A stretch of 64,000 bases of DNA. It comes from a bacterium. Its GTDB lineage: Bacteria; AUK180. Positions 1 to 64,000 of this stretch are shown piece by piece. Below the pieces are notes generated by a model that worked only from the letters and a program-made list of their open reading frames with translations, had not been told where the DNA came from and did no database searches. The stretch lies in NCBI GenBank assembly GCA_023133295.1, contig JAGLWT010000116.1, positions 13,218 through 77,217 on the forward strand. The letters are read 5' to 3'. Every line of letters starts with the position of its first letter. The stretch's first letter is position 1. The position numbers were made by a program, and so were the translations under genes.

Positions 1-170
1 TTCCTTTTGAGTTTGGCGGGCAGTATCCCTTGCGGGTGATCAAATAAAGCAATTTTCTCTATGACAATTTCATTCTCAGTTTCCGGTAACATAATCGGCG
101 AGTCGGTTGTGGCAGAAATAAAGATTTGAGACATTAAGAGAAATATGATTACTGTGATCCTACTTTTCAT
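1..170 (-). CDS. Hypothetical secreted protein, N-terminal part only (the gene continues past the window start)
   Basis: Reverse-strand reading from about 170 gives MKSRITVIIFLLMSQIFISATTDSPIMLPETENEIV..., a signal-peptide-like N-terminus. It is absent from the ORF track, presumably because it is partial and under 60 aa. Coordinates were derived by hand. Confidence 0.25.
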   Translation of the reverse strand, partial: MKSRITVIIFLLMSQIFISATTDSPIMLPETENEIVIEKIALFDHPQGILPAKLKR

Positions 171-224
171 ACCTTTAATAGTGTAACAGATAAGGCTTCT
201 ATTTCCAAACACAGTAGCCAAGCG

Positions 225-420
225 TGCCCATTGTTCATTGTCAATTGTACATTGTTCATTGATTTTTTCTTCTGGATTCCCCACTTCACATAGGCAAATA
301 GCTGGATCTTTCGTTACACTCAAGATGACAAATCCGGATGTGGGTATTATTCCTATTTTCACCTCGTACTTCGCACCTCGTACATCGTACTGGTTTTTAT
401 GGTGTCGGGATGTCAATACT
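225..420. repeat. Intergenic mosaic repeat island (modules A 'cattgttcattgattttttcttctggattc', B 'ggatctttcgttacactcaagatgacaaatcc', E 'cctcgtacttcgcacctcgtacatcgtac')
   Basis: Module A recurs identically at about 10199-10228. Module B recurs reverse-complemented at about 51971-52003. Module E recurs at about 8655-8675. Confidence 0.6.
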
Positions 421-788
421 GCTAAAAGGCGAGCATGTGGCTGTAATTCACCCGAATCCCGTAACAGGCCCTACCGAAGAGGCAATTATGGTGTTCGATC
501 TCAACTGGCTCTTTGATAAGGATGGGTTCGTTATCGCGGGTGTGGGATTAGGGAGAAGTTATGGCATCTGTAATCTGTTCCTCGAGATAATTTATCACTA
601 TGGCTTCATTGACATTAATGAATCGAATCCGACCGCTGAATACATGAACCGCTCACTGATATTGGAATTCGGTATAGGATTTAAATTGAAATAGACAACA
701 ATTCTGTCCGAAGAAGCTTTCAAATTCTGAACACACTTTGACACATACTTGAGAAATGTTATAATTATTCAGATCATAGGAGTTCGAA

Positions 789-1529
789 ATGAGAAAAAGG
801 GGTTCGTTCAGAGATTGCTATTTCATCCTATTGCTTTCTATATTTTTCATTATATTGGGCAGAACAGGATATTCGGATTCATTGAACATGAACTATGTTG
901 GGGGATTTCTGTGTCATAGAGTTGTAGAAACACATGCGACTACGGATACTCTGTATATAGCAACAGAAGAATTGGTAATAGTTGTTGACATCACAGATGA
1001 GAACTATCCATATCAGAAGGGATTCATTGAGCTCGATGCGTCCGTATATTCTATTGATATTGTTGAAAATATGGCGTATGTCGGAACCTATAACGGTCTG
1101 CGGATTTTTGATATCACAGATATTTCCGCACCGGTGGACCACGGGATGTATTCGACTTCCGAACCGGTTTCCAATTTAGAGGCGCAAGGATCCATGGTGC
1201 TTATGGTAGAAAGGGACGAGGGATTCAGACTGCTCGATGTCTCGGACCCGGCAAATCCCGTACTTGATTTCCAGCTGGATTCCTACAATGCCGAAGATGT
1301 ATGTATTCAGGATACCGCAGCATATATGCTTGAAAACGGCGGGCTTCTTATCTACGATATATCAAATTCTCAATCGCCGGCACTGTTAAGCGATACCACA
1401 TATCACAGCAGTCAACAGATAGATGTGGATAGTGATTTCGGAGCGATAATGGCATACAGCACCGTAAGAGTGTTAGACCTCTCGAATCTTACCGGACCTG
1501 TTCAAACCGATACTTTTTCTTACCAATGA
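789..1529 (+). CDS. LVIVD-repeat (beta-propeller) surface protein, N-terminal segment. It ends at an in-frame TGA and continues in the same frame as 1542..3455
   Basis: N-terminal signal peptide (MRKRGSFRDCYFILLLSIFFIILG). Repeated LVIVD-type units (LVIVVDITDENYP, LRIFDITDISAP, LLIYDISNSQSP, VRVLDLSNLTGP). Confidence 0.6.
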   Translation: MRKRGSFRDCYFILLLSIFFIILGRTGYSDSLNMNYVGGFLCHRVVETHATTDTLYIATEELVIVVDITDENYPYQKGFIELDASVYSIDIVENMAYVGTYNGLRIFDITDISAPVDHGMYSTSEPVSNLEAQGSMVLMVERDEGFRLLDVSDPANPVLDFQLDSYNAEDVCIQDTAAYMLENGGLLIYDISNSQSPALLSDTTYHSSQQIDVDSDFGAIMAYSTVRVLDLSNLTGPVQTDTFSYQ

Positions 1530-1541
1530 GATTTCGAAGAA

Positions 1542-3455
1542 TTGAGCATTTCCGGCAGCAAGGTTTATGTGGCATATGATGATGAGGGATTAAGCATACT
1601 TGACATCAGCGATCCGTATGATGTGGTTGAGATCGGGACCCATGACCCCGGCGACAGATTTCCAACATATCTTACAGCCGAAGTCTTTGGAGAATATGCT
1701 TTTATAGGGACATACAGCGGTGTGCGGATATATGATATATCTGTTTCCTCGGCACCCTCCTATTTATCATATTACAATTCTCCGGAATATCCTCACGAAA
1801 CGGTGTCCGTGGGTAATTACTCGTATACCGCAGCTGATGACGATGGTCTTGTGATAATGGACATCACTGACCGACAGCACCCGAAAGCGATAAATTATGT
1901 CTATTATGATATGGGACATTTCTACGGACTTGATGTAAAGGGAGATTACGCTTATGCCACCGACATCGGAACAATTAATATCGCCGCGCTGAAGGTCTTT
2001 GACATCTCAGACCCCTACAATGTGGATTTTGTCGCGTTCTACCCTATTTCCACCGACTGGTTCTGGGGGGTAACTATCTATGGGGATAATGCGTATATCG
2101 CATGTAAGGACCTGGGAATGCTGATCATCGATATCACTGGAACAGGGGTATTGAGCAAAGTAGGGGAATATGTTCCCTCCGGTGATGTCTATGATATCGC
2201 GATAGAAAATGATATCGCGTATGTCGGACACGCATATGGATTTTCCGTGGTAGATATTTCTGAACCGTCAAATCCCCTTGAGATAGGAACACTGAATTCA
2301 ATTGCTCCTGCGGGAAGTATCACATTAACAGGGGACGGGTACTGTTATATAGCATCTCCAGACCGCTTTTCGGTGGTGGACATTGACGACCCCAGGCATC
2401 CGCAATTTATAAAAAGCATAATTCCGGGAAACAATCTGACGTCTGTTTCCATGACGGGAGATTTTCTCTACGCAAGTACTTTTTATGATTATTATAATTC
2501 CAGGGTTATCGCCTATGATATCAGCGATCGGGAAAACCCCGTGCAGTCCGCCTACATGGATGTTCCCGGCTTGGCAATATACACTTCAGCTCATGGCAAT
2601 GAGATATATGCCGGAAACGCATACAGAGGGCTTTTCCTTCTTGACAATGAGTCCGCCGCTGTAATCGCGGGAACTGTTGTCAATACGATGGGGAGCAAGA
2701 TCTCGGAAGTCAAACTTGAGTTCACCACCGCGGGAGGCAGGAAGGTCCTTTGTAAATCGGATGAGGAGGGATACTATTTCACACATTTGAAAAAAGGTGC
2801 GGACTTCGCAGTCACGCCTTTCCATCCGATGTATTATTTGGAACCCGACAGCCGTACATATACGGCGATCAACGGCGATTTTTTAAATGATACTTATACT
2901 GCAATACCGAAAACGGCTTATACGCTTTCTGGGGATATTAAGGATCAGAATGATCAGGGTATTCCTGACGTTGAACTCGATATATATGTCCTCGGGGACC
3001 TGTTCAGGACGGTATTAACGACCGGAACAGGAAGTTATAGCTTCTCAGAACTTTTCGAAGGAGCAACATATACCGTTATCCCGGAAAGGGATTTCTTCCG
3101 GTTTGAACCCGGGCAGGTGGTTATTCCAGGTGTTTCAGGAGACCATATCCAGGATTTTACCGGATTTACGATCAAATCACTTGAATTTGTAAAAGCCTAT
3201 CCGAATCCTGTTATCTACCCCGATGAAGTATATGAGATCGCTTTTGAAGGATACACAGAGGATTGTACAATAAGAATCTTCACTATTTCCGGGGAACTGA
3301 TAATAGAGTTGACACCCGTAGGCCCACAGACCTTCTGGGACCTTAAGAACGATGAAGAGAAACTTATTGCCTCAGGCGTGTATATCTACTCGATCACGGA
3401 TCCTGAAGGCAATAGAATGGCCGGTAAGTTCGCTGTGATCAAAAGCGGGAATTAG
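1542..3455 (+). CDS. LVIVD-repeat protein (continuation) with two carboxypeptidase-regulatory-like domains and a T9SS C-terminal sorting domain
   Basis: More than ten LVIVD-like repeats (LSILDISDPYD, VRIYDISVSSAP, LVIMDITDRQHP, LKVFDISDPYN, LIIDITGTG, SVVDISEPSNP, SVVDIDDPRHP, IAYDISDRENP). CarboxypepD_reg-like segments (GTVVNTMGSKISEVKLEF...GYYFTHL; LSGDIKDQNDQGIPDVELDIYV). C-terminus YPNPV...TIRIFTISGELI...ASGVYIYSI...KFAVIKSGN matches a Por_Secre_tail type-A CTD. The track start is TTG. Probably the same gene as 789..1529. Confidence 0.7.
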   Translation: MSISGSKVYVAYDDEGLSILDISDPYDVVEIGTHDPGDRFPTYLTAEVFGEYAFIGTYSGVRIYDISVSSAPSYLSYYNSPEYPHETVSVGNYSYTAADDDGLVIMDITDRQHPKAINYVYYDMGHFYGLDVKGDYAYATDIGTINIAALKVFDISDPYNVDFVAFYPISTDWFWGVTIYGDNAYIACKDLGMLIIDITGTGVLSKVGEYVPSGDVYDIAIENDIAYVGHAYGFSVVDISEPSNPLEIGTLNSIAPAGSITLTGDGYCYIASPDRFSVVDIDDPRHPQFIKSIIPGNNLTSVSMTGDFLYASTFYDYYNSRVIAYDISDRENPVQSAYMDVPGLAIYTSAHGNEIYAGNAYRGLFLLDNESAAVIAGTVVNTMGSKISEVKLEFTTAGGRKVLCKSDEEGYYFTHLKKGADFAVTPFHPMYYLEPDSRTYTAINGDFLNDTYTAIPKTAYTLSGDIKDQNDQGIPDVELDIYVLGDLFRTVLTTGTGSYSFSELFEGATYTVIPERDFFRFEPGQVVIPGVSGDHIQDFTGFTIKSLEFVKAYPNPVIYPDEVYEIAFEGYTEDCTIRIFTISGELIIELTPVGPQTFWDLKNDEEKLIASGVYIYSITDPEGNRMAGKFAVIKSGN

Positions 3456-3699
3456 CGCAGTTATTTCAAGATAGCGAATTTTCCAGACTTATTTTCAGTT
3501 GAATGCCTTTGTGTTCTTCACTGTTAGGGCGAAGTATCCGATCTTGTCCGTAAGCGCCGATACACTTCAGCCAAAGTCATCCGACTGATGAGGATGGTTG
3601 TCCCGATATCTGCAAACTGCTACGGGATAAATTGCGTTTATTGCAAATTGCTTTATCATCAGATATGATCTCCCATTATCATTATAATTATGTATCATT

Positions 3700-3800
3700 T
3701 TCAGATTGTAATGCAAGAATTGTCTCCATTCCCTGCAGGAGATGGAGTCCCGATCAAGCCGGGAATGACGGAGGACAGGTCAAGCCCTGTCCCTACGATT
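3700..3800. repeat. Intergenic repeat modules C ('gtaatgcaagaat...ccattccctgcaggagatgg') and D ('ccgatcaagccgggaatgacggaggacaggtcaagccctgtccctacg')
   Basis: Near-identical copy at about 8467-8560. Module D recurs reverse-complemented at about 51866-51900, and its first half recurs at about 54813-54835. Confidence 0.6.
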
Positions 3801-3865
3801 TTGCGACAAATGCCATTTATCCAGCACTTTTCAAGAGTGCTGGACTACCGCCACTATTACTTTCC

Positions 3866-4636
3866 CTAAAGTCTTATTATCCAGTTCGCTCCCTTATTGT
3901 TATCACATTCCCCTTTTTCATTAAGGAAAGTGAATTCTACGGTATTAGTTCCTTCAGGTATCTTTATTATGATGATCCACAGATCATCGGAAATATTAAT
4001 CATTCTCCTGTCATGAATGTCCTGCCAGTCATTGAAGCCGGAATGCAGCTTCATCTTGCCCGCTGTGGGAAAGATCGTTCTATAAAGGATATTCGCTTCA
4101 TTCCCCTCTTCATGCGCTGATATTGAAAAACTGATGCTTCCTTTTTCCTTTACTTCCTCCAGCTGCAGGAGTCCGAAGATATCCTTTAGTATCTGCTCTT
4201 TGAATTCACTGCCGGGCTCCCTTTTAAGAAACTCATAATAGTTGGAAATAGTTTCGTTCTTCCGGCGGTTCAAAAGATGGAGGTTGGCGAGATAATAGTA
4301 CGGATCCGGAAAATCCTTGTCCCTATCGATAGAGTTAGTGAACTCCTTCTCCGCTATATCAAGCTTGTCCATCAGATAATAAAGCAGGCCTACATCGAAA
4401 TGAAGTTGGGAATCATCCTCTCCCAATTCAAGAAGTGTGTTGTAATACTTTAGCGATTTATCATAATCAGTCTTTAAATAATATGAATACGCAAGGGAAT
4501 TCAGTACATCAATGTTCTTGCTGTCAATGTCATAAGCTTTCCGAAACTCTTTCAGGGCTTCATCAACAGAATTGTCCTCTAAATACAGTTCTCCCATTTC
4601 GATAAGATCGTTGATATTGCTTTTGTTTTCTTCCAT
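3866..4636 (-). CDS. TPR-repeat protein with a C-terminal CBM48/AMPK-beta-like (glycogen-binding-type) domain
   Basis: N-terminal TPR-like repeats (ALKEFRKAYDIDSKNIDVLNSLAYSYYLKTDYDKSLKYYNTLLEL...). C-terminal region HSGFNDWQDI...W...PEGTNTVEFTFLNEKGECDNNKGANWII resembles a CBM48/CBM20 fold. It lies 30 nt downstream of the second bactofilin gene. Confidence 0.45.
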   Translation of the reverse strand: MEENKSNINDLIEMGELYLEDNSVDEALKEFRKAYDIDSKNIDVLNSLAYSYYLKTDYDKSLKYYNTLLELGEDDSQLHFDVGLLYYLMDKLDIAEKEFTNSIDRDKDFPDPYYYLANLHLLNRRKNETISNYYEFLKREPGSEFKEQILKDIFGLLQLEEVKEKGSISFSISAHEEGNEANILYRTIFPTAGKMKLHSGFNDWQDIHDRRMINISDDLWIIIIKIPEGTNTVEFTFLNEKGECDNNKGANWIIRL

Positions 4637-4666
4637 TTCTTTACACCACTTTGCACAAGACTTATG

Positions 4667-5209
4667 CTATTTCCTTTTCTTGCGCTTAATATTTGGCCCC
4701 ACATTCTTCTTTTCGGATTTCACCTCTGTCTTTTCTTCATTTTTCACTTCTTCTTTCTCTTCTTTCTTTGCTTCGGCTTCTTTTTCCGCTACAGGCTCTT
4801 CTTTCACTTCTTCAACGGGTGCAGGTTCTACTTTTTTCTCTTCGGCAGGCCCGTCCTTTTTGGGAGAAATTTTAAGATCCCCCATATCAATTTTCATCAT
4901 ATCAATATTACCGCGAAATTTAGCTCCATCCTTGATAACAAGCCTTGGTGCCTTGATGTCCCCTATCATTCTACCGGATTCGGTTATCTCGATCTTATCA
5001 TTTACTGTAATGTTCCCGTTTATCCGACCACTGATCTCGGTGTTTTGAGTCTGAACATCCGCCTCAAGCACACCCGTCTCCATTATTGTAAGATTCTTAT
5101 TTAACTTGATCGATCCCTCAACTCTTCCTTCAATGATCAGATCTTCATCACCTTCAAGCTCTCCCTTGATAACAATCGTTTTTCCAATGACAGTATGTTT
5201 ATCTTCCAT
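4667..5209 (-). CDS. Bactofilin-family cytoskeletal protein with a Lys/Glu-rich C-terminal tail
   Basis: Bactofilin beta-helical repeat pattern (VIGKTIVIKGELEGDEDLIIEGRVEGSIKLNKNLTIMETGVLEADVQTQNTEISGRINGNITVNDKIEITESGRMIGDIKAPRLVIKDGAKFRGNIDM). RBS GGAGGA upstream of the ATG at 5209. KE/PAE-rich tail. Confidence 0.85.
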   Translation of the reverse strand: MEDKHTVIGKTIVIKGELEGDEDLIIEGRVEGSIKLNKNLTIMETGVLEADVQTQNTEISGRINGNITVNDKIEITESGRMIGDIKAPRLVIKDGAKFRGNIDMMKIDMGDLKISPKKDGPAEEKKVEPAPVEEVKEEPVAEKEAEAKKEEKEEVKNEEKTEVKSEKKNVGPNIKRKKRK

Positions 5210-5227
5210 GTCCTTCCTCCGTTTGGA

Positions 5228-5632
5228 TTATTCCTTGTCTTCCGCGCTTTTCTGCATATCGATACTCCCACGGAATACCGCACCGTCAGCTAAAACAACT
5301 CTGGGAGATTTGATATCTCCGGTCATTTTTCCATGATCCGTTATCTCAACGCGGTTGGTCGCTATGATATTTCCTGTGAGTTTTCCCGAGACCTTGATCT
5401 CCGAAGTATCAATATCAGCCTTGACATCTCCCGTCATATCAATAAGAAGATGTTTCTTCAAATTAATATTTCCCTCGATCTTACCTTTAATAATAAGATC
5501 CTCTTTACCAGATACCTCCCCTCTTATCAGTATGGATTCTCCAATGACGGTGGGTTTGGATTCGCTTGACGCACCGGTGTTTTTGTATCCCCCGGGCTTA
5601 CCTTGCTCATTTACTTTTCTATTATCATCCAT
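5228..5632 (-). CDS. Bactofilin-family cytoskeletal protein (paralog). Start revised to the internal ATG
   Basis: Bactofilin repeats (VIGESILIRGEVSGKEDLIIKGKIEGNINLKKHLLIDMTGDVKADIDTSEIKVSGKLTGNIIATNRVEITDHGKMTGDIKSPRVVLADGAVFRGSID). The track ORF runs to 5719, but the ATG at 5632 (MDDNRKVNEQ...) is preceded by GAGGAG at -8. Confidence 0.8.
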   Translation of the reverse strand: MDDNRKVNEQGKPGGYKNTGASSESKPTVIGESILIRGEVSGKEDLIIKGKIEGNINLKKHLLIDMTGDVKADIDTSEIKVSGKLTGNIIATNRVEITDHGKMTGDIKSPRVVLADGAVFRGSIDMQKSAEDKE

Positions 5633-5954
5633 GGTTCTATCTCCTCGTAAAATTCTAACACATAACCCGGGATATGTCAATTCTTTGATTGATGCCTGAT
5701 TTGATTGATGCCATAACATATTGACTTTTGCTTCCGATCCATATAGTTCTCCATGTAATACTCTATCGCTGACATTTTCCTTTCCTTTTTACCGATAACG
5801 GACATCTTTATTGAAATATTCCTGCTGTCTTTTCATAATTCCAGCGGACCATCTTTTCTCTCTTGCACATAATGGCGCTCTGTCCTTTTCATGTATGTTA
5901 TCTATTTGTGATAATAACAATTGAATAAGAAAAGCATTTTTGGTATAATTCACC

Positions 5955-8012
5955 ATGATAAACAAGGATCGCTTGCCAAAACTTGATAAACTGCCTTCAT
6001 ATGGCAAATTCGGCTCCCTGATCAAGCTTAATGAGGTAGAGAAACTTGTTTCAAGATACCTTATGGCATTCGACGAACTTTTTAATGAAATTGAAAAATC
6101 GAGAGAATTAAAATCACAGTTCAAAGAATTGAGAGCTGAACATCAAAAGATCCTGAAAAAGAAAGATAGGAATGAGGAAGAATTGCAGAGAAAACTTGGA
6201 CTTGCCAAAGATAGATTCCTGAATATGAAAAGTGAGATCAAGGACCTTAACAAGCAGATCAGCGGCCTCAAAAAACAAACCGACTCGGCAGGCGCATCCT
6301 TTGAAGAAATTGAAAAAGACCGTAATGAAATATACAATGAACTCAAAGCCCTTGAAAATAGCAGTGACGGGGTGAAAAACGACCTGAAGGACACGAAGAA
6401 AGAGAATAGACGGCTGTTAAAGGAAAACACAACCGCGGTGGATGCTTTGGAAAAACTGGAGAATGATCAGAAAGAAAAGACTTCCGAGATTTCCGGATTA
6501 AGATTAAAGATCGACGAGATTCAAGCTGAGAAAGAAAGAATTCAAAACGAGTTCGATGGTCTGAACAATAATTTGTCCGATTATGCTTTTGACAAGGAGA
6601 ACCTGAGCGAGCAGCTTGAAAAGGTCACAACTAAACTATCGGATAATGAAAGCGCTTTGAAGAACAACAACAATATCATCAAAAATCTGAGTGCGACCAT
6701 AGGTGAGCTCAGAGGTGAAATAAAAGACCTTGATAAGGACAAGGATGATCGCAGAATAGAAGTGAAGGAATTGAAATCACTTCAGAAGGCCGCTGACAAA
6801 GATAAGGTAAAACGGGAAAATAAAATTGTCAAATTTGAAAATAAAATTGAAAAACTGGAGTCAGAGAAAAGGGCTGTTGCCAATGAAAGGGATTCTATTT
6901 CAGAAGACTTGAAAAAACAAATAGATAAACTGAATAGCGATATCTCTGAATTTGAGGAACTGCTTTCCGATTCCGAGGTCGACCATGATCGTTTAAAAGG
7001 CGATACCGAAGAAAGTAAAGCTCACATTAAAGAACTTAAGGCTACTATAGATAGCCTCAGAAAGAGTCTTGAAGAAAATGATGAAAAACTAAAAGAGAAC
7101 GAAGCAGAAAAAGAAAGGTGCACTTCTGAACTGAAGAATAATCTAGAATCAAGAGACAGTGAGATCTTAAAAATCAGCAAAGAACTCGATGCAATCACGC
7201 AGGACGATTTAACGGCACAGAATGAGCTCAAGGGAAAAGAACAAGGTATAACCATGCTGAGCACGGAGATAGAAGACAAAGATAAGCAGATCGATCGGCT
7301 CGGAATAAAGCTTGAGGAATTATCCAAGGACGACCTTGATATAAAATCGGAGCTTAAAGAAAAGGCGTCGCTTATTGACAAACTGAGTAAAAACATTTTT
7401 GAAATGACTTCTGAAAATTCCGGGCTTAAGGATGACCTGGAAAAACTGGGCAATGAAAGAGACGAAAAAGAAACTCTTGTCTCAGAGCTGAGTGAAAGGA
7501 TCGGTCAGCTTGAAGGCCAGGACGGCAATATAAAAAGCAGTATTGCTGAAAAAGAAGGGTTGATCGCAAATCTGGAAAAGACTAATGCGGATATCCTGAA
7601 AGAGAGGGAGGATCTTAGTAAAGAAATAAAGATTATCCTCGAAGAGATCAAAAAGGAAAAAGAAAATAACAAAGAATTGAGTAAACAATTGAAATTAAAA
7701 GAAAAGGAAATGGAAGGACTTCTTAAGAAGATAGACGAGGTTCTGGGGACTCAACTTAAGGAGGTCGAGGATCCCCTTGCGGAATATCTGAATCTCCAGA
7801 AACTGGAACCAGAGGAAATACCCAGCGACAAACAAACAACTGGCGGAGATGAATCGGATATGCAAAACAAATTGATGAATACCATGAAGGAAAATAAGGA
7901 ATTGAGAGAGCAGATGACAGAACTGCAGGATATCCTGCAATCCAGGGGGAATGAGATAATCCGTTTCAAAGAGCAAGTGGAAGCTCTTCAGAAAAAACTC
8001 GATGGATCTTGA
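5955..8012 (+). CDS. Long coiled-coil protein (685 aa, Lys/Glu/Leu-rich heptad-like sequence, no ATPase motifs seen)
   Basis: Continuous coiled-coil-type low-complexity sequence (ELKSQFKELRAEHQKILKK..., KELKATIDSLRKSLEENDEKLKENEAEKER...). No Walker A motif, so not a canonical SMC. Divergently transcribed from the bactofilin pair. TATAAT at about 5944-5949, immediately before the ATG. Confidence 0.6.
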   Translation: MINKDRLPKLDKLPSYGKFGSLIKLNEVEKLVSRYLMAFDELFNEIEKSRELKSQFKELRAEHQKILKKKDRNEEELQRKLGLAKDRFLNMKSEIKDLNKQISGLKKQTDSAGASFEEIEKDRNEIYNELKALENSSDGVKNDLKDTKKENRRLLKENTTAVDALEKLENDQKEKTSEISGLRLKIDEIQAEKERIQNEFDGLNNNLSDYAFDKENLSEQLEKVTTKLSDNESALKNNNNIIKNLSATIGELRGEIKDLDKDKDDRRIEVKELKSLQKAADKDKVKRENKIVKFENKIEKLESEKRAVANERDSISEDLKKQIDKLNSDISEFEELLSDSEVDHDRLKGDTEESKAHIKELKATIDSLRKSLEENDEKLKENEAEKERCTSELKNNLESRDSEILKISKELDAITQDDLTAQNELKGKEQGITMLSTEIEDKDKQIDRLGIKLEELSKDDLDIKSELKEKASLIDKLSKNIFEMTSENSGLKDDLEKLGNERDEKETLVSELSERIGQLEGQDGNIKSSIAEKEGLIANLEKTNADILKEREDLSKEIKIILEEIKKEKENNKELSKQLKLKEKEMEGLLKKIDEVLGTQLKEVEDPLAEYLNLQKLEPEEIPSDKQTTGGDESDMQNKLMNTMKENKELREQMTELQDILQSRGNEIIRFKEQVEALQKKLDGS

Positions 8013-8033
8013 TCCGGATATTATCAGGGACGG

Positions 8034-8390
8034 TCAGTCCGAATTTTCATCGATATAATCTGAAATCAATCTGACATCGGTGTCAGACATATTTTTGAAT
8101 TCTATACCGAAATCATACAGAGTCTTATTATTTTCGTGTTTTGTGAAAACCCTCACCACCTGACCCTGACATTCGATTACCTTATCTTCAAATTCAAGAT
8201 CAAAGACAAGCGGTTTAAATACAGAAAGTTCGATCACACTGTCAGTTTCAAGATCTAACTCCAGACAGGTTCCCCCTCCGCTTATATTAATCAATTTGGC
8301 CGAATATTCCTTTTCATCTCCGCCAAACATGAATTTAATATCTGCGCTATGAGTGTGCAACCGTTCATGTTTTCTCTTATTCTCATTCAT
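8034..8390 (-). CDS. PilZ-domain protein (c-di-GMP receptor type). Start revised to the internal ATG with RBS
   Basis: PilZ signature: KRKHERL (RxxxR-like), then DIKFMF, then AKLINISGGGTCLE (DxSxGG-like). The ATG at 8388-8390 is preceded by AAAGGAG at -13 to -7. The track ORF extends to 8501, which runs into a repeat island. Confidence 0.6.
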   Translation of the reverse strand: MNENKRKHERLHTHSADIKFMFGGDEKEYSAKLINISGGGTCLELDLETDSVIELSVFKPLVFDLEFEDKVIECQGQVVRVFTKHENNKTLYDFGIEFKNMSDTDVRLISDYIDENSD

Positions 8391-8464
8391 ATGAATTCTC
8401 CTTTGTATAAAAGCAGTATATAACAAAATACCCGGATTATCAAGATAGCCTGATCCAAAGTTGG

Positions 8465-8690
8465 AGTATTGTAATGCAAGAATCATATCCATTACCTGCA
8501 AGAGATGGATCCTTCGCTCCGCTCAGGATGACGAAAGACCGGTCAAGCCCTGTCCCTACGAAGATCCTCTATTATTTCTCATTTCCCACTTGTGCCCTTG
8601 TCACTTGTGCACTTGTGCTCTGCGAAGCATGTCCATTGTACATTTCTCTTTATCCACCTCGTACTTCGCACTTGCAATAAAACTGGATCC
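8465..8690. repeat. Intergenic mosaic repeat island (modules C, D, E plus 'cacttgtgc' micro-tandem)
   Basis: It matches 3706-3800 (modules C and D) and 358-395 (module E, the cgtac-rich unit). Internal 'cacttgtgcccttgtcacttgtgcacttgtgc' repeats occur at about 8588-8620. Confidence 0.6.
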
Positions 8691-8745
8691 CACGGTCACA
8701 AGCTCCTTCTGGATGACGGAGGACGGGATAAGCTCCGTCTCTATA

Positions 8746-9207
8746 TCAGATGCCAATCCTGTAAACTTTTTGGAAACGCGCAAGGAACCATTTGTATGTC
8801 GCTGATTCGTCCCATGGCAAATATTTTACATTCACATTTTTTATCATTTTCCGGGCTATCGAAATATCCTTTTCCTTACGATTTTTCCTCAAGTCCGATA
8901 CAAATGCATTGTCGTCAAATACTTTCTCAAAGTATAATAGATACAGAAGAAAATTTCCCGGATCGTGGTTGATCTCATCCTCAAGTCTCTGGAGATATGT
9001 CAGATAAATAGGTTTTTTGATCGTACCAGCAGTTAGTCCGGGGCCGATCTTTTGGACATGATAGCCTCGGAGTGATTCCCATTTCGCACTTTTATACAAA
9101 GAACGATAAATAACACTATCGTCTGTTCTTTTATAACTGATAATCAGTGCGAGAACTCCAACTAACAACGCAATTATTGAAATAATTAATGATATTTTTA
9201 TTTTCAT
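8746..9207 (-). CDS. Hypothetical membrane-anchored protein (single N-terminal TM)
   Basis: MKIKISLIISIIALLVGVLALIISY TM anchor followed by a soluble domain. The likely start is the internal Met, placed immediately after the stop of the upstream gene. No recognisable family. Confidence 0.35.
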   Translation of the reverse strand: MKIKISLIISIIALLVGVLALIISYKRTDDSVIYRSLYKSAKWESLRGYHVQKIGPGLTAGTIKKPIYLTYLQRLEDEINHDPGNFLLYLLYFEKVFDDNAFVSDLRKNRKEKDISIARKMIKNVNVKYLPWDESATYKWFLARFQKVYRIGI

Positions 9208-9209
9208 AA

Positions 9210-10022
9210 TCATTCCATTGTGTTGCATACATGCGCACAGTCTACAGTTGAAGAAGTATCTGCCGATCCTTGAGTGCAAGTTACCTGATCACCATATATT
9301 TCTGCACACTTAATTTGACAAGCATCATGCCAATCAATTCCTTCCTTCATATTGGCTTCAACCCCCCAGCCTTTACACAGTTCATTCATTGCGACCTGTT
9401 TGTGCGTGTGACACGCACAGACCAAAATTGTTTGAGGTAAATAAAGATTGCCATCAGGATTCTCTACCATCCAATAAGTGGCCTCTAAATACATTTTGAA
9501 GATTGTCTCAAATTCTGGGTCCTGGATCCATGTTGTATGAATATATAATTCTTCAATCCGCTTCATGGCCGAAAAAAATTGTTTTTTATTTATCAAATGG
9601 GTTACAGCGTTAATTTTATGAGAAACTGCTTTTAAGTGACCAGCAGTATCAAAGCCGACCCAACCAAGATCAATGAAAGTTTGCATTCTTTCCAAAAAAG
9701 CAAAAAACTTAGGGTCTACAGGGATATATTCTCTATCATGCAAATCCCCCTCATCGCCTTTCAAGAAAGGGTTTTGGACCCTATCATGATCCACAGATAT
9801 TTGAATTTGGCATGGGTCTTCTTCATAAAGAAAAATGATATAGCCATTGTCATCAATTTCAAGAATATCAATCATATCTGAGAATTCACTATAATGAAGC
9901 GAATACTCACTACTTGTATTGAACCTATACAATGACTCTTCAGGTGTGGTTAATTCCTTATGTTCCTGACACCCTAAAAAAAAGACACCTAGGAAAACTA
10001 TAATAAGTAGATATTTTCTCAT
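9210..10022 (-). CDS. Hypothetical lipoprotein with a Cys/His-rich C-terminal region
   Basis: MRKYLLIIVFLGVFFLGCQ lipobox-type signal peptide. AGGAGG RBS before this ATG (the track ORF start is at 10070). The C-terminus CACHTHKQ...CKGWG...CQIKC...CTQG...CAHVCN suggests a metal- or disulfide-rich domain. Confidence 0.4.
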   Translation of the reverse strand: MRKYLLIIVFLGVFFLGCQEHKELTTPEESLYRFNTSSEYSLHYSEFSDMIDILEIDDNGYIIFLYEEDPCQIQISVDHDRVQNPFLKGDEGDLHDREYIPVDPKFFAFLERMQTFIDLGWVGFDTAGHLKAVSHKINAVTHLINKKQFFSAMKRIEELYIHTTWIQDPEFETIFKMYLEATYWMVENPDGNLYLPQTILVCACHTHKQVAMNELCKGWGVEANMKEGIDWHDACQIKCAEIYGDQVTCTQGSADTSSTVDCAHVCNTME

Positions 10023-10194
10023 ATCTCCTCCTACTGCCAGCAGTATAACACGGTCTACGATTAATAGCAAGCACCGTTTCTTCCTTTACAGACAATACAT
10101 TCTCCCGCTAAAATGTGGCAGAATGAAAGGCAAAGGGATGGATTCCTGATATTAAACCTTGTCCCTGGGGCATTGGTCCACTGGGTCACTGCTT

Positions 10195-10315
10195 TCAGCA
10201 TTGTTCATTGATTTTTTCTTCTGGATTCTTCTCGTGACACGCTCCACGCCACACCGTATGTGTTTCTATTCTCCTTCCTCAACTATTCACTGTTCACTAT
10301 TCATTATTCACTATT
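10195..10315. repeat. Intergenic repeat island (module A identical to 250-281; module G 'ttcactgttcactattcattattcactat')
   Basis: A 30-nt exact match to 250-281. Module G recurs at about 52150-52210 ('cactattcgttgttcactatactt...cactattcattat'). Confidence 0.6.
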
Positions 10316-10322
10316 TTTAGAT

Positions 10323-10411
<89 letters not shown>

Positions 10412-10450
10412 GATTTGAAAAGGATGCTTTTTCAGCTTCCTTTGAGTTTG

Positions 10451-10861
10451 TTATTTATTGTCTGGCTTTGCTGCCGGAGCAGGTTCTGCTGTTCCTGCCT
10501 TTTCTGCGGGCTCAGGTGTCTCTGTGACCGGTATTGCCGCTGTCTCGCCCTGTCCGGGTAAAGGCATTTCACTTTCCTGTTGAACCTCTGTCTGGCCGGT
10601 TGTCCCCGCCTTTTTCATAAGAGAGGTTTCCGCCTTCTGGGTATTACTCGCAAGGATCAAAGAGATCACAAAAAAGAGTATGGCCAATATGGTCGTAAGT
10701 CTGTTCAGGAACTTGTTCCCTCCGGTAGCACCGAAGAATGAATCTCCGCCGCCGCCGCCAAACAAACTTGACATATTTCCACCCTTGCCTGATTGTAAAA
10801 GAACAGAAATAATGAGTATTATACAAACAATAATGTAGATTGTCAATAAAAGTGCAAACAT
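10451..10861 (-). CDS. secG: Preprotein translocase subunit SecG (with a C-terminal Pro/Ala/Glu-rich extension)
   Basis: MFALLLTIYIIVCIILIISVLLQSGKGGNMSSLFGGGGGDSFFGATGGNKFLNRLTTILAILFFVISLIL is the canonical SecG signature. It sits downstream of tpiA, as in many bacteria. Confidence 0.85.
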   Translation of the reverse strand: MFALLLTIYIIVCIILIISVLLQSGKGGNMSSLFGGGGGDSFFGATGGNKFLNRLTTILAILFFVISLILASNTQKAETSLMKKAGTTGQTEVQQESEMPLPGQGETAAIPVTETPEPAEKAGTAEPAPAAKPDNK

Positions 10862-10863
10862 TC

Positions 10864-11610
10864 TTAATCCTCCCTTGAAAGTCTAGTGATCTGTGCGAAG
10901 GTTTCTGAAGATAAGCTTGCGCCGCCCACCAAAAAACCGTCTATATCTTTCATATTCATTAATTGTTTTGTGTTATCCGGCTTAACGCTGCCGCCATATA
11001 ATATGGATGTGGCATCACCGCAGCCTTTACAGAGTTTTTCAACCGTTTTACGGACAAAAGCATGTGCTTCCTGGGCGATTTCCGGCGTAGCCGTTTCACC
11101 TGTTCCGATAGCCCATACCGGTTCATACGCAATTATCAGGTCTGAGATACATCCGATGGATCTCAAGCCTTCTTTAAGTTGGCGGCCAAGAACATCAAAT
11201 GTTTTGCCTGATTTTCTTTCTTCCAGCGTTTCTCCAATACAGAATATCGGAATAAGATTGTTCTTCAAAGCGGAAATGACTTTGCGATTTAATAATTCGT
11301 CTTTCTCTCCGAAGACATGCCTTCTTTCAGAATGGCCGACAAGGATATATTTGCATCCAAGGTCACGGAGCATTCCGGGAGAGATCTCGCCTGTGAACGC
11401 ACCCTTTTCCTTATCATACATATTTTCTCCGCCATAAAGCATCTTGTCCTGCTCCTGAAAAAGGTGAAGGTAGATCGAAGGAGGAAAAATAATGTTCTTC
11501 ACACCCTCAATATCCGCCACCAATTGCGGAAAATCTTTAATGAAATCGGCAATCGCCAATGAATTCAAATTCATCTTCCAATTGCCTGCAACTATTTTTT
11601 CTCTCATCAT
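10864..11610 (-). CDS. tpiA: Triosephosphate isomerase
   Basis: IVAGNWKMN..., GHSERR, AYEPVWAIGTG and GGASL motifs. Its start overlaps the pgk stop as ATGA. Confidence 0.95.
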   Translation of the reverse strand: MMREKIVAGNWKMNLNSLAIADFIKDFPQLVADIEGVKNIIFPPSIYLHLFQEQDKMLYGGENMYDKEKGAFTGEISPGMLRDLGCKYILVGHSERRHVFGEKDELLNRKVISALKNNLIPIFCIGETLEERKSGKTFDVLGRQLKEGLRSIGCISDLIIAYEPVWAIGTGETATPEIAQEAHAFVRKTVEKLCKGCGDATSILYGGSVKPDNTKQLMNMKDIDGFLVGGASLSSETFAQITRLSRED

Positions 11611-12791
11611 TCCTCCAATGCCCTGAATCCGGGAAGGTTCACTCCCGATAACATCCCCAGCGAAGCTCCACCGCCGGTTGAGATGTGGGACATTTTATCA
11701 CTTTTATTAAATTTCTTTACCGACGAGGCGGAATCTCCTCCACCCACTACGGTAATGCCCTCGCACTCTGCCATCGCGTCAATAACGGCAACAGTGCCCC
11801 GGGCGTATTCATCTATTTCAAAGATCCCCATGGGGCCGTTGAATACAACAGAACCCGATTTAACTATCAGGCCGCTGAATAATTCACAGGTCCGCGGACC
11901 GATATCCACTCCGATATCCGAATCCTGCATGGCATTGACATCCCGGATCTCCTTGTACTTCGGAGATTCAATACTGTCAACCGCGAGAGTATCCAAGGGA
12001 AGTACTAGTTTATCACCCGCTCTTTCCATTATTCTCGATGCGATGTCAAGAGATTCCTCTTCCAGCAAAGACTTTCCGACATTATATCCCTTTGCCTTCA
12101 GGAAAGTGAACATCATTCCACCGCCGATAAGTATATGGTCGGCCTGCACTATCATTGTTTCCAATAGTCCTATCTTGTCCTTGACCTTTGCTCCTCCGCT
12201 TATCACCGAATACGGCCTTTCCGGTGTTGTGAGCTTTTCATTCAAATACATATACTCTTTTTCCACAAGGAAGCCCATCGCTTTGTTCTCCATGGGAAAA
12301 AGTCCGGGCAGAGTGAAGACGGAAGCATGTTCTCTGTGCATTGTACCAAAGGCATCATTCACATAGAATTTCGCGCCGAGGGCAGATAATTGTTTCGCAA
12401 ATTCTGTATCGCCTTTTTTCTCGGCCTTGTGAAACCGGAGATTCTCAAGCAAGAGAATTTGGCCCGGCTGAAGGTCAGAAACGCGGCTGTTGACATCCTC
12501 TCCGATCACTTGCTTCGAATATTTAACATTCGCGCTGCCAAGATACTCCTGTAATTTCTCAAATACGGGCTTCAGAGAAAATCCCTCTTCATAACCGATA
12601 CCGGAAGGGCGGCCCAAATGCGAAGCCACTATTATCCTAGCGTCTTTTTCCAGTAGATATTTGATCGTCGGCAGGGCGGCATCTATCCTTTTAGTATCTT
12701 TAATAATACCGTCTTTAACCGGGACATTGAAATCCACCCTAAGAAAAACTACATCGGCTTTCCCGATGGTAAGCCGCTTTATCGAGTTCAT
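11607..12791 (-). CDS. pgk: Phosphoglycerate kinase
   Basis: ASHLGRP, FHKAEKK, TGGGASL, GGGDS and NGPMG motifs typical of Pgk. Confidence 0.95.
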   Translation of the reverse strand: MNSIKRLTIGKADVVFLRVDFNVPVKDGIIKDTKRIDAALPTIKYLLEKDARIIVASHLGRPSGIGYEEGFSLKPVFEKLQEYLGSANVKYSKQVIGEDVNSRVSDLQPGQILLLENLRFHKAEKKGDTEFAKQLSALGAKFYVNDAFGTMHREHASVFTLPGLFPMENKAMGFLVEKEYMYLNEKLTTPERPYSVISGGAKVKDKIGLLETMIVQADHILIGGGMMFTFLKAKGYNVGKSLLEEESLDIASRIMERAGDKLVLPLDTLAVDSIESPKYKEIRDVNAMQDSDIGVDIGPRTCELFSGLIVKSGSVVFNGPMGIFEIDEYARGTVAVIDAMAECEGITVVGGGDSASSVKKFNKSDKMSHISTGGGASLGMLSGVNLPGFRALEE

Positions 12792-13805
12792 TTATTCTTT
12801 ATCTGCCATGTATTTTATGAGGTCGGCCATTCTACAGGAATAACCCCATTCATTGTCGTACCATGAGAATATCTTTGCCGTCTTTCCCATCACTCTGGTC
12901 ATTGCAGGATCAAATATTGAGGAGTGTGAATTACCGATAAAATCGGTTGAGACCAGCGGATCTTCTTCATATTCCAAAATTCCCTTCAATTCTCCATTGG
13001 CGTATTCTTTCATCTTACCATTGAGCTCTTCTACTGTAACTTCTTTGTTAAGCTCTACCGTAAGGTCGACCATAGAAGCGTCCGGAGTAGGAACTCTGAC
13101 AGCAAGGCCGTCAAGTTTTCCATCCAATTCAGGAATTACAAGGCCAACGGCTTTTGCGGCACCGGTGGTGGTGGGGATCATGGACATAGCCGCGGCACGG
13201 CCTCTTCTGAGGTCACTATGGGGCAGGTCAAGGATCTTCTGATCGTTCGTATAGGCATGTATCGTTGTCATGAACCCGTGGTCCAGTCCGAATTCCTTAT
13301 TCAGAACATAGGCAACAGGGGCAAGACAATTTGTCGTACAGGAAGCATTCGAGATAATGAAATGTTTTGCCGGGTCATAATTTTTATGGTTAACACCCAT
13401 TACAAAGGTCGCGTCCGCACCGGGGGAACCTTTTGCGGGAACACTCAGAACAACACGCTTTGCGCCTGCCTGAAGATGAAGGGATGCCTTCTCATGCGTT
13501 CTGAAGATACCCGTGCATTCCAGCACATAATCTACTCCCAATTCCTTCCAGGGAAGTTTTGAGGGGTCTCTTTCTTTGTATATTCTGTACTTTTCTCCGC
13601 TTATGTTCAGGAAATCGCCCTCAACCTTTACCGGATGGGGAAATTTTCCGTGAACACTATCATATTTCAGAAGATGAGCCAATGTTGCGGGATCGGTCAG
13701 ATCATTAATAGCAACTACATCTATATCCGAAAAGCGATCACAGCTCAATAACCTCTTGAAAACAAGGCGGCCGATTCTACCAAAACCATTAATTGCAACT
13801 TTCAT
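12792..13805 (-). CDS. gap: Type I glyceraldehyde-3-phosphate dehydrogenase
   Basis: [13 protein letters not shown]ossmann start. Catalytic [20 protein letters not shown]-terminal signature. Confidence 0.95.
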
Positions 13806-13831
13806 AAAATAAATCCTCCAATCAAAATAGT

Positions 13832-14782
13832 CTATCTAAACAATAAACTGATTCCTAAATGATTTGTCTCGCCGAGATCACCGAAGGGAACATAGGCATA
13901 ATCGAACTGCAGAGTAAGAATATCAACCTTTCTGTTGCCCTGGGTTTTCTGGAAAGTATGATCAAAACCAAATCCAAAGCCTATACTTCCTATCTCCACA
14001 TTGGAATATCCCACACGAAGAGGAATGGCGCTGAACAAGGAATACTCAAGGCCCACAGAGATCACCGCAGGATTACCCGAAGGTATGGATGCCTGAAGCG
14101 AAAGATCCATTCCTTTGATGAGATTATAATTTCCGCCGATAGTAATATTCATAGGTATCTTTTCTGTCGGTATTTCATAATCGCCCGTGACATCCCGCTC
14201 GTATAAGAGGCCTGAGCCGAGATTCGAAATAGCAAGACCGACATTTCCATTGCCTATCTTATACTTCATACCGATATCCATAAGAAAGGTCTCTGCGAGA
14301 ACATTCGCAAGTTCTTCTTTGTAAAATTTACCCGCAACGGCAAAGGAGAAGTTATCTCCTAATTTTTTCCCGTATGTCAAAAAGAATTGATTGTAACTCA
14401 CATCGAACTGCTCTACCGACTCTTCCCAGCTTCCCCATGTAAATGCGTCTATGGGCTCTGTAAAAAACACATTGACCGCAAGGCCGAAGAAATCTGTTTC
14501 CGTGAAGGGAATGCAGAACGCGAAATATTCCATGGATGTATCCACGAGGTAATTTGTCTGGCCGATTGAAACAGAAGCCGCGGTAAATGATGTTACATTC
14601 GCGGGGTTGTAGAATATCGCCAAGGGTTCATTGCTTGAGGTGACCATAGCATTTCCCAGTGAGAACGCCTTTGCTCCGATGGGCATTAAGAGAAATGATC
14701 CGGAGGTCTCACCGTTAGAAACCGCAAATGTGGATACTGCAAAAAGGATGACCGCCAGCGTTATTATTATTTTTTTCATCAT
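13832..14782 (-). CDS. Outer-membrane beta-barrel protein, FadL/TodX/PorV-like (NPA hatch motif). Putative cognate partner of the upstream T9SS cargo
   Basis: Signal peptide [23 protein letters not shown]-terminal [22 protein letters not shown] motif, like the FadL NPA hatch. Alternating hydrophobic beta-strand pattern. Ends in an aromatic-rich C-terminus. Lies 8 nt downstream of the 1081-aa CTD protein. Confidence 0.5.
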
Positions 14783-14789
14783 TATCTCC

Positions 14790-17700
14790 TTATCTCACTA
14801 TTACAAGTTTCCCTTTCATGACATCCTCGTCATCATCAGGGTTGGTTATAACATAGAAATACAATCCGGTAGCTATCGCTTTGCCGTCCTCATTCATCAG
14901 GTCCCACTTCTCGCCGCCGTCACCATAAGTAGTTTCACTGGTGGCGGAATGCTCAATAGTTCTGATAAGACCGCCCTTAATATCGTAAATAGTAATGGTC
15001 GCATTTTCGGTCAGCTGCACGAATACCATATGATTGTTTTCCTGAAGAGCGTCTGCTGTTCCGTAGATGAAAGGATTGGGAACACAATGCGCCAGTTCAA
15101 GATTCTGCTCCTTATCAAAGTCCTTGGAAACCGTAGCGATATTAGACGGCTTACTTTCAAGATCCGTGGTTCTGTTAAAGGAGGTCACAAAATAGTAATA
15201 TGTAGCATACTCATCAATATAAGTATCAACGAATGTATAGGTGTCGGCTCCCGTGGAAGCCACGGCACCGATTTTCTCGATATAATCCTCATCCAAAGGC
15301 TCTACACTATCGTATATCGCGGCAGTGGAACATCTGTAAACATAGTATCGGAAAATATCTCCGGAAGCCTTATTAAAAGTGAGCGTGACGCTTTTATTGG
15401 TGTCTATAGCAACAAGATTTGTGGGATAGTCCGGATTTGTAAAAACACTCCCTGTTTCTACCGGCAATTCTCCTAATGAAGTGTGGTAGTCATACTTTTT
15501 AACCGTATAATTAACGGTAATGTCTCCGGATAGCTCCGGATATACCCAATCAACCATTATTTCCGGATAAGATGTTAGATACAATGTAGTATCCTGCACC
15601 CAACTATAGCCGTTAGGAAGATCCCACAAAGAATATATTTTTGAACCATCGCTTACTCTGTAAAAAGTAGCACCCCAATCGTCAAGACTTTCCCAAACCA
15701 TTTTCTGTGTATTGGTTTCATAAAAGACGGTTTTAGTAGTCCCATATCCTTCCCAAAAATAATTGACCGGGGAGGTATCTGAAGTGGAAATGGTAAAAGG
15801 CGTACTATTCGCAATTTCCTGCAGACAGAAATTGTTCACAATAATCTTCTCAATATTATTCCCAGCAGAGTAATTATACTCTGAGAGGTCAATTAGCACT
15901 TCCGTAAGAGATGATGTATCAATGTAAGTAACATCACTTAAATTGAATCTGTAATCTTCATCACCATATTTGGCATAAACCACATGATCCGTGGCCGCAG
16001 ATTGCAGATATTCATATGCGCCGTTCTGAACATATACTGTGTGAGCGAGCACGGCATTTCTGGTAATTTCATACTTTTCAATGTCCTTTTCCCGTGAGAG
16101 CGGCTCCGTCCACATCAAACGGAATATATTCGAATTATCGTCCAGATAAAAACTAATCTCACCTATTGCGGTAGTAAAATACGGTTCAAAGGTCATCTCT
16201 AGAAGATACGCGGGAACACTCTCATTAAAATACCCTGAGTAAAAATCCGCAAGATCGGTAGAATAGTTGTAATATGCATCATCATGAGCGGATATGCCGA
16301 AGTTGTATTCACCAGATGCACTTGACACATAATCTGTTGACGACAAAACATAAGAGGTTGAAGTGTACACCGCATAAGACGTCGGAGAATTACTCAGGTA
16401 TCCAGTCAGTCGTTGGAGACCTCCATTATCCCCCAATCTGTGAAAACGGAAATCAGCTTTTCCTCCTGCAAACATAAACACCTGATAACCCGCAGCATAT
16501 GGAACTGTTTCGGACGAATTGAAATCAGCAGGATCCCAGATAAGCCGGAATTCAGTCAAGCAGGTTTCTGGGTTATAATACTCATAGTAATTTGTAAGCG
16601 AGGGGGCGGCCGGAGGGGCAATATCTGCGTAGTTCAGTCCGACATTATGCATATCGGCCATTGCGTCATATGAGGCATCAAGGGCATCAATAGCTGCATC
16701 CAGAGTATCTCCCATGGATTTACCAATAGCAAAAAATACTACTTTCGATTCACCCGCTTCGAGCTCATAAGGACCCGCTGTAAGCGCGATAGCGTAATTG
16801 CCTTTTACAGCTGTATTCGAATCAAATCCTTGACCTACAAAATCGCTATAAGTGGCCACCATAGGGTTCCACGGCATGAGTCCGAATTCTTGTGAACTTA
16901 TGCTGTCGCCAAGAGGCCTGTCAATGGCGTAAGCGACCGGAATATTGTCATCGATCCCATTGGAATCTATGTCAGAATAAGCGGGGTCATAGCTAATTAT
17001 CTTGAATCCTGCTGGAGATTCATCCTTATTGAGAAGTTTTACTCCGAGAACAAAATAAGGATTCTCTCCTGCAGTGGACTGCTCATCATATATCACGCCG
17101 AAATTGCCGGTACGATTGAAGTCGGGCTCAACCCAGGCGGCCATATCATCATTTTGCCCTCCATCGGGTATATAAAAACCAAGTGTTTCGGGCGATCCGG
17201 TGCTATACTCATAGTCTACAACTACAGCCGCCTCACTCCATCTTGTCCTGATATCTGCATCAAGACGCTGGGTAACAAAAACCTCTTTCTCTGAATCACT
17301 ATTATTTGTTATTACATACGCCTTTAGCATGATATTATCAAAATCGGGGTGGTAAAACGCAGGGTTGATATCATAATCCGCCCAATCCAAGGCGACACTT
17401 TCAAAGAAATTATTCGCATTTTCTGATGTATAGGAAAAAGTACGGGCATCGACAGATATTCCTTGAGGACTGTGAGAATATTTGTCCATTATTTTACAGT
17501 ATGACTCCAATGGCGCGTAGATTGCATGTCGAGGCGCAAAGTGCCGGTCATATCTGACCATACCCCAAAAACTATCATTGGCGACCGGACCGCCGCCCTG
17601 ATCCAGAAAATAGTCATGTTCCTGAAGAAAATATGTTTGAATGAAGTTGGCATGGCTGAAATCATTTGCATTCCCATTGCTGCCTTGTAAAAGCCAGCTT

Positions 17701-18035
17701 CCAGAAGAATCAGAAACGATCAAACTTCCCATGTACAGGTGATCATAATCCATATACTCATAATAAGCGCCATAGGCCCCCCAGTCCCTTCCCTGGAAGG
17801 AAGTACCCACGCCAAGGTCGGTGGCGCCCGTAACAAACTGATGATCGAAATAACCGCCGAGAAAAGAAAAATTGGTGCCGTCACATCCAGAATAGATGTA
17901 ATCTGCAAGCCAATGTGTCATATACGGCTTATTCCCGTCATTTCCCCACACCCACTCAGGGGTTTCGTAAGAACAAATTGAAACGCTGAACGCGATTAGC
18001 AAAAGGGACAATAGAACTTTCTTTAAAGCTCCCAT
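14790..18035 (-). CDS. Large secreted protein (1081 aa) with a T9SS C-terminal sorting domain; catalytic or adhesive function unknown
   Basis: Signal peptide MGALKKVLLSLLLIAFSVSICS. C-terminus PNPF...ATITIYDIKGGLIRTI...GLYFYVI...KGKLVIVR matches a Por_Secre_tail type-A CTD. The N-terminal 900 aa are Gly/Tyr/Asp-rich beta-type sequence with no recognised catalytic motif. Confidence 0.7.
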   Translation of the reverse strand: MGALKKVLLSLLLIAFSVSICSYETPEWVWGNDGNKPYMTHWLADYIYSGCDGTNFSFLGGYFDHQFVTGATDLGVGTSFQGRDWGAYGAYYEYMDYDHLYMGSLIVSDSSGSWLLQGSNGNANDFSHANFIQTYFLQEHDYFLDQGGGPVANDSFWGMVRYDRHFAPRHAIYAPLESYCKIMDKYSHSPQGISVDARTFSYTSENANNFFESVALDWADYDINPAFYHPDFDNIMLKAYVITNNSDSEKEVFVTQRLDADIRTRWSEAAVVVDYEYSTGSPETLGFYIPDGGQNDDMAAWVEPDFNRTGNFGVIYDEQSTAGENPYFVLGVKLLNKDESPAGFKIISYDPAYSDIDSNGIDDNIPVAYAIDRPLGDSISSQEFGLMPWNPMVATYSDFVGQGFDSNTAVKGNYAIALTAGPYELEAGESKVVFFAIGKSMGDTLDAAIDALDASYDAMADMHNVGLNYADIAPPAAPSLTNYYEYYNPETCLTEFRLIWDPADFNSSETVPYAAGYQVFMFAGGKADFRFHRLGDNGGLQRLTGYLSNSPTSYAVYTSTSYVLSSTDYVSSASGEYNFGISAHDDAYYNYSTDLADFYSGYFNESVPAYLLEMTFEPYFTTAIGEISFYLDDNSNIFRLMWTEPLSREKDIEKYEITRNAVLAHTVYVQNGAYEYLQSAATDHVVYAKYGDEDYRFNLSDVTYIDTSSLTEVLIDLSEYNYSAGNNIEKIIVNNFCLQEIANSTPFTISTSDTSPVNYFWEGYGTTKTVFYETNTQKMVWESLDDWGATFYRVSDGSKIYSLWDLPNGYSWVQDTTLYLTSYPEIMVDWVYPELSGDITVNYTVKKYDYHTSLGELPVETGSVFTNPDYPTNLVAIDTNKSVTLTFNKASGDIFRYYVYRCSTAAIYDSVEPLDEDYIEKIGAVASTGADTYTFVDTYIDEYATYYYFVTSFNRTTDLESKPSNIATVSKDFDKEQNLELAHCVPNPFIYGTADALQENNHMVFVQLTENATITIYDIKGGLIRTIEHSATSETTYGDGGEKWDLMNEDGKAIATGLYFYVITNPDDDEDVMKGKLVIVR

Positions 18036-18258
18036 AGGACCTCCTATAATAATTGTTTAGATATTATACCAAATATATGTTTTGAATTCAATATGTCAAA
18101 ACTTATTGAGCGGTATTAAGATGCTGAAAAATAATTTCTGCAGTTTTCCTTTCTCCTTCCGAAGTAAAATGAAAATTCTGAGGGTCTCACCATTTCACTC
18201 TCAACTTAATTTTACTTTTGTGGAGCGGCCGGTTTTGGAGATCCGTGAATAATAAGTA

Positions 18259-18591
18259 TTAGTTCTCCTGCTTATTCTCCAGAATAATTTCTATATAGGG
18301 ATTTTTCTCAGAATAAATATCGTTGAGGCCGACATATCTCCATTGCTGTCTGTTTGGAGTTCCGGTACTATCATGCAAAAAAATCAATATTGGCTTATAT
18401 GCTTCTTTGAATTTCAGATAGCATATTAACGTATTTTCATCCTTTCGAAAACTGTACCCCTGAAAAACTACTGGGCCACAATCTCTATTAATCATAATAT
18501 CCGGAGATAAATCTATTTCTGACTTACTTTTCGCACATTTCTGCAGATAGAACTCTGTTGATAACCTATCGAAATAAAATGGATACGCCAA
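18259..18591 (-). pseudogene. Orphan or truncated copy of the C-terminal domain shared by the GT-C-like membrane proteins at 21108..24877
   Basis: YLKFKEAYKPILIFLHDSTGTPNRQQWRYVGLND aligns with FLRFEKYKPIYLFFHDNFEKPTYQKWRYIDYKLLD from the C-terminus of the 601-aa protein. There is no membrane domain upstream. Confidence 0.5.
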
Positions 18592-18884
18592 CTCTGATTT
18601 CGATTCAAAAAAGCTTTCCCGAGAAAAAGGTCGATGGCAGGATCAATGTCACTTCTAAATACTCTTTTATTTTAAAATATCATATGAGTATTGAAGTTAA
18701 CTGAAAGGTTCTCCGAAGAGAGTAAGATCATATCGCTTCTTAATTCTGAAAATATCACCTCGCTGAATCCTATATTGTGAAACCGCCAACGCAGATACCC
18801 GTCAGATATGACTTTAATATTGTGTGGGGACTCAAATGATGGCATTTTTTCAATTAAACCTCTATTGTTGGTATTTTTCCTGCT

Positions 18885-20231
18885 TTGATGTATAATTTAC
18901 CTATGAAGGCAGTAATAATTGGCGCGGGATTAGCCGGTATCAGCGCGGCAAAATCCTTGCATGAAACAACTTTGTTCGACATGATCACATTGCTGGAAAA
19001 GAATCCGTATATTGGCGGAAGCGCCCACTCATTTTCCTTTGACGGTCTTCTATTTGACACTGGACCGCATCGTTTTCACACGCATAGCAAAGAGCTTAAA
19101 TCCGAAATAATATCTCTCTTTCGTGAAAGTGAGTTGGTATTGAAGAAAAAATCCAGCTCGATTTTTTTCAGAGAAAAAATATTGAACTACCCGATAGAAA
19201 TGAGTGATGTTCTCTTCAAACTACCATTAACCGATTCCGTTTCTTCGCTTAGTTCCTACTTATCTTCAAAGATCAGAAATGGCTTCAGACAGCAGGAACC
19301 CGCGAATTTCGAGGAGTATATAATTTCTAATTTCGGAAGAAAACTATATAATATCTATTTCCGCCCGTACACCGAAAAAATGTGGCATATGCCCGCCAAG
19401 GACATCTCCTCTCTCTGGGCAACGGAGAGGATCCCTTTGGCATCTTTTTCAAAGCTACTTCTAAAAACTGTCGTATCTCTATTCAAGCGGCGTTTCAAAG
19501 AGAGCCACCCTCACTCTCCATATGAAACCCTTTTTCTTTATCCCGAAAACGGCATAGAGATGATCTCACAGCGCCTGATACCCGGGGGCATTGAATTATT
19601 AAAAGGATTTGAAGTAAAGAGTGCTGTAAATAACGGAGATAGGCTGACCGCTGTATCTAACGGAGACATGATAGTTGAAGGCGACCTTTTCATTTTTACA
19701 AATCCGCTGCCGCAAACCGCACGGATGTGTTTAAACACCGACGCAGCAGATCTGAAATACCTGCCGATACATATGTTTTTTATTCCGATCGAAACCGCAC
19801 GGATATCCCGTAACCACTGGATATATTTTCCGGATACAAAAGATGTTTTCTACAGGGTATCAGAGATGAAAAATTTCACAAACACATACCCGGAGAACAG
19901 GACCTCGCTCATTGTTGAAGTTGGAGAATTGCACAATGACAGCGTGGACGAAACTTTCGAGCTCATTATCAAGCAGCTTTCAGAAAAGGGACTCCTGCAA
20001 GCCCGGCATATCCGTAAGGGTAATTTTAAATATCATTTTCTGAAGAACGGATATCCTATATATAAAAAGGGTTTTGAAGCAAAAAGGGAAATGATGTACT
20101 CAAAACTCGGCCATATAAAAAATGTAGGCATTGCGGGCAGGCAGGGGCTGTTCTCATATTTGAATATGGACGCGGCAATACTATCCGGCAGAAGGACGGC
20201 GGAAAATTTACTTACAGAGCTTAAGAACTGA
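18885..20231 (+). CDS. FAD-dependent oxidoreductase, UDP-galactopyranose-mutase (Glf)-like
   Basis: MKAVIIGAGLAGISAA dinucleotide-binding motif (the likely true start is the ATG at 18903). GGSAHSFSFDGLLFDTGPHRFHT closely resembles the Glf GG..(x)..GPHIFHT motif. At 448 aa it is longer than canonical Glf. Confidence 0.5.
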   Translation: MMYNLPMKAVIIGAGLAGISAAKSLHETTLFDMITLLEKNPYIGGSAHSFSFDGLLFDTGPHRFHTHSKELKSEIISLFRESELVLKKKSSSIFFREKILNYPIEMSDVLFKLPLTDSVSSLSSYLSSKIRNGFRQQEPANFEEYIISNFGRKLYNIYFRPYTEKMWHMPAKDISSLWATERIPLASFSKLLLKTVVSLFKRRFKESHPHSPYETLFLYPENGIEMISQRLIPGGIELLKGFEVKSAVNNGDRLTAVSNGDMIVEGDLFIFTNPLPQTARMCLNTDAADLKYLPIHMFFIPIETARISRNHWIYFPDTKDVFYRVSEMKNFTNTYPENRTSLIVEVGELHNDSVDETFELIIKQLSEKGLLQARHIRKGNFKYHFLKNGYPIYKKGFEAKREMMYSKLGHIKNVGIAGRQGLFSYLNMDAAILSGRRTAENLLTELKN

Positions 20232-20819
20232 TAATCGTCCTGAAAACGATGAAGCCGTCTTTTTCATATACTTTTTCAAAATTCAGATCTGCAGTCTTTT
20301 CCACCAGGAAGGGTTTTTCAGGGATCCATTGATTAGAATATGCCCGCATATCTTCAAGGCTCACTACCTCTAAAGGAATGAGATTGTTCTTTTTCCCGAA
20401 AAAATACGGGTTGGGAACTATATAATTGATCCGGTTCCTTAAAACCATCTTTTTCATCTCTGCAGGGGTGATATCGGGATGGAAAAAGTCATCGTATTCC
20501 CTTTTTCTATGAAGAACATCCGCGGCCGCGGGATTTGCCACCAGCGGCCATACATGGAATGCGTAATTGTCCGTGGATGTGGCGATATGATAGGCTGTCC
20601 ATTCATCGGAAAGAATATTTTTTTCTCTATTTTATTGTCTGTAAAATAAGTAATGACGCCGGGGAGTTTCGCTTGATCACCCTTGGGTATATGGCGGTTT
20701 AGCAGTGAGAAATTCCGCTTAATGTTGCCTGTATTGAAAAACATCAAAAGGAGTATAATGATACAGATAGTTCCGATAATATAGGGCCGCTTAATTTTCT
20801 TCAGAAGTAACGCCGCCAC
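20221..20819 (-). pseudogene. Frameshifted, N-terminally truncated paralog of the 773-aa membrane protein (26215..28536)
   Basis: Two overlapping track ORFs in different frames. One reads KGDQAKLPGVITYFTDNKIEKK. The other reads NILSDEWTAYHIATSTDNYAFHVWPLVANPAAADVLHRKREYDDFFHPD...NYIVPNPYFF. Together they align collinearly with residues about 500-773 of the 773-aa protein (KLPEIIRYFNKNNIKGGNIISDHWTSYHMAIFTNNYAFAIWPLVADPNAKDVLQREKDYRIFFNE...YIILNPYFY). The frame switches within an A7 homopolymer near 20622-20630. Confidence 0.65.
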
Positions 20820-21107
20820 ATAAGCAATAATAAGAAATACCGTGATAATGTTCGGGAGCTTTGATGCGTATGCACTTGAAATCAGTTTTGATATCAGAGG
20901 AACAAAAAATGGGTTATCGGGTCCCCGATGTAATCGGGGTTTCCAAGGTCACACGCTCAATAACGATAATGACAGTACTTTTTTAGTCATTCCTGTCCCA
21001 TATTAAGCATGTACTCAACTTGATTGGTTGTGCGGGGTAAACTGCATCGTGATAATCTCATTTTCAATTCTTTCCTTATCAACCTACCAACCTATCAACT
21101 TATTTAC

Positions 21108-22913
21108 TTAATTCACTGATATTTCCATTTTGTAATTATTTTTATCTCCAACGGGATAAATGGGCTTCAAATTATCATCGGTAAACAGAATATAGCCATT
21201 TTTGACATCACCTTTAATCTCCATATCAATTTTTACATTTTTTTCTGAATCAAGTAACTTATAGTCAATATATCTCCATTTTTGATAGGTAGGTTTTTCG
21301 AAGTTATCATGAAAAAACAAATATATCGGTTTATATTTTTCAAATCTTAAAAAAGTGATCAGTGTCTTTTTTTCTTCCTTTATTTTTATTGAATAACCTC
21401 TAAATCTAAAATATTTAAAATCCTTATTCAATATATTTTCCGGATTCATTTCAATTCTTTTGTTATTTGCAACTCTATACAATTTTGTATCAATTAAACT
21501 CCGTTCAAAGATAATCGGGAAGGTGTTGTTCCCACATATAAATGTTCCTTTTATAAAAAGATCAAAAGGAAGTTTCGTTTTTCTACTGTAAGATTTCATT
21601 AACATAATATTATACGGTAATTCATTCTTTATAATTAAATTTTCTAAATTTGCATTTGTAGCGATTAACATATCCGCTTTCATTTTTCCAAAATCAAGTT
21701 CCGGAATATTATTTTTATAAAACAAATACCTACTTGCTTCACCGCTTACAGCATAGATTTTCTTATTTTCGTTATCGTTAATTACTTTGTTTCCGACCTC
21801 CGCTGCCGTCTTTGAGTAATCGTAAAATCCTGTAATAAATATTAGAGAAAATGAGATTGCAAATATTAGTTCAAATACACTAAATTTTCTTTTAAATAGA
21901 TTATCTCTTGAATAAAATATAATGAACGGAAATATTAAAGAAAAATTCCTTACCGTTGGCTGCGGATACACAATTATAATTGCAAAAGATATAAAAAGTA
22001 ACCACAAAATATTTTTAAGATCAAATAGCAAAAGGATAGAAATAAGCAAATAGAGAGAAATAATGAATGCAATAATTTTTGAAATATCCGTATTCAAATA
22101 GATACAAAGAAATAATATAGGTAAAAGGAAAAAATACATTTTCTTTTTTCGGGATAAATAGATTAGGATTGGTAATGTAAGAATAGCTAAGTTAATTGGA
22201 ACCGAAAATACTTTTTGAAAAAATCCTATCCTATTTCCGTAATGGTAATCTCCTCTCCATACCAAGGCATCCAAAATAACATTTCCCCCTTTTTCAATAT
22301 AACATATTAGGATATAAAGAAAAATAACAATGATTGGAAAAAAGTAAATGTATACTTTCTTATCTTTTCGTATGATCATATCTATTAGAAAAAACAAGGC
22401 AACTAAAATTATAGCGTAATTTGTTAGAAGTGAAAAGGACAAAAACAAAGATGATAGAATAATATCTTTTAATTTTCTACTTTTTTTATAATCTTCATAT
22501 TTTAAGAAACTTAATATCAGAAAAACAAAGCAGTATGCTTCATGCATAAATGAATTAACAAACAACAAAACAATTGGTGAAATAAATACCAGAAATATTA
22601 GATATTTTTTAGCGGTATATTTTCTAATTATCAGCATAAACACAAAAAGGTAGAGCAAACTTGAAAAAAGATAAAATAAAAATATGTCCTCCTGAATTGG
22701 GAAAAGCGAGGCAAAGAGTAATAAAAGCGGCGGATGCGTATCATTATATACATAAGATTCTTTACCGTAATATGAAAAAGAAGCATTAAATAAACCGCCA
22801 TTTTTGATTGATATCGCGCTAATTAAGTTTTTGGAACTATCCCAAAAGGGAGGGATGAAAATAGTTACTAACACCAGTACGGTTAAAATTATAATGAGAT
22901 ATTTCTTTTTCAC
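21108..22913 (-). CDS. Multi-TM membrane protein, GT-C fold ArnT/PMT-like (GT39/GT83-type) putative glycosyltransferase with a conserved C-terminal soluble domain
   Basis: More than ten predicted TM helices. The first extracytoplasmic loop contains NDTHPPLLLLF, like the HPPL motif of PMT_2/ArnT-type GT-C enzymes. The C-terminal about 110 aa (FLRFEKYKPIYLFFHDN...YQKWRYI...VKNGYILFTDDNLKPIYPVGDKNNYKMEI) is shared with the protein encoded at 22925..24877. Confidence 0.45.
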   Translation of the reverse strand: MKKKYLIIILTVLVLVTIFIPPFWDSSKNLISAISIKNGGLFNASFSYYGKESYVYNDTHPPLLLLFASLFPIQEDIFLFYLFSSLLYLFVFMLIIRKYTAKKYLIFLVFISPIVLLFVNSFMHEAYCFVFLILSFLKYEDYKKSRKLKDIILSSLFLSFSLLTNYAIILVALFFLIDMIIRKDKKVYIYFFPIIVIFLYILICYIEKGGNVILDALVWRGDYHYGNRIGFFQKVFSVPINLAILTLPILIYLSRKKKMYFFLLPILFLCIYLNTDISKIIAFIISLYLLISILLLFDLKNILWLLFISFAIIIVYPQPTVRNFSLIFPFIIFYSRDNLFKRKFSVFELIFAISFSLIFITGFYDYSKTAAEVGNKVINDNENKKIYAVSGEASRYLFYKNNIPELDFGKMKADMLIATNANLENLIIKNELPYNIMLMKSYSRKTKLPFDLFIKGTFICGNNTFPIIFERSLIDTKLYRVANNKRIEMNPENILNKDFKYFRFRGYSIKIKEEKKTLITFLRFEKYKPIYLFFHDNFEKPTYQKWRYIDYKLLDSEKNVKIDMEIKGDVKNGYILFTDDNLKPIYPVGDKNNYKMEISVN

Positions 22914-22924
22914 ATCAATAATCT

Positions 22925-24877
22925 TTATTTTATCTCCATTTTACAGTTATTTTTATCTCCAATGGGATAAATGGGTTTCAAATTATCATTGGTAAACAGG
23001 ATATAACCGTTTTTGACACCACTTTCAATCTCCAGATCAATTCTTACATTTCCGTTCAGATCAAGCAAGTAGTGAGCAATATATTTCCATTTTTGATAAT
23101 CAGGTTTTCCGATATTATCATGAAAAAAAGCATAAGTCGGTTTATATTTTTCAAATCGTACGAAAAGACTCAATATCTTTTCTTGTTCATTCTCTTCAAT
23201 TGAGTAGCCTATAAATTTAAAATACTTAAAATTCATATTTATAATATGTTCCGGTTTCACTTTTCTTGTCTTTATTTTAGCGAAGTGATTTTGTCTATCA
23301 AATCTGAAAATATTAATATTTTCCAATTCAACATTGGATAATGAGTACGGTAATATTCCTAAGTTATTATCATAAAATCCTGCATGTGCCTTGGCGTTCA
23401 TTATTCTATATGGAAACTTACTTTTATAAATAACTTTTTCTATGTGAAGCAGATCCGGTCTAATACTATTTTTTAATTCAGCTGGACATGAATAAGTTGG
23501 AATGATCATTATATCATTTTCCTTTAATTCATTTGAATTCCAGCAATAATATTTAGCATCTATCTTCTCTAAATAGTATCTAAAGCCCCATTCACCCATA
23601 AACCAGACTCTGTTGTTTTTAACAGTAGATTTGATTTCATCAGCAAATCTTTTATAGCTTTCTGCAAATCTATAATCAGCATAAGTAATGCCGATGGTAT
23701 TTCCTAATGTAAGTATTAGCGTAATTGCAATGAACACTTTTTTTAATACTAAATTTAAATTCAAATTTATTAGATCATACGAAATAATAATTGTAATAAC
23801 CGGCAATGTAATTAATAAATATCTTGCAATGCCCAACGGCATAATTAAAGTACAAATGATTAAATACAAAAGAAAGCAAATTGATAAGAATTTTGTAACA
23901 GAATTATTGGGTCTTATAAATTCTTTAATAATTCTAAACATAATTAATAATCCGGAAAATAGAAATATTATAAATAATGACCTGCTTATAAAATTGAAAT
24001 TCCTGGTAAAAAATATCGTACAAGCGATAGTTATTAGTAATTGAATTATTAATAACTTTTTATTTACCGACTTAAGAAGATACAGAGCTATTATTGATAT
24101 GGGGAAAATAGTGGTGGAGCCTATCACTATAATATTTGAAATAAATTTAGGAATGAGCATTGATATAGCCCTTAGCTTTAAATTTGTGTCACCGGGCCAC
24201 ATTAACGCATATAATGGATGTGGAAATCCAAATTTTATTGTTGTGAAGATTATCCAGATCAATATTGATGATAAACAAATTAAAAAGGGTATATAATAAA
24301 TAAATTTCTTTTTTTTGAAAATAAGATAGTACAAAACAAACAAAAAAAGTAGAAATATACCCCGATAATCAATTCCCCATGATATTATTGAAGTAAGTCC
24401 TGATAAAATTAAGAGTAACACATTGTCGTTTTTTACTCCTTTTATAAAAAACAAAAATGCTAATAAAAAAAATGAAAACATTGGAACATCACTCATTATA
24501 CTAATTGACGAAGTAAACAGTATTGAAGAGAAGGAAAACAGAAAGATTGCTGTAAAAGAAAACAAATCAAATTCCTTTAGTATAAAGTACATAGAAACAA
24601 TAGATAAAATATAGAAAATAATATAAAATAAATGAAAATAAGTTTCATTTACCTCTCCTACAATTATATAACAGAAATGACAGTATAAAAAGTTTAGAGG
24701 TGGCTTGGTAAATTTGTAATACGGTACAGTTTCACCAAGAAAATATACATAATTCTCCTTCGAAAAGAAATTCTTTATAGGAACTTGACCATAAGGTGTC
24801 CTCTGAATAGATTCAATTGTCTTATGGTCATCTATATTGAATGGTTTGTTTACAAAAATTAACTGGACTGATAACAT
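22925..24877 (-). CDS. Multi-TM GT-C-like putative glycosyltransferase, tandem paralog of 21108..22913
   Basis: Same architecture. Loop motif YKFTKPPLNFLY. C-terminus FVRFEKYKPTYAFFHDNIGKPDYQKWKYI...GVKNGYILFTNDNLKPIYPIGDKNNCKMEIK. The 3' ends are about 85-90% identical to 21108..22913 at the nucleotide level (compare 21125-21200 with 22935-23010). Confidence 0.45.
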   Translation of the reverse strand: MLSVQLIFVNKPFNIDDHKTIESIQRTPYGQVPIKNFFSKENYVYFLGETVPYYKFTKPPLNFLYCHFCYIIVGEVNETYFHLFYIIFYILSIVSMYFILKEFDLFSFTAIFLFSFSSILFTSSISIMSDVPMFSFFLLAFLFFIKGVKNDNVLLLILSGLTSIISWGIDYRGIFLLFLFVLYYLIFKKKKFIYYIPFLICLSSILIWIIFTTIKFGFPHPLYALMWPGDTNLKLRAISMLIPKFISNIIVIGSTTIFPISIIALYLLKSVNKKLLIIQLLITIACTIFFTRNFNFISRSLFIIFLFSGLLIMFRIIKEFIRPNNSVTKFLSICFLLYLIICTLIMPLGIARYLLITLPVITIIISYDLINLNLNLVLKKVFIAITLILTLGNTIGITYADYRFAESYKRFADEIKSTVKNNRVWFMGEWGFRYYLEKIDAKYYCWNSNELKENDIMIIPTYSCPAELKNSIRPDLLHIEKVIYKSKFPYRIMNAKAHAGFYDNNLGILPYSLSNVELENINIFRFDRQNHFAKIKTRKVKPEHIINMNFKYFKFIGYSIEENEQEKILSLFVRFEKYKPTYAFFHDNIGKPDYQKWKYIAHYLLDLNGNVRIDLEIESGVKNGYILFTNDNLKPIYPIGDKNNCKMEIK

Positions 24878-25390
24878 GATGATCAGTAATAAAAAAAACT
24901 TAATTCCTTTTAAATTATATTTTTCTATAATAACTAACCATCCTTTTCTTTAAGGAACCTTTTCTCGCTTCCTTCGGTCATTTCAGATTTTTTTAAATCT
25001 CCTTCTCTATCGTAAGTCTGCTCCTTTTTGACATATTGCCTTCATTTCATCCGAAAGGACGAATTCCATTTCGCTACGCTGCATTCCATTCGCCCTTCAT
25101 GGTGTAAACTATTGTTTGTCTCACTTTCAAGGGAGAGCAGGACATTGTGACCTATCAGATTAGTTGAAATATATCGGATTTTTCAGAAAAAGTCAAATAA
25201 TTTATTGTTTCTATATATCAAAATATGCGTTTTTTTATTCTAACCATTTTGATTTGATAATATTTTTAAGTTCACGATTGCCTTTAACATTTAAATGATA
25301 AGTTTTATCGAGAGAGAGTTTATCCGGAATAAAAATGCAACTTTTTATATCTAATTCCTTATTAATTTTTTCAATATCATCCACCATTTT

Positions 25391-26218
25391 TTAAAAAAAA
25401 TAATACTTATTATCTTTTTTGTTCTGTGTCAACATATAATTCCCAAGTATAATAATTGACAAATTGTATTCATTCTGAATCTTTTTTATAAGATACCTAT
25501 ACCTATTTAATCCTTCATTATAATCTTTACTGTACTTTTTAAAATATTCATAACTGTCTTCTCCTTGATAGTATTGGCTTTTCTTTTTGTCTTTAATATT
25601 TAATGATAAATACATCGGGTGCAAAAGAGCAATCAATGGATCATTATTTATAATCCAGGGAAATGCTCTTTTATTGGGATAAACTATTGAATATTCATTC
25701 CCATTTTTAACTATTGTCGGGGCTGATCCTGGATAACGAAAGAACTCTCCAAAATCATTTCCTATATAGAAAATAATAAGCACATTTGAACCTTTTGAGA
25801 TATTATATTTTTTAAGTAAAAGATACTCTTGTATCGGCGAATATGTAATAACCCCGAAATTATAAAAATAATACCCATTCCCCTCTTTATTTAACAGAGA
25901 TGTAAAGAGATTGTTGTTTATAACATAATTATCAGTTTGAGAATCTCCCAATACATATATAGGAATCTCATTATCTCTTATTTTTCTGCAATTTCGATTA
26001 CCATATTTCCCTGTTTTGATCTTTGCCTTTGATCGTCGAGCCTGATAAAATTCATTGTGTTTAATTCCAAGTATATTATCATAAACATAGGAACCATATC
26101 CATTTTTACCCTTATTAAAACCACTGATATTACAATGAACAAATAAAATAATATCCAATAATAAAAAACAAATTATAATAAAAAGTAGTATCTTTAAAGC
26201 TTTTTTGAAGATATTCAT
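25391..26218 (-). CDS. SGNH/GDSL-family hydrolase-like protein (possible glycan O-acyl esterase or transferase)
   Basis: N-terminal TM anchor. IPIYVLGDSQTDNYV gives a GDS(x) block-I motif. Overlaps the upstream 773-aa gene by 4 nt. Confidence 0.45.
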   Translation of the reverse strand: MNIFKKALKILLFIIICFLLLDIILFVHCNISGFNKGKNGYGSYVYDNILGIKHNEFYQARRSKAKIKTGKYGNRNCRKIRDNEIPIYVLGDSQTDNYVINNNLFTSLLNKEGNGYYFYNFGVITYSPIQEYLLLKKYNISKGSNVLIIFYIGNDFGEFFRYPGSAPTIVKNGNEYSIVYPNKRAFPWIINNDPLIALLHPMYLSLNIKDKKKSQYYQGEDSYEYFKKYSKDYNEGLNRYRYLIKKIQNEYNLSIIILGNYMLTQNKKDNKYYFF

Positions 26219-28536
26219 TTTAAGTTCACCATTATAAATCTTTTATTTCTAATGGGTAAATACGGTCTATGATTCCTATCTGTAAAAATGATTTTATAGT
26301 CTCCATTATTCTTAGATATCTTAATATGACATTTAACAAAAGACCATACACCCATTTCTTCCATAGTTAATGAGTGCCAATTTTGTACTACAAGTTTATC
26401 ATCCTTATAATTATGAATAAACATAACCAGATCATCATCTATTTCCTTCATCTTTAAATATATTTCATAGATATAATTATTTTCTTTTTCAATCTTGTTA
26501 TACCCTAAAAAAATGAATTTTCTATAATTTAAATTTACTTTATGTTTATAATCCAAAGCTATTTTTTTGCTTTTATCTAACATTTGATTGCTATGGAAAT
26601 TCATCTTAAAAATATAATATCCATTTTCACAAAAAACCTGTTCTGCATTTAACTTTAAAACTTTATCTACAATAAAATTCCGATCCGGGCCCCATTGTAA
26701 AGAGTGTTTCCACATATTTTCAATAGAATTTACTTCAATGGCTTTAACATTTCGTTCCGGTTTATAAAAATAGGGATTTAATATTATATACTTTATACCC
26801 CATTTTTTTAAGATTTCATCCATTTCTTTTACTTTAGTTTTCTCATTAAAAAAGATTCTATAATCTTTCTCCCGTTGTAGAACATCTTTGGCATTGGGAT
26901 CAGCTACGAGTGGCCAAATTGCGAAAGCATAATTATTTGTAAATATAGCCATGTGATATGAAGTCCAGTGGTCTGATATTATATTTCCCCCTTTTATATT
27001 ATTTTTATTAAAATATCGTATAATTTCGGGCAACTTGCTTTTTTGTGATACACCTATATTATTCTTTATCAGTTTATAATCGCGTACCAAATTCTTAAAG
27101 ATTTTGGGACTTATAATCAGCAAAAAACATATTAGCAAAAAACCGAAATATTTTGTCTTCAATTTCTTTTTCAATTCAAGAATTATAAAAGCCAAAATTA
27201 AAAAAGCAGGTACAAATATACTTAATTTCGAAGCATAAGCACTACTGATTATTTTTGATAAACCTACTACAAGAATTGGATTTAACAACAACAAAGGAGA
27301 AAGGACTGCTGTTGATATCATAAATTGTAAAGTAGTGTTTCTTCTAATTTTTTTAATAAAAAACAATATTCCTAAAAAAGCTATCAATGGAGTAATCGGA
27401 TAAATTGTAGGTGGTAGTGTAAACATAATATAGATTTGGCGAAAGACAAATTTTGGATGAATAATAAACAGATTTTTTGTAAGAAAGACGAGGTGATCCG
27501 GAAGAAAGAAAGCTTGCTGTGCAAGTTGTGGATCATAATGTAATGGATTGTGAATACCATAAGATAACCATTTTAGAATGTAATAAGGAATATTGAAAAT
27601 CGTAACATAGAAAAAGATCTCTATAACCCTTCTATTACTTTTATCCCTCAATAATATTTTCACAAGAAATATCGCAAAGAGCGAAAGATAGAAAAGAATC
27701 ATATAGAATATCTGAAATTCCGTCAATATCAAAGAAATAATTATTGTAGTCCAAAGGTATTTTTTATCACTGCTGTCAAGGTATTTAATCATTTCAATTA
27801 GTGCCAACGGCAATATCGTATACATTGCAATAGCATCCGCGAGTGCAAATTTTCTCAATATCAATCGCTCATACCCTATTCCCCCGAAATGAAAAATAAA
27901 TACTAATACTACAAGTAAACCACCAAGATTTTTCTTCAAAAGATGTTTCCCAAAACAATATTGGGCAAATATAGCAATAAAGCTCATATACGCCGGAAGA
28001 TTTATCCATATTTTTAAAGGATCCAATCCGGAAATTTTGCTGTAAATCAATATCATAAAATGGTAAAGGCTAAAAGAGAATCTCGGATCCATCCCTTCAT
28101 TACTATAGACAAAATTCTTGTTTTGCACTATATTGTTAAAAAGAGATTTGTAAATTATGGAAAGGTTGTTAAGATCGTTTGCAATATCTCCTTTAATAAT
28201 ATAAAGCAATATTACATAAACCAGTGCTATACCAATTGTAACAGATGAATAAGTGTTAAGCGGTATGATTTTTGTGCTTTTTATTTTTTTTGAAAGCAAT
28301 AGAAACAAAAAGAACATTACTAATAAAATATATATTACATATACTAAAAATACCGTTTTTTTAAGCGATAGCTCAAAAAGAAACCCTAAACCACAAGGGA
28401 TATAATAAATTAAAAGGGAAAGCACAAAGAAATACGGAACTTTTTCAATACCTAATTCCTGAGAAAAGAAAATTCTATATATGACGATGCCTGGAACAAT
28501 AAATAAAAAAATAAAATAGAGTAATTCAATTATCAT
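26215..28536 (-). CDS. Large multi-TM membrane protein (773 aa), GT-C/YfhO-like putative glycosyltransferase, with a related C-terminal soluble domain
   Basis: About 14 TM helices followed by a roughly 280-aa C-terminal soluble region. The last 80 aa (DDLVMFIHNYKDDKLVVQNWHSL...GDYKIIFTDRNHRPYLPIRNK) resemble the C-terminal domain of the 601-aa and 650-aa proteins. The pseudogene at 20221..20819 is a paralog. Confidence 0.4.
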   Translation of the reverse strand: MIIELLYFIFLFIVPGIVIYRIFFSQELGIEKVPYFFVLSLLIYYIPCGLGFLFELSLKKTVFLVYVIYILLVMFFLFLLLSKKIKSTKIIPLNTYSSVTIGIALVYVILLYIIKGDIANDLNNLSIIYKSLFNNIVQNKNFVYSNEGMDPRFSFSLYHFMILIYSKISGLDPLKIWINLPAYMSFIAIFAQYCFGKHLLKKNLGGLLVVLVFIFHFGGIGYERLILRKFALADAIAMYTILPLALIEMIKYLDSSDKKYLWTTIIISLILTEFQIFYMILFYLSLFAIFLVKILLRDKSNRRVIEIFFYVTIFNIPYYILKWLSYGIHNPLHYDPQLAQQAFFLPDHLVFLTKNLFIIHPKFVFRQIYIMFTLPPTIYPITPLIAFLGILFFIKKIRRNTTLQFMISTAVLSPLLLLNPILVVGLSKIISSAYASKLSIFVPAFLILAFIILELKKKLKTKYFGFLLICFLLIISPKIFKNLVRDYKLIKNNIGVSQKSKLPEIIRYFNKNNIKGGNIISDHWTSYHMAIFTNNYAFAIWPLVADPNAKDVLQREKDYRIFFNEKTKVKEMDEILKKWGIKYIILNPYFYKPERNVKAIEVNSIENMWKHSLQWGPDRNFIVDKVLKLNAEQVFCENGYYIFKMNFHSNQMLDKSKKIALDYKHKVNLNYRKFIFLGYNKIEKENNYIYEIYLKMKEIDDDLVMFIHNYKDDKLVVQNWHSLTMEEMGVWSFVKCHIKISKNNGDYKIIFTDRNHRPYLPIRNKRFIMVNLK

Positions 28537-28786
28537 TTTTAGTTATTATATAAATCTTGGAAATCCCGAAAAACCATGAATAAGCATTTTTTATCAGGGA
28601 TTTTATGATTTTTTTAAAGCGGAGTGTAACAATACTGATATAATTTTCCTTATTATGGTAAGGGCTTTTTATCCCAAAAAGTAAACGAAAATATGGATTT
28701 GAATTTAAAACAAATCTGGACTGTATCCATGTAAACTTAAATATCAGTTTATTTTGAAATATTCTTTCTATTACGGTCATAGTCAT
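28526..28786 (-). CDS. Small hypothetical protein (86 aa) whose start and stop both overlap the neighbouring genes
   Basis: The ORF overlaps the start of the 773-aa gene (28526-28536) and the stop of the methyltransferase gene (28783-28786), consistent with translational coupling. No recognisable family. It could also be a spurious bridging ORF. Confidence 0.3.
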   Translation of the reverse strand: MTMTVIERIFQNKLIFKFTWIQSRFVLNSNPYFRLLFGIKSPYHNKENYISIVTLRFKKIIKSLIKNAYSWFFGISKIYIITKNDN

Positions 28787-29646
28787 CTACCCTCTACTTT
28801 TTTTGCATAAATTGTTGCCACATCAAAAAGATTGAGATATATTTTAATCTTTCCTATCTTATTTTTCAATAAAAATAAATATATCGCTTTAAATATAGGA
28901 AATTTTCTTTGAATATGATAAAAGATATGTCTTGAATAATAAAATTTCCCGTAATATTTAATAGATTTAATTTCAAACCCATTATTATTACAAAAGTATT
29001 TAATACTTTTCTTTGTAAAATAATTTAAATGATATGGGGGTATAAAAAGGTACCATTTTCTCCCCATTATTCGAGCAAATAGTGAATCTATCAGAGGAAC
29101 TGTTAATATGAGCGCTCCATTTGCATTAAGATCTTTACCTATGTTACGGAGCATTCGCGCGGGGTATTTTACATGTTCAAATATATCAAATGCGGTGATA
29201 ATATCATATTTCGTATCTTGTGAAGAGGTTTCGTAATTATGAACTTTCAGGTCAAGAAAGTATCTTTCCTTTCCAAGGGCAATAATCTCCTCTCCTATAT
29301 CAACACCCTGAAGCTGCATATTCGAAATTTCGGAAATGGAGTAAAGAAACTCACCGGAAGCACAACCGATATCTAAAAGAGAAGATGCTCGCTTGGAAAC
29401 ATGTTTCACAAGCCTTCTGAAAATCTGACACCAATTTCCATCAATGCAATCGTCAATATAATTTCCGTATCCTTCGTCACTATTTGGATTTACAAAGGAG
29501 TCCAGATTATATAGATCGTCATATCGTATATCTGCAAAACCCTCATAGAACACCGAGCCGCAATTTGAACATTTTACATGCTTTTTCACAATCTCTCTTT
29601 TCAATATCATAAGGGAGTTGCAGCCGCATAATTTACATTTTTTCAT
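28783..29646 (-). CDS. Class I SAM-dependent methyltransferase with an N-terminal zinc-ribbon (sugar C/O-methyltransferase-like)
   Basis: CKLCGC...CSNCGS zinc ribbon. LLDIGCASGEFL matches motif I (GxGxG-like). A later D..FEH(V) acidic motif is typical of Methyltransf_11/12-family enzymes. Confidence 0.65.
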   Translation of the reverse strand: MKKCKLCGCNSLMILKREIVKKHVKCSNCGSVFYEGFADIRYDDLYNLDSFVNPNSDEGYGNYIDDCIDGNWCQIFRRLVKHVSKRASSLLDIGCASGEFLYSISEISNMQLQGVDIGEEIIALGKERYFLDLKVHNYETSSQDTKYDIITAFDIFEHVKYPARMLRNIGKDLNANGALILTVPLIDSLFARIMGRKWYLFIPPYHLNYFTKKSIKYFCNNNGFEIKSIKYYGKFYYSRHIFYHIQRKFPIFKAIYLFLLKNKIGKIKIYLNLFDVATIYAKKVEGR

Positions 29647-29750
29647 ATTTAAATATTTAGTTTTCCATGATTCTGAACAACTCTACTCCTTCACATCGAG
29701 GAGAAGAGAAATAATTATTGTAAAGCAAAAGACTGCTTTTGCTATTTATT

Positions 29751-31412
29751 TCATTTCTCAATTTTATAATCTCCCATTACGAGAATATCGATCCCTGTGC
29801 CGCTAAATGTATTTATCGCATCCTGAGGAGTGCATACGATCGGCTCTCCCCTGATATTGAAAGAGGTATTCAAAACCAACGGGATGCCCGTAAGTTTTTC
29901 AAATTCCCGTATTAGAGAATAATATCTCCCATTCTGTTCTTTACTTACCGTTTGAACCCTTGCCGTTCCGTCGACATGTACAACTGCAGGTATTTCTTTC
30001 CGCTTTTGCTGAACTGTATCGAAAACAATTGTCATATAAGGAGATTTACCGCAGCCGATAAAATAATCTCCGGCTTTTTCCTCAAGAACACTTGGTGCAA
30101 ACGGGCGGAAACCCTCTCGATGCTTGACCTTTTCATTAATAAGGTCTTTCATGTCCTTCTTTCTGGGATCCGCAAGAATGCTTCTGTTGCCGAGGGCGCG
30201 TGGTCCGAATTCCATTTTCCCCTGATACCAACCGACTATTTTCCCCCTGCTTATTTCCAAAGCCGTATCCTTTTCTATTTCACTTGATCTTGTAAAATGA
30301 AGTTTATTCTTTTTGAGAACATTCAATATCTCTTCATTGTCAAAAGCAGGACCCAGATAGGCATTATTCAACGGCAATTTACTTTCATTACCAAGTATAT
30401 TATAGTATCCGTACAGAGCGGCGCCAAGCGAAGTTCCCGCGTCATTGGAAGCGGGCTGGACATACATATCTTCGATATCGGTTTCTCTGAGCAACCGTCC
30501 ATTAGCAACCGAGTTCAGGGCGACGCCTCCTGCCATACAGAGATATTTCAAGGAGTATTTGTTGAGATAATACCGTACTACCTCTAGAAGCACTTCCTCT
30601 GTAACTTTTTGTAAAGAAGCGGCCATATCCATTTCAAGATCCGTAAATTCAGTAGCATTGTCATGGGGATAGAAGTTATGCTTTCTTTCAAATTTTTCAG
30701 TGATATAACTCTCCCAGCCATGTGAGAGATTGAATTTTGAAAGATCAAAAGAAAACCGTCCTTTGCCTACCCTTACAAGTGACATGATCTCAGAAAAATA
30801 CTTCGGTGTACCGTAAGGAGCCAGGCCCATGAGCTTACCTTCTCCATTATGTGCTTTGAACCCAAGATACTGAGTGATATCAGAATACAGCATTCCCAGG
30901 GAATGAGGGTAGTTCACATGTGCCACCTGTTCAATAAGGTTACCCCTTCCGATTCCAACGGTCATCGTCTCGAATTCCCCTGAATGATCAATTGATAGTA
31001 TAAGGGATTCGTCGAAGCCGCTCGGATAGAAAGCGGAGGCCATATGCGCCATATGATGTGATATCTTGACAAAGCGGGCATCTCTTAATATATCAATAGC
31101 CCTTACCTTTTTCCTGATGCCCAAAAGAGATGATACATATGAGCTCCTGGAATGAAGGTATTTTAACGATGAGGGAAATCGCAGCAGAAGAAATCCCGCC
31201 CGCTGAAACAGCATGGGAGTATTGAGCCAGGGAAAAACGATCAGCTCAGGAGAAGTATCATACTTGTTGCCGATAAGCTCAAGGGATTCATGCGGAAAAA
31301 CCGATGTATGTTTTTCTCTTGAAAGACGCTCCTCCTCGATCGAGAATACGGATTCCCCTGAGATCACAGTTATAGAAGAATCATGTGTATAACAATTCAA
31401 TCCCAGTATCAT
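29751..31412 (-). CDS. Carbamoyltransferase, NodU/CmcH family
   Basis: MILGLNCYTHDSSITVI...EEERLSREKH...HHMAHMASAFYPSGFDESLILSIDHSGE...ALNS...SFN matches the NodU/CmcH N- and C-terminal domains along its length. Confidence 0.85.
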   Translation of the reverse strand: MILGLNCYTHDSSITVISGESVFSIEEERLSREKHTSVFPHESLELIGNKYDTSPELIVFPWLNTPMLFQRAGFLLLRFPSSLKYLHSRSSYVSSLLGIRKKVRAIDILRDARFVKISHHMAHMASAFYPSGFDESLILSIDHSGEFETMTVGIGRGNLIEQVAHVNYPHSLGMLYSDITQYLGFKAHNGEGKLMGLAPYGTPKYFSEIMSLVRVGKGRFSFDLSKFNLSHGWESYITEKFERKHNFYPHDNATEFTDLEMDMAASLQKVTEEVLLEVVRYYLNKYSLKYLCMAGGVALNSVANGRLLRETDIEDMYVQPASNDAGTSLGAALYGYYNILGNESKLPLNNAYLGPAFDNEEILNVLKKNKLHFTRSSEIEKDTALEISRGKIVGWYQGKMEFGPRALGNRSILADPRKKDMKDLINEKVKHREGFRPFAPSVLEEKAGDYFIGCGKSPYMTIVFDTVQQKRKEIPAVVHVDGTARVQTVSKEQNGRYYSLIREFEKLTGIPLVLNTSFNIRGEPIVCTPQDAINTFSGTGIDILVMGDYKIEK

Positions 31413-32374
31413 TCAATTCTCCGTATATGATCGGCCAGAACCCCTGCAATATATCTATTGCCTTCCGGAGAAAAGTGAATATCATCCACATAAAGGTCAT
31501 CATAAAGCAAGAGATCGGTTTTGCGCATTTCCTGTGAGATATCCACAAAATCTACTCTGCATTCCTGAAACACTTCCCTCATTACTTCCTGATATGAAAA
31601 GTCCGCTCTATTGAGTAATTGATATCTTAGCGGAGTAATTATAAATATGGGGTGGATCTTTCTCTTCTCGCAGGTCATTTTTATTCTCTCTATCTTCTTT
31701 GTCAGATCTTTGCGCAAATACGGATCATTATATTTCATGGCAGCGGAAGCGTAAAATTCTTTGCTGTTATAAGCTTTTTCATAATTTCCGGCAAAGAGGA
31801 GCTTTGCTAATGCAAATAAATATGAATACGAAAAAGGGCGCTTTGTTACTATAACCTCGGCGTCTGTGTCAAGTTCCAGAAAACCTATCCCGTTCAGATG
31901 AAATGCATAAAGTATATCATCGATAAAATACTGCCATACTACAATTTCGGGGGGATTTTTCTGGAGATTCTTCTCCAATATCACAATATTTTGATCAAGT
32001 CCATAGCCGCAAACCCCCATATTGTGAACATTGAATTCTTTCAATTCGCCTTGAAGAAACACCGGGTAGGTTTCATCGTCCTCAACTCCCAGGCCGGCAG
32101 TAATGGAATCGCCTATGCAGATAATGTTTTTTTCTGACTTCTCTATGGTATTCAAATTCCTGTACCCTGATGAATTTATTGTAAATTTCTTATTTCGCCA
32201 CATATATGACGATGATTTTCTATAACGATATCCAAGTTCACTGTCTTTTTCGAAAATTCTTCTGTCATAATCCTGTAGCTTTGATATGGGGTCCAATAGT
32301 CTTGCAAGGCCTTCAAAAAGCAGAAAAAGGATCAAAAAAAACAATAAATACTTAGACAGCCGTTTTATCAACAA
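31409..32374 (-). CDS. SGNH/GDSL-family hydrolase-like protein
   Basis: N-terminal TM. IICIGDSITAGLGV block-I motif. Later DDIHFSPEG, similar to the DxxH catalytic block. Overlaps both flanking carbamoyltransferase genes. Confidence 0.55.
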   Translation of the reverse strand: MLIKRLSKYLLFFLILFLLFEGLARLLDPISKLQDYDRRIFEKDSELGYRYRKSSSYMWRNKKFTINSSGYRNLNTIEKSEKNIICIGDSITAGLGVEDDETYPVFLQGELKEFNVHNMGVCGYGLDQNIVILEKNLQKNPPEIVVWQYFIDDILYAFHLNGIGFLELDTDAEVIVTKRPFSYSYLFALAKLLFAGNYEKAYNSKEFYASAAMKYNDPYLRKDLTKKIERIKMTCEKRKIHPIFIITPLRYQLLNRADFSYQEVMREVFQECRVDFVDISQEMRKTDLLLYDDLYVDDIHFSPEGNRYIAGVLADHIRRIE

Positions 32375-34043
32375 TTAAATAATCTCCTAATATAAGCACA
32401 TCAATATCTGTTTTCAAGAATGTCTCTATCGCCTCGGCAGGAGAGTTGACGATAGGTTCTCCCCTGATATTAAATGAGGTGTTCAATACAACCGGAACAC
32501 CTGTGATCATTTCAAATTCTCTGATAAGATCATAGTATCCCGGATTTTGCTTTCTATTTACCGTCTGAACCCTGGCCGTACCGTCAATATGCACTACCGC
32601 GGGAATATCATTTTTCTTTTCATCCAATACATCAAAAACAAAAAGCATAAATGGAGAAGAGACACACCCTTTAAAATACTCCCCTGCCTTCTCTTCGAGA
32701 ATGCTCGGCGCAAAAGGTCGAAATCCCTCGCGATGCTTTACCCTTTCATTCAGAATATCTTTCATTTCCCCTTTTCGGGGATCCGCAAGAATACTTCTAT
32801 TGCCAAGGGCGCGGGGGCCGAATTCCATCTTTCCCTGATACCAGCCGACTATCTTGCCGCGGCTTAATTCCTGAGCTGCTGCTTTTTCAATATTAGCCCG
32901 CTTACTATAGGGAAGTTTATTCTTATGGAGTTGAATCTTGATATCATCATCACTGTAGCTGGAACCAAGGTATGCATTATCCATGATATATTTCCGTTCC
33001 CGCCCCAATATTGAATGTTGAACATATAGCGCTGCTCCGAGCGCGGTTCCCGCATCATTTGCCGACGGTTGAACAAAAATATCCTCAAAGGGACCTTCCC
33101 TTTGAATGAGACCGTTTGCAACCGAGTTCAGCGCCACGCCCCCAGCAAGGCAGAGTTTTTTCTCGCCGGTCTCTTCATAGAGATTCTCGGAAAGCAAAAG
33201 CATATACTTCTCCAGTATTCTCTGAAGGGATGCTGCCATATTCTCATGGAATGTTGTTATTTCGCTTTCCGGGTCTCTTCTTGGACCGAATCGGCGGATG
33301 AACTTCTTTGAGATATCCCTTTCTACTGAATTCTGAAATTCAAAATAACTGAGGTCTATTCTCATCCTATTTTCCTTCACGGTGATCATCTCATCAAGAT
33401 CATTGAAATACTCCGGCTTTCCGTAAGAAGAAAGGCCCATTACCTTTCCATCGCCGGAATGCACCTGAAACCCCAGATATCTTACAATGGCGGAATAAAA
33501 ATAGCCTAATGAATGGGGAAATGGATTTTCGTATATTTTCTCGATACGGTTTTTCGATCCCTTTGCCAAAAGATAGGTGGATCTTTCTCCGGAACCGTCA
33601 ATTGACAATATTGCCGCGCTGTTAAAAGGTGTGGGAAAGAAAGAAGATGCCGCATGGGCAAGGTGATGTTCTACAAAATATGTCTTTTTTACTTTCAGCG
33701 GAATATATTTTCTGACATTCAGCATCTTAAAAAAATCTCCGCCATGTGTTCTACCCCAACTCAGGCTTTTTGGGAAATTCCTTATTATGGTGGGTAGTCT
33801 TCCCTGAATTCCCAGGAGAGGTTTCACATAATATGCAAGGATAATCTCCTCATCCTTTGCCAATATTCCATTTTTAAAAAGATAATCAAATATTCCATGC
33901 GGAAATTTTCCGGTGTATTTTTCTCTGTTGAAACGCTCCTCTTCGGCTGCGAAGAGGATACTGCCGCCTTCATCGATGACGGCAACAGAGCTAAGATGCC
34001 TAAAGCAATTCAATCCGATTATTTTCATCTGTAAATTATACAT
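32352..34043 (-). CDS. Carbamoyltransferase, NodU/CmcH family (paralog)
   Basis: IIGLNCFRHLSSVAVIDEGGSILFAAEEERFNREKYTGKFPH...HHLAHAASSFFPTPFNSAAILSIDGSGE. The C-terminal 170 aa are nearly identical to the first carbamoyltransferase (RALGNRSILADPRK...KHREGFRPFAPS...LNTSFNIRGEPIV). Confidence 0.85.
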   Translation of the reverse strand: MYNLQMKIIGLNCFRHLSSVAVIDEGGSILFAAEEERFNREKYTGKFPHGIFDYLFKNGILAKDEEIILAYYVKPLLGIQGRLPTIIRNFPKSLSWGRTHGGDFFKMLNVRKYIPLKVKKTYFVEHHLAHAASSFFPTPFNSAAILSIDGSGERSTYLLAKGSKNRIEKIYENPFPHSLGYFYSAIVRYLGFQVHSGDGKVMGLSSYGKPEYFNDLDEMITVKENRMRIDLSYFEFQNSVERDISKKFIRRFGPRRDPESEITTFHENMAASLQRILEKYMLLLSENLYEETGEKKLCLAGGVALNSVANGLIQREGPFEDIFVQPSANDAGTALGAALYVQHSILGRERKYIMDNAYLGSSYSDDDIKIQLHKNKLPYSKRANIEKAAAQELSRGKIVGWYQGKMEFGPRALGNRSILADPRKGEMKDILNERVKHREGFRPFAPSILEEKAGEYFKGCVSSPFMLFVFDVLDEKKNDIPAVVHIDGTARVQTVNRKQNPGYYDLIREFEMITGVPVVLNTSFNIRGEPIVNSPAEAIETFLKTDIDVLILGDYLIVDKTAV

Positions 34044-34083
34044 TATCTAATAATTTATGCAAGATTCTTCCGATTGGAGGAAA

Positions 34084-34788
34084 TCATTTTTTCAGTCTTT
34101 CGCTGAAGAGGACAAAAAAGGCATAAATAGCATCTATCCAATGAATTTTGCTTTCCTCGACCTTTCTCGGAGTATAAGATATCGGGATCTCACAGAATCT
34201 ATAATTGAATTTAAAGATCTTTGCTGTGATCTCACACTCCATTTCAAATCCGTCATATTTCAGATTCAACGACTCCAGAATGCCTTTTCTGAACACCTTA
34301 TAGCCCGATGCTTCATCTGTAATATTTTTTCCATATAGTATCCGCACCGTCAGATTAATGAGTTTATTCGCCAGGAGCCGGGGAATTGATTTCATTTTTA
34401 CTTTTTTCAAAAATCTTGAACCGTATACAACATCGGCCTGCCCTGCTATGATCGGGAGTAACAAACCGGATATCTCTTCCGGATAATACTCCAGATCGGC
34501 ATCCTGAATAACAACAATATCACCGGAAGACACTTTCAAGCCTTTTTTTATTGAATAACCCTTTCCTCTGTTCACGCGGTTTTCACAAAGGATATCATAA
34601 AGATTGAAGTTCTCTTTCAATATTGCGTTCGAACTGTCTGTCGAACCGTCGTCCACTACGATGACTTCATGTTTAAATGAAAGCTTGGCGATCCGCTCAA
34701 GGACCTTCAGGATAGTTTCCGATTCATTGAAAGCCGGAATGATTATCGAGATCATCGCGTCAAATTCCGCGTTCTTCATATTTCTCAT
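34084..34788 (-). CDS. Family-2 glycosyltransferase, polyprenol-phosphate sugar synthase (Dpm1/ArnC/GtrB)-like
   Basis: ISIIIPAFNESETI, VIVVDDGSTDSS, VVIQDADLEYYPEE (DAD) and GSRF motifs at 234 aa are typical of Dpm1-like GT2 enzymes, which supply lipid-linked monosaccharide donors to GT-C enzymes. Confidence 0.7.
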   Translation of the reverse strand: MRNMKNAEFDAMISIIIPAFNESETILKVLERIAKLSFKHEVIVVDDGSTDSSNAILKENFNLYDILCENRVNRGKGYSIKKGLKVSSGDIVVIQDADLEYYPEEISGLLLPIIAGQADVVYGSRFLKKVKMKSIPRLLANKLINLTVRILYGKNITDEASGYKVFRKGILESLNLKYDGFEMECEITAKIFKFNYRFCEIPISYTPRKVEESKIHWIDAIYAFFVLFSERLKK

Positions 34789-37310
34789 TTTTCATCCCAT
34801 AAGATCCGGTACAATAAGGGGTAGTTGCTTCTATCTTCTATTGTGATATCGGGAAGGGATGATCCTTGGTCATTAAAATCGTAGTAGGTGAACAAATATC
34901 TAAAATAATCCTCCATTACAAGCGTCTTAGCACTCGCAAATTCATTGTATATCTTCAATGAATCAGCAGGACCCCAATCCTTATCAATATATTTTTTTGT
35001 GTACATCTCAATGGTAGTCCTTATAAGATCTTTTTCATCCTGATTCAGTCTTTTCTCCTCCTTTAGAAGAAAGGGAAAAAGTTCAGGAAAAAATAGACCG
35101 ACAGAACGAAGATCCCTGATAAACCCCTCGCCCAGGACAGAATATGTGTTTCCGTATAATTTATTATGACGCAGAGCAAAGCGGCAAGGTTCAATAATGC
35201 TACTTTTCATTATTTTTTCGTAAAGTTCCTTGAAAGCAGAACTTTCCGAAGGATTTATCAGGTATTTAAGATAGGGATATTCTGAAAATTCTCCTTCAAG
35301 TATCATACTCGCAAAAGAACTGGTGCAATCTGGATCGATCCTGTACGGGAGATTCCATATGGTGTAAAGCGGCCCTTTCAGGTAGGAGTAGGAAGAGAAA
35401 TATTCCGCTAAGACAACGATATTCTCTTTTTCGGCAATCTTCGTATCGAAATTAAATAAGTAATAGAGCGGATTGAAAATATTCTCTTCGGAATCCTTCA
35501 GAAAAGGAGGAAAAGGGCTGTAAAGGTCTTTCAGGAGAAGATATTTTCTGTCTTTTTCAATTCTAACGAGAGCCGATATTTTATCAAATCTCTTTTTGCC
35601 AAATCCAAATGGTGAATTTCTTAAGGATATTATTTCCTCGATCTCCTTCCTTCTGTCTGATAATTCCCCATAAGTCCTTGCGGCTTCATAATTTCCAAGC
35701 AGTATATTTATTACCGCTATATTTTCTGTGGTATATATCGGTTTGCGAAGCAGTCCTTTTCCCTCGCCGTATTCACCTGTTCGGAATTTAGCGATTGCCA
35801 ATGAAAAAAAGTTTTCCGCGGAGGGGTCGTATTTGACCAGCTCCTCAAGTTCGTCTGAGATCTGCTGCCATCTATTTTCAAAGCGGTAGTATTTCAAAAG
35901 CATTTTCCTTGTGTGTTTCAGTTCCGGTACCAGATATTTAGAAAAAAGGAGTAATTCTTCCGCCTCGCTTTTCTTTCCGCGCTGAAGCAGAATTTCTGCT
36001 TTCAGATTTAAAAGTTCTGGATAAAGATCCTCATCCAATGCAGAATCAATATATTTAATCGCCTGTTCATAATCACCTTTTTTATAGGATTCCACTGATT
36101 TTGCATTGAATTCAAGATAGCGCTTATAAAAGATCTGATGATTTCCAAGTTCGCCTGTGAACTGGATTATATTAATAGAGATCGGGATCAGCAGGAGTGC
36201 CCATTTTATGCTTCCGGGCAGGGCTATGCTCCGGATTTTATATTTGAACGGATAAAATAGGAGTATGAAGATCAAGACAGCGATCGGCTGATGCAAAGGA
36301 AAATCAAATATAAGGGATATTAAAAATGCCAGAAGGGGGGCGCTTCGGGATGTTGCCTGACCAAGAAGATATTCTGATAAGGAAATAAATACGATCAGAA
36401 ATAAGAAAATGCCGATGAATCCTCCCTCAACACCCATGTGTATGATCTCGCTATGGGCGCGCCTGACCAGAAATTTGGAGGTGGAGTAAAGCCCTTTTTC
36501 TTTACTTACTGCAGCAAGGTTCTTCTTATATGCCGATGGAAACCTGCCTAGGCCGGTGCCGAAAGGATTTTCAATTACTGTTTTCAAGCCGGTCCTGATT
36601 ACGGTTCTTCTGGTATTTAAAGGGTGAGCAACGGTTATTACAAGGAAAAATCCCAGAATGATGGCAGTATAGAATATTATTCTCCTCAGAATACTTTTTT
36701 TGATTAATGAGATCAAAATAGACAGCAGGGTTATTGCTATCATTATTTTAGAAAATGTCATCAAAAGAGCTATCCCTGAAACAAATAGAAAAAAGTAATT
36801 TCTCTTTTTGAAAAAGAACATTTCTGCAAGAAATCCCATCGTCAGTACTACCGCCAGTTCATTAGGATTCCCCATAGTCGAGAACACACGCTTACCCGAC
36901 CAGTCAAATTCCCAGAATGAAAAATCTATCTTGAAAAATTGCAGGACTGCGTACAGCGAAACAAGGAATATCGAAACACGCAGCCAACGATAAAGAATAT
37001 CGGTATTGAAACTGGATTCCGAGATCAAAAGAAAAAGCAATACCTGAACAAGGCAGAAAAATCCACACCAGGATGGATTGACAGCAAAGAAGACCAGAGC
37101 GGCGAAAAAGATCAGAATCGATCTGAATGTAACCCTCTTAATAGTAAAAACCACGGGCAAAAAAGATATTAACAGTAATTTGGGAAGAAGAAAAGAACTT
37201 TTAAGTATTGGAAGAAATATCAGTACCGATAGAAATATCAATGCCCCGGCAAAATGTACGGTATATGTTTTCTTTCCCATTGATTTTTTTTCTACATCTT
37301 GTTTCTGCAT
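34785..37310 (-). CDS. Wzy_C (O-antigen ligase / PglL-type oligosaccharyltransferase)-like polytopic membrane protein with C-terminal TPR repeats
   Basis: About 10-12 TM helices with a HSEIIHMGVEGGFIG loop, resembling the Wzy_C His/Arg catalytic loop. The C-terminal about 450 aa contain TPR-like repeats (YEQAIKYIDSALDEDLYPELLNLKAEILLQRGKKSEAEELL...). Confidence 0.5.
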   Translation of the reverse strand: MQKQDVEKKSMGKKTYTVHFAGALIFLSVLIFLPILKSSFLLPKLLLISFLPVVFTIKRVTFRSILIFFAALVFFAVNPSWCGFFCLVQVLLFLLISESSFNTDILYRWLRVSIFLVSLYAVLQFFKIDFSFWEFDWSGKRVFSTMGNPNELAVVLTMGFLAEMFFFKKRNYFFLFVSGIALLMTFSKIMIAITLLSILISLIKKSILRRIIFYTAIILGFFLVITVAHPLNTRRTVIRTGLKTVIENPFGTGLGRFPSAYKKNLAAVSKEKGLYSTSKFLVRRAHSEIIHMGVEGGFIGIFLFLIVFISLSEYLLGQATSRSAPLLAFLISLIFDFPLHQPIAVLIFILLFYPFKYKIRSIALPGSIKWALLLIPISINIIQFTGELGNHQIFYKRYLEFNAKSVESYKKGDYEQAIKYIDSALDEDLYPELLNLKAEILLQRGKKSEAEELLLFSKYLVPELKHTRKMLLKYYRFENRWQQISDELEELVKYDPSAENFFSLAIAKFRTGEYGEGKGLLRKPIYTTENIAVINILLGNYEAARTYGELSDRRKEIEEIISLRNSPFGFGKKRFDKISALVRIEKDRKYLLLKDLYSPFPPFLKDSEENIFNPLYYLFNFDTKIAEKENIVVLAEYFSSYSYLKGPLYTIWNLPYRIDPDCTSSFASMILEGEFSEYPYLKYLINPSESSAFKELYEKIMKSSIIEPCRFALRHNKLYGNTYSVLGEGFIRDLRSVGLFFPELFPFLLKEEKRLNQDEKDLIRTTIEMYTKKYIDKDWGPADSLKIYNEFASAKTLVMEDYFRYLFTYYDFNDQGSSLPDITIEDRSNYPLLYRILWDEK

Positions 37311-37352
37311 CTATATTTCACCCGAAGAATGATCTACAGGTTCTTTCTGTTA

Positions 37353-40253
37353 TCAGAATTCATGCTGAAGATCCGCGATCTCCATATCGCCCGAGGAATT
37401 GCCGGAAGTAAATCTCAGTAATTTGCCGTCACGGATCTTATATCTTACATAACCCACAGAGAGATCGTAGAAGTTAGTACCGGCCTTATCCTTCAGATAA
37501 CTAAAATCCTTCTGGAATTGAGCAAGTTCCTTGCCCTTGTTGAAATAATCAATATGGAAAAGCATGTCCATGGGCAATGCGAGATTCAGCATATCCTTGA
37601 GTTTGTAATTATACAGAAAGCGTGTGGGCATAAGCACCACATCGACCTTATCGAAATACTGCTTGTATGACATCAATTTATCCACTTCCCCCCTGTCCAG
37701 ATCAGCGGCTAATAAAAACTGTTTTCTTGAGATCTCAATACCCTTTTTCTTCAAGATATAATCGGCCTTAAGTACCATATTATCCTGAAAATAATCCTCT
37801 TTGCCGCTGCTTTCCGGGTATATAGCGTATATCTCAAACACATATTCACTGCTTCCCACTTTCTTACTCTCTTTCAGAATATAATCACCTGCCTTTACCA
37901 CTTCATAGGGTATTTTACTGGACAATAGGGTGTTGCTTACCTTTTGACATGTTTCATATCTGCTTTTTACCCAATAAGCCTGGCCTCTTTCAAGTAAATA
38001 CTCATTATCAGTAGATTTCAAGAAGTCTTCATATGTAGATGCGGATGCTTTTTGCACATTTGTGGGAAGATATACCTTTCCCACGGGATATTCTCTTAGT
38101 ATTGTAGTAACCGCCGAATTATTATCCTGAGAGTAATCCGTCAGGATCAGATCGTCTATGCGGTTGATACCGTAAGACATCAAAATGCTCATGACCACAC
38201 GGTCGGCCTCGTCCCATTCCCTTCTGTTATAGAGAGAATGTTTCCCCGCATTTATCAATACATTTCTCCCCGAAGGCGTTTTGATGAAAACGACATTGCC
38301 TTTGGAAAGGGAGAAGAAGGTTATGTCAACTTCATTATCCCTCTTTGTTGGTATCAGCAGAAGTATGGAGCCCAGAAGTACAATGGCGATTATGATCGCG
38401 GGCAGAAACTTAAATATACGCGCCCTCTTGTCGTGTTTCTGTTTGAATACCGTCAATTTATATTTATAGTCAAGCCATTTACTTTTGATATACGGCAGAT
38501 TGATAATGATAAGCAGCGCTATAAAATAGAATATCAGCCCGCCGAAGGTGAACTTCTTCACATATGGATATGGAAAAGTGGTCGAAAAGAAATGCGCGGA
38601 CTGTATGAAGAGCTTCAACAGCAGATAATTAGCGGCATTGATGAACAGTCCCATATAGATACCGACAACGGGTATCAGAGACAGAATTGCCGCGATCATC
38701 CCCAATTGAACATTGATACCGATGAGGGGTATGGCGATATAATTGGCGTACATACCCGCAATTGGATATCTGCCGAAATAATATGCGGAAAGCGGGATCA
38801 TCATTCCCAGCTGTATCGCGAATTGTGCCGATATAAAGGAGATCAGCCAAGGTGGCATCTTCCTGTAGGATGGAGCGGCAAGTTGCTTTTTTTCCTCAAA
38901 TTTATTGGATAAATACAAAAACACCCCGGAAGCGGCAAAAAATCCCCACAGAAATAGTGAATTAAAGAAATAACTCTTGAAGATGATGATCAGCGCGGTG
39001 AAGGAGGCGAAAACAAAGCAAGCCGCCCAAAAGGTATATCCGATCAGATACTTCTTGAAAATATCATCCAGAAACGGCGTGATAAGGACAAGAGACAGCA
39101 CCGCTCCAAACGATAGAGTAAAGGATGCCTCTCTCAATAGAAGCGGGTTCACAAATAATATCATAAGAGCGGCAACGGAAATACCCACCTCGATCGAGGT
39201 TCGCAGACCCTTGCCGGAAAGTACCCAGGCCATCAGCACGGCACTGTTCATTATTACAGCACGGAGAGTGGATGGCCGTCCGCCGGTGATTATCGCGAAG
39301 ATCACTAAAAAGAGTATTGTAATAACGGCATAAACTCTCCTCGGTACGCCTATCAATGAAAAGATCCCCACAAATAATATCATAAGGATCGTAACATGAA
39401 GCCCCGACACTGCCAGTACATGATTCACGCCCGCCCTTTTGAACTCATCCTTTATCTGATATCGGGCATCGGGCAAGAAGATCCCGTCCATGCCGTATCT
39501 CAGCCCCAGAGTAATACCGCCTAAAAATGCCGACTCCGGGTATTTCACCGTTCTTCGAATGGTCTTCAAGAACTTCTGCTTAATACCCAACGAGAAGGCT
39601 ACAAAGGGATTCTTCTTTGTCAGCTCATCAGGGGTGATGCGTGACGCATCCTTGAAATATGCTGTATAATATACTCCGGTGCTTTCCAGAAATTTTCTAT
39701 AATCAAAGCCGCCCGGATTCGTTGCTTTCTGCGGCCTCTTCAAGTCTGTCTCAAAGGTGATATAGTGGCCGTATGAGAGAAACTCCGGGTATTTGCCTTT
39801 CTTGAACGAATAATTAAGAAGGATCTTCCCCTTTTTTACTTCTTTCGAACGGGCGCCGTTGACCGAGATCTTCAGGGGCTTGATATAAACCCGCATCCTG
39901 TTCTCAAAATATTCGGGCTCTCTGTACACATATCCTTCGACCGTTGCGGATACGAGATCTTCTCCACCGGTAACGGTCAGTATATGCCCTTTTCTGTCAA
40001 TATTCAGAGCATTGTGCGTAAAGGCAAGGCCCAGTACAAATGGCAGAAGGTAAAAAGCCATCAGCATAGGTATCTTCTTGATATAACCCCAGCGCTTATA
40101 GCTATAAAAACCCACAGCTACAGCCGCGAGAAGAATCGCGGCAGAGAGGGCAAAAAAGATAAGCGGAGAGGCCAAAGGAAAGACGCCGAAACTGATGAGG
40201 ATGCCGAGGACAAAGAACAATGTAAAGAGATAGAGTTTATTTTCCCAATACAT
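37353..40253 (-). CDS. comEC: ComEC/Rec2-family DNA internalisation channel with N-terminal DUF4131-like region and a degenerate C-terminal metallo-beta-lactamase domain
   Basis: Competence domain signature AGVNHVLAVSGLHVTILMILFVGIF...RPSTLRAVIMNS. The C-terminal MBL-like fold has DDLILTDYSQDNNSAV where canonical ComEC has LVLTHxDxDHxGG, so the HxHxDH metal ligands are missing. Confidence 0.75.
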   Translation of the reverse strand: MYWENKLYLFTLFFVLGILISFGVFPLASPLIFFALSAAILLAAVAVGFYSYKRWGYIKKIPMLMAFYLLPFVLGLAFTHNALNIDRKGHILTVTGGEDLVSATVEGYVYREPEYFENRMRVYIKPLKISVNGARSKEVKKGKILLNYSFKKGKYPEFLSYGHYITFETDLKRPQKATNPGGFDYRKFLESTGVYYTAYFKDASRITPDELTKKNPFVAFSLGIKQKFLKTIRRTVKYPESAFLGGITLGLRYGMDGIFLPDARYQIKDEFKRAGVNHVLAVSGLHVTILMILFVGIFSLIGVPRRVYAVITILFLVIFAIITGGRPSTLRAVIMNSAVLMAWVLSGKGLRTSIEVGISVAALMILFVNPLLLREASFTLSFGAVLSLVLITPFLDDIFKKYLIGYTFWAACFVFASFTALIIIFKSYFFNSLFLWGFFAASGVFLYLSNKFEEKKQLAAPSYRKMPPWLISFISAQFAIQLGMMIPLSAYYFGRYPIAGMYANYIAIPLIGINVQLGMIAAILSLIPVVGIYMGLFINAANYLLLKLFIQSAHFFSTTFPYPYVKKFTFGGLIFYFIALLIIINLPYIKSKWLDYKYKLTVFKQKHDKRARIFKFLPAIIIAIVLLGSILLLIPTKRDNEVDITFFSLSKGNVVFIKTPSGRNVLINAGKHSLYNRREWDEADRVVMSILMSYGINRIDDLILTDYSQDNNSAVTTILREYPVGKVYLPTNVQKASASTYEDFLKSTDNEYLLERGQAYWVKSRYETCQKVSNTLLSSKIPYEVVKAGDYILKESKKVGSSEYVFEIYAIYPESSGKEDYFQDNMVLKADYILKKKGIEISRKQFLLAADLDRGEVDKLMSYKQYFDKVDVVLMPTRFLYNYKLKDMLNLALPMDMLFHIDYFNKGKELAQFQKDFSYLKDKAGTNFYDLSVGYVRYKIRDGKLLRFTSGNSSGDMEIADLQHEF

Positions 40254-40402
40254 TATTTTTCTTCCAAAAACCCGTAATACGATTCATTGGACCTGAGATT
40301 TCCCTCGATCGTATAATTCTTATCAAAGGCCAGAACCAGGATCGCGGCAATCGCAATGATAATTATCCCTATTAAAATAAAGGCCTTCTTTCCTTTTTTC
40401 AT
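40253..40402 (-). CDS. Small single-pass membrane protein (49 aa), not in the supplied ORF track
   Basis: The reverse complement reads MKKGKKAFILIGIIIIAIAAILVLAFDKNYTIEGNLRSNESYYGFLEEK. Its ATG overlaps the stop of the 663-aa gene as TAATG. Its TAA overlaps the ComEC ATG as TAATG. It fills the only gap in the operon exactly. Confidence 0.5.
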   Translation of the reverse strand: MKKGKKAFILIGIIIIAIAAILVLAFDKNYTIEGNLRSNESYYGFLEEK

Positions 40403-42393
40403 TAACTTCTCCAGTCAAGATAGAATTTGAAAGCCCTCTGCGGAACCGTATTATCAGCCCTTGCCGAATTATCCTGAATATAATACCTTCTTTTGTACCC
40501 TATTTTCAGCTTCAGATTCTTCCACCAGAGTTTTCTGCTGTAATCAACCGACCATTCACGGTATTCCTCAGAGGTGGATGAGTCCGACTTCCTGTAGATA
40601 TTATTATCCGTGGATTTAAACGAGAACAGGAAGTTACCCAGGGCGGGTTTCCAATTCGCCTTCAGCTGATAGGATGCATTGGCCTTTCTCTGAGGCAGAG
40701 AATGTTCCATATAGGTATTGAAGCGGTAAATGCCTGTCAGGCGCAATTTCTCGGACAAGTTGTAATTAAAAGTCACATAAGTCCTTGTGCTTTTGTCCGA
40801 TTCGGAATAATCCGTAATATATGAATCATTCAAGTTCCTTGCTACATCATTATCTTTATACCGCTGCGTCACCGCCATATCAACAAGCGGCGTTATCGGA
40901 TATTGAAATTTTATCGAGCCGTCGAAATTGGTCTGAAGAGTTGAATAATACCTCCAGATATCCGCCTTGGGAGTGATCTCCAATTTTCCCAATTTTAAAA
41001 GCGCATCGAATTTAATACCCCTTTCGTTCTGGGCGGAAAGCTCCGCAGGAGATTCATATGTGGCGAATGTATATGAATAGGGATTTTCAAATTCCCTGTG
41101 GAAATCCCTGTAAATAAAATTGATCCGCGCGGTTTTCTTTTTCATGGTCATCTTCAATAAGAAGCCGTGAGCGCCTGATTCCAATTGCCCGAATTCCGCC
41201 TGAATAGCCGACTTTTTAAAAGGAGTCCACCGCATATTCAATCCCCATACCCATGCATCGAACATGCCTTCAGAGTAATTATTCGGCTTGTAGAGGTCAG
41301 AGGCATAGATCTCCTTATTGTGGTAAACGGTCATTCCGATAAAATTGTCCTCTCCGCCGATGCGCATATGCCCGCCGAAAATGGTCTTGTTAACATAATT
41401 CGGAATGGAAAGAGCGATCGTATCTTCGTCAAAATCGCTCTCTGAATACGCCGATTCATCCGCGCTGAAATCGGCCGAACTGACCAGAAGATGTGAATAC
41501 TGATAGAGCTTGTCCTGTATCTGTGACGCGAAGATGAATATCTCCGCCGGTCCCAGCACCGTTCGCATACCGGCACCAAGGAGGTTCAGATTGAAATCGG
41601 AAGTAACATCACTGGAACGGTCGCCCTTGAAGCCGTACAGATTCTTGTTATCGGATTCATTAAAGACCACGCCAAGACCGAAGCCCGCCATATAATTTCC
41701 CGTGATCAATTGGAAGTTCTTTGTATTCCAGTTTATAAATACCTTAGGCAGAGGCCATACCGTTTTCTTCGGGTCAACGATAACTTCGCCCGGCTGAAGG
41801 AAGATCTCGCCGTTTTCATCATAGGTAACAGGCCCGTCATATTCCTCAAAGCTGTATGTGGCGTATCTGCGTTCCTGAAGAATTCCTATATCCAATACCT
41901 TTCCGAGACGGAAGCGGTATTTGAACTGTACATAAGGCGTCTCTTCTGATTTGGTCGTGGAAGAAACCTCGTCCCTGAATTTAAAGTTGAGGTCGGTTTT
42001 CCTTTTCAATACCTTCTTACCCTTGACCTTCTTTATCTTTACCGGGGGAATGATGCGCATAAATCCCTCAACAAAACTGAAGTCTGTACGCCCGAGGATC
42101 CTTTTGAGGGGCTTGTCATCTTTAAATGGCCGGTTCTTGATGATCTCATCAGCGATCTCAAGGGTTACCTTGGGAAGCCGCAGCAGCTCACTCTTAGGAG
42201 CGCTATTGACCTCTATAGGATTTGAGTAAAGTTCCCAAAGCATAATATACTGCTCTTGATCGATATCTCCGGACTCGTACAGATCGGCGATCTCGTCTTC
42301 CGTAGATATGGGTATCGAAAGATCATAATCCTGAGCAAATGCAAAAGAGGCCAAAAACAAAACGATCAGAAATAGTATTCTACCTTTCATCAT
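40402..42393 (-). CDS. Secreted or outer-membrane protein with an N-terminal ComEA-like helix-hairpin-helix motif followed by a large beta-rich (putative beta-barrel) domain
   Basis: Signal peptide MMKGRILFLIVLFLASFAFA. Then IEVNSAPKSELLRLPKVTLEIADEIIKNRPF, a ComEA-type HhH (NxNxA..eLxxLPGIg.xxAxxIixxR). Then about 550 aa of alternating beta-strand-like sequence rich in Tyr/Phe/Asn. Its start overlaps the stop of the upstream gene as ATGA. Confidence 0.5.
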   Translation of the reverse strand: MMKGRILFLIVLFLASFAFAQDYDLSIPISTEDEIADLYESGDIDQEQYIMLWELYSNPIEVNSAPKSELLRLPKVTLEIADEIIKNRPFKDDKPLKRILGRTDFSFVEGFMRIIPPVKIKKVKGKKVLKRKTDLNFKFRDEVSSTTKSEETPYVQFKYRFRLGKVLDIGILQERRYATYSFEEYDGPVTYDENGEIFLQPGEVIVDPKKTVWPLPKVFINWNTKNFQLITGNYMAGFGLGVVFNESDNKNLYGFKGDRSSDVTSDFNLNLLGAGMRTVLGPAEIFIFASQIQDKLYQYSHLLVSSADFSADESAYSESDFDEDTIALSIPNYVNKTIFGGHMRIGGEDNFIGMTVYHNKEIYASDLYKPNNYSEGMFDAWVWGLNMRWTPFKKSAIQAEFGQLESGAHGFLLKMTMKKKTARINFIYRDFHREFENPYSYTFATYESPAELSAQNERGIKFDALLKLGKLEITPKADIWRYYSTLQTNFDGSIKFQYPITPLVDMAVTQRYKDNDVARNLNDSYITDYSESDKSTRTYVTFNYNLSEKLRLTGIYRFNTYMEHSLPQRKANASYQLKANWKPALGNFLFSFKSTDNNIYRKSDSSTSEEYREWSVDYSRKLWWKNLKLKIGYKRRYYIQDNSARADNTVPQRAFKFYLDWRS

Positions 42394-43868
42394 TCACCTC
42401 CCTGGCCATTATCAACAGCGGGATCGTATTCTCCCGCTTTTATCATATTTCTCATATTCTCAAAGGTCTTGGGACCTATTCTGGGAACATTCATAATATC
42501 CTCTATGTTCTTAAATCCGCCGTTTTGCTTCCTGTAGGAAAGAATGTTCGCCGCTGTCTTCACTCCTACGCGCGGAAGTTTCTGCAGCTCCGCACTGTCC
42601 GCGGAGTTGATATCTATTAACGGTCCGCTGTAAGAGGTTTTCGAGGAGGTGGAAGTGGCCGAGGAACTGCGTGACGGCACAATTTGAGTCGATGACTCAT
42701 ATTTACTGCCAACGGTAATATGGGACCGTATTTTTTCAACGGTCTTAACGCCTATTCTAGAGACATTCTGCAGGTCTTCCACTCTTCTGAACGGCCCGTT
42801 CACCTTCCGGTATTCCACTATACGCTCTGCTGTCTTGCTGCCTATGCCCGGGATCGCGGAAAGCTCCTCCGCATTTGCAAGATTAATATTTATCCTGCCG
42901 TTGATCACCGAGAGTTCGGGTTTGGATTCTTTGTTTCCGAGTCCAAAGGCAAAGGTATGTGTGGCGCCCAGCTCCGGATGTACCTTCAAAGCATATGAAA
43001 CTGCCATTCCGCCGCCGTAAATTCCGAGGCCGGCAGAATAGGAAAAACGCTCCGAGTGAAGATATTCAATGCCGCCAAAGAGAGCAAAGTTATCTGTCAT
43101 ATCGTACTTGATACCAAAATGATATTCGGAGTAAAGGTCCCGTTTAGCCGCGAAATTTTCCAGATATGCGTCATAGTCGGCAAAATCACCGACCGCTTCT
43201 TCTATCTCCGCTTCCTCGGCATCGGTATAACTCCCGAGTCCGTAAGTATGTTTCAGAAACGATGCGGGAATATTCGCGATAAGGTTGAAATAGATATTTA
43301 ATTGGGTAAAAGGGGTATATGAAACCCCTATGCCGACATCCCTCGCCATGTATTCCTGGCCGATATACGGTGCTGAAACATTTCTGAATCTTGCTCCGAA
43401 ATAAAGATCGTTATTTACAAAGAGCACCATTCCCATATCCAGGGCAAGTGTGGATGCCGAACCGATCTCGTCGATAACGACACTCATATACTTCCCCTTG
43501 AAACCAAGCGCGAAATTGGAGCCCACATTGAATGCGCCGGCAAATTGTATTTGCTGTTCCGCATACAGCCATGAGCCGAATTTTACAAGGTTCAGGCCCA
43601 TTGTCATCGAGCCGAAGCGCTTGATATAATTTGCTGAGGTGTTTGCCAGTTCATCCATGCCGTATAGCCGGGATGTGGTAAAATTCAAATGGACATTCTC
43701 CAGATAGGCCAGCATGGCGGGATTATTGTATATCGCCTCAGGTCCCATAAGCACCAGATTGGCTCCACCGGTAGCAAGGTTGAGGGGCATATTCCCCTCA
43801 AATTCAAAGGCAGTCCATCCATTGATGGCTAGAATGATCGAGAAAACTACTATTATTATTTTTTTCAT
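42390..43868 (-). CDS. Fusion protein: FadL/PorV-like outer-membrane beta-barrel (NPA motif) plus two C-terminal ComEA-type HhH DNA-binding domains
   Basis: Signal peptide. GGANLVLMGPEAIYNNPAMLAYLEN N-terminal hatch-like motif, paralogous to the proteins at 13832..14782 and 46947..47831. About 320 aa of barrel-like sequence. Then ININLANAEELSAIPGIGSKTAERIVEYRKVNGPFRRVEDLQNVSRIGVKTVEKI and IDINSADSAELQKLPRVGVKTAANILSYRKQNGGFKNIEDIMNVPRIGPKTFENM, two full ComEA HhH domains separated by a Ser-rich linker. Confidence 0.6.
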   Translation of the reverse strand: MKKIIIVVFSIILAINGWTAFEFEGNMPLNLATGGANLVLMGPEAIYNNPAMLAYLENVHLNFTTSRLYGMDELANTSANYIKRFGSMTMGLNLVKFGSWLYAEQQIQFAGAFNVGSNFALGFKGKYMSVVIDEIGSASTLALDMGMVLFVNNDLYFGARFRNVSAPYIGQEYMARDVGIGVSYTPFTQLNIYFNLIANIPASFLKHTYGLGSYTDAEEAEIEEAVGDFADYDAYLENFAAKRDLYSEYHFGIKYDMTDNFALFGGIEYLHSERFSYSAGLGIYGGGMAVSYALKVHPELGATHTFAFGLGNKESKPELSVINGRININLANAEELSAIPGIGSKTAERIVEYRKVNGPFRRVEDLQNVSRIGVKTVEKIRSHITVGSKYESSTQIVPSRSSSATSTSSKTSYSGPLIDINSADSAELQKLPRVGVKTAANILSYRKQNGGFKNIEDIMNVPRIGPKTFENMRNMIKAGEYDPAVDNGQGGE

Positions 43869-43877
43869 GGCAGCCCC

Positions 43878-46800
43878 CTACATCCTTTTCCCAATGGCAA
43901 CGACTTCTTTCTTATAAATAGATTTCGTTTCATTTCTCAATTCGATATATAGAATATACACACCCATTGGCAGCGGCCGGTTGCGATTATCATCGCCGAT
44001 CCATTTCACAGAGAAAGGCCCCGGCGGAAGAACTGTCTTTTCCGATAATGTCTTTACTTCTCTTCCGGCAATGTCATATACACGCAGCGTGAGCACTCCC
44101 TCGGAAACAACATGCAGGGAGATCTCGGTATATAATCTATTCGGATCGCTGCCGTCATTAACAAAGCTCCTCGGGGAGATCTCGATCTGCGTAATATTGC
44201 CGGCGGGTATCTCCGTTTCATCGCAAGGCCTTCCCATCGTGGGGTTTTCCGTGATCGTCCAATCGGCAAGCGTGTTCGTATCCGTAAATTCCGCATCACG
44301 CGTTATAGATGATTCTTCCTCCACATTATTTGATCTGATGGCATTGGTAGCGGCATAGATCCAATCGTAAATATATCCGCTGTCCGGCTGCTCGCCAAGA
44401 GGATAATCGGGATACTTCGCCATATTGGGGAAAAATTTATAGATCTCTCCGTCCCAATGATATGCTCCTAATTTGGGATCGGATGAAAAATATACCTCAT
44501 AGAAATCGCTGTATTCAATATAAGAGATATCTATCAATTCTGAAACGACCCATGTCGACGCGGCGGGAACCACCTGTCCGTCGGCTATAAGATCGCCGTT
44601 CTCGTCAAAGGGGAATATTTGTTCTTCTGAATTTCTTTCAGCCCATACAACGGCATCTTTGATATTTCCGGAAAAATCCCGGAACTCAAGGTTCTCATCC
44701 GTGCTGGAAAGCGAGAGTTTCGAAAGATAGATCGTTAATATTCCGTCACTTCCCGCGGTAAGTTCGCTGTCATTTTCATTTCCTACGGTGATAATGACAA
44801 ATTCACCGGTTTTCAAGGTCGTTCCGGGCTGAATTATCGCAATTACGCTGTCCGTCAGCATGAAACAACCACCGACATCAACACCTGCTCCGGAATTGCC
44901 GTCATCCTTGCAATAAAGCTCTATCCAATCCGGAAATCCTGAGGGTGAGTAAAAATAAACCTCTGAGATCACGATATCCGTTTCGGCGGGCAATGTATCG
45001 ATCGGATGGCCGTAACCCGGCGTAACGACCAGGGTATTCTTCCAGTCAACTTTATCATTGGTATCCGTATTGTAATAATCTCTGACAATAGAGCCCTTTG
45101 AAAAATCCGATGAAACACAGTCGATCTCTTCGCCGTCAACGGGAGAGCCGTAGCCTATGTTCCATTGGCCGACAGCAAAAGCTTCCTCAAAGTCATCATC
45201 GGACAGGGAGCCGCCCTGATCCGCCCAGCAGACAAGGTCTATCAATTCGCCATTCGGCGTAAATATGCCCATTTGCTCGTCCGAATCGGTTATCCCCGTA
45301 TCGGCGGTCGTCACAAAATACGATGCCTTGGTCAGGGGAAGTTTCCAGTCATCCGCATTATCATATATCAATAATCCGTAATCTCCTGTGCGGAAGATAC
45401 CGGATGAAAGTTTTTTATCGGCTTTTTCGTTCAGGTCCGTAATGGAGGCGCGGGTGCCGTAAGTGGATATCGAATCAAGATCATCAAGATAAAATCCTTT
45501 AAGGTCGATACCGTTTCCATTATTACCGTCATCGATCATGTAAAACTCCACAAAATCCTCGCCATATGTCCCGATAGAATCTACTTCGGTAATTAGGATC
45601 ACAGGGTCCTTTACCGTTATGGACTCTAAATAGTCCGAAACAGAATTTCCGGTGTCCGAGATCGCATTTGCTTTTTGATCCGCTCCCGTGACCCAGAAAC
45701 CTATGATCGAGAGATTGGGTATATCCACGGTAGAACCCTTGGTAAGGTCAGCTCCGCCTTTATAAACCAGGGTATTTCCCCATATAATGCCGTCTTCGCT
45801 GCCGTCAGCGCCGGAGCTGTAGGCGAGTGTTACCGTGCCGGAATCTACGAATACTCCAGTAGAGGTCTTGATCTCATACCATAAACTCAAGGTAGATGTA
45901 TCTTCAATACCGCCCTCTTCTGAAAGTATCAGCTCAAACGATGTGGCTGAAAGAGAAACACGGGGGAAATCTCCCGAAGGAGACATGGAAACAGGAGAGG
46001 GGCCCGTAATATCTATCGGCAAGACCGTAAGGTCCGCGGAAACAATACCATCCACTCCTGTATTTTCCGGTGTTATTTCAATAACTCCCGAAGACAGGCA
46101 TCCGCCGAAATCAACCGTACCCTCACCATTGATCAAGGTCAGCGCGATCGTGTCAGTGCCTCCCGAAAAATGTCCGGTTCCGGCAGGAGAAGCGGATATC
46201 GTAATATCTAGTGTCGGAGACGAGGTATAGACGGAGTAGTTCTCATCAAGAAGCTTAACCGTGACCGTCGTGGTCTCCGGCGTACCCCCGGTAACTTCGA
46301 TCCTTGTGGGGTATACAAAAGCACGGAGATTGATCGAGGACTCGGTAGGCCCGACCGAATTGGGGTGGCGCGGCGTGCCGTAGATAGGGTTGCCCAGATA
46401 ATCGGTGCCGTATATGGTAATAAGATCATTATCCGCCCAATTGGAAGAATCGTTGCCGTCCTTTCCGAGAATGATCTTTTCCATGGAAACGCCGCCCGAC
46501 TGGCCGGCGAACCATCCATCTGAGCAGTCGACTTGATCAATGAGATTAGCGGAGTTATCATACAGGCGGAGGTTTTCTCCGTCATTTGAAAGTTTGCTGT
46601 AGCCAAGGTCTTCAGAATCGCTTTCGATATCGGCGATCGCCTGTTTTACCGGCTCGGTACTGCTTCTGTATTCTATCAGATAATATGCTCCCGATCTGAT
46701 CGTGGTTGTGTTAGCAGTGGTAAGGTCAACAATTATTCCACCGCTATCCCAAATATACCATCCGGTAAGATCGATATCGGAACCCGTGGGATTGTAAAGC

Positions 46801-46940
46801 TCGATCCATTCGTACCCGCTCTGGGCAATGGTCCCGCTCCATGAAAGCTCTGAAATAACAACATCACCGCTTGAAGCGGAATGTATCGCAAGGGGCAGTA
46901 TCGAAAGGATGATCAACAATGCTAATATTTTTTTCATCAT
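43878..46940 (-). CDS. Large secreted multi-domain protein (1020 aa) with at least three lamin-tail-domain (LTD) repeats and a T9SS C-terminal sorting domain
   Basis: Signal peptide. LTD signatures: GDVVISELSWSG...GYEWIELYNPTGSDIDLTGWYIWD; PVILITEVDSIGTYGEDFVEFYMIDDGNNGNGIDLKGFYLDD; DIVISEVYFYSPSGFPDWIELYCKDDGNSGAGVDVGGCFML. C-terminus LTLRVYDIAGREVKTL...GVYILYIEL...KKEVVAIGKRM matches a Por_Secre_tail. Confidence 0.65.
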   Translation of the reverse strand: MMKKILALLIILSILPLAIHSASSGDVVISELSWSGTIAQSGYEWIELYNPTGSDIDLTGWYIWDSGGIIVDLTTANTTTIRSGAYYLIEYRSSTEPVKQAIADIESDSEDLGYSKLSNDGENLRLYDNSANLIDQVDCSDGWFAGQSGGVSMEKIILGKDGNDSSNWADNDLITIYGTDYLGNPIYGTPRHPNSVGPTESSINLRAFVYPTRIEVTGGTPETTTVTVKLLDENYSVYTSSPTLDITISASPAGTGHFSGGTDTIALTLINGEGTVDFGGCLSSGVIEITPENTGVDGIVSADLTVLPIDITGPSPVSMSPSGDFPRVSLSATSFELILSEEGGIEDTSTLSLWYEIKTSTGVFVDSGTVTLAYSSGADGSEDGIIWGNTLVYKGGADLTKGSTVDIPNLSIIGFWVTGADQKANAISDTGNSVSDYLESITVKDPVILITEVDSIGTYGEDFVEFYMIDDGNNGNGIDLKGFYLDDLDSISTYGTRASITDLNEKADKKLSSGIFRTGDYGLLIYDNADDWKLPLTKASYFVTTADTGITDSDEQMGIFTPNGELIDLVCWADQGGSLSDDDFEEAFAVGQWNIGYGSPVDGEEIDCVSSDFSKGSIVRDYYNTDTNDKVDWKNTLVVTPGYGHPIDTLPAETDIVISEVYFYSPSGFPDWIELYCKDDGNSGAGVDVGGCFMLTDSVIAIIQPGTTLKTGEFVIITVGNENDSELTAGSDGILTIYLSKLSLSSTDENLEFRDFSGNIKDAVVWAERNSEEQIFPFDENGDLIADGQVVPAASTWVVSELIDISYIEYSDFYEVYFSSDPKLGAYHWDGEIYKFFPNMAKYPDYPLGEQPDSGYIYDWIYAATNAIRSNNVEEESSITRDAEFTDTNTLADWTITENPTMGRPCDETEIPAGNITQIEISPRSFVNDGSDPNRLYTEISLHVVSEGVLTLRVYDIAGREVKTLSEKTVLPPGPFSVKWIGDDNRNRPLPMGVYILYIELRNETKSIYKKEVVAIGKRM

Positions 46941-46946
46941 ATACTC

Positions 46947-47831
46947 CTACCACCGATACCCAAGGCCGGCTGATACCGTTCCCGGTAAAAGCGATCCGAA
47001 CCCGTATGAGACATCGATCTCCAGCTTGTTCAATCCGATCTGAACACCGAAGAGAATATTTCTTGTGGTATCATTCAATGCATCACTCGCGCCGAATCTC
47101 AATTTTATCCATTTAGTAATATTAAAAGCTAAGCCCGAATTCAAGATCATTGAAGATTCCCTGATAACCGCCTGTGTCAAGAGGGTCAGCGCCATGCCTC
47201 CGTCACCCATTTGCCGTTTATATCGAAAGCCGATACCTCCGGATATAGAAGGGAACGCGCCTTCCTGTTCAAATTCCAGCTTCGTACCCCAATTATTTAC
47301 AAAAAGTCCTATCAGAAGCTTTTTCATCTTAAAGGCAAGGCCGAGGTCAATTAAAAAAGAGTCCGCTGTATATGTATCGATACGGCTGAAAAGGTATTTT
47401 ATATTTACACCGGCATATGTATTCTGGCCGATGGCATCGCCGAAAGAAAGCACAAGTCCAAGGTCGGAAGAATGGAATTGCCCGGTAACCGTGCCTATCT
47501 CATCCCGGGAATCCTGATATCCCCAATTGCCGTAAATGGCAGAGATCCCGACATTGCCGAAATTCTCAAGATACACCGCCGTTGATATTAAAGAGACATC
47601 CATCTCCTCATAATATTTTCTGTAGCTGGTTTTAAAATAATTCCAGCCCGAGATAGGCATCAATGCCGGATTGACCAGTATGGAACCAAAATCATCAATA
47701 TCAACGCCGAGAACGGACCCGCTGCCGCGTGCTCCCGAAGTCGGGTCAATATTAAAAACATTGGAAGAGCCCATTGCGGCAATGCAAACCGAGATCAAGA
47801 GAACCATTATGAATATTACAGATCTCTTCAT
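46947..47831 (-). CDS. Outer-membrane beta-barrel protein, FadL/PorV-like (NPA motif). Putative partner of the adjacent LTD cargo proteins
   Basis: Signal peptide MKRSVIFIMVLLISVCIAA. GSILVNPALMPISG NPA motif. Beta-strand alternation. C-terminal ...GLGYRW. Paralog of the proteins at 13832..14782 and the N-terminal domain at 42390..43868. Confidence 0.5.
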   Translation of the reverse strand: MKRSVIFIMVLLISVCIAAMGSSNVFNIDPTSGARGSGSVLGVDIDDFGSILVNPALMPISGWNYFKTSYRKYYEEMDVSLISTAVYLENFGNVGISAIYGNWGYQDSRDEIGTVTGQFHSSDLGLVLSFGDAIGQNTYAGVNIKYLFSRIDTYTADSFLIDLGLAFKMKKLLIGLFVNNWGTKLEFEQEGAFPSISGGIGFRYKRQMGDGGMALTLLTQAVIRESSMILNSGLAFNITKWIKLRFGASDALNDTTRNILFGVQIGLNKLEIDVSYGFGSLLPGTVSAGLGYRW

Positions 47832-47834
47832 GAT

Positions 47835-50800
47835 CTACCTCACCACCGAGAACTTAACCATCGCGGTGAAGCTATCCGCTTTTACCAGGCCGAAATATAT
47901 CCCCGCGGGGATCTTTCTCCCGTATCTGTCCTTCAAATCCCAACTTATCTGATGGAATCCCGCAGAAAGCACAGCATCGTGTATCTCAATCACCTTTCTC
48001 GCATCCAATGTCAAGATCGTCAGCGTAACATTGGATTCTTCCAGTATGTTTATCTCAAATGTTATCGTGTCGACATCCGGAGTTGCCGGATTCGGATATG
48101 GAGTATATATATTATTCCCGTCAAATGAGGTGTCAATGAAATACTCCAGCAGGTCAACACATGTGAATTCAACTATATGCTTTCCCGCCTCGGAGGCCAG
48201 GGTCAATGTGAATGACGCCGAGCCGTCGGTGCCGGTCCGGGCGGAGGATGGGGCGATAGACGCACCCAAAGGAGTGTCGATAAGAGAGGTGGCGACATCC
48301 GCACCATACAATCCCAATCCGGTATCAGAAGTGATATAGACCAAGATATCCCGATCCTTCCCGGGAGCGGTATGCGGATCTTCCGCGGGGTCAAATGTCA
48401 TTACCGCGGGAGAAAGGACATCAAATTCAGGCGAATTCAGTTCAACAAGGTCTGTACCGTTCTCTAAAATGCTTATCCCGAATTCGTATATTCCTTCCGC
48501 ATCAGGGAAATCATAACCATTGAAATCTATGCTCACCGAGCTTGCCGCGGTTATCCCGGGAATGGTAATGGTGGAGCCGGAAACCGTATAGGCGACCGTA
48601 TTGGAAGCATCGACGGTTACCGTCAGATTTGCCAATGTGGGTTGAGTAAAACTTGAATGAACAACAATATACAGATCATCGTCTCCATCCAGCTTGGGAT
48701 AACCTACCGTATAATCAATACCCAGATCTCCATTGCCGCCTTGGCAAAGCGGGACATTGGGAGTTTTTGAAATGCCATAAGAGCCGGAAACCGCAGAATC
48801 CACATTGCCGAAAGGCGAGGAATTGCCTGATTCATCAAGGGCCTTCACCGAAATATAATATGTTGTGCCGGCAGGCAGCATCGTCAGTGCATGCTCCTCT
48901 GTCTGAGTCGGCAGAAGCGGTGTTATCCCCGAAGTATCGTATTTATCCGCAGCGATAAAGTCAGCGTCATCAGAGATCGGGGCGGTGGAATAAGCGATCT
49001 CATAACTATCACATTGAGATACGCCAAGTCCGTTCTCGCCCACTGCGGTAAAGTTTATTCTGATACCGCCGATCGTAGGATGGGAATATGCGCTAAGGTC
49101 ATTGATCACCGATGGCGATCGATTATCGATGGTATTGAAAGAGAAGAGATAATCTCCACCGGGAGCGCCGTCATTATCTCCGTCAAGGCCGTTGCCTGAT
49201 ATATCCATCGCTCTAGAGTAAACGGTAATATCATATGAGGTGTCTTCTGTAAGCGGAGCCGTAAGGGTCATCGTTAATGTCTCATTGCCGGCATCCCAGG
49301 AAAGCGTATATGCTACAGCCGGCACTATCTCAAGCGATAAATCCACCGATACGGTATTCATTTCCTCTGAGAATGTGATGATAATATCGGTCACTGTATC
49401 TATATTCACTCCCGAATCGATCGGAGATGTGTATAGAACGGTCGGTGAGGCATAATCTCCACAGCTTGTACTGTAATTTGAGTTTTCAGCACAGGGTGTG
49501 GCATTAAGCGGATTATTGTCGGCATCAAGGCCGTTTATTGTAATTCCGTCATTGGAACCCCAGTTACCGGCGACCGAACCGCCGACACATGGATCTATTC
49601 TCTCCATTGTGAAATAATTAGGGGATCCCGTACCTGCGTACCAACCGGCACTACAATCGACCAGATCAACTGTCACATTGGATGAATTCTTTAAAGTTAT
49701 CGTCACACCGGTGTTGCTCAAACTGAGAGATGTATCCACAAGTCCGCCCGCAACATCATTCACGGTATCCTCGGAATTTTCAATAAGGTAATATCCGAAA
49801 GCGGGAATAGTTCCCGAAAGCGTTTCCGTCGAGAACCCGACTCCCTGAACATACCAGCCGGTAAGGTCGATCCCCTCACCTGTCGGATTGTACAGCTCTA
49901 TCCACTCATCGGAAGATGAGTGCAATGTACCGCCGAAGGCGACTTCATTTACAACAACCTTTCCGGTCATTGACTCATATACTTCGATCAAGGGAGATGC
50001 TCCGATCGCCGAAAGCGTCCCTGTGCCTTTTGATCTTACGGTATAGGTATATGTTCCGAGCGTGTCGCACATAGCACCGGGCGAACCCGAAGACATATCT
50101 CCATAAATGAATACTAATGTATTTCCGGTATCGAGCGTAGTAATATCCGCTATTATCTCCCAACCAGTGGTCTCATTTCCCGTAATGGAAGCGATCGATG
50201 CCGCGGCATCGCCGGAAAGGGAAAGATATCCTTCCGATGCAGGAGCTCCGTCCTGCGGCTGTGACCAATTCGCGGGAATATATAGCGCGACCTGCCCGCC
50301 TGCCATATCAAGCGATGCGGTATAGATCACATTTACGCTCTGATGATTATCCTTGAGAATATTAGAGGGATATGCGACCGCCGTACCGGTACCGTCACCG
50401 TATTGCGATGTCTGAAAACTGAATGTATATGTATCTCCGCCCGAATCATCCACTGAAGCGGAGTCAGCCAGCGTATTGCCCGCTACATCCGCAACTATGG
50501 TCTTATCGATCTCAATATAATATGTCGCCCCGAATGACAGTGTATTATGTGTGATCGTAAGTGTTTGTGTAGTATTTGACCATGCATATCCTTCTCCTCC
50601 GGGTGAGGGTGATATAATTATCCCCAAAGTGGAGGTATCCGCCATTTCCTCGTCAAAATCTATTGTGATATCGGCCAAGGGGTTGACCGCCGACGCGCCG
50701 TTAACCGGGGCCGTCGCGGTTATGGTCGGAGCTTGCGTATCCGCAGCTGCACCGCCGCAGGTCGAAACCATACAGGAATTGTCCTGACCTGGAGTACCGT

Positions 50801-51371
50801 GAATGGCATTTGAACCAGAATCCGCTCCATTTATGGTAACTCCATCATTTGTAGCCCAATTGGAACACACATTTCCGGGCGAGCACGGGTCTATCCTTTC
50901 CATCGTATATTCTCCGGTAGTATTTCCTGCACACCATGCCCCGCTATTGTCATCAGCAACATCGATCACATTGCCGGTAGCGTCCTGGCCATCGTATAAG
51001 ATAATACTGTCTCCGCCGGCGTTCATTCCTATCGTAAGGTCCCAGATCTCAATTGTAGCTCCCGAAGTGAATACTCCGGCATCATTTGCGTATATCAGAT
51101 AGCCATTGGCGGGAATGATAGTGGTATTGTTTCCGTCGGCTGCTGAAATATTCAGGACAACCCCGGTATCAGCGCCATAGATCGACCAAGCGGCTATATC
51201 GATCGGTGCATCTGTGGTATTATAGAACTCTATCCATTCATCACTTGCCGAATCCGTGGTTCCGTCATAGGCGATCTCATTGATGACAACATCACCGGGA
51301 GTCGCCGCTTCCGCGATCTGCATAGATATCAAAAGCAAGGCGGCAATAAATATGATCGTTATTTTCTTCAT
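47835..51371 (-). CDS. Large secreted protein (1178 aa) with two lamin-tail-domain (LTD) modules, Ig-like/beta-rich repeats and a T9SS C-terminal sorting domain
   Basis: Signal peptide MKKITIIFIAALLLISMQIAEA. LTD signatures: GDVVINEIAYDGTTDSASDEWIEFYNTTDAPIDIAAWSIYG and GKVVVNEVAFGGTLHSSSDEWIELYNPTGEGIDLTGWYVQG. C-terminus VTLTILTLDARKVIEIH...ISWDL...GIYFGLVKAD...KFSVVR matches a Por_Secre_tail. Confidence 0.65.
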   Translation of the reverse strand: MKKITIIFIAALLLISMQIAEAATPGDVVINEIAYDGTTDSASDEWIEFYNTTDAPIDIAAWSIYGADTGVVLNISAADGNNTTIIPANGYLIYANDAGVFTSGATIEIWDLTIGMNAGGDSIILYDGQDATGNVIDVADDNSGAWCAGNTTGEYTMERIDPCSPGNVCSNWATNDGVTINGADSGSNAIHGTPGQDNSCMVSTCGGAAADTQAPTITATAPVNGASAVNPLADITIDFDEEMADTSTLGIIISPSPGGEGYAWSNTTQTLTITHNTLSFGATYYIEIDKTIVADVAGNTLADSASVDDSGGDTYTFSFQTSQYGDGTGTAVAYPSNILKDNHQSVNVIYTASLDMAGGQVALYIPANWSQPQDGAPASEGYLSLSGDAAASIASITGNETTGWEIIADITTLDTGNTLVFIYGDMSSGSPGAMCDTLGTYTYTVRSKGTGTLSAIGASPLIEVYESMTGKVVVNEVAFGGTLHSSSDEWIELYNPTGEGIDLTGWYVQGVGFSTETLSGTIPAFGYYLIENSEDTVNDVAGGLVDTSLSLSNTGVTITLKNSSNVTVDLVDCSAGWYAGTGSPNYFTMERIDPCVGGSVAGNWGSNDGITINGLDADNNPLNATPCAENSNYSTSCGDYASPTVLYTSPIDSGVNIDTVTDIIITFSEEMNTVSVDLSLEIVPAVAYTLSWDAGNETLTMTLTAPLTEDTSYDITVYSRAMDISGNGLDGDNDGAPGGDYLFSFNTIDNRSPSVINDLSAYSHPTIGGIRINFTAVGENGLGVSQCDSYEIAYSTAPISDDADFIAADKYDTSGITPLLPTQTEEHALTMLPAGTTYYISVKALDESGNSSPFGNVDSAVSGSYGISKTPNVPLCQGGNGDLGIDYTVGYPKLDGDDDLYIVVHSSFTQPTLANLTVTVDASNTVAYTVSGSTITIPGITAASSVSIDFNGYDFPDAEGIYEFGISILENGTDLVELNSPEFDVLSPAVMTFDPAEDPHTAPGKDRDILVYITSDTGLGLYGADVATSLIDTPLGASIAPSSARTGTDGSASFTLTLASEAGKHIVEFTCVDLLEYFIDTSFDGNNIYTPYPNPATPDVDTITFEINILEESNVTLTILTLDARKVIEIHDAVLSAGFHQISWDLKDRYGRKIPAGIYFGLVKADSFTAMVKFSVVR

Positions 51372-51595
51372 ATATTTCCTCTCGAACCCTCATTGAGTTC
51401 ATCTTTTATTTTTTTCATTTTCTCCAGACGGGCCTTCGTCTCGTCCGCGTCAATGGAAATGTCAACATTCAGAACATCTCCTTCCTTAACCCCTTGCGGA
51501 AGATGCGCGATGGGGATGAGCATTTCTCCGCCACGGTCAAGGACCACAACGGCGAGCTCTTCTTCAAATCTGTCTATAACTGCTGTGAGAATCAT
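51368..51595 (-). CDS. Small DUF3006-like protein (75 aa)
   Basis: MILTAVIDRFEEELAVVVLDRGGEMLIPIAHLPQGVKEGDVLNVDI resembles the DUF3006 consensus (IDRFEGdfAVlel.dG..l.vP...LP.gakEGDVL). Its start overlaps the stop of the upstream LTD gene by 4 nt. Confidence 0.4.
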   Translation of the reverse strand: MILTAVIDRFEEELAVVVLDRGGEMLIPIAHLPQGVKEGDVLNVDISIDADETKARLEKMKKIKDELNEGSRGNI

Positions 51596-51849
51596 AGGTC
51601 TCCTCCATATTTATTTATTATTTTGCGTAGTTTGGGATTGCGCGCCTGCGGCGCAGGCTGTGAACTCAAGAGAAACATCGATAATGTTGTCTTTCTCATA
51701 TATTTTCAGTTAAATTCTAACCTTTTTGAGAATGAAATGCAAATAAATATGGTTCTTTATTATCCTTATAGTGTTCTGACAGACTATATAAGGCAATGCA
51801 AGACAAAGAAATACTAAATACCAAAAACGATTTCACTTACAGCGGAAAT

Positions 51850-52260
51850 ATTGGTAGAATGAATTATCACAGGGACAGAGATTGACCTGTCCTCCGTCAT
51901 TATCGTTATTGGGCGTGTCACCTTGGAAACCCCGATTACATCGGGGACCCGATAACCCATCTTTCTTGCTGTTTGTCAGCTTGAGTGTAACGAAAGATCC
52001 ATCTTTATTTCCTTCTCTCCAGCTTTTAACCTTGAACATTTGAACTTTTGAACAATCCTATCCGTTTCACACGAAAACATTCTCCACACATCTTTGATTG
52101 TCATTCCAGCGAAAGCGGGAATCCATCTGATATTTGCTTCTTGTGTTTTCCCCACTATTCGTTGTTCACTATACTTAAGCCTATCAACCATTTCTACACT
52201 ATTCATTATATTCTGTCATCCTGAGCTTCTCCGCGAAGGATCCTTCCCCCCGGAAGTTCG
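51850..52260. repeat. Repeat-rich intergenic island: reverse-complement copies of modules D and B, palindromic 'gtcattccagcgaaagcgggaatcc', 'gtcatcctgagcttctccgcgaaggatcc', and module G
   Basis: About 51866-51896 is the reverse complement of 'atgacggaggacaggtcaa(g/t)c(c/t)ctgtccctg' (compare 3768-3800). About 51971-52003 is the reverse complement of 301-333. The 52097-52124 unit is an inverted repeat (gtcattcc...gggaatcc). About 52150-52210 matches 10283-10312. Confidence 0.6.
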
Positions 52261-52509
52261 CTAATTCAATTCAAATAAAAAATAAAGACAAGTGATCTTA
52301 TCTTAATTTGCAACAAATGCAATTTATCCCGTAGCTGCTTGGAGGTATCGGGACAACCATCCCCGTCAGTAGTCCCCGTCAGTACCCAGTCAAGCCTTCT
52401 TCTCAATTACGATATGGAATATTTTTTCAAGAAAGCTTTTTTCGTTATCCATCAAAACCCCCGACATTTGTATAGAAAATCTGGAGACCGGAGAGCAGCG
52501 CCTGTATTT

Positions 52510-54663
52510 CTATCTGTTGTTGATGATGCCAACAGTTTCCTCAATGGAAAAGGTCCCATCTTTCATTATTCGGAGTCTGCTTTCAGGTCCTGATCTCTCT
52601 TTATTAAAAATACCAATTACAACCTTGTATTTGCCCTTTGGGGCATCTTTTGGAAATATGAAGGCTAGATTTTCTCTGATGAATCCCCTTCCGGAAATGA
52701 TTTGGTTTGAGAGAAAATCCATATGGGGTTCATGGTCAATATTATACCGGTATGCCTTTTCATTATAGTCCATTTCTATATGTACCATGATAGAAAAAGC
52801 TCTATCGATAACCTCTTTGGGTTCCCAGTAGAAGTCAAAGTCGAACATTCCATTGGAATCATTGTAGCTATGTTTAAATCCCCGGAAAAGGACTTTTCCT
52901 TCAAAATCCAGCGTAGTATCTTCAATGCTGTCAGGAAGTTCAGACAGGATCGCATCACCTTCAGTGAAGAGCTTTCCTTTGTTGACTTTGTATAATGTGA
53001 ATGATAACTCAAATTCTTTCAATAAATCCCGTATAATTTCTTTGCTGTTGCGAATCTTCTTATATGACGGAAGGTCAAACCATGTATCAAGATTGTCAGC
53101 TGAATATTTCCCCATGTATGTCAGAAAGTCTGTTTCGTCGTTCTCCCTGTCAAGAAAATCGAGTTTTTCATTAACAAGCCACCAGCCAGTGTTCGCCCGA
53201 TTAAACAGTAAATAGTCGGGATTTGTTTTCATGAGATACCGCTTCAAGTCATCTATATCCATACCATGGACATAAGTCACTTCCTCTCCCTCAGCATAAA
53301 AGATGATCTCAGGAGGAAACGCCATTATTTTGGAATGTTCCGGAATATTTGATCTAATATCCAGGCCGATGTTTTTTGCCATCATCCCCAGCTTGAGATA
53401 ATACTCGAAGTTGTTTGCCTTGGGGGGGATATTGAACAGAGAGAAAAGGAGAAATACAGCCATAGTAATAACCGATATCAGCTTGGAACGTTCAGATAAA
53501 AGAAATATCACATATGCCTGAATCCCTGCTATCAAAGGAAGAAGGTATATCAAATATCGGGTAGCTAGTGACTTCCATGGCACAAAGAATGGGATGGTCA
53601 TCGTAAAAAGCATTACAGGGGTAAGCAGTTTCAGCAAAGGACTCTTCTTGTATATGATAATCAGAAAACCGAAGATCAGAAGCAGTATTTTCAGTATATT
53701 GTTGTTGAAGAGCTTTGGAATTACCCAGCCAAACATCTGACTCAGGTTGTTTATGTATCTAAGTGAGAGGTTTTTTACATCTGAAAGGGTAAGTTCTCTC
53801 CGATTATGCATGAGGTGCATCTTGGATATGTTCTGGTCATCATCGTATTCATAGAGGGTTTCTGTGTAAGTGGAATCCTTGAAGAACCTCCTCAAAGCGT
53901 GGGTTTTGCCGCTCAAGGTCCATCGTCCGGTTTTCTTATGTAAGAAGTTTATATATGGCAAGGAAAAAATAGTAAAGATTAACATATACAATAAAACGAC
54001 CGGTAGGTATCTCTTAAGACTGACTTTGCCCAACCCTTTCGTCAGAAAAATGAATATGGGGATAATAAAGAGTAGAAAAAAACCTTCAACCCTGGTCATA
54101 TAAGCAAGCGAAGACGCTATCCCCGAAAAGAAAATAAGCAGGACGCCTTTTCTGCAGTCAAGGCTCATGACGGTAAACATCAATGAAAGAAAGAATAAAA
54201 ACGCAAAGACAGTGCTTTCCCCGTTCTGAATTGAATATTCGATCAGGATCGGATCAAATGTTAGAAGTACTACGAAAAGGATCGCGGCGGGCCGGTTTAG
54301 GAGTTTTTTCAAAATTGCATAAGCAGGAATAAACACAGCACTACCGAAAATGATCGCGGGGATCTTCGCTGCAAGAATCGGGATATCGGTGATTTTTAAC
54401 ATGACGGCCAGGAGGAAGGGGAAAACAGGAGGTTTAAATACATTGAAGAGAGCTCCATTGCCATCTAGCCAGTTGGTCGCGATTTGATACTTCACAATAT
54501 CGTCAAAATTGGTAAAGAAAGTGAAATAGTCAATGAGAGACAGCCTGATCGCCACATTTACGAATAGTACCGCCAGAAGAAAATACTTATCGGCCTTGAG
54601 GGGTTTATGGCTAAAAATGAACGAGTTTACTGGCTTAAAAATTCCCATAATGATTCTATCCAT
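52510..54663 (-). CDS. Multi-TM GT-C-like (ArnT/PMT-type) putative glycosyltransferase with a C-terminal soluble domain (native-composition paralog)
   Basis: About 12 TM helices. The first-loop motif NVFKPPVFPFLLAV compares with HPPL/KPPL in the other GT-C-like proteins. The C-terminal about 250 aa are beta-rich and soluble. The likely start is the ATG at 54661-54663 (MDRIIMGIFKP) with AGGAG upstream; the track ORF extends to 54756. Confidence 0.4.
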   Translation of the reverse strand: MDRIIMGIFKPVNSFIFSHKPLKADKYFLLAVLFVNVAIRLSLIDYFTFFTNFDDIVKYQIATNWLDGNGALFNVFKPPVFPFLLAVMLKITDIPILAAKIPAIIFGSAVFIPAYAILKKLLNRPAAILFVVLLTFDPILIEYSIQNGESTVFAFLFFLSLMFTVMSLDCRKGVLLIFFSGIASSLAYMTRVEGFFLLFIIPIFIFLTKGLGKVSLKRYLPVVLLYMLIFTIFSLPYINFLHKKTGRWTLSGKTHALRRFFKDSTYTETLYEYDDDQNISKMHLMHNRRELTLSDVKNLSLRYINNLSQMFGWVIPKLFNNNILKILLLIFGFLIIIYKKSPLLKLLTPVMLFTMTIPFFVPWKSLATRYLIYLLPLIAGIQAYVIFLLSERSKLISVITMAVFLLFSLFNIPPKANNFEYYLKLGMMAKNIGLDIRSNIPEHSKIMAFPPEIIFYAEGEEVTYVHGMDIDDLKRYLMKTNPDYLLFNRANTGWWLVNEKLDFLDRENDETDFLTYMGKYSADNLDTWFDLPSYKKIRNSKEIIRDLLKEFELSFTLYKVNKGKLFTEGDAILSELPDSIEDTTLDFEGKVLFRGFKHSYNDSNGMFDFDFYWEPKEVIDRAFSIMVHIEMDYNEKAYRYNIDHEPHMDFLSNQIISGRGFIRENLAFIFPKDAPKGKYKVVIGIFNKERSGPESRLRIMKDGTFSIEETVGIINNR

Positions 54664-54938
54664 GTCTTCATAGCTCCTATAATGAACATTTATCATAAAA
54701 TGAGAAAAATTGCAAAGCATTTCGCAAATACATGTTTTCGATTTGATCGAGGCCAACCCGCAACTTAAGCAACTTGTTGGGCGGGAGAAGTGAGAGGGTG
54801 AGGCCTGGATTCCCGATCGAGCCGGGAATGACGAATGGAAAGAAGATAGGTGCCCGATCCACGATAGTAAGCAGGATTCCTGAAGTCACAGGCTTAGGAA
54901 TGGCGAAATATATTATTTAACCCGAGATATTTCCCTAA

Positions 54939-56510
54939 CTAGACCGATGGAGGAATTCTTTTTCTGAATATCCTGATAAATTTGGAAGGCCCGACAAAGA
55001 GCATATACGGAAGCATATTGATCATAAGCAGTACTATGGATATTAATGTATTAGCAAAAAATACCGGCATTCTCGGCGTAAAGAACGCATTCAGATGAGC
55101 ACCGGAATATTTTAAAAGAAAATACGAGACAGCAAACGCGGGGATCAATTTGATCATCTTGGAAATATTCAATGTCAGTCCGAACATTTTCTTCAGATAG
55201 ATCCATAGGAACACCACATTTACAGCAGCCGATAGCGCAGATGCCAAGGCGAGTCCGGACGCTCCCATATATCGTATGAATATCATATTCAATTCAATAT
55301 TTATCAGCATCGCAACTGATGTGAATATCACAGGATATTTCACCTGCTTGTAGGCATAAAATACCTGGCCAAATAATTTTGCCAGCGAGTAAAATATGAT
55401 CCCCGCAGCATAAAAGGTGAGCAGAGAAGCGGTTATAGCCGAGGAGGCAAGGTCGAACTCCCCTCTTTGAAAAAGTGCCTTGACGGGGTAAATTCCCGCT
55501 GCCATAAGATAACTGGATACGGGCAGTATCACATACATAAGGGAATTAAAGCTCGTCTGCAAGTCTTTTTGGGGGCTTTCCCCCTTGGAGACTTTTCTGG
55601 AAAAGATCGTCAGTGATACTGTCGCTATGCTGATCGCGAATATTCCCATCGGAAGCTGCATAAGACGGGTCGAATAATACATCGCGGAAATGACACCCGA
55701 GGATAACATCACAGCAAAGAGATTATCCGCGATCAGATTTATCTCGATGATGGCTTGGCCGAATATGGCAGGTGTTATTATCTTCACCAAGCGCTTGATC
55801 GCTGGTCTCTCCTCTTTCAGATTAAACTTGAACGGCCGTTTGAGGCGGGAAGAAAAATACCATTGAGAAAGCATTTGAACTCCGCCGGCACCGATCACGC
55901 CCCATGCGGCAATATATATCTGCCGTATCTGATCCTTCTCCTTGAAGAGCATCAGCAGGATCAGAATAAAAGTTATATTATAAAATATCTGTCCCGCAGC
56001 CGGGCGGGCAAAGGAATTGTGCGATTGCTGAACACCCATGAAAAAAGCAGAGATACCGACCAGAATAAGATACCAGAAAGTTATGCGCAGCAATCCCGTT
56101 GCATTGTCCCGGAATATATGATTATCCGGAGCGAATACCGTTATCGCCTTGATGATATACGGTGACAGCAATGTACCCGCAAGAGATACCAGAAAAAGGA
56201 CAAATGAAAAGCGCAGAAAGAGATTGCCGAGAAAGAGGCCTTCGCGCCTCTTGTCATCTTTGCTTACATATCCGGAATATACCGGAATGAACGCGGAGTT
56301 GAAGGCGCCCTCTCCCAAAAGGCTTCTTAGTGTATTGGGTATTCTATATGCCAAAAAATACGCATCAGCAAGTGTTGAAGTGCCAAAGAAAGCTGCCAGA
56401 ATGATATCTCTTAGAAATCCGAATATCCGGGAAATAAAGACCATTATGCTCATCAAAAGCGAGCTACGGTAAAAATTCTTTTCCCGCATCGGGATTCTCC
56501 ATAAAAACAA
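54939..56510 (-). CDS. murJ: Lipid II flippase MurJ (MviN)
   Basis: SRIFGFLRDIILAAFFGTSTLADAYFLAYRIPNTLRSLLGEGAFNSAFIPVYS is the canonical MurJ N-terminal signature. 14-TM topology. The likely start is the second Met (MREKNF...) at about 56489. Confidence 0.85.
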   Translation of the reverse strand: MFLWRIPMREKNFYRSSLLMSIMVFISRIFGFLRDIILAAFFGTSTLADAYFLAYRIPNTLRSLLGEGAFNSAFIPVYSGYVSKDDKRREGLFLGNLFLRFSFVLFLVSLAGTLLSPYIIKAITVFAPDNHIFRDNATGLLRITFWYLILVGISAFFMGVQQSHNSFARPAAGQIFYNITFILILLMLFKEKDQIRQIYIAAWGVIGAGGVQMLSQWYFSSRLKRPFKFNLKEERPAIKRLVKIITPAIFGQAIIEINLIADNLFAVMLSSGVISAMYYSTRLMQLPMGIFAISIATVSLTIFSRKVSKGESPQKDLQTSFNSLMYVILPVSSYLMAAGIYPVKALFQRGEFDLASSAITASLLTFYAAGIIFYSLAKLFGQVFYAYKQVKYPVIFTSVAMLINIELNMIFIRYMGASGLALASALSAAVNVVFLWIYLKKMFGLTLNISKMIKLIPAFAVSYFLLKYSGAHLNAFFTPRMPVFFANTLISIVLLMINMLPYMLFVGPSKFIRIFRKRIPPSV

Positions 56511-57315
56511 TTCTTTTCTCCGCGTTCACATTCTCGGACATCTCTTTGAGCTTCTTATATACCTTTTGTCTTTCGGCAAATACATATCTGTACTTCCCGT
56601 CTTCTCCAAGAAATAATTCACCCCTTAGGCGGCCGCGCATCGGAGTTTGCGACACCCTCTGCAAAAATATATCCTTCATCCCCTTGGTGAGGCGGAGAAG
56701 TCCTATCCCCAATCTGTCAATATGATCAAAAGCGCTTTCAATTGATCTGAATATCTGAATATACTCTTTTTCCCAGTCATCGTACAGGATCACAGGGTCT
56801 AAAATAACGCCGATCCTATAGCCCTTTTGCTGAAATTTCTTCAAAGCGGAAATACGCTGATCGACCGGTGATGTGCCTTTCTCAAGATAATGTGAGATCG
56901 CGTATCCTGAAATCGTAGAGGTAAAGACAATATTTTCCGGGGGGCTGAATTTTAATAATTCAAGAACACCGCCGCTTTTAAACCGTATCTCAAAGGTCTT
57001 CTGCGGAAAGCGGGAAAGGATCTTGAATACTGCTGAGATATCGTCCTTCAAAAGAGGCAGCATGCTTCCGTCGCATGTAACCGTGAGATTGAATTCGTCG
57101 CCGCTGCTTTCTTGAAGCTCTTTTTCCAGATCCATGGGGTTTGAAAATATGACAATAAGGTCTGCATTGAGATAGTCATCCAGAAAGCAGTAAGCACAAT
57201 GCGAGGAGCATCCCTCGATCAGGTCGATCTGATATCTGCAGCCCGGAGGATATTCCGGATGAGAAGTGAAATCCTTTATGAATCTCCCTTTATTTTCTCT
57301 GGTGTTCTGCTTCAT
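56464..57315 (-). CDS. Radical SAM protein, SplB/DNA-photolyase-like family
   Basis: CSSHCAYC fits CxxxCx(Y)C, the 4Fe-4S radical-SAM cluster motif. At about 283 aa with a downstream GYRIGVILDP, it resembles COG1533-type enzymes. Confidence 0.45.
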   Translation of the reverse strand: MKQNTRENKGRFIKDFTSHPEYPPGCRYQIDLIEGCSSHCAYCFLDDYLNADLIVIFSNPMDLEKELQESSGDEFNLTVTCDGSMLPLLKDDISAVFKILSRFPQKTFEIRFKSGGVLELLKFSPPENIVFTSTISGYAISHYLEKGTSPVDQRISALKKFQQKGYRIGVILDPVILYDDWEKEYIQIFRSIESAFDHIDRLGIGLLRLTKGMKDIFLQRVSQTPMRGRLRGELFLGEDGKYRYVFAERQKVYKKLKEMSENVNAEKRIVFMENPDAGKEFLP

Positions 57316-57329
57316 AAATCCGCTGACAA

Positions 57330-57760
57330 TTGTTCGCGAGGGTTCGCGTGTAACGTATGACGTGTAACGTGTGAGGTGGAAATGAAAACAATATCCACAT
57401 CCGTAACCGAATATAGATATGGGACATGTCGTACGCCACCGGCGTTCGTCTGTCCCGATGTAAAAGTACCAAGCAAAGAGTTGACAGGAAGCGGAGCGTG
57501 TAAACTCTTTGCCTCGCTAGAACCACCTGGAAACAGTATCCGCATATGTTTTTCCGTTATTTCCGCTTTCGCGGGAATGACAGAGGAAATGGATTCTTCG
57601 GTCGCTACCGCTTTTTCAGAATGACAAATATAATGCTTCTCAGCTTCACAATTATTCATTCTTTTTTCCTATTCATTGTATTTTCCCACTTTACACTTCA
57701 CACTTGCTTTTGTATTTATTCCCCTCTGCACTAACCTCCAACCTCCAACCTCATATTTAT
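57330..57760. repeat. Repeat-rich intergenic island ('cgtgtaacgt' tandem, reverse-complement copy of the 'gtcattcccgcgaaagcgg' module, 'cctccaacctccaacctc' tandem)
   Basis: About 57565-57592, 'cgctttcgcgggaatgacagaggaaatgg', is the reverse complement of the 52097-52124 module type. Short tandem motifs lie at 57340-57380 and 57730-57750. The track ORFs here are probably spurious. Confidence 0.5.
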
Positions 57761-58027
57761 GGAGCTGCTCGCTAGTGTCCTGTCTCGTAAATACAATGGC
57801 AATGGAATGTTTAGATTTGAGGCAATTCCAACGAACAAGGAGCGTTGCGTACCCTTTGTGGTCCGTAAGCGAAGAGAGAGGAAGAAATTGACCAAAGATG
57901 ATATTCCCTTCGGGCTGAAGCTCTTTTTCGGTCTTTTCATACCGCAGTGGGTATTCGGAGTTCACTGCGCCTCTCATGCTGAATATAATAGCTTCAGCCA
58001 TTGTAAATGTATTTACGAGACAGTACA

Positions 58028-60685
58028 CTATTGAATACTCTCAAGATTCTCTTCGATCCTCTTTATAAGCTCCTGATTCGCCCTTAATGTCTCGCGAACA
58101 CCTTCTACAACTGATTTCGGAGCTTTGTTAATAAAATTTTCATTAGACAATTTATTTTCACTCATGGAGATGAACTTATCCACCTCGGCTCTCTGGGCTT
58201 TCAGCCGGGATCTTTCCTTTTCAATATCAATGAGCCCTTGAGCCGGAATATACGATGTAATGCCTTCTGTGATCACATTTATACTGCCGCCGGGTTTCTC
58301 TGTCATTGTAAAATCCAAGGCGGATGCTTTAACAAATGTTGTCAGCTCCTCATTCATTTGGAGCATCAATTTCTTTATCTTTTCATCCGCTTGCAAGATA
58401 ACCTTTAATTCCGATGACGGCTTGATATTGAACTCCTTTCTTGATCTTCTTACCGCTGTGATCCATTCGAGGATTGAAGCCATCAGTTCCTCTCCGGAGA
58501 TATCGATATCGTCCTTTTTAGGCATAAAGACGGGTTCGTCCATTATCCCGGTGTCCGTGCGGAAATTTTTCGGAAGATAGTCATATAGAACTTCACTGAG
58601 AACAGGCATTGCCGGATTAAGATATATCAGAAATCGCTTTGCGATATACAGTAGATTCTGCAGAGTTTCCTTTTTATCCAGATTCTTTTTGCTTGCCTCT
58701 ATATACCAATCGCAGAACTCATCCCAGAAGAAGTGATAAAGCGTATCCGCATATTCAGAAAAATTGTATTCGTCGAGAGCGGCCTTCATCTTCGCGGCTG
58801 CTTGGGAGAATCGTGAATATATCCACTTGTCAAATGGAGTTCTTTGATTGAATTCATCGACATACTCAACGCTTTCATCGATATTCATCAAGATAAAACG
58901 CATGGCGTTCCATATTTTATTGGAAAAATTTCTACCCATTTGAAATTTATTCTCCGACAAAGAGATATCCTGGCCGAATGTTGTGAGAGATATCAATGAA
59001 AAACGAACCGCGTCTGCGCCGTATTTATCCGCCATCTCGATCGGATCGATCCCATTGCCCAATGATTTAGACATCTTTCTTCCTATCTCATCAAGTATGG
59101 TGCCGTGAATATAAACATCAAAAAACGGTTTCTTGTCCATGAATTTCAGGCCCATCATTATCATTCTCGCGACCCAGTTAAAAATGATGCCCCGATCCGT
59201 TATCAATACCGAGGTAGGATAATATTCGCTGAGGAGTTCTGTTTTCTCCGGCCAGCCCATTGTTGAGAACGGCCACAATGCGGATGAGAACCAGGTGTCA
59301 AGAACATCTTCGTCCTGATGGATATCGGAGGATCCGCATTTCGGGCATTCTTGCGGAACTTCCTTGGAAACCCATTTTTCATCGCATTCATCGCAGTAGA
59401 AAACCGGGATCCTGTGTCCCCACCAGAGTTGCCTTGATATACACCAGTCCCTGATATTCCGCATCCAATTCAAGTAATATTTTTTCCATTTCTCGGGATA
59501 GAAGGTTATCGAGCCGTCCTCCACGGCCTTGATCGCGGGCTGCGCCAGGCTTCTCATGGACACGAACCATTGATTTGACACCAAGGGCTCTAAAATAGTA
59601 TCACAGCGGTAACATGTCGAAACAGAATGTACATGCTCTTCTGTTCTTACAAGATAGCCCTTTTCCTTCAGGAGTTTAACTATCACCGTCCTTGCGTTAT
59701 CGCGGTCAAGATTCTCAAAGTCCGGAGGTATATCTCCGGTCATCATACCTTCTTCATCAATGACCTTGACAAATTCAAGCGCATGTCTTTTTCCCATTTC
59801 ATAATCATTGGGGTCGTGATAAGGCGTGACCTTGACAGCGCCTGTGCCGAATTCCATCTCAACTGCAGAATCGCCTATTATCGGTATCTCCTTGTCCTGT
59901 ATCGGCAGGATCAGTGTTTCACCGATCAGGAATTTATATCTTTCGTCTTCGGGGTTCACTGCAACCGCGGTATCGCCAAGCATTGTTTCCGGACGAGTTG
60001 TGGCAACCGTCAGATGTGTCAGGCCTTTGATCTCCTTTTTTAACGGATATTGAATATACCAGAGATTGCCATTGCGCTCCATATGCTCCACTTCCGTATC
60101 CGCCAATGCCGTTTGACATCTTGGGCACCAATTGATTATATAATTTCCTTTATAAATGAGGCCTTCCTCAAAAAGCGTTTCAAAAACCTTATATACCGCA
60201 TGGGACAAACCCTCATCAAGAGTGAATCTTTCCTTTGACCAGTCGGGGAGAACGAGTATTCTTCTCAATTGCTTCATAATAATATCGCCCGATTCCTCTT
60301 TCCATTTCCAGATCTCTTTGACAAAATCTTCCCTTCCGATGTCCCATCTTGTCTTTCCCTCTTCCTTTGCCAATTTCTTCTCGACAACCGTATGGGTGGC
60401 AATGCCGGCATGATCCATGCCCGGGATCCAGAGCGAGTTCTCTGACAGATGACGGTGGTATCTGATGAGTATATCCTGAAGCGTATTATTCAGCGCATGA
60501 CCGATGTGCAGCATACCGGTGACATTCGGCGGCGGCATTACGATAGAATAATTCCCGTTCTTCGCTGTACCTTTGACCTTGAAGGCCTCTGTTTTTTGCC
60601 AGTTCTCATAAATTCTCCGCTCATGCTCTTTTGGTATATAGTGTTTCTCTAATTCCATAACTACCTCACATATTTTCCGGGGCAT
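58028..60685 (-). CDS. valS: Valine--tRNA ligase
   Basis: PPPNVTGMLHIGHALNNTLQD (HIGH motif), KMSKSLGN (KMSKS motif), the editing-domain region and the C-terminal coiled coil are typical of ValS at 885 aa. Confidence 0.95.
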   Translation of the reverse strand: MPRKICEVVMELEKHYIPKEHERRIYENWQKTEAFKVKGTAKNGNYSIVMPPPNVTGMLHIGHALNNTLQDILIRYHRHLSENSLWIPGMDHAGIATHTVVEKKLAKEEGKTRWDIGREDFVKEIWKWKEESGDIIMKQLRRILVLPDWSKERFTLDEGLSHAVYKVFETLFEEGLIYKGNYIINWCPRCQTALADTEVEHMERNGNLWYIQYPLKKEIKGLTHLTVATTRPETMLGDTAVAVNPEDERYKFLIGETLILPIQDKEIPIIGDSAVEMEFGTGAVKVTPYHDPNDYEMGKRHALEFVKVIDEEGMMTGDIPPDFENLDRDNARTVIVKLLKEKGYLVRTEEHVHSVSTCYRCDTILEPLVSNQWFVSMRSLAQPAIKAVEDGSITFYPEKWKKYYLNWMRNIRDWCISRQLWWGHRIPVFYCDECDEKWVSKEVPQECPKCGSSDIHQDEDVLDTWFSSALWPFSTMGWPEKTELLSEYYPTSVLITDRGIIFNWVARMIMMGLKFMDKKPFFDVYIHGTILDEIGRKMSKSLGNGIDPIEMADKYGADAVRFSLISLTTFGQDISLSENKFQMGRNFSNKIWNAMRFILMNIDESVEYVDEFNQRTPFDKWIYSRFSQAAAKMKAALDEYNFSEYADTLYHFFWDEFCDWYIEASKKNLDKKETLQNLLYIAKRFLIYLNPAMPVLSEVLYDYLPKNFRTDTGIMDEPVFMPKKDDIDISGEELMASILEWITAVRRSRKEFNIKPSSELKVILQADEKIKKLMLQMNEELTTFVKASALDFTMTEKPGGSINVITEGITSYIPAQGLIDIEKERSRLKAQRAEVDKFISMSENKLSNENFINKAPKSVVEGVRETLRANQELIKRIEENLESIQ

Positions 60686-62252
60686 TGAACCCGATCATAT
60701 TAAGAATATCTTTGACCATCGTACCCAGAGCGGAGACGAATTTTAAATATTCTGCCTCTTCATCCGAACCGATGATCTTGCTTTCGTGATAAAAACGGTG
60801 AAACTCCGTGGCAAGGGCATTCAGATAAGTGATCACCATCGCAGGCTCCCTTTTTAAGAGCGCTTCTTTCATCGCGTTTTCAAAAAGGAATATCGAATAC
60901 AGGAGTTTTTTCTCGGCATCAAGCACTTTACTGATCCCGTCTTTGTCCGGGCGGCCCGCCTTTTCCAAGATGCTGTTGATACGAGCAAACATATATTGAA
61001 CATAGAATACCGGTGATTTTTCCCCTTCTTTCTCAAAACGGTCCAATGAAAAATCCACATGCTGATTAGCGCCCTTGGAAAGGAAGAAATACTTGGCGGC
61101 ATCCGCGCCGACGCTATCTACTATGTCATTTAACTGAATATAATTGCCGCTTCTTTTGGACATCACCAGTTTTTCTCCATCCTTGATAAGATTGACCTGC
61201 TGAAGAATAATGATCTCCAGAAAATCCTCGGGAATATCGAAGGCGGTGAGGGCAAGTTGAAGCCGGCGAACACCGCCGTGATGGTCCGGGCCCCAGATAT
61301 TTATCGCCTTATCGAATCCCCTCTCGAATTTATTGATATGATACATAATGTCTCCGAAAAGGTATGTGTATTCGCCGTTGGATTTTTTCAACACCCAGTC
61401 CTGAGAATCTCCCAAAGCGGTATTTTTAATAAAGAGAGCGCCGTCCTTTTCATATGAAAGGGATTTTTCCTTCAATATCGATAATACGCGATCGGCTAAT
61501 TGGGCATTCTCATATAAAGAAGATTCGGAGAACCACACATCGAAAGAGAGGTCTATTCTCTCCAGTATCTTCTTGTTCAATGCTACCGTATGGCCGATAG
61601 CAGCATCTTTTAAAAAGGCCTTGGGGTCGGACGCGGACCGTATCTCTTCGCTGAAATGCTCCGCAAGCTCACGGACATAGGCATTATTGTATTCATTTTC
61701 CTCAAAGTTCACCGTTTGTTTCTCGAATTTCTCCAGATACGCCTTATAAATAGAATTTGTGAAGATATTTATCTGATTACCGGCATCGTTGATATAGTAT
61801 TCTTTTGTAACTTCCCAACCTGCATATTCAAAAAGGTACGACAATGCCCTGCCAAAAGCGGCGGCACGGCCGGATACCACATTCAGCGGCCCGGTGGGAT
61901 TGGCGGAGATGAATTCGATATTGACTTTTTTACCGTTCTTGCTGCGGCAAATGGAAGAAAAATCATTGAAATGTTGAAGGTAGACATTTTCTGAAAGGGT
62001 GATATTCAGAAATCCGGGCTTTACGGCTTCCAGGCGGATAATTCCATCCGCCTCTATGGATGTAAGCTCCTCGGCGATCTCCAATGGAGATCTTTTCAGT
62101 TCGCGGGAGAGCTGCAGGGGAAGCGATGTGTAGAATTCAACGCCCTCGATCGTTCCCTTTTGTATTACGGGATCGACCGTGAGAGAATATTTATCTTTGA
62201 AATGATTTTTTATCCGCTGTGAAAGGCCTTTAAGAATATCTCTATCTGACAT
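60666..62252 (-). CDS. argS: Arginine--tRNA ligase
   Basis: FISANPTGPLNVVSGRAAAFGRAL (class I HIGH-region variant of ArgS) and the C-terminal DALR-type anticodon-binding region. Confidence 0.9.
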   Translation of the reverse strand: MSDRDILKGLSQRIKNHFKDKYSLTVDPVIQKGTIEGVEFYTSLPLQLSRELKRSPLEIAEELTSIEADGIIRLEAVKPGFLNITLSENVYLQHFNDFSSICRSKNGKKVNIEFISANPTGPLNVVSGRAAAFGRALSYLFEYAGWEVTKEYYINDAGNQINIFTNSIYKAYLEKFEKQTVNFEENEYNNAYVRELAEHFSEEIRSASDPKAFLKDAAIGHTVALNKKILERIDLSFDVWFSESSLYENAQLADRVLSILKEKSLSYEKDGALFIKNTALGDSQDWVLKKSNGEYTYLFGDIMYHINKFERGFDKAINIWGPDHHGGVRRLQLALTAFDIPEDFLEIIILQQVNLIKDGEKLVMSKRSGNYIQLNDIVDSVGADAAKYFFLSKGANQHVDFSLDRFEKEGEKSPVFYVQYMFARINSILEKAGRPDKDGISKVLDAEKKLLYSIFLFENAMKEALLKREPAMVITYLNALATEFHRFYHESKIIGSDEEAEYLKFVSALGTMVKDILNMIGFNAPENM

Positions 62253-62631
62253 AGGTCTTTCCTTTTGATGTGCAGTAGAATCTGTAAAGCTGTTCCATGA
62301 ACATCAGCACCGTCAGCTCGGATGTCATTGTCAACGGTGACAGTGAGATCATTTTCTTCGACGGAATATCTTCTTTAAACCCGGAAGGCGGGCCGATAAG
62401 AAAACCTACGGGCGCGCCCTTGCTGCCTTTTACAAATAATGAAGAAAGTTCTTCCGGGCCGATAGCCCTTCCCCTTTCCGAAAGTATGTAGTCGGTATCA
62501 CCGGCGGTTTTATGATTTTCACGGAGATTCACCTGCCAGCCCTTGGTATTGATCCTTTTCAGGTATTCATTGACGCCCTGACGGATAAAATCATTCTTTA
62601 TTTTACCCATATAACGGATATCAATCCTCAA
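62242..62631 (-). CDS. rlmH: 23S rRNA (pseudouridine1915-N3)-methyltransferase RlmH (SPOUT family)
   Basis: [25 protein letters not shown] matches E. coli RlmH [38 protein letters not shown]...[24 protein letters not shown] matches LLIGGPEGL...[24 protein letters not shown]. Confidence 0.8.
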   Translation of the reverse strand: [129 protein letters not shown]

Positions 62632-62959
62632 AACTTATCCTTTTTCCACTCCCCCAGATACGCTCCAGGTCATAATACTCCCTTTTTTCGGCAGAAAAAC
62701 AGTGAACAATTATGTCATTATAATCAATGATTATCCAGCCGGATGCGGGGTCACCCTCCATGCTGAGGGGAAGCTCATCCTCTTCATGTTTCATATCATA
62801 CTTCACCTCTTCCTTCAATTGTTTAAGATGAGGAGTGGACATTGCTCCGGTAATGATGAAGTAATTTGCAAATGTAGCCATTTCGCTGATGTCAATGATT
62901 ACAGTATTCTGGCCGTTCTTGGCCTCGAGCAAACGATAAAGTTTTTCAAGTCTTTCCAT
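62621..62959 (-). CDS. rsfS: Ribosome silencing factor RsfS (Iojap family)
   Basis: DYFIITGAMSTPHLKQL...GWIIIDYNDIIVHCFSAEKREYYDLERIW matches the DUF143/RsfS consensus (gWvllDygdvvvHvf..e.ReyYdLE.lW). Sits upstream of rlmH as in many bacteria. Confidence 0.85.
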   Translation of the reverse strand: MERLEKLYRLLEAKNGQNTVIIDISEMATFANYFIITGAMSTPHLKQLKEEVKYDMKHEEDELPLSMEGDPASGWIIIDYNDIIVHCFSAEKREYYDLERIWGSGKRISFED

Positions 62960-63959
62960 GTTTTAGTATTTCTTCTCCGGCGATCGAGATCTTTTCAAGC
63001 ATGCTGTAAAGTATTCCCGTCCCCAATGTAACAGTAGGCAGAATAATCTCTTCTTCAACTATACTGCCGCAGGAAAATGTAAAAAGGCCCATATCAAAAG
63101 TGGGCGTGCCGGAGGCATTTATCAATGAGCCGTCCAGAGGAAGCCCTGTTTCAATAGGCAATAATGTGATCTTCTCCATTTTCGCAATATCATTTACGGT
63201 ACTCTCAAAGAATTCTCTCAATATTCCACCCATTGGATTGGCTCTCGGGCCGATCCGCTGTACTATATTAAAATCCGCACCAGTGGATTTCAGGTAATTT
63301 TTTAACTTTTTAATAAGAAATGAAGGTTCTAATTTCGGAGAGGAAAATAGAAGATCGCCAAAGGCCATTTTCGGAATAATGCCCTTCCGACCCTGATGAA
63401 TGAGTTTTTTTATCATTACATGCCAGTCCGTTGTACTTTTTTCTATTTCATAAAGCATTTTACACAACTCGAAATACGGGTCCTTTCTTCCTGAGTTCTT
63501 ATACACGCGCAAATGCACATATGACAAGGGTTTGATGCCCATTCTGTTAACCGAGTGCTGATTCATGGTAAGGCATATGTCAAAGGTCCTGTTCTTCAGG
63601 AAATAATGCAGCCCTTCATTGTTGGAATTCTGTCCCCGGTGAAATAGAAAAGTGATCTTCAGGCCTTTTAAAAGTTTTTCTTTTTCTATCACCGAAAGAA
63701 ATTTGATCAGTATAACAAGGCGAATATCATCAATAATACCGATACCAAATAAATTCTTTTTATATATCTTGATCCTTCGGTCGATTGAGGCGAAAATGCC
63801 ATCATCGAGTCCGGCGGCAATGCATATATGCAGCGGGCCCGAGCCCAATGTACAGGTAATGTTGCCTACCTCATCTTTATTAGCGGAAGCAGGAAGACGA
63901 TGAATAATAAAATTCTCTCTTTGTTCGGTGTCCATCATCGAGCCGTTAAACGAGGTCAA
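62946..63959 (-). CDS. Hypothetical protein (337 aa, family not recognised)
   Basis: A long ORF in operon position upstream of rsfS. No motif I can assign with confidence. Starts about 40 nt from the window end. Confidence 0.3.
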   Translation of the reverse strand: MTSFNGSMMDTEQRENFIIHRLPASANKDEVGNITCTLGSGPLHICIAAGLDDGIFASIDRRIKIYKKNLFGIGIIDDIRLVILIKFLSVIEKEKLLKGLKITFLFHRGQNSNNEGLHYFLKNRTFDICLTMNQHSVNRMGIKPLSYVHLRVYKNSGRKDPYFELCKMLYEIEKSTTDWHVMIKKLIHQGRKGIIPKMAFGDLLFSSPKLEPSFLIKKLKNYLKSTGADFNIVQRIGPRANPMGGILREFFESTVNDIAKMEKITLLPIETGLPLDGSLINASGTPTFDMGLFTFSCGSIVEEEIILPTVTLGTGILYSMLEKISIAGEEILKHGKT

Positions 63960-64000
63960 TTTATAAAAATCATCGATTATCTCGCTATTTCTTTCTTTAA

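Follow-up and report, generated by a model that had tools for sequence, protein, structure and literature searches.

Lamin tail domain proteins with T9SS-type sorting domains and PorV/PorQ-family barrels in a comEC operon: a putative outer arm of DNA uptake

Closest described systems

In the T9SS, proteins are held non-covalently on a barrel in the PorZ-PorQ and PorU-PorV pairs (PMC5562754), and type-B C-terminal sorting domain (CTD) proteins are paired with adjacent PorP/SprF-like barrels (PMC9143113, PMC12618676). The window analysed here (the whole stretch of 64,000 nucleotides) encodes two large proteins with multiple lamin tail domains (LTDs), referred to as LTD-A and LTD-B. Like the barrel-held proteins they have a Sec signal, a C-terminal beta-sandwich sorting domain and an adjoining PorV/PorQ-family barrel gene, the CTD subtype matches the barrel subtype, and in NCBIfam both CTDs match best to the C-terminal ends that PorU and PorZ retain. 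Differences lie in the passenger, which strings together LTD and Ig-like domains, in the fusion of one barrel to DNA-binding modules of ComEA, in the location of the pairs within a comEC operon and in barrel scores that stay under the curated PorQ/PorV cutoffs. The module also occurs in MAGs with the label Elusimicrobiota, beyond the phyla for which T9SS is reported; T9SS genes are reported to be missing outside the FCB superphylum (PMC11285876).

In Bacteroidota, DNA can be taken up across the outer membrane without a pilus, by a barrel with a surface binder together with an HhH protein and ComEC. Described cases are the R. anatipestifer system, in which RA0C_RS04915/RS04920 are combined with ComEC and the HhH protein RS02645, and DdbCD of B. 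thetaiotaomicron (PMC8459023, PMC12478041). In these systems a TonB-dependent transporter serves as the barrel, with a DUF5689 lipoprotein lid as binder. The window locus would follow the same logic of surface-exposed binder, outer membrane barrel, periplasmic HhH protein and ComEC, if its products are placed as we infer, and its genes likewise cluster near comEC at a locus without pilus genes. It contains no TonB-dependent receptor or DUF5689 (Pfam, NCBIfam), but PorV/Q-like barrels, a new family of HhH-fused barrels and LTD-CTD surface proteins. Canonical Gram-negative competence combines a type IV pilus/PilQ secretin, soluble periplasmic ComEA and ComEC (PMC8459023). ComEA-type HhH modules and ComEC are shared with that system in one operon, as known from gene order, but the ComEA modules are fused to outer membrane barrels instead of being free, and no pilus or secretin genes are found within the window.

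LTD-containing nucleases include Shewanella ExeM (PMC6085458) and the haloarchaeal Hvo_1477 and ComA-like MBL+LTD proteins (PMC5118699). LTD-A and LTD-B resemble these in having an N-terminal LTD right after the signal peptide and in being, by prediction, secreted, envelope-associated and tied to extracellular DNA. The nucleases carry EEP, thermonuclease or MBL domains, whereas none were detected in LTD-A and LTD-B, which have several LTDs each and end in a T9SS-type CTD. A further group, the LTD-CTD proteins of Cloacimonadota (~540-1050 aa, L016-L083), is likewise strongly acidic, with an N-terminal LTD and the 'IGK' CTD seen in LTD-B, and its genes are linked to a transformation gene: of the 29 ComM/YifB-like genes found in the Cloacimonadota loci, 28 follow an LTD-CTD gene on the same strand at a distance of 5-373 nt. 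These proteins have fewer LTDs and no adjacent barrel-ComEA or comEC, their neighbour being the cytoplasmic ComM.

The eight-gene cassette and its LTD proteins

The region 43878-51371 consists of three minus-strand ORFs, LTD-A, a 294-aa ORF and LTD-B. They belong to a tightly packed minus-strand cassette of eight genes with ComEC last, in the order DUF3006, LTD-A, PorQ/PorV-like barrel, LTD-B, barrel-ComEA fusion, HhH-barrel, 49-aa peptide and ComEC (window coordinates, in cassette order):

51368..51595, minus strand: DUF3006 protein, 75 aa, without signal peptide, cassette gene 1 (Pfam PF11213, 74 bits, E 1e-20)
47835..51371, minus strand: LTD-A, 1178 aa (Pfam domains)
47838..48119, minus strand: CTD of LTD-A, type-A-like, terminus ...KFSVVR (TIGR04183, 25.1 bits scanned alone)
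46947..47831, minus strand: PorQ/PorV-family outer membrane beta-barrel, 294 aa, signal peptide, C-terminal ...GYRW (NCBIfam, sub-cutoff)
43878..46940, minus strand: LTD-B, 1020 aa (Pfam and hhalign domains)
43881..44168, minus strand: CTD of LTD-B, 'IGK' subtype, terminus ...VVAIGKRM (sub-threshold TIGR04183; weak FlgD_ig 949-998)
42390..43868, minus strand: PorV/PorQ-family barrel (~1-320) with two ComEA-type HhH modules (~325-386, ~430-490) (HHH_3, TIGR00426)
40402..42393, minus strand: ComEA-type HhH (~58-101) with a large uncharacterised outer membrane beta-barrel (~125-663, predicted ~24 long strands) (HHH_3, hhalign, AF2)
40253..40402, minus strand: 49-aa single-pass membrane peptide, between the HhH-barrel gene and comEC
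37353..40253, minus strand: ComEC/Rec2, 966 aa, with DUF4131, Competence domain and C-terminal region (Pfam, NCBIfam)

According to the ORF coordinates, genes are separated by 3-9 nt or overlap: the DUF3006 gene overlaps the start of LTD-A by 4 nt, the 294-aa barrel gene starts 3 nt downstream of LTD-A and the barrel-ComEA fusion gene 9 nt downstream of LTD-B. The gene order is kept in four species-level lineages with 39-61% protein identity and unrelated flanking genes, and the placement of the LTD genes inside the comEC operon, pointed out in a sequence-only reading of this DNA, is conserved and not accidental. All cassette genes are under purifying selection. The dN/dS was 0.04-0.10 for the six genes of measurable length, including LTD-A (0.098 against a 93%-identical ortholog) and LTD-B (0.056, with a 96% ortholog carrying the NCBI name 'lamin tail domain-containing protein'); it was 0.27 for the 49-aa peptide gene, and the DUF3006 gene had zero nonsynonymous changes. 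The membrane peptide is 98% conserved in L001 and 48% in L004/L009. The DUF3006 gene takes the identical cassette position in L001, L004, L007 and L086; its product has a weak additional S1_2 match (Pfam, E 7e-4), and a literature search found no publications on DUF3006. Glycan genes of the cell envelope flank the cassette.

A mini-version of the cassette was found on Elusimicrobiota-type contigs. One part consists of a gene for a short protein with signal peptide, LTD and CTD followed by a PorQ-like barrel gene; the other consists of genes for a CTD protein, a barrel-ComEA and an HhH-barrel, with the LTD-B position filled by a protein with a carbohydrate-binding CBM_4_9 domain instead of an LTD. 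Among the loci compared, comEC is next to the module in the window lineage only.

LTD-A and LTD-B, both with a Sec signal for export, are modular, all-beta and strongly acidic, with five LTDs between them and Ig-like spacers. LTD-A is composed of a signal peptide (1-22), LTD1 (~23-200), Big_5 (211-321), an unannotated beta-rich spacer (~326-470), LTD2 (~471-645), a second Big_5, a weak fn3 (786-853), a weak Big_1-like region and the CTD (1085-1178). LTD-B is composed of a signal peptide (1-21), LTD1 (~22-197), two Ig-like spacers (~198-445), a divergent LTD2 (~446-640), a divergent LTD3 with a long insert/tail (~641-915) and the CTD (~925-1020). PF00932 (LTD, cutoff 34.3 bits) matched LTD-A with 107.5 bits (E 6e-31) and LTD-B with 80.7 bits (E 1.2e-22), each in 2 stretches. 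Scanned alone, the third LTD of LTD-B (~652-765) scored 22.7 bits (E 1.3e-4) and the middle one (~446-600) had no Pfam match. Profile-profile comparison linked LTD2 to LTD3 (98.5%, E 2e-15) and LTD1 to LTD3 (92.8%) of LTD-B, so that all five LTD signatures picked out by eye are real, two of them divergent: three have clear Pfam matches, one is weak and one was seen by profile-profile comparison only.

The regions between the LTDs of both proteins matched only Big_5, weak fn3, weak Big_1 and weak Ybfg_C in Pfam. Pfam, PDB sequence search and structure search revealed neither a nuclease nor any other catalytic domain in either protein, in agreement with the early impression that an obvious nuclease motif is missing. 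The PDB sequence search of the LTD proteins returned no match. The AF2 model of LTD-B is poor (pLDDT 42.6) and nearly all-beta, with moderate confidence only at 312-445 and the CTD; a structure search with the low-confidence LTD model returned beta-sandwich folds only.

Barrels, ComEA modules and ComEC

The gene between the two LTD genes, overlooked in the sequence-only reading, encodes a PorQ/PorV-like barrel, which matched NF033711 (T9SS_PorQ, E 2.3e-23, 82.8 bits, cutoff 220) and NF033709 (PorV_fam, E 1.2e-21, 77.6 bits, cutoff 90) and had no Pfam match. Equally overlooked was that the ComEA protein is itself fused to a PorV/PorQ-family barrel. Its HhH region matches HHH_3 (E 1.4e-45, 2 stretches), TIGR00426 (123.9 bits, cutoff 53.1) and the ComEA structures 8dss and 8dfk. 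NF033709 (PorV/PorQ) was matched by five of the six family members (best E 9.4e-16), though not by the window copy, and hhalign with four-sequence profiles gave no link between the stand-alone and the ComEA-fused barrel.

The HhH domain of the next protein was recognized weakly by HHH_3 (E 9e-5) and aligned to the ComEA HhH region with 93% in hhalign. A profile of its barrel only retrieved just 61 cluster representatives out of 1.84 billion, and HHH_3 was present in 54 of 60 members of this large-barrel family, even though the search query was without HhH. This barrel falls into no Pfam family, and a sequence search of the PDB gave no homolog. In the AF2 model (pLDDT 51) a helical N-domain is followed by ~24 long strands, and a structure search with it returned large outer membrane barrels only. 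The low confidence of both AF2 models (pLDDT 51 and 43) leaves the strand count and the idea of a channel soft. ComEC was identified by PF03772 (132.9 bits), PF13567 (83.5 bits) and TIGR00361 (159.6 bits, cutoff 190), and its C-terminal region had no Pfam match. The metallo-beta-lactamase region of ComEC is expected to contain an HxHxDH motif; at this position the window protein has '...LTDYSQDNNSA...', as do two orthologs in like manner, so this putative nuclease motif looks degenerate.

Our preferred reading, to which we give slightly less than an even chance, is that the LTD proteins are exported by way of their CTDs, are held on cognate barrels and form the outer arm of a putative DNA-uptake apparatus. 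The LTD proteins would touch the substrate outside the cell, which would then pass the ~24-strand barrel fused to the ComEA-type HhH domain, be captured by ComEA modules tethered at the periplasmic side of the outer membrane (a placement suggested by general barrel topology) and finally be imported by ComEC. Points against this reading are the CBM_4_9 protein at the LTD-B position in Elusimicrobiota, the adjacency of comEC to the module in the window lineage only, the occurrence of the module in MAGs labelled Elusimicrobiota and the sub-cutoff or missing PorV/PorQ matches of the window barrels.

The same structural arrangement could serve feeding on extracellular DNA, with surface proteins concentrating DNA and ComEC importing it for nucleotides, phosphorus and carbon; this would be a rival on purpose only. 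The cassette contains no nuclease, nucleotidase or nucleoside transporter (Pfam, NCBIfam), the ComEC nuclease motif looks degenerate, and the Cloacimonadota linkage is to comM, which encodes a recombination helicase. We regard feeding as rather unlikely, although the source is apparently an uncultured sediment or seep-type MAG, sediment bacteria have LTD proteins in DNA-degradation loci (PMC8289736) and the transformation-type outer membrane transporter of Bacteroidota diversified into DNA catabolism (PMC12478041).

Surface retention and the role of the LTD proteins

Both LTD proteins had been read as ending in Por_Secre_tail domains. T9SS-type sorting domains are present on both, as all 24 sequences in the CTD family alignment matched TIGR04183 at E<=0.1, and the LTD-A CTD scanned alone exceeded the curated cutoff of 23 bits. 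The Por_Secre_tail assignment itself held for LTD-A only: the LTD-B CTD is sub-threshold, whole-protein scans stayed below the cutoff (LTD-A 20.3 bits; LTD-B 13.6 bits, E 0.048), and PF18962 matched neither whole protein. The LTD-A CTD alone matched the PorU C-terminal end (E 2.6e-7, NCBIfam) and aligns with canonical YPNPF...GIYF CTDs from Cloacimonadota proteins. The 'IGK' subtype also ends the CBM_4_9 protein upstream of barrel-ComEA in Elusimicrobiota loci and ~800-aa LTD proteins of Cloacimonadota. In Foldseek the LTD-B CTD matched the 75-residue chain 8gl8_D of a T9SS translocon complex (TMt 0.66), which we take to be a cargo CTD, and the FlgD hook cap.

Each of the two CTD subtypes goes with one of the two barrel subtypes, both in the window lineage and in the Elusimicrobiota-type loci L028, L039, L065, L089, L090, L091 and L099. 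This co-variation, together with adjacency, is the signature of cognate pairs and not of a shared shuttle. We favour a model in which LTD-A and LTD-B cross the outer membrane by way of their CTDs and are retained by docking, with the stand-alone PorQ-like barrel as the anchor of LTD-A and the barrel bearing two ComEA modules as that of LTD-B, akin to the PorZ-PorQ, PorU-PorV and type-B-CTD/PorP-like pairs. The covalent display proposed at first was an extrapolation from type-A cargo of P. gingivalis, which is A-LPS-linked (PMC5562754). As classical T9SS cargo, the proteins would have their CTDs cleaved by a PorU-type sortase and be linked covalently to anionic LPS as a DNA- or ligand-binding coat, the PorQ-like barrel being a general T9SS component and no dedicated anchor. 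The membership of the CTDs in the type-A family fits this, as does their sharing by many unrelated Cloacimonadota proteins, which a general sorting signal would predict. We nevertheless consider it improbable, because each LTD gene has its own barrel gene beside it with co-varying subtypes across phyla, the best-matching PorU and PorZ CTDs are uncleaved, the LTD-B CTD is a divergent subtype, and no sortase, translocon or A-LPS pathway was seen within the window.

No other ORF in the window is as acidic as LTD-A and LTD-B, whose net charges are -123 (28 K+R against 151 D+E) and -105, respectively; LTD1 of LTD-A has 26 acidic residues and 1 basic residue. Net charge is negative in all 101 LTD homologs, which makes simple electrostatic DNA binding unlikely and led us to propose that contact may occur via divalent-cation bridging. 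Such extreme, conserved acidity would also suit an acidic cell-surface coat of a generic kind, an adhesin or a layer that binds cations, without any direct role in nucleic-acid handling and placed in the operon through envelope assembly or regulation shared with the barrels. In line with this, LTDs are found together with CotH, PKD, DUF11 and glycan-related domains as well, the equivalent Elusimicrobiota position is occupied by a CBM_4_9 protein in place of the LTD protein, and the cassette lies among envelope glycan genes. We hold such a coat to be distinctly unlikely, because LTD-CTD proteins are linked to DNA uptake or processing in three separate settings (in the comEA/comEC operon, in the barrel-ComEA/HhH-barrel module and next to comM in Cloacimonadota), the cassette is intact although its flanks differ, and LTD homologs include fusions with nucleic-acid domains (HHH_3, SNase, PLD-type nuclease, OB fold and MBL).

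In the literature found, DNA binding was demonstrated for no bacterial LTD, and the LTD of ExeM contributes to nuclease activity in vitro and is dispensable in vivo (PMC6085458). From the genomic context, the LTD proteins are putative DNA-capture scaffolds, and the cassette suggests a putative pilus-independent route for DNA across the outer membrane.

Gene order and conservation of the cassette

The two multi-lamin-tail proteins, LTD-A and LTD-B (LTD, lamin-tail domain), are encoded within a cassette of eight co-directional genes that are separated by gaps of 3-9 nt or overlap:

51368-51595, minus strand: DUF3006 gene, 75 aa, no signal peptide
47835-51371, minus strand: LTD-A, 1178 aa
46947-47831, minus strand: 294-aa stand-alone barrel, PorQ/PorV-like
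43878-46940, minus strand: LTD-B, 1020 aa
42390-43868, minus strand: 492-aa protein, barrel with two ComEA modules
40402-42393, minus strand: 663-aa protein, HhH with a large barrel
40253-40402, minus strand: 49-aa membrane peptide, single-pass
37353-40253, minus strand: ComEC, 966 aa

An initial sequence-only reading had assigned two giant proteins to 43878-51371. Both are present, but the interval contains three minus-strand ORFs, the 294-aa ORF lying between the other two. The location of the LTD genes inside a comEC operon is borne out by spacing and synteny. The eight-gene order is identical in four species-level lineages of unclassified metagenome-assembled genomes (MAGs), with protein identities between lineages of 96-98%, and of 39-61% in more distant ones, while the flanking genes are unrelated from lineage to lineage. 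An ENA metagenome scaffold is essentially identical to the window; the strain was recognised by an identical 663-aa protein, after an exact look-up of the LTD-B sequence had returned nothing. The 96% ortholog is carried by GCA_023144005.1 and by a 1.44-Mb ENA scaffold. Promoter and terminator scans of the 36.5-53 kb region gave counts equal to those in shuffled sequence, leaving spacing and synteny as the basis of the operon assignment. Recent insertion of the LTD genes into a comEA-comEC operon was rejected, as gene order persists among orthologs with 46-61% identity and the GC content of the cassette is uniform. Relative to a close relative carrying the cassette (the 96% relative), dN/dS is 0.04-0.10 in the six genes whose length permits an estimate, the highest value being that of LTD-A (0.098); the 49-aa peptide gave 0.27 and the DUF3006 gene has no nonsynonymous change. 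By these substitution patterns the cassette genes are real and under purifying selection.

The DUF3006 gene is always first in the cassette and overlaps the start of LTD-A; its product is cytoplasmic with weak S1-like OB similarity, and a literature search returned nothing on this family. Upstream of the cassette, a 0.9-kb spacer (51596-52509) has no convincing ORF and no inverted repeats. It contains repeat-like sequence with spurious translations ('IPAFAGMT', 'VIPAKAGIH'), which we take to resemble a common short interspersed repeat. A perfect 15-nt palindrome (51644-51658) upstream of the DUF3006 gene was discarded as a regulatory candidate since it is missing in the 96% relative. At the other end, 42 nt after ComEC, an 841-aa membrane protein (34785-37310) shows weak Wzy_C (O-antigen ligase-like) and TPR matches; the 96% relative has other genes in its place, which puts it outside the conserved cassette.

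Outside the cassette the window has ordinary chromosomal content, with genes for glycolysis in an operon, tRNA synthetases, MurJ and envelope-glycan genes. A low-GC stretch at about 20000-30000 (27-31% vs about 42-47% elsewhere in the window) contains large ORFs that match no Pfam family, together with a PMT_2-like glycosyltransferase and a methyltransferase; it resembles an envelope-glycan island that was acquired or is evolving fast. In the intervals 789-3455 and 14790-18035, two LVIVD-repeat proteins, one with a weak CarboxypepD_reg match, and a very acidic, Pfam-less ORF of 1081 aa may be further surface proteins; the C-terminal domain of the cassette proteins is absent from all three.

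Domains and charge of LTD-A and LTD-B

As read from the sequence, both proteins start with a cleavable-looking Sec signal peptide. The HMM searches confirmed the LTDs: the Pfam family PF00932 scores 107.5 bits on whole LTD-A and 80.7 bits on whole LTD-B, far over the gathering score of 34.3 bits, with two matching stretches per protein. In LTD-A, Pfam additionally recognises two Ig-like domains of the Big_5 family and, weakly, an fn3 domain. Scanned alone, the third LTD of LTD-B matched Pfam weakly (22.7 bits, E 1e-4) and the middle one did not match. Comparison of LTD-B family profiles with hhalign ties the three copies together (LTD2 vs LTD3, 98.5%, E 2e-15; LTD1 vs LTD3, 92.8%), indicating that the five LTDs counted by eye were counted correctly and that two of the LTD-B copies are divergent.

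The segments between the LTDs gave only Ig-like signals in Pfam (Big_5, Big_1, Ybfg_C, fn3). As the sequence-only reading had supposed, Pfam and NCBIfam detected no nuclease in either protein or in the inter-LTD segments, and no phosphatase, OB, glycosidase or protease family was found there either. In these scans LTD-A and LTD-B do not show the combination of an LTD with EEP, SNase or another nuclease that marks ExeM/NucH-type LTD nucleases. Neither the LTD-B family profile nor LTD1 of LTD-A retrieved a solved relative from PDB sequences. The AF2 model of LTD-B is poor (pLDDT 42.6) and almost all beta. Searched by fold, it matched beta-sandwich proteins, the FlgD hook cap and, in the T9SS translocon structure 8gl8, a chain of 75 residues that is presumably a cargo C-terminal domain; fold searches from this model and from that of the 663-aa protein (pLDDT 51), both of low confidence, give weak, qualitative support only.

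The suggestion that these proteins act as DNA-capture scaffolds has to be weighed against their composition. LTD-A (28 basic vs 151 acidic residues) and LTD-B (56 vs 161) are the most acidic ORFs in the window, and LTD1 of LTD-A contains one basic residue only; for the HhH region, by contrast, the pI is 9.6. All LTD homologs (101/101) carry a net negative charge. This extreme acidity makes direct electrostatic binding of DNA by LTD-A and LTD-B unlikely; bridging by divalent cations is possible, as a speculation. The LTD of ExeM improves nuclease activity in vitro, yet it is dispensable in vivo (PMC6085458). In some LTD homologs the LTD is fused directly to an HHH_3, SNase, PLD-type nuclease, OB or MBL domain, and DUF3006 and competence genes are absent around the LTD+HHH_3 (P0038), LTD+MBL (P0062) and LTD+SNase (P0019) proteins. 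Taken singly, the LTD proteins are new members of a known, already-annotated kind.

C-terminal domains, barrels and ComEC

Both proteins had been read as ending in a Por_Secre_tail domain (TIGR04183, T9SS type-A; cutoff 23 bits). On whole proteins LTD-A (20.3 bits) and LTD-B (13.6 bits, E 0.048) both stay under this cutoff; the C-terminal domain (CTD) of LTD-A scanned alone reaches 25.1 bits. No Pfam match to PF18962 was found in either protein. In NCBIfam, the top C-terminal match of both is the C-terminal end of the PorU model, and among 24 aligned related CTDs, TIGR04183 matched all 24 (E<=0.1), the PorU end 23 and the PorZ end 21. The CTD profiles also match dozens of Cloacimonadota proteins at their very C-terminal ends, although these proteins are unrelated elsewhere; this is the behaviour of a sorting signal. 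Two subtypes can be distinguished: subtype 1 (LTD-A) is canonical-looking and ends in K[MF]xxx[KR], and subtype 2 (LTD-B) ends in VVAIGK(K/R)(M/L). Surface display of the LTD proteins via a T9SS-type CTD is likely. The sequence read comprised the 64-kb window and 10-kb flanks of relatives; the window contains no pilus, secretin or T9SS core genes, including those for translocon and motor (SprA/Sov, PorK/L/M/N) and for the sortase needed in covalent anchoring (PorU). T9SS genes reportedly do not occur outside the FCB superphylum (PMC11285876).

The 294-aa barrel matches the T9SS PorQ model NF033711 (82.8 bits, E 2e-23; curated cutoff 220), the PorV/PorQ family model NF033709 (77.6 bits, E 1e-21; cutoff 90) and NF033710 (18.0 bits; cutoff 250), in each case under the cutoff. 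By these scores it is related to the PorQ/PorV family without being an ortholog of PorQ or PorV. In the 492-aa protein, the N-terminal 320 residues are a barrel and the C-terminal third contains two ComEA HhH modules with strong matches, a region that is also matched by the PDB ComEA entries 8dss and 8dfk. It exceeds the cutoff of the ComEA HhH repeat model TIGR00426 (123.9 bits, cutoff 53.1) and stays below that of full-length comEA (TIGR01259; 124.3 bits, cutoff 152.35), because its N-terminus is a barrel and not the usual ComEA N-terminus. Five of six members of this barrel-ComEA family match PorV/PorQ (best E 9e-16), the exception being the window copy. With four-sequence profiles, hhalign found nothing between the PorQ-like and the ComEA-fused barrel; they were linked by scanning family members against NCBIfam and by a broader HMM.

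Near the N-terminus of the 663-aa protein lies a ComEA-type HhH (hhalign 93%), followed by about 540 residues without a Pfam family. A profile of the barrel part, containing no HhH region, retrieved 61 proteins (E<=1e-3) from 1.84 billion cluster representatives, and HHH_3 was present in 54 of the 60 family members scanned. In these 60 there was no Pfam barrel family beyond three weak porin matches, and no related solved structure was found for the barrel part. Two homolog searches with the 663-aa protein returned the window's own lineage only, apart from one distant match added by the second, which started from an alignment with Elusimicrobiota sequences, so that no deep alignment stands behind the structure prediction. 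In the AF2 model (pLDDT 51) a helical N-domain precedes about 24 long strands, and Foldseek matched large outer-membrane barrels only (SlpA, LptD, TonB-dependent transporters, MtrB, ushers), at low TM-scores that take the fold no further than a large outer-membrane barrel.

ComEC contains DUF4131 (OB, 83.5 bits) and the Competence membrane domain (132.9 bits) in Pfam, and scores 159.6 bits against TIGR00361 (cutoff 190). Its C-terminal region (residues ~630-966; 37353-38366) has no Lactamase_B match. Where we would expect the HxHxDH metal-binding motif of the metallo-beta-lactamase site, the window copy reads LTDYSQDNNSA and orthologs read LTDYSDDNFSA and LTDLSDENASA. Going by these three sequences, the presumed ComEC nuclease may be inactive in the window lineage.

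Proposed cognate pairing and a possible route for DNA

A smaller version of the outer module was found in GTDB species genomes and in a metagenome scan, on contigs mostly labelled Elusimicrobiota (loci L028, L039, L065, L089, L090, L091/L096 and L099; partial in L020, L023 and L056). It consists of a 285-aa protein with signal peptide, LTD and CTD, directly followed by a PorQ-like barrel, and, a few kb away, of a run of three genes encoding, in order, a CTD protein of ~320 aa, a barrel-ComEA fusion and an HhH-large-barrel protein. All carriers found of the cassette or module are uncultured MAGs, and comEC adjoins the module only in the window's lineage. At the Elusimicrobiota-labelled loci L039, L065, L028, L089-L091 and L099, T9SS-like CTD proteins are paired with PorQ/PorV-, FadL- or PorP-like barrels, and these pairs adjoin barrel-ComEA and HhH-barrel genes. 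In L065 the CTD protein preceding the barrel-ComEA gene carries CBM_4_9 in place of an LTD, suggesting that the passenger domains may bind something other than DNA.

The LTD-A-type CTD is always encoded upstream of the stand-alone barrel and the LTD-B-type CTD upstream of the ComEA-fused barrel; this adjacency of cargo and barrel, with co-variation of their subtypes, occurs in the window lineage and at least seven other loci. PorU and PorZ are held on the surface of P. gingivalis by PorV and PorQ (PMC5562754), and type-B CTD proteins bind PorP-like barrels encoded beside them (PMC9143113, PMC12618676). Covalent display, as initially predicted, is therefore not favored: gene pairing and subtype co-variation fit docking on a barrel better than sortase-mediated attachment to LPS.

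Cloacimonadota loci chosen only by an LTD match (L016-L083) contain 29 genes for ComM/YifB-like ATPases (ChlI, Mg_chelatase and Mg_chelatase_C; ComM identities 62-100%; e.g. L034:10004-14165). With one exception, each follows a same-strand LTD-CTD gene at a distance of 5-373 nt, in most cases no more than 20 nt, and this holds over the whole range of ComM identities; the gap at the remaining locus is ~2.6 kb. LTD-CTD genes thereby have a second tie to transformation. A YifB-family ATPase is among the transformation genes of R. anatipestifer (PMC8459023).

Taken together, the initial observation is confirmed and its interpretation partly supported; the domain architecture, membership in the operon and its conservation are all well established. 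An even-stranded outer-membrane barrel has both termini on the periplasmic side, so in the 492-aa and 663-aa proteins the ComEA modules are expected to lie in the periplasm, tethered to the outer membrane. The cassette would then form four layers, with LTD proteins outside, barrels in the outer membrane, HhH modules beneath and ComEC in the inner membrane. LTD proteins on PorV/PorQ-like barrels would serve as extracellular DNA receptor, possibly with divalent-cation bridging; the rare ~24-strand barrel, almost always fused to ComEA HhH, would be the outer-membrane DNA channel, and the PorV-like barrel with two periplasmic ComEA modules a ratchet passing DNA to ComEC. Elusimicrobiota-type bacteria would use this outer module as well. 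The chain as a whole, from barrel docking to a part in DNA uptake, is reasonable, if somewhat short of probable, and its weakest step is the contact between LTD and DNA. That the cassette is a previously undescribed, pilus-independent outer-membrane DNA route made from type-IX-secretion parts, with receptor, channel and ratchet and Elusimicrobiota included, is a more doubtful proposition. In function, the closest precedent is a Bacteroidota system, likewise pilus-independent, in which a DUF5689 surface protein and a TonB-dependent barrel work with an HhH protein and ComEC (PMC8459023, PMC12478041). In contrast to that system (DdbCD / RA0C_RS04915-04920), TonB-dependent transporter and DUF5689 are both absent from all cassette proteins in Pfam and NCBIfam.

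What is understood of how DNA passes the outer membrane comes mostly from pilus/secretin systems; a TonB-dependent alternative has emerged recently, in Bacteroidota. Here, a single conserved operon unites surface proteins with T9SS-type CTDs, PorV/PorQ-family barrels, ComEA fused to barrels, and ComEC. As a whole the cassette would be a new variant of DNA-uptake machinery with an uncharacterised HhH-fused barrel family, a small one (61 cluster representatives) and a direct candidate for an outer-membrane DNA pore. If the model is true, it would add a third architecture to those known for DNA uptake, assign a concrete role in the cell to bacterial lamin-tail domains, and mean that T9SS-style cargo-barrel pairing was recruited to a non-secretory task.
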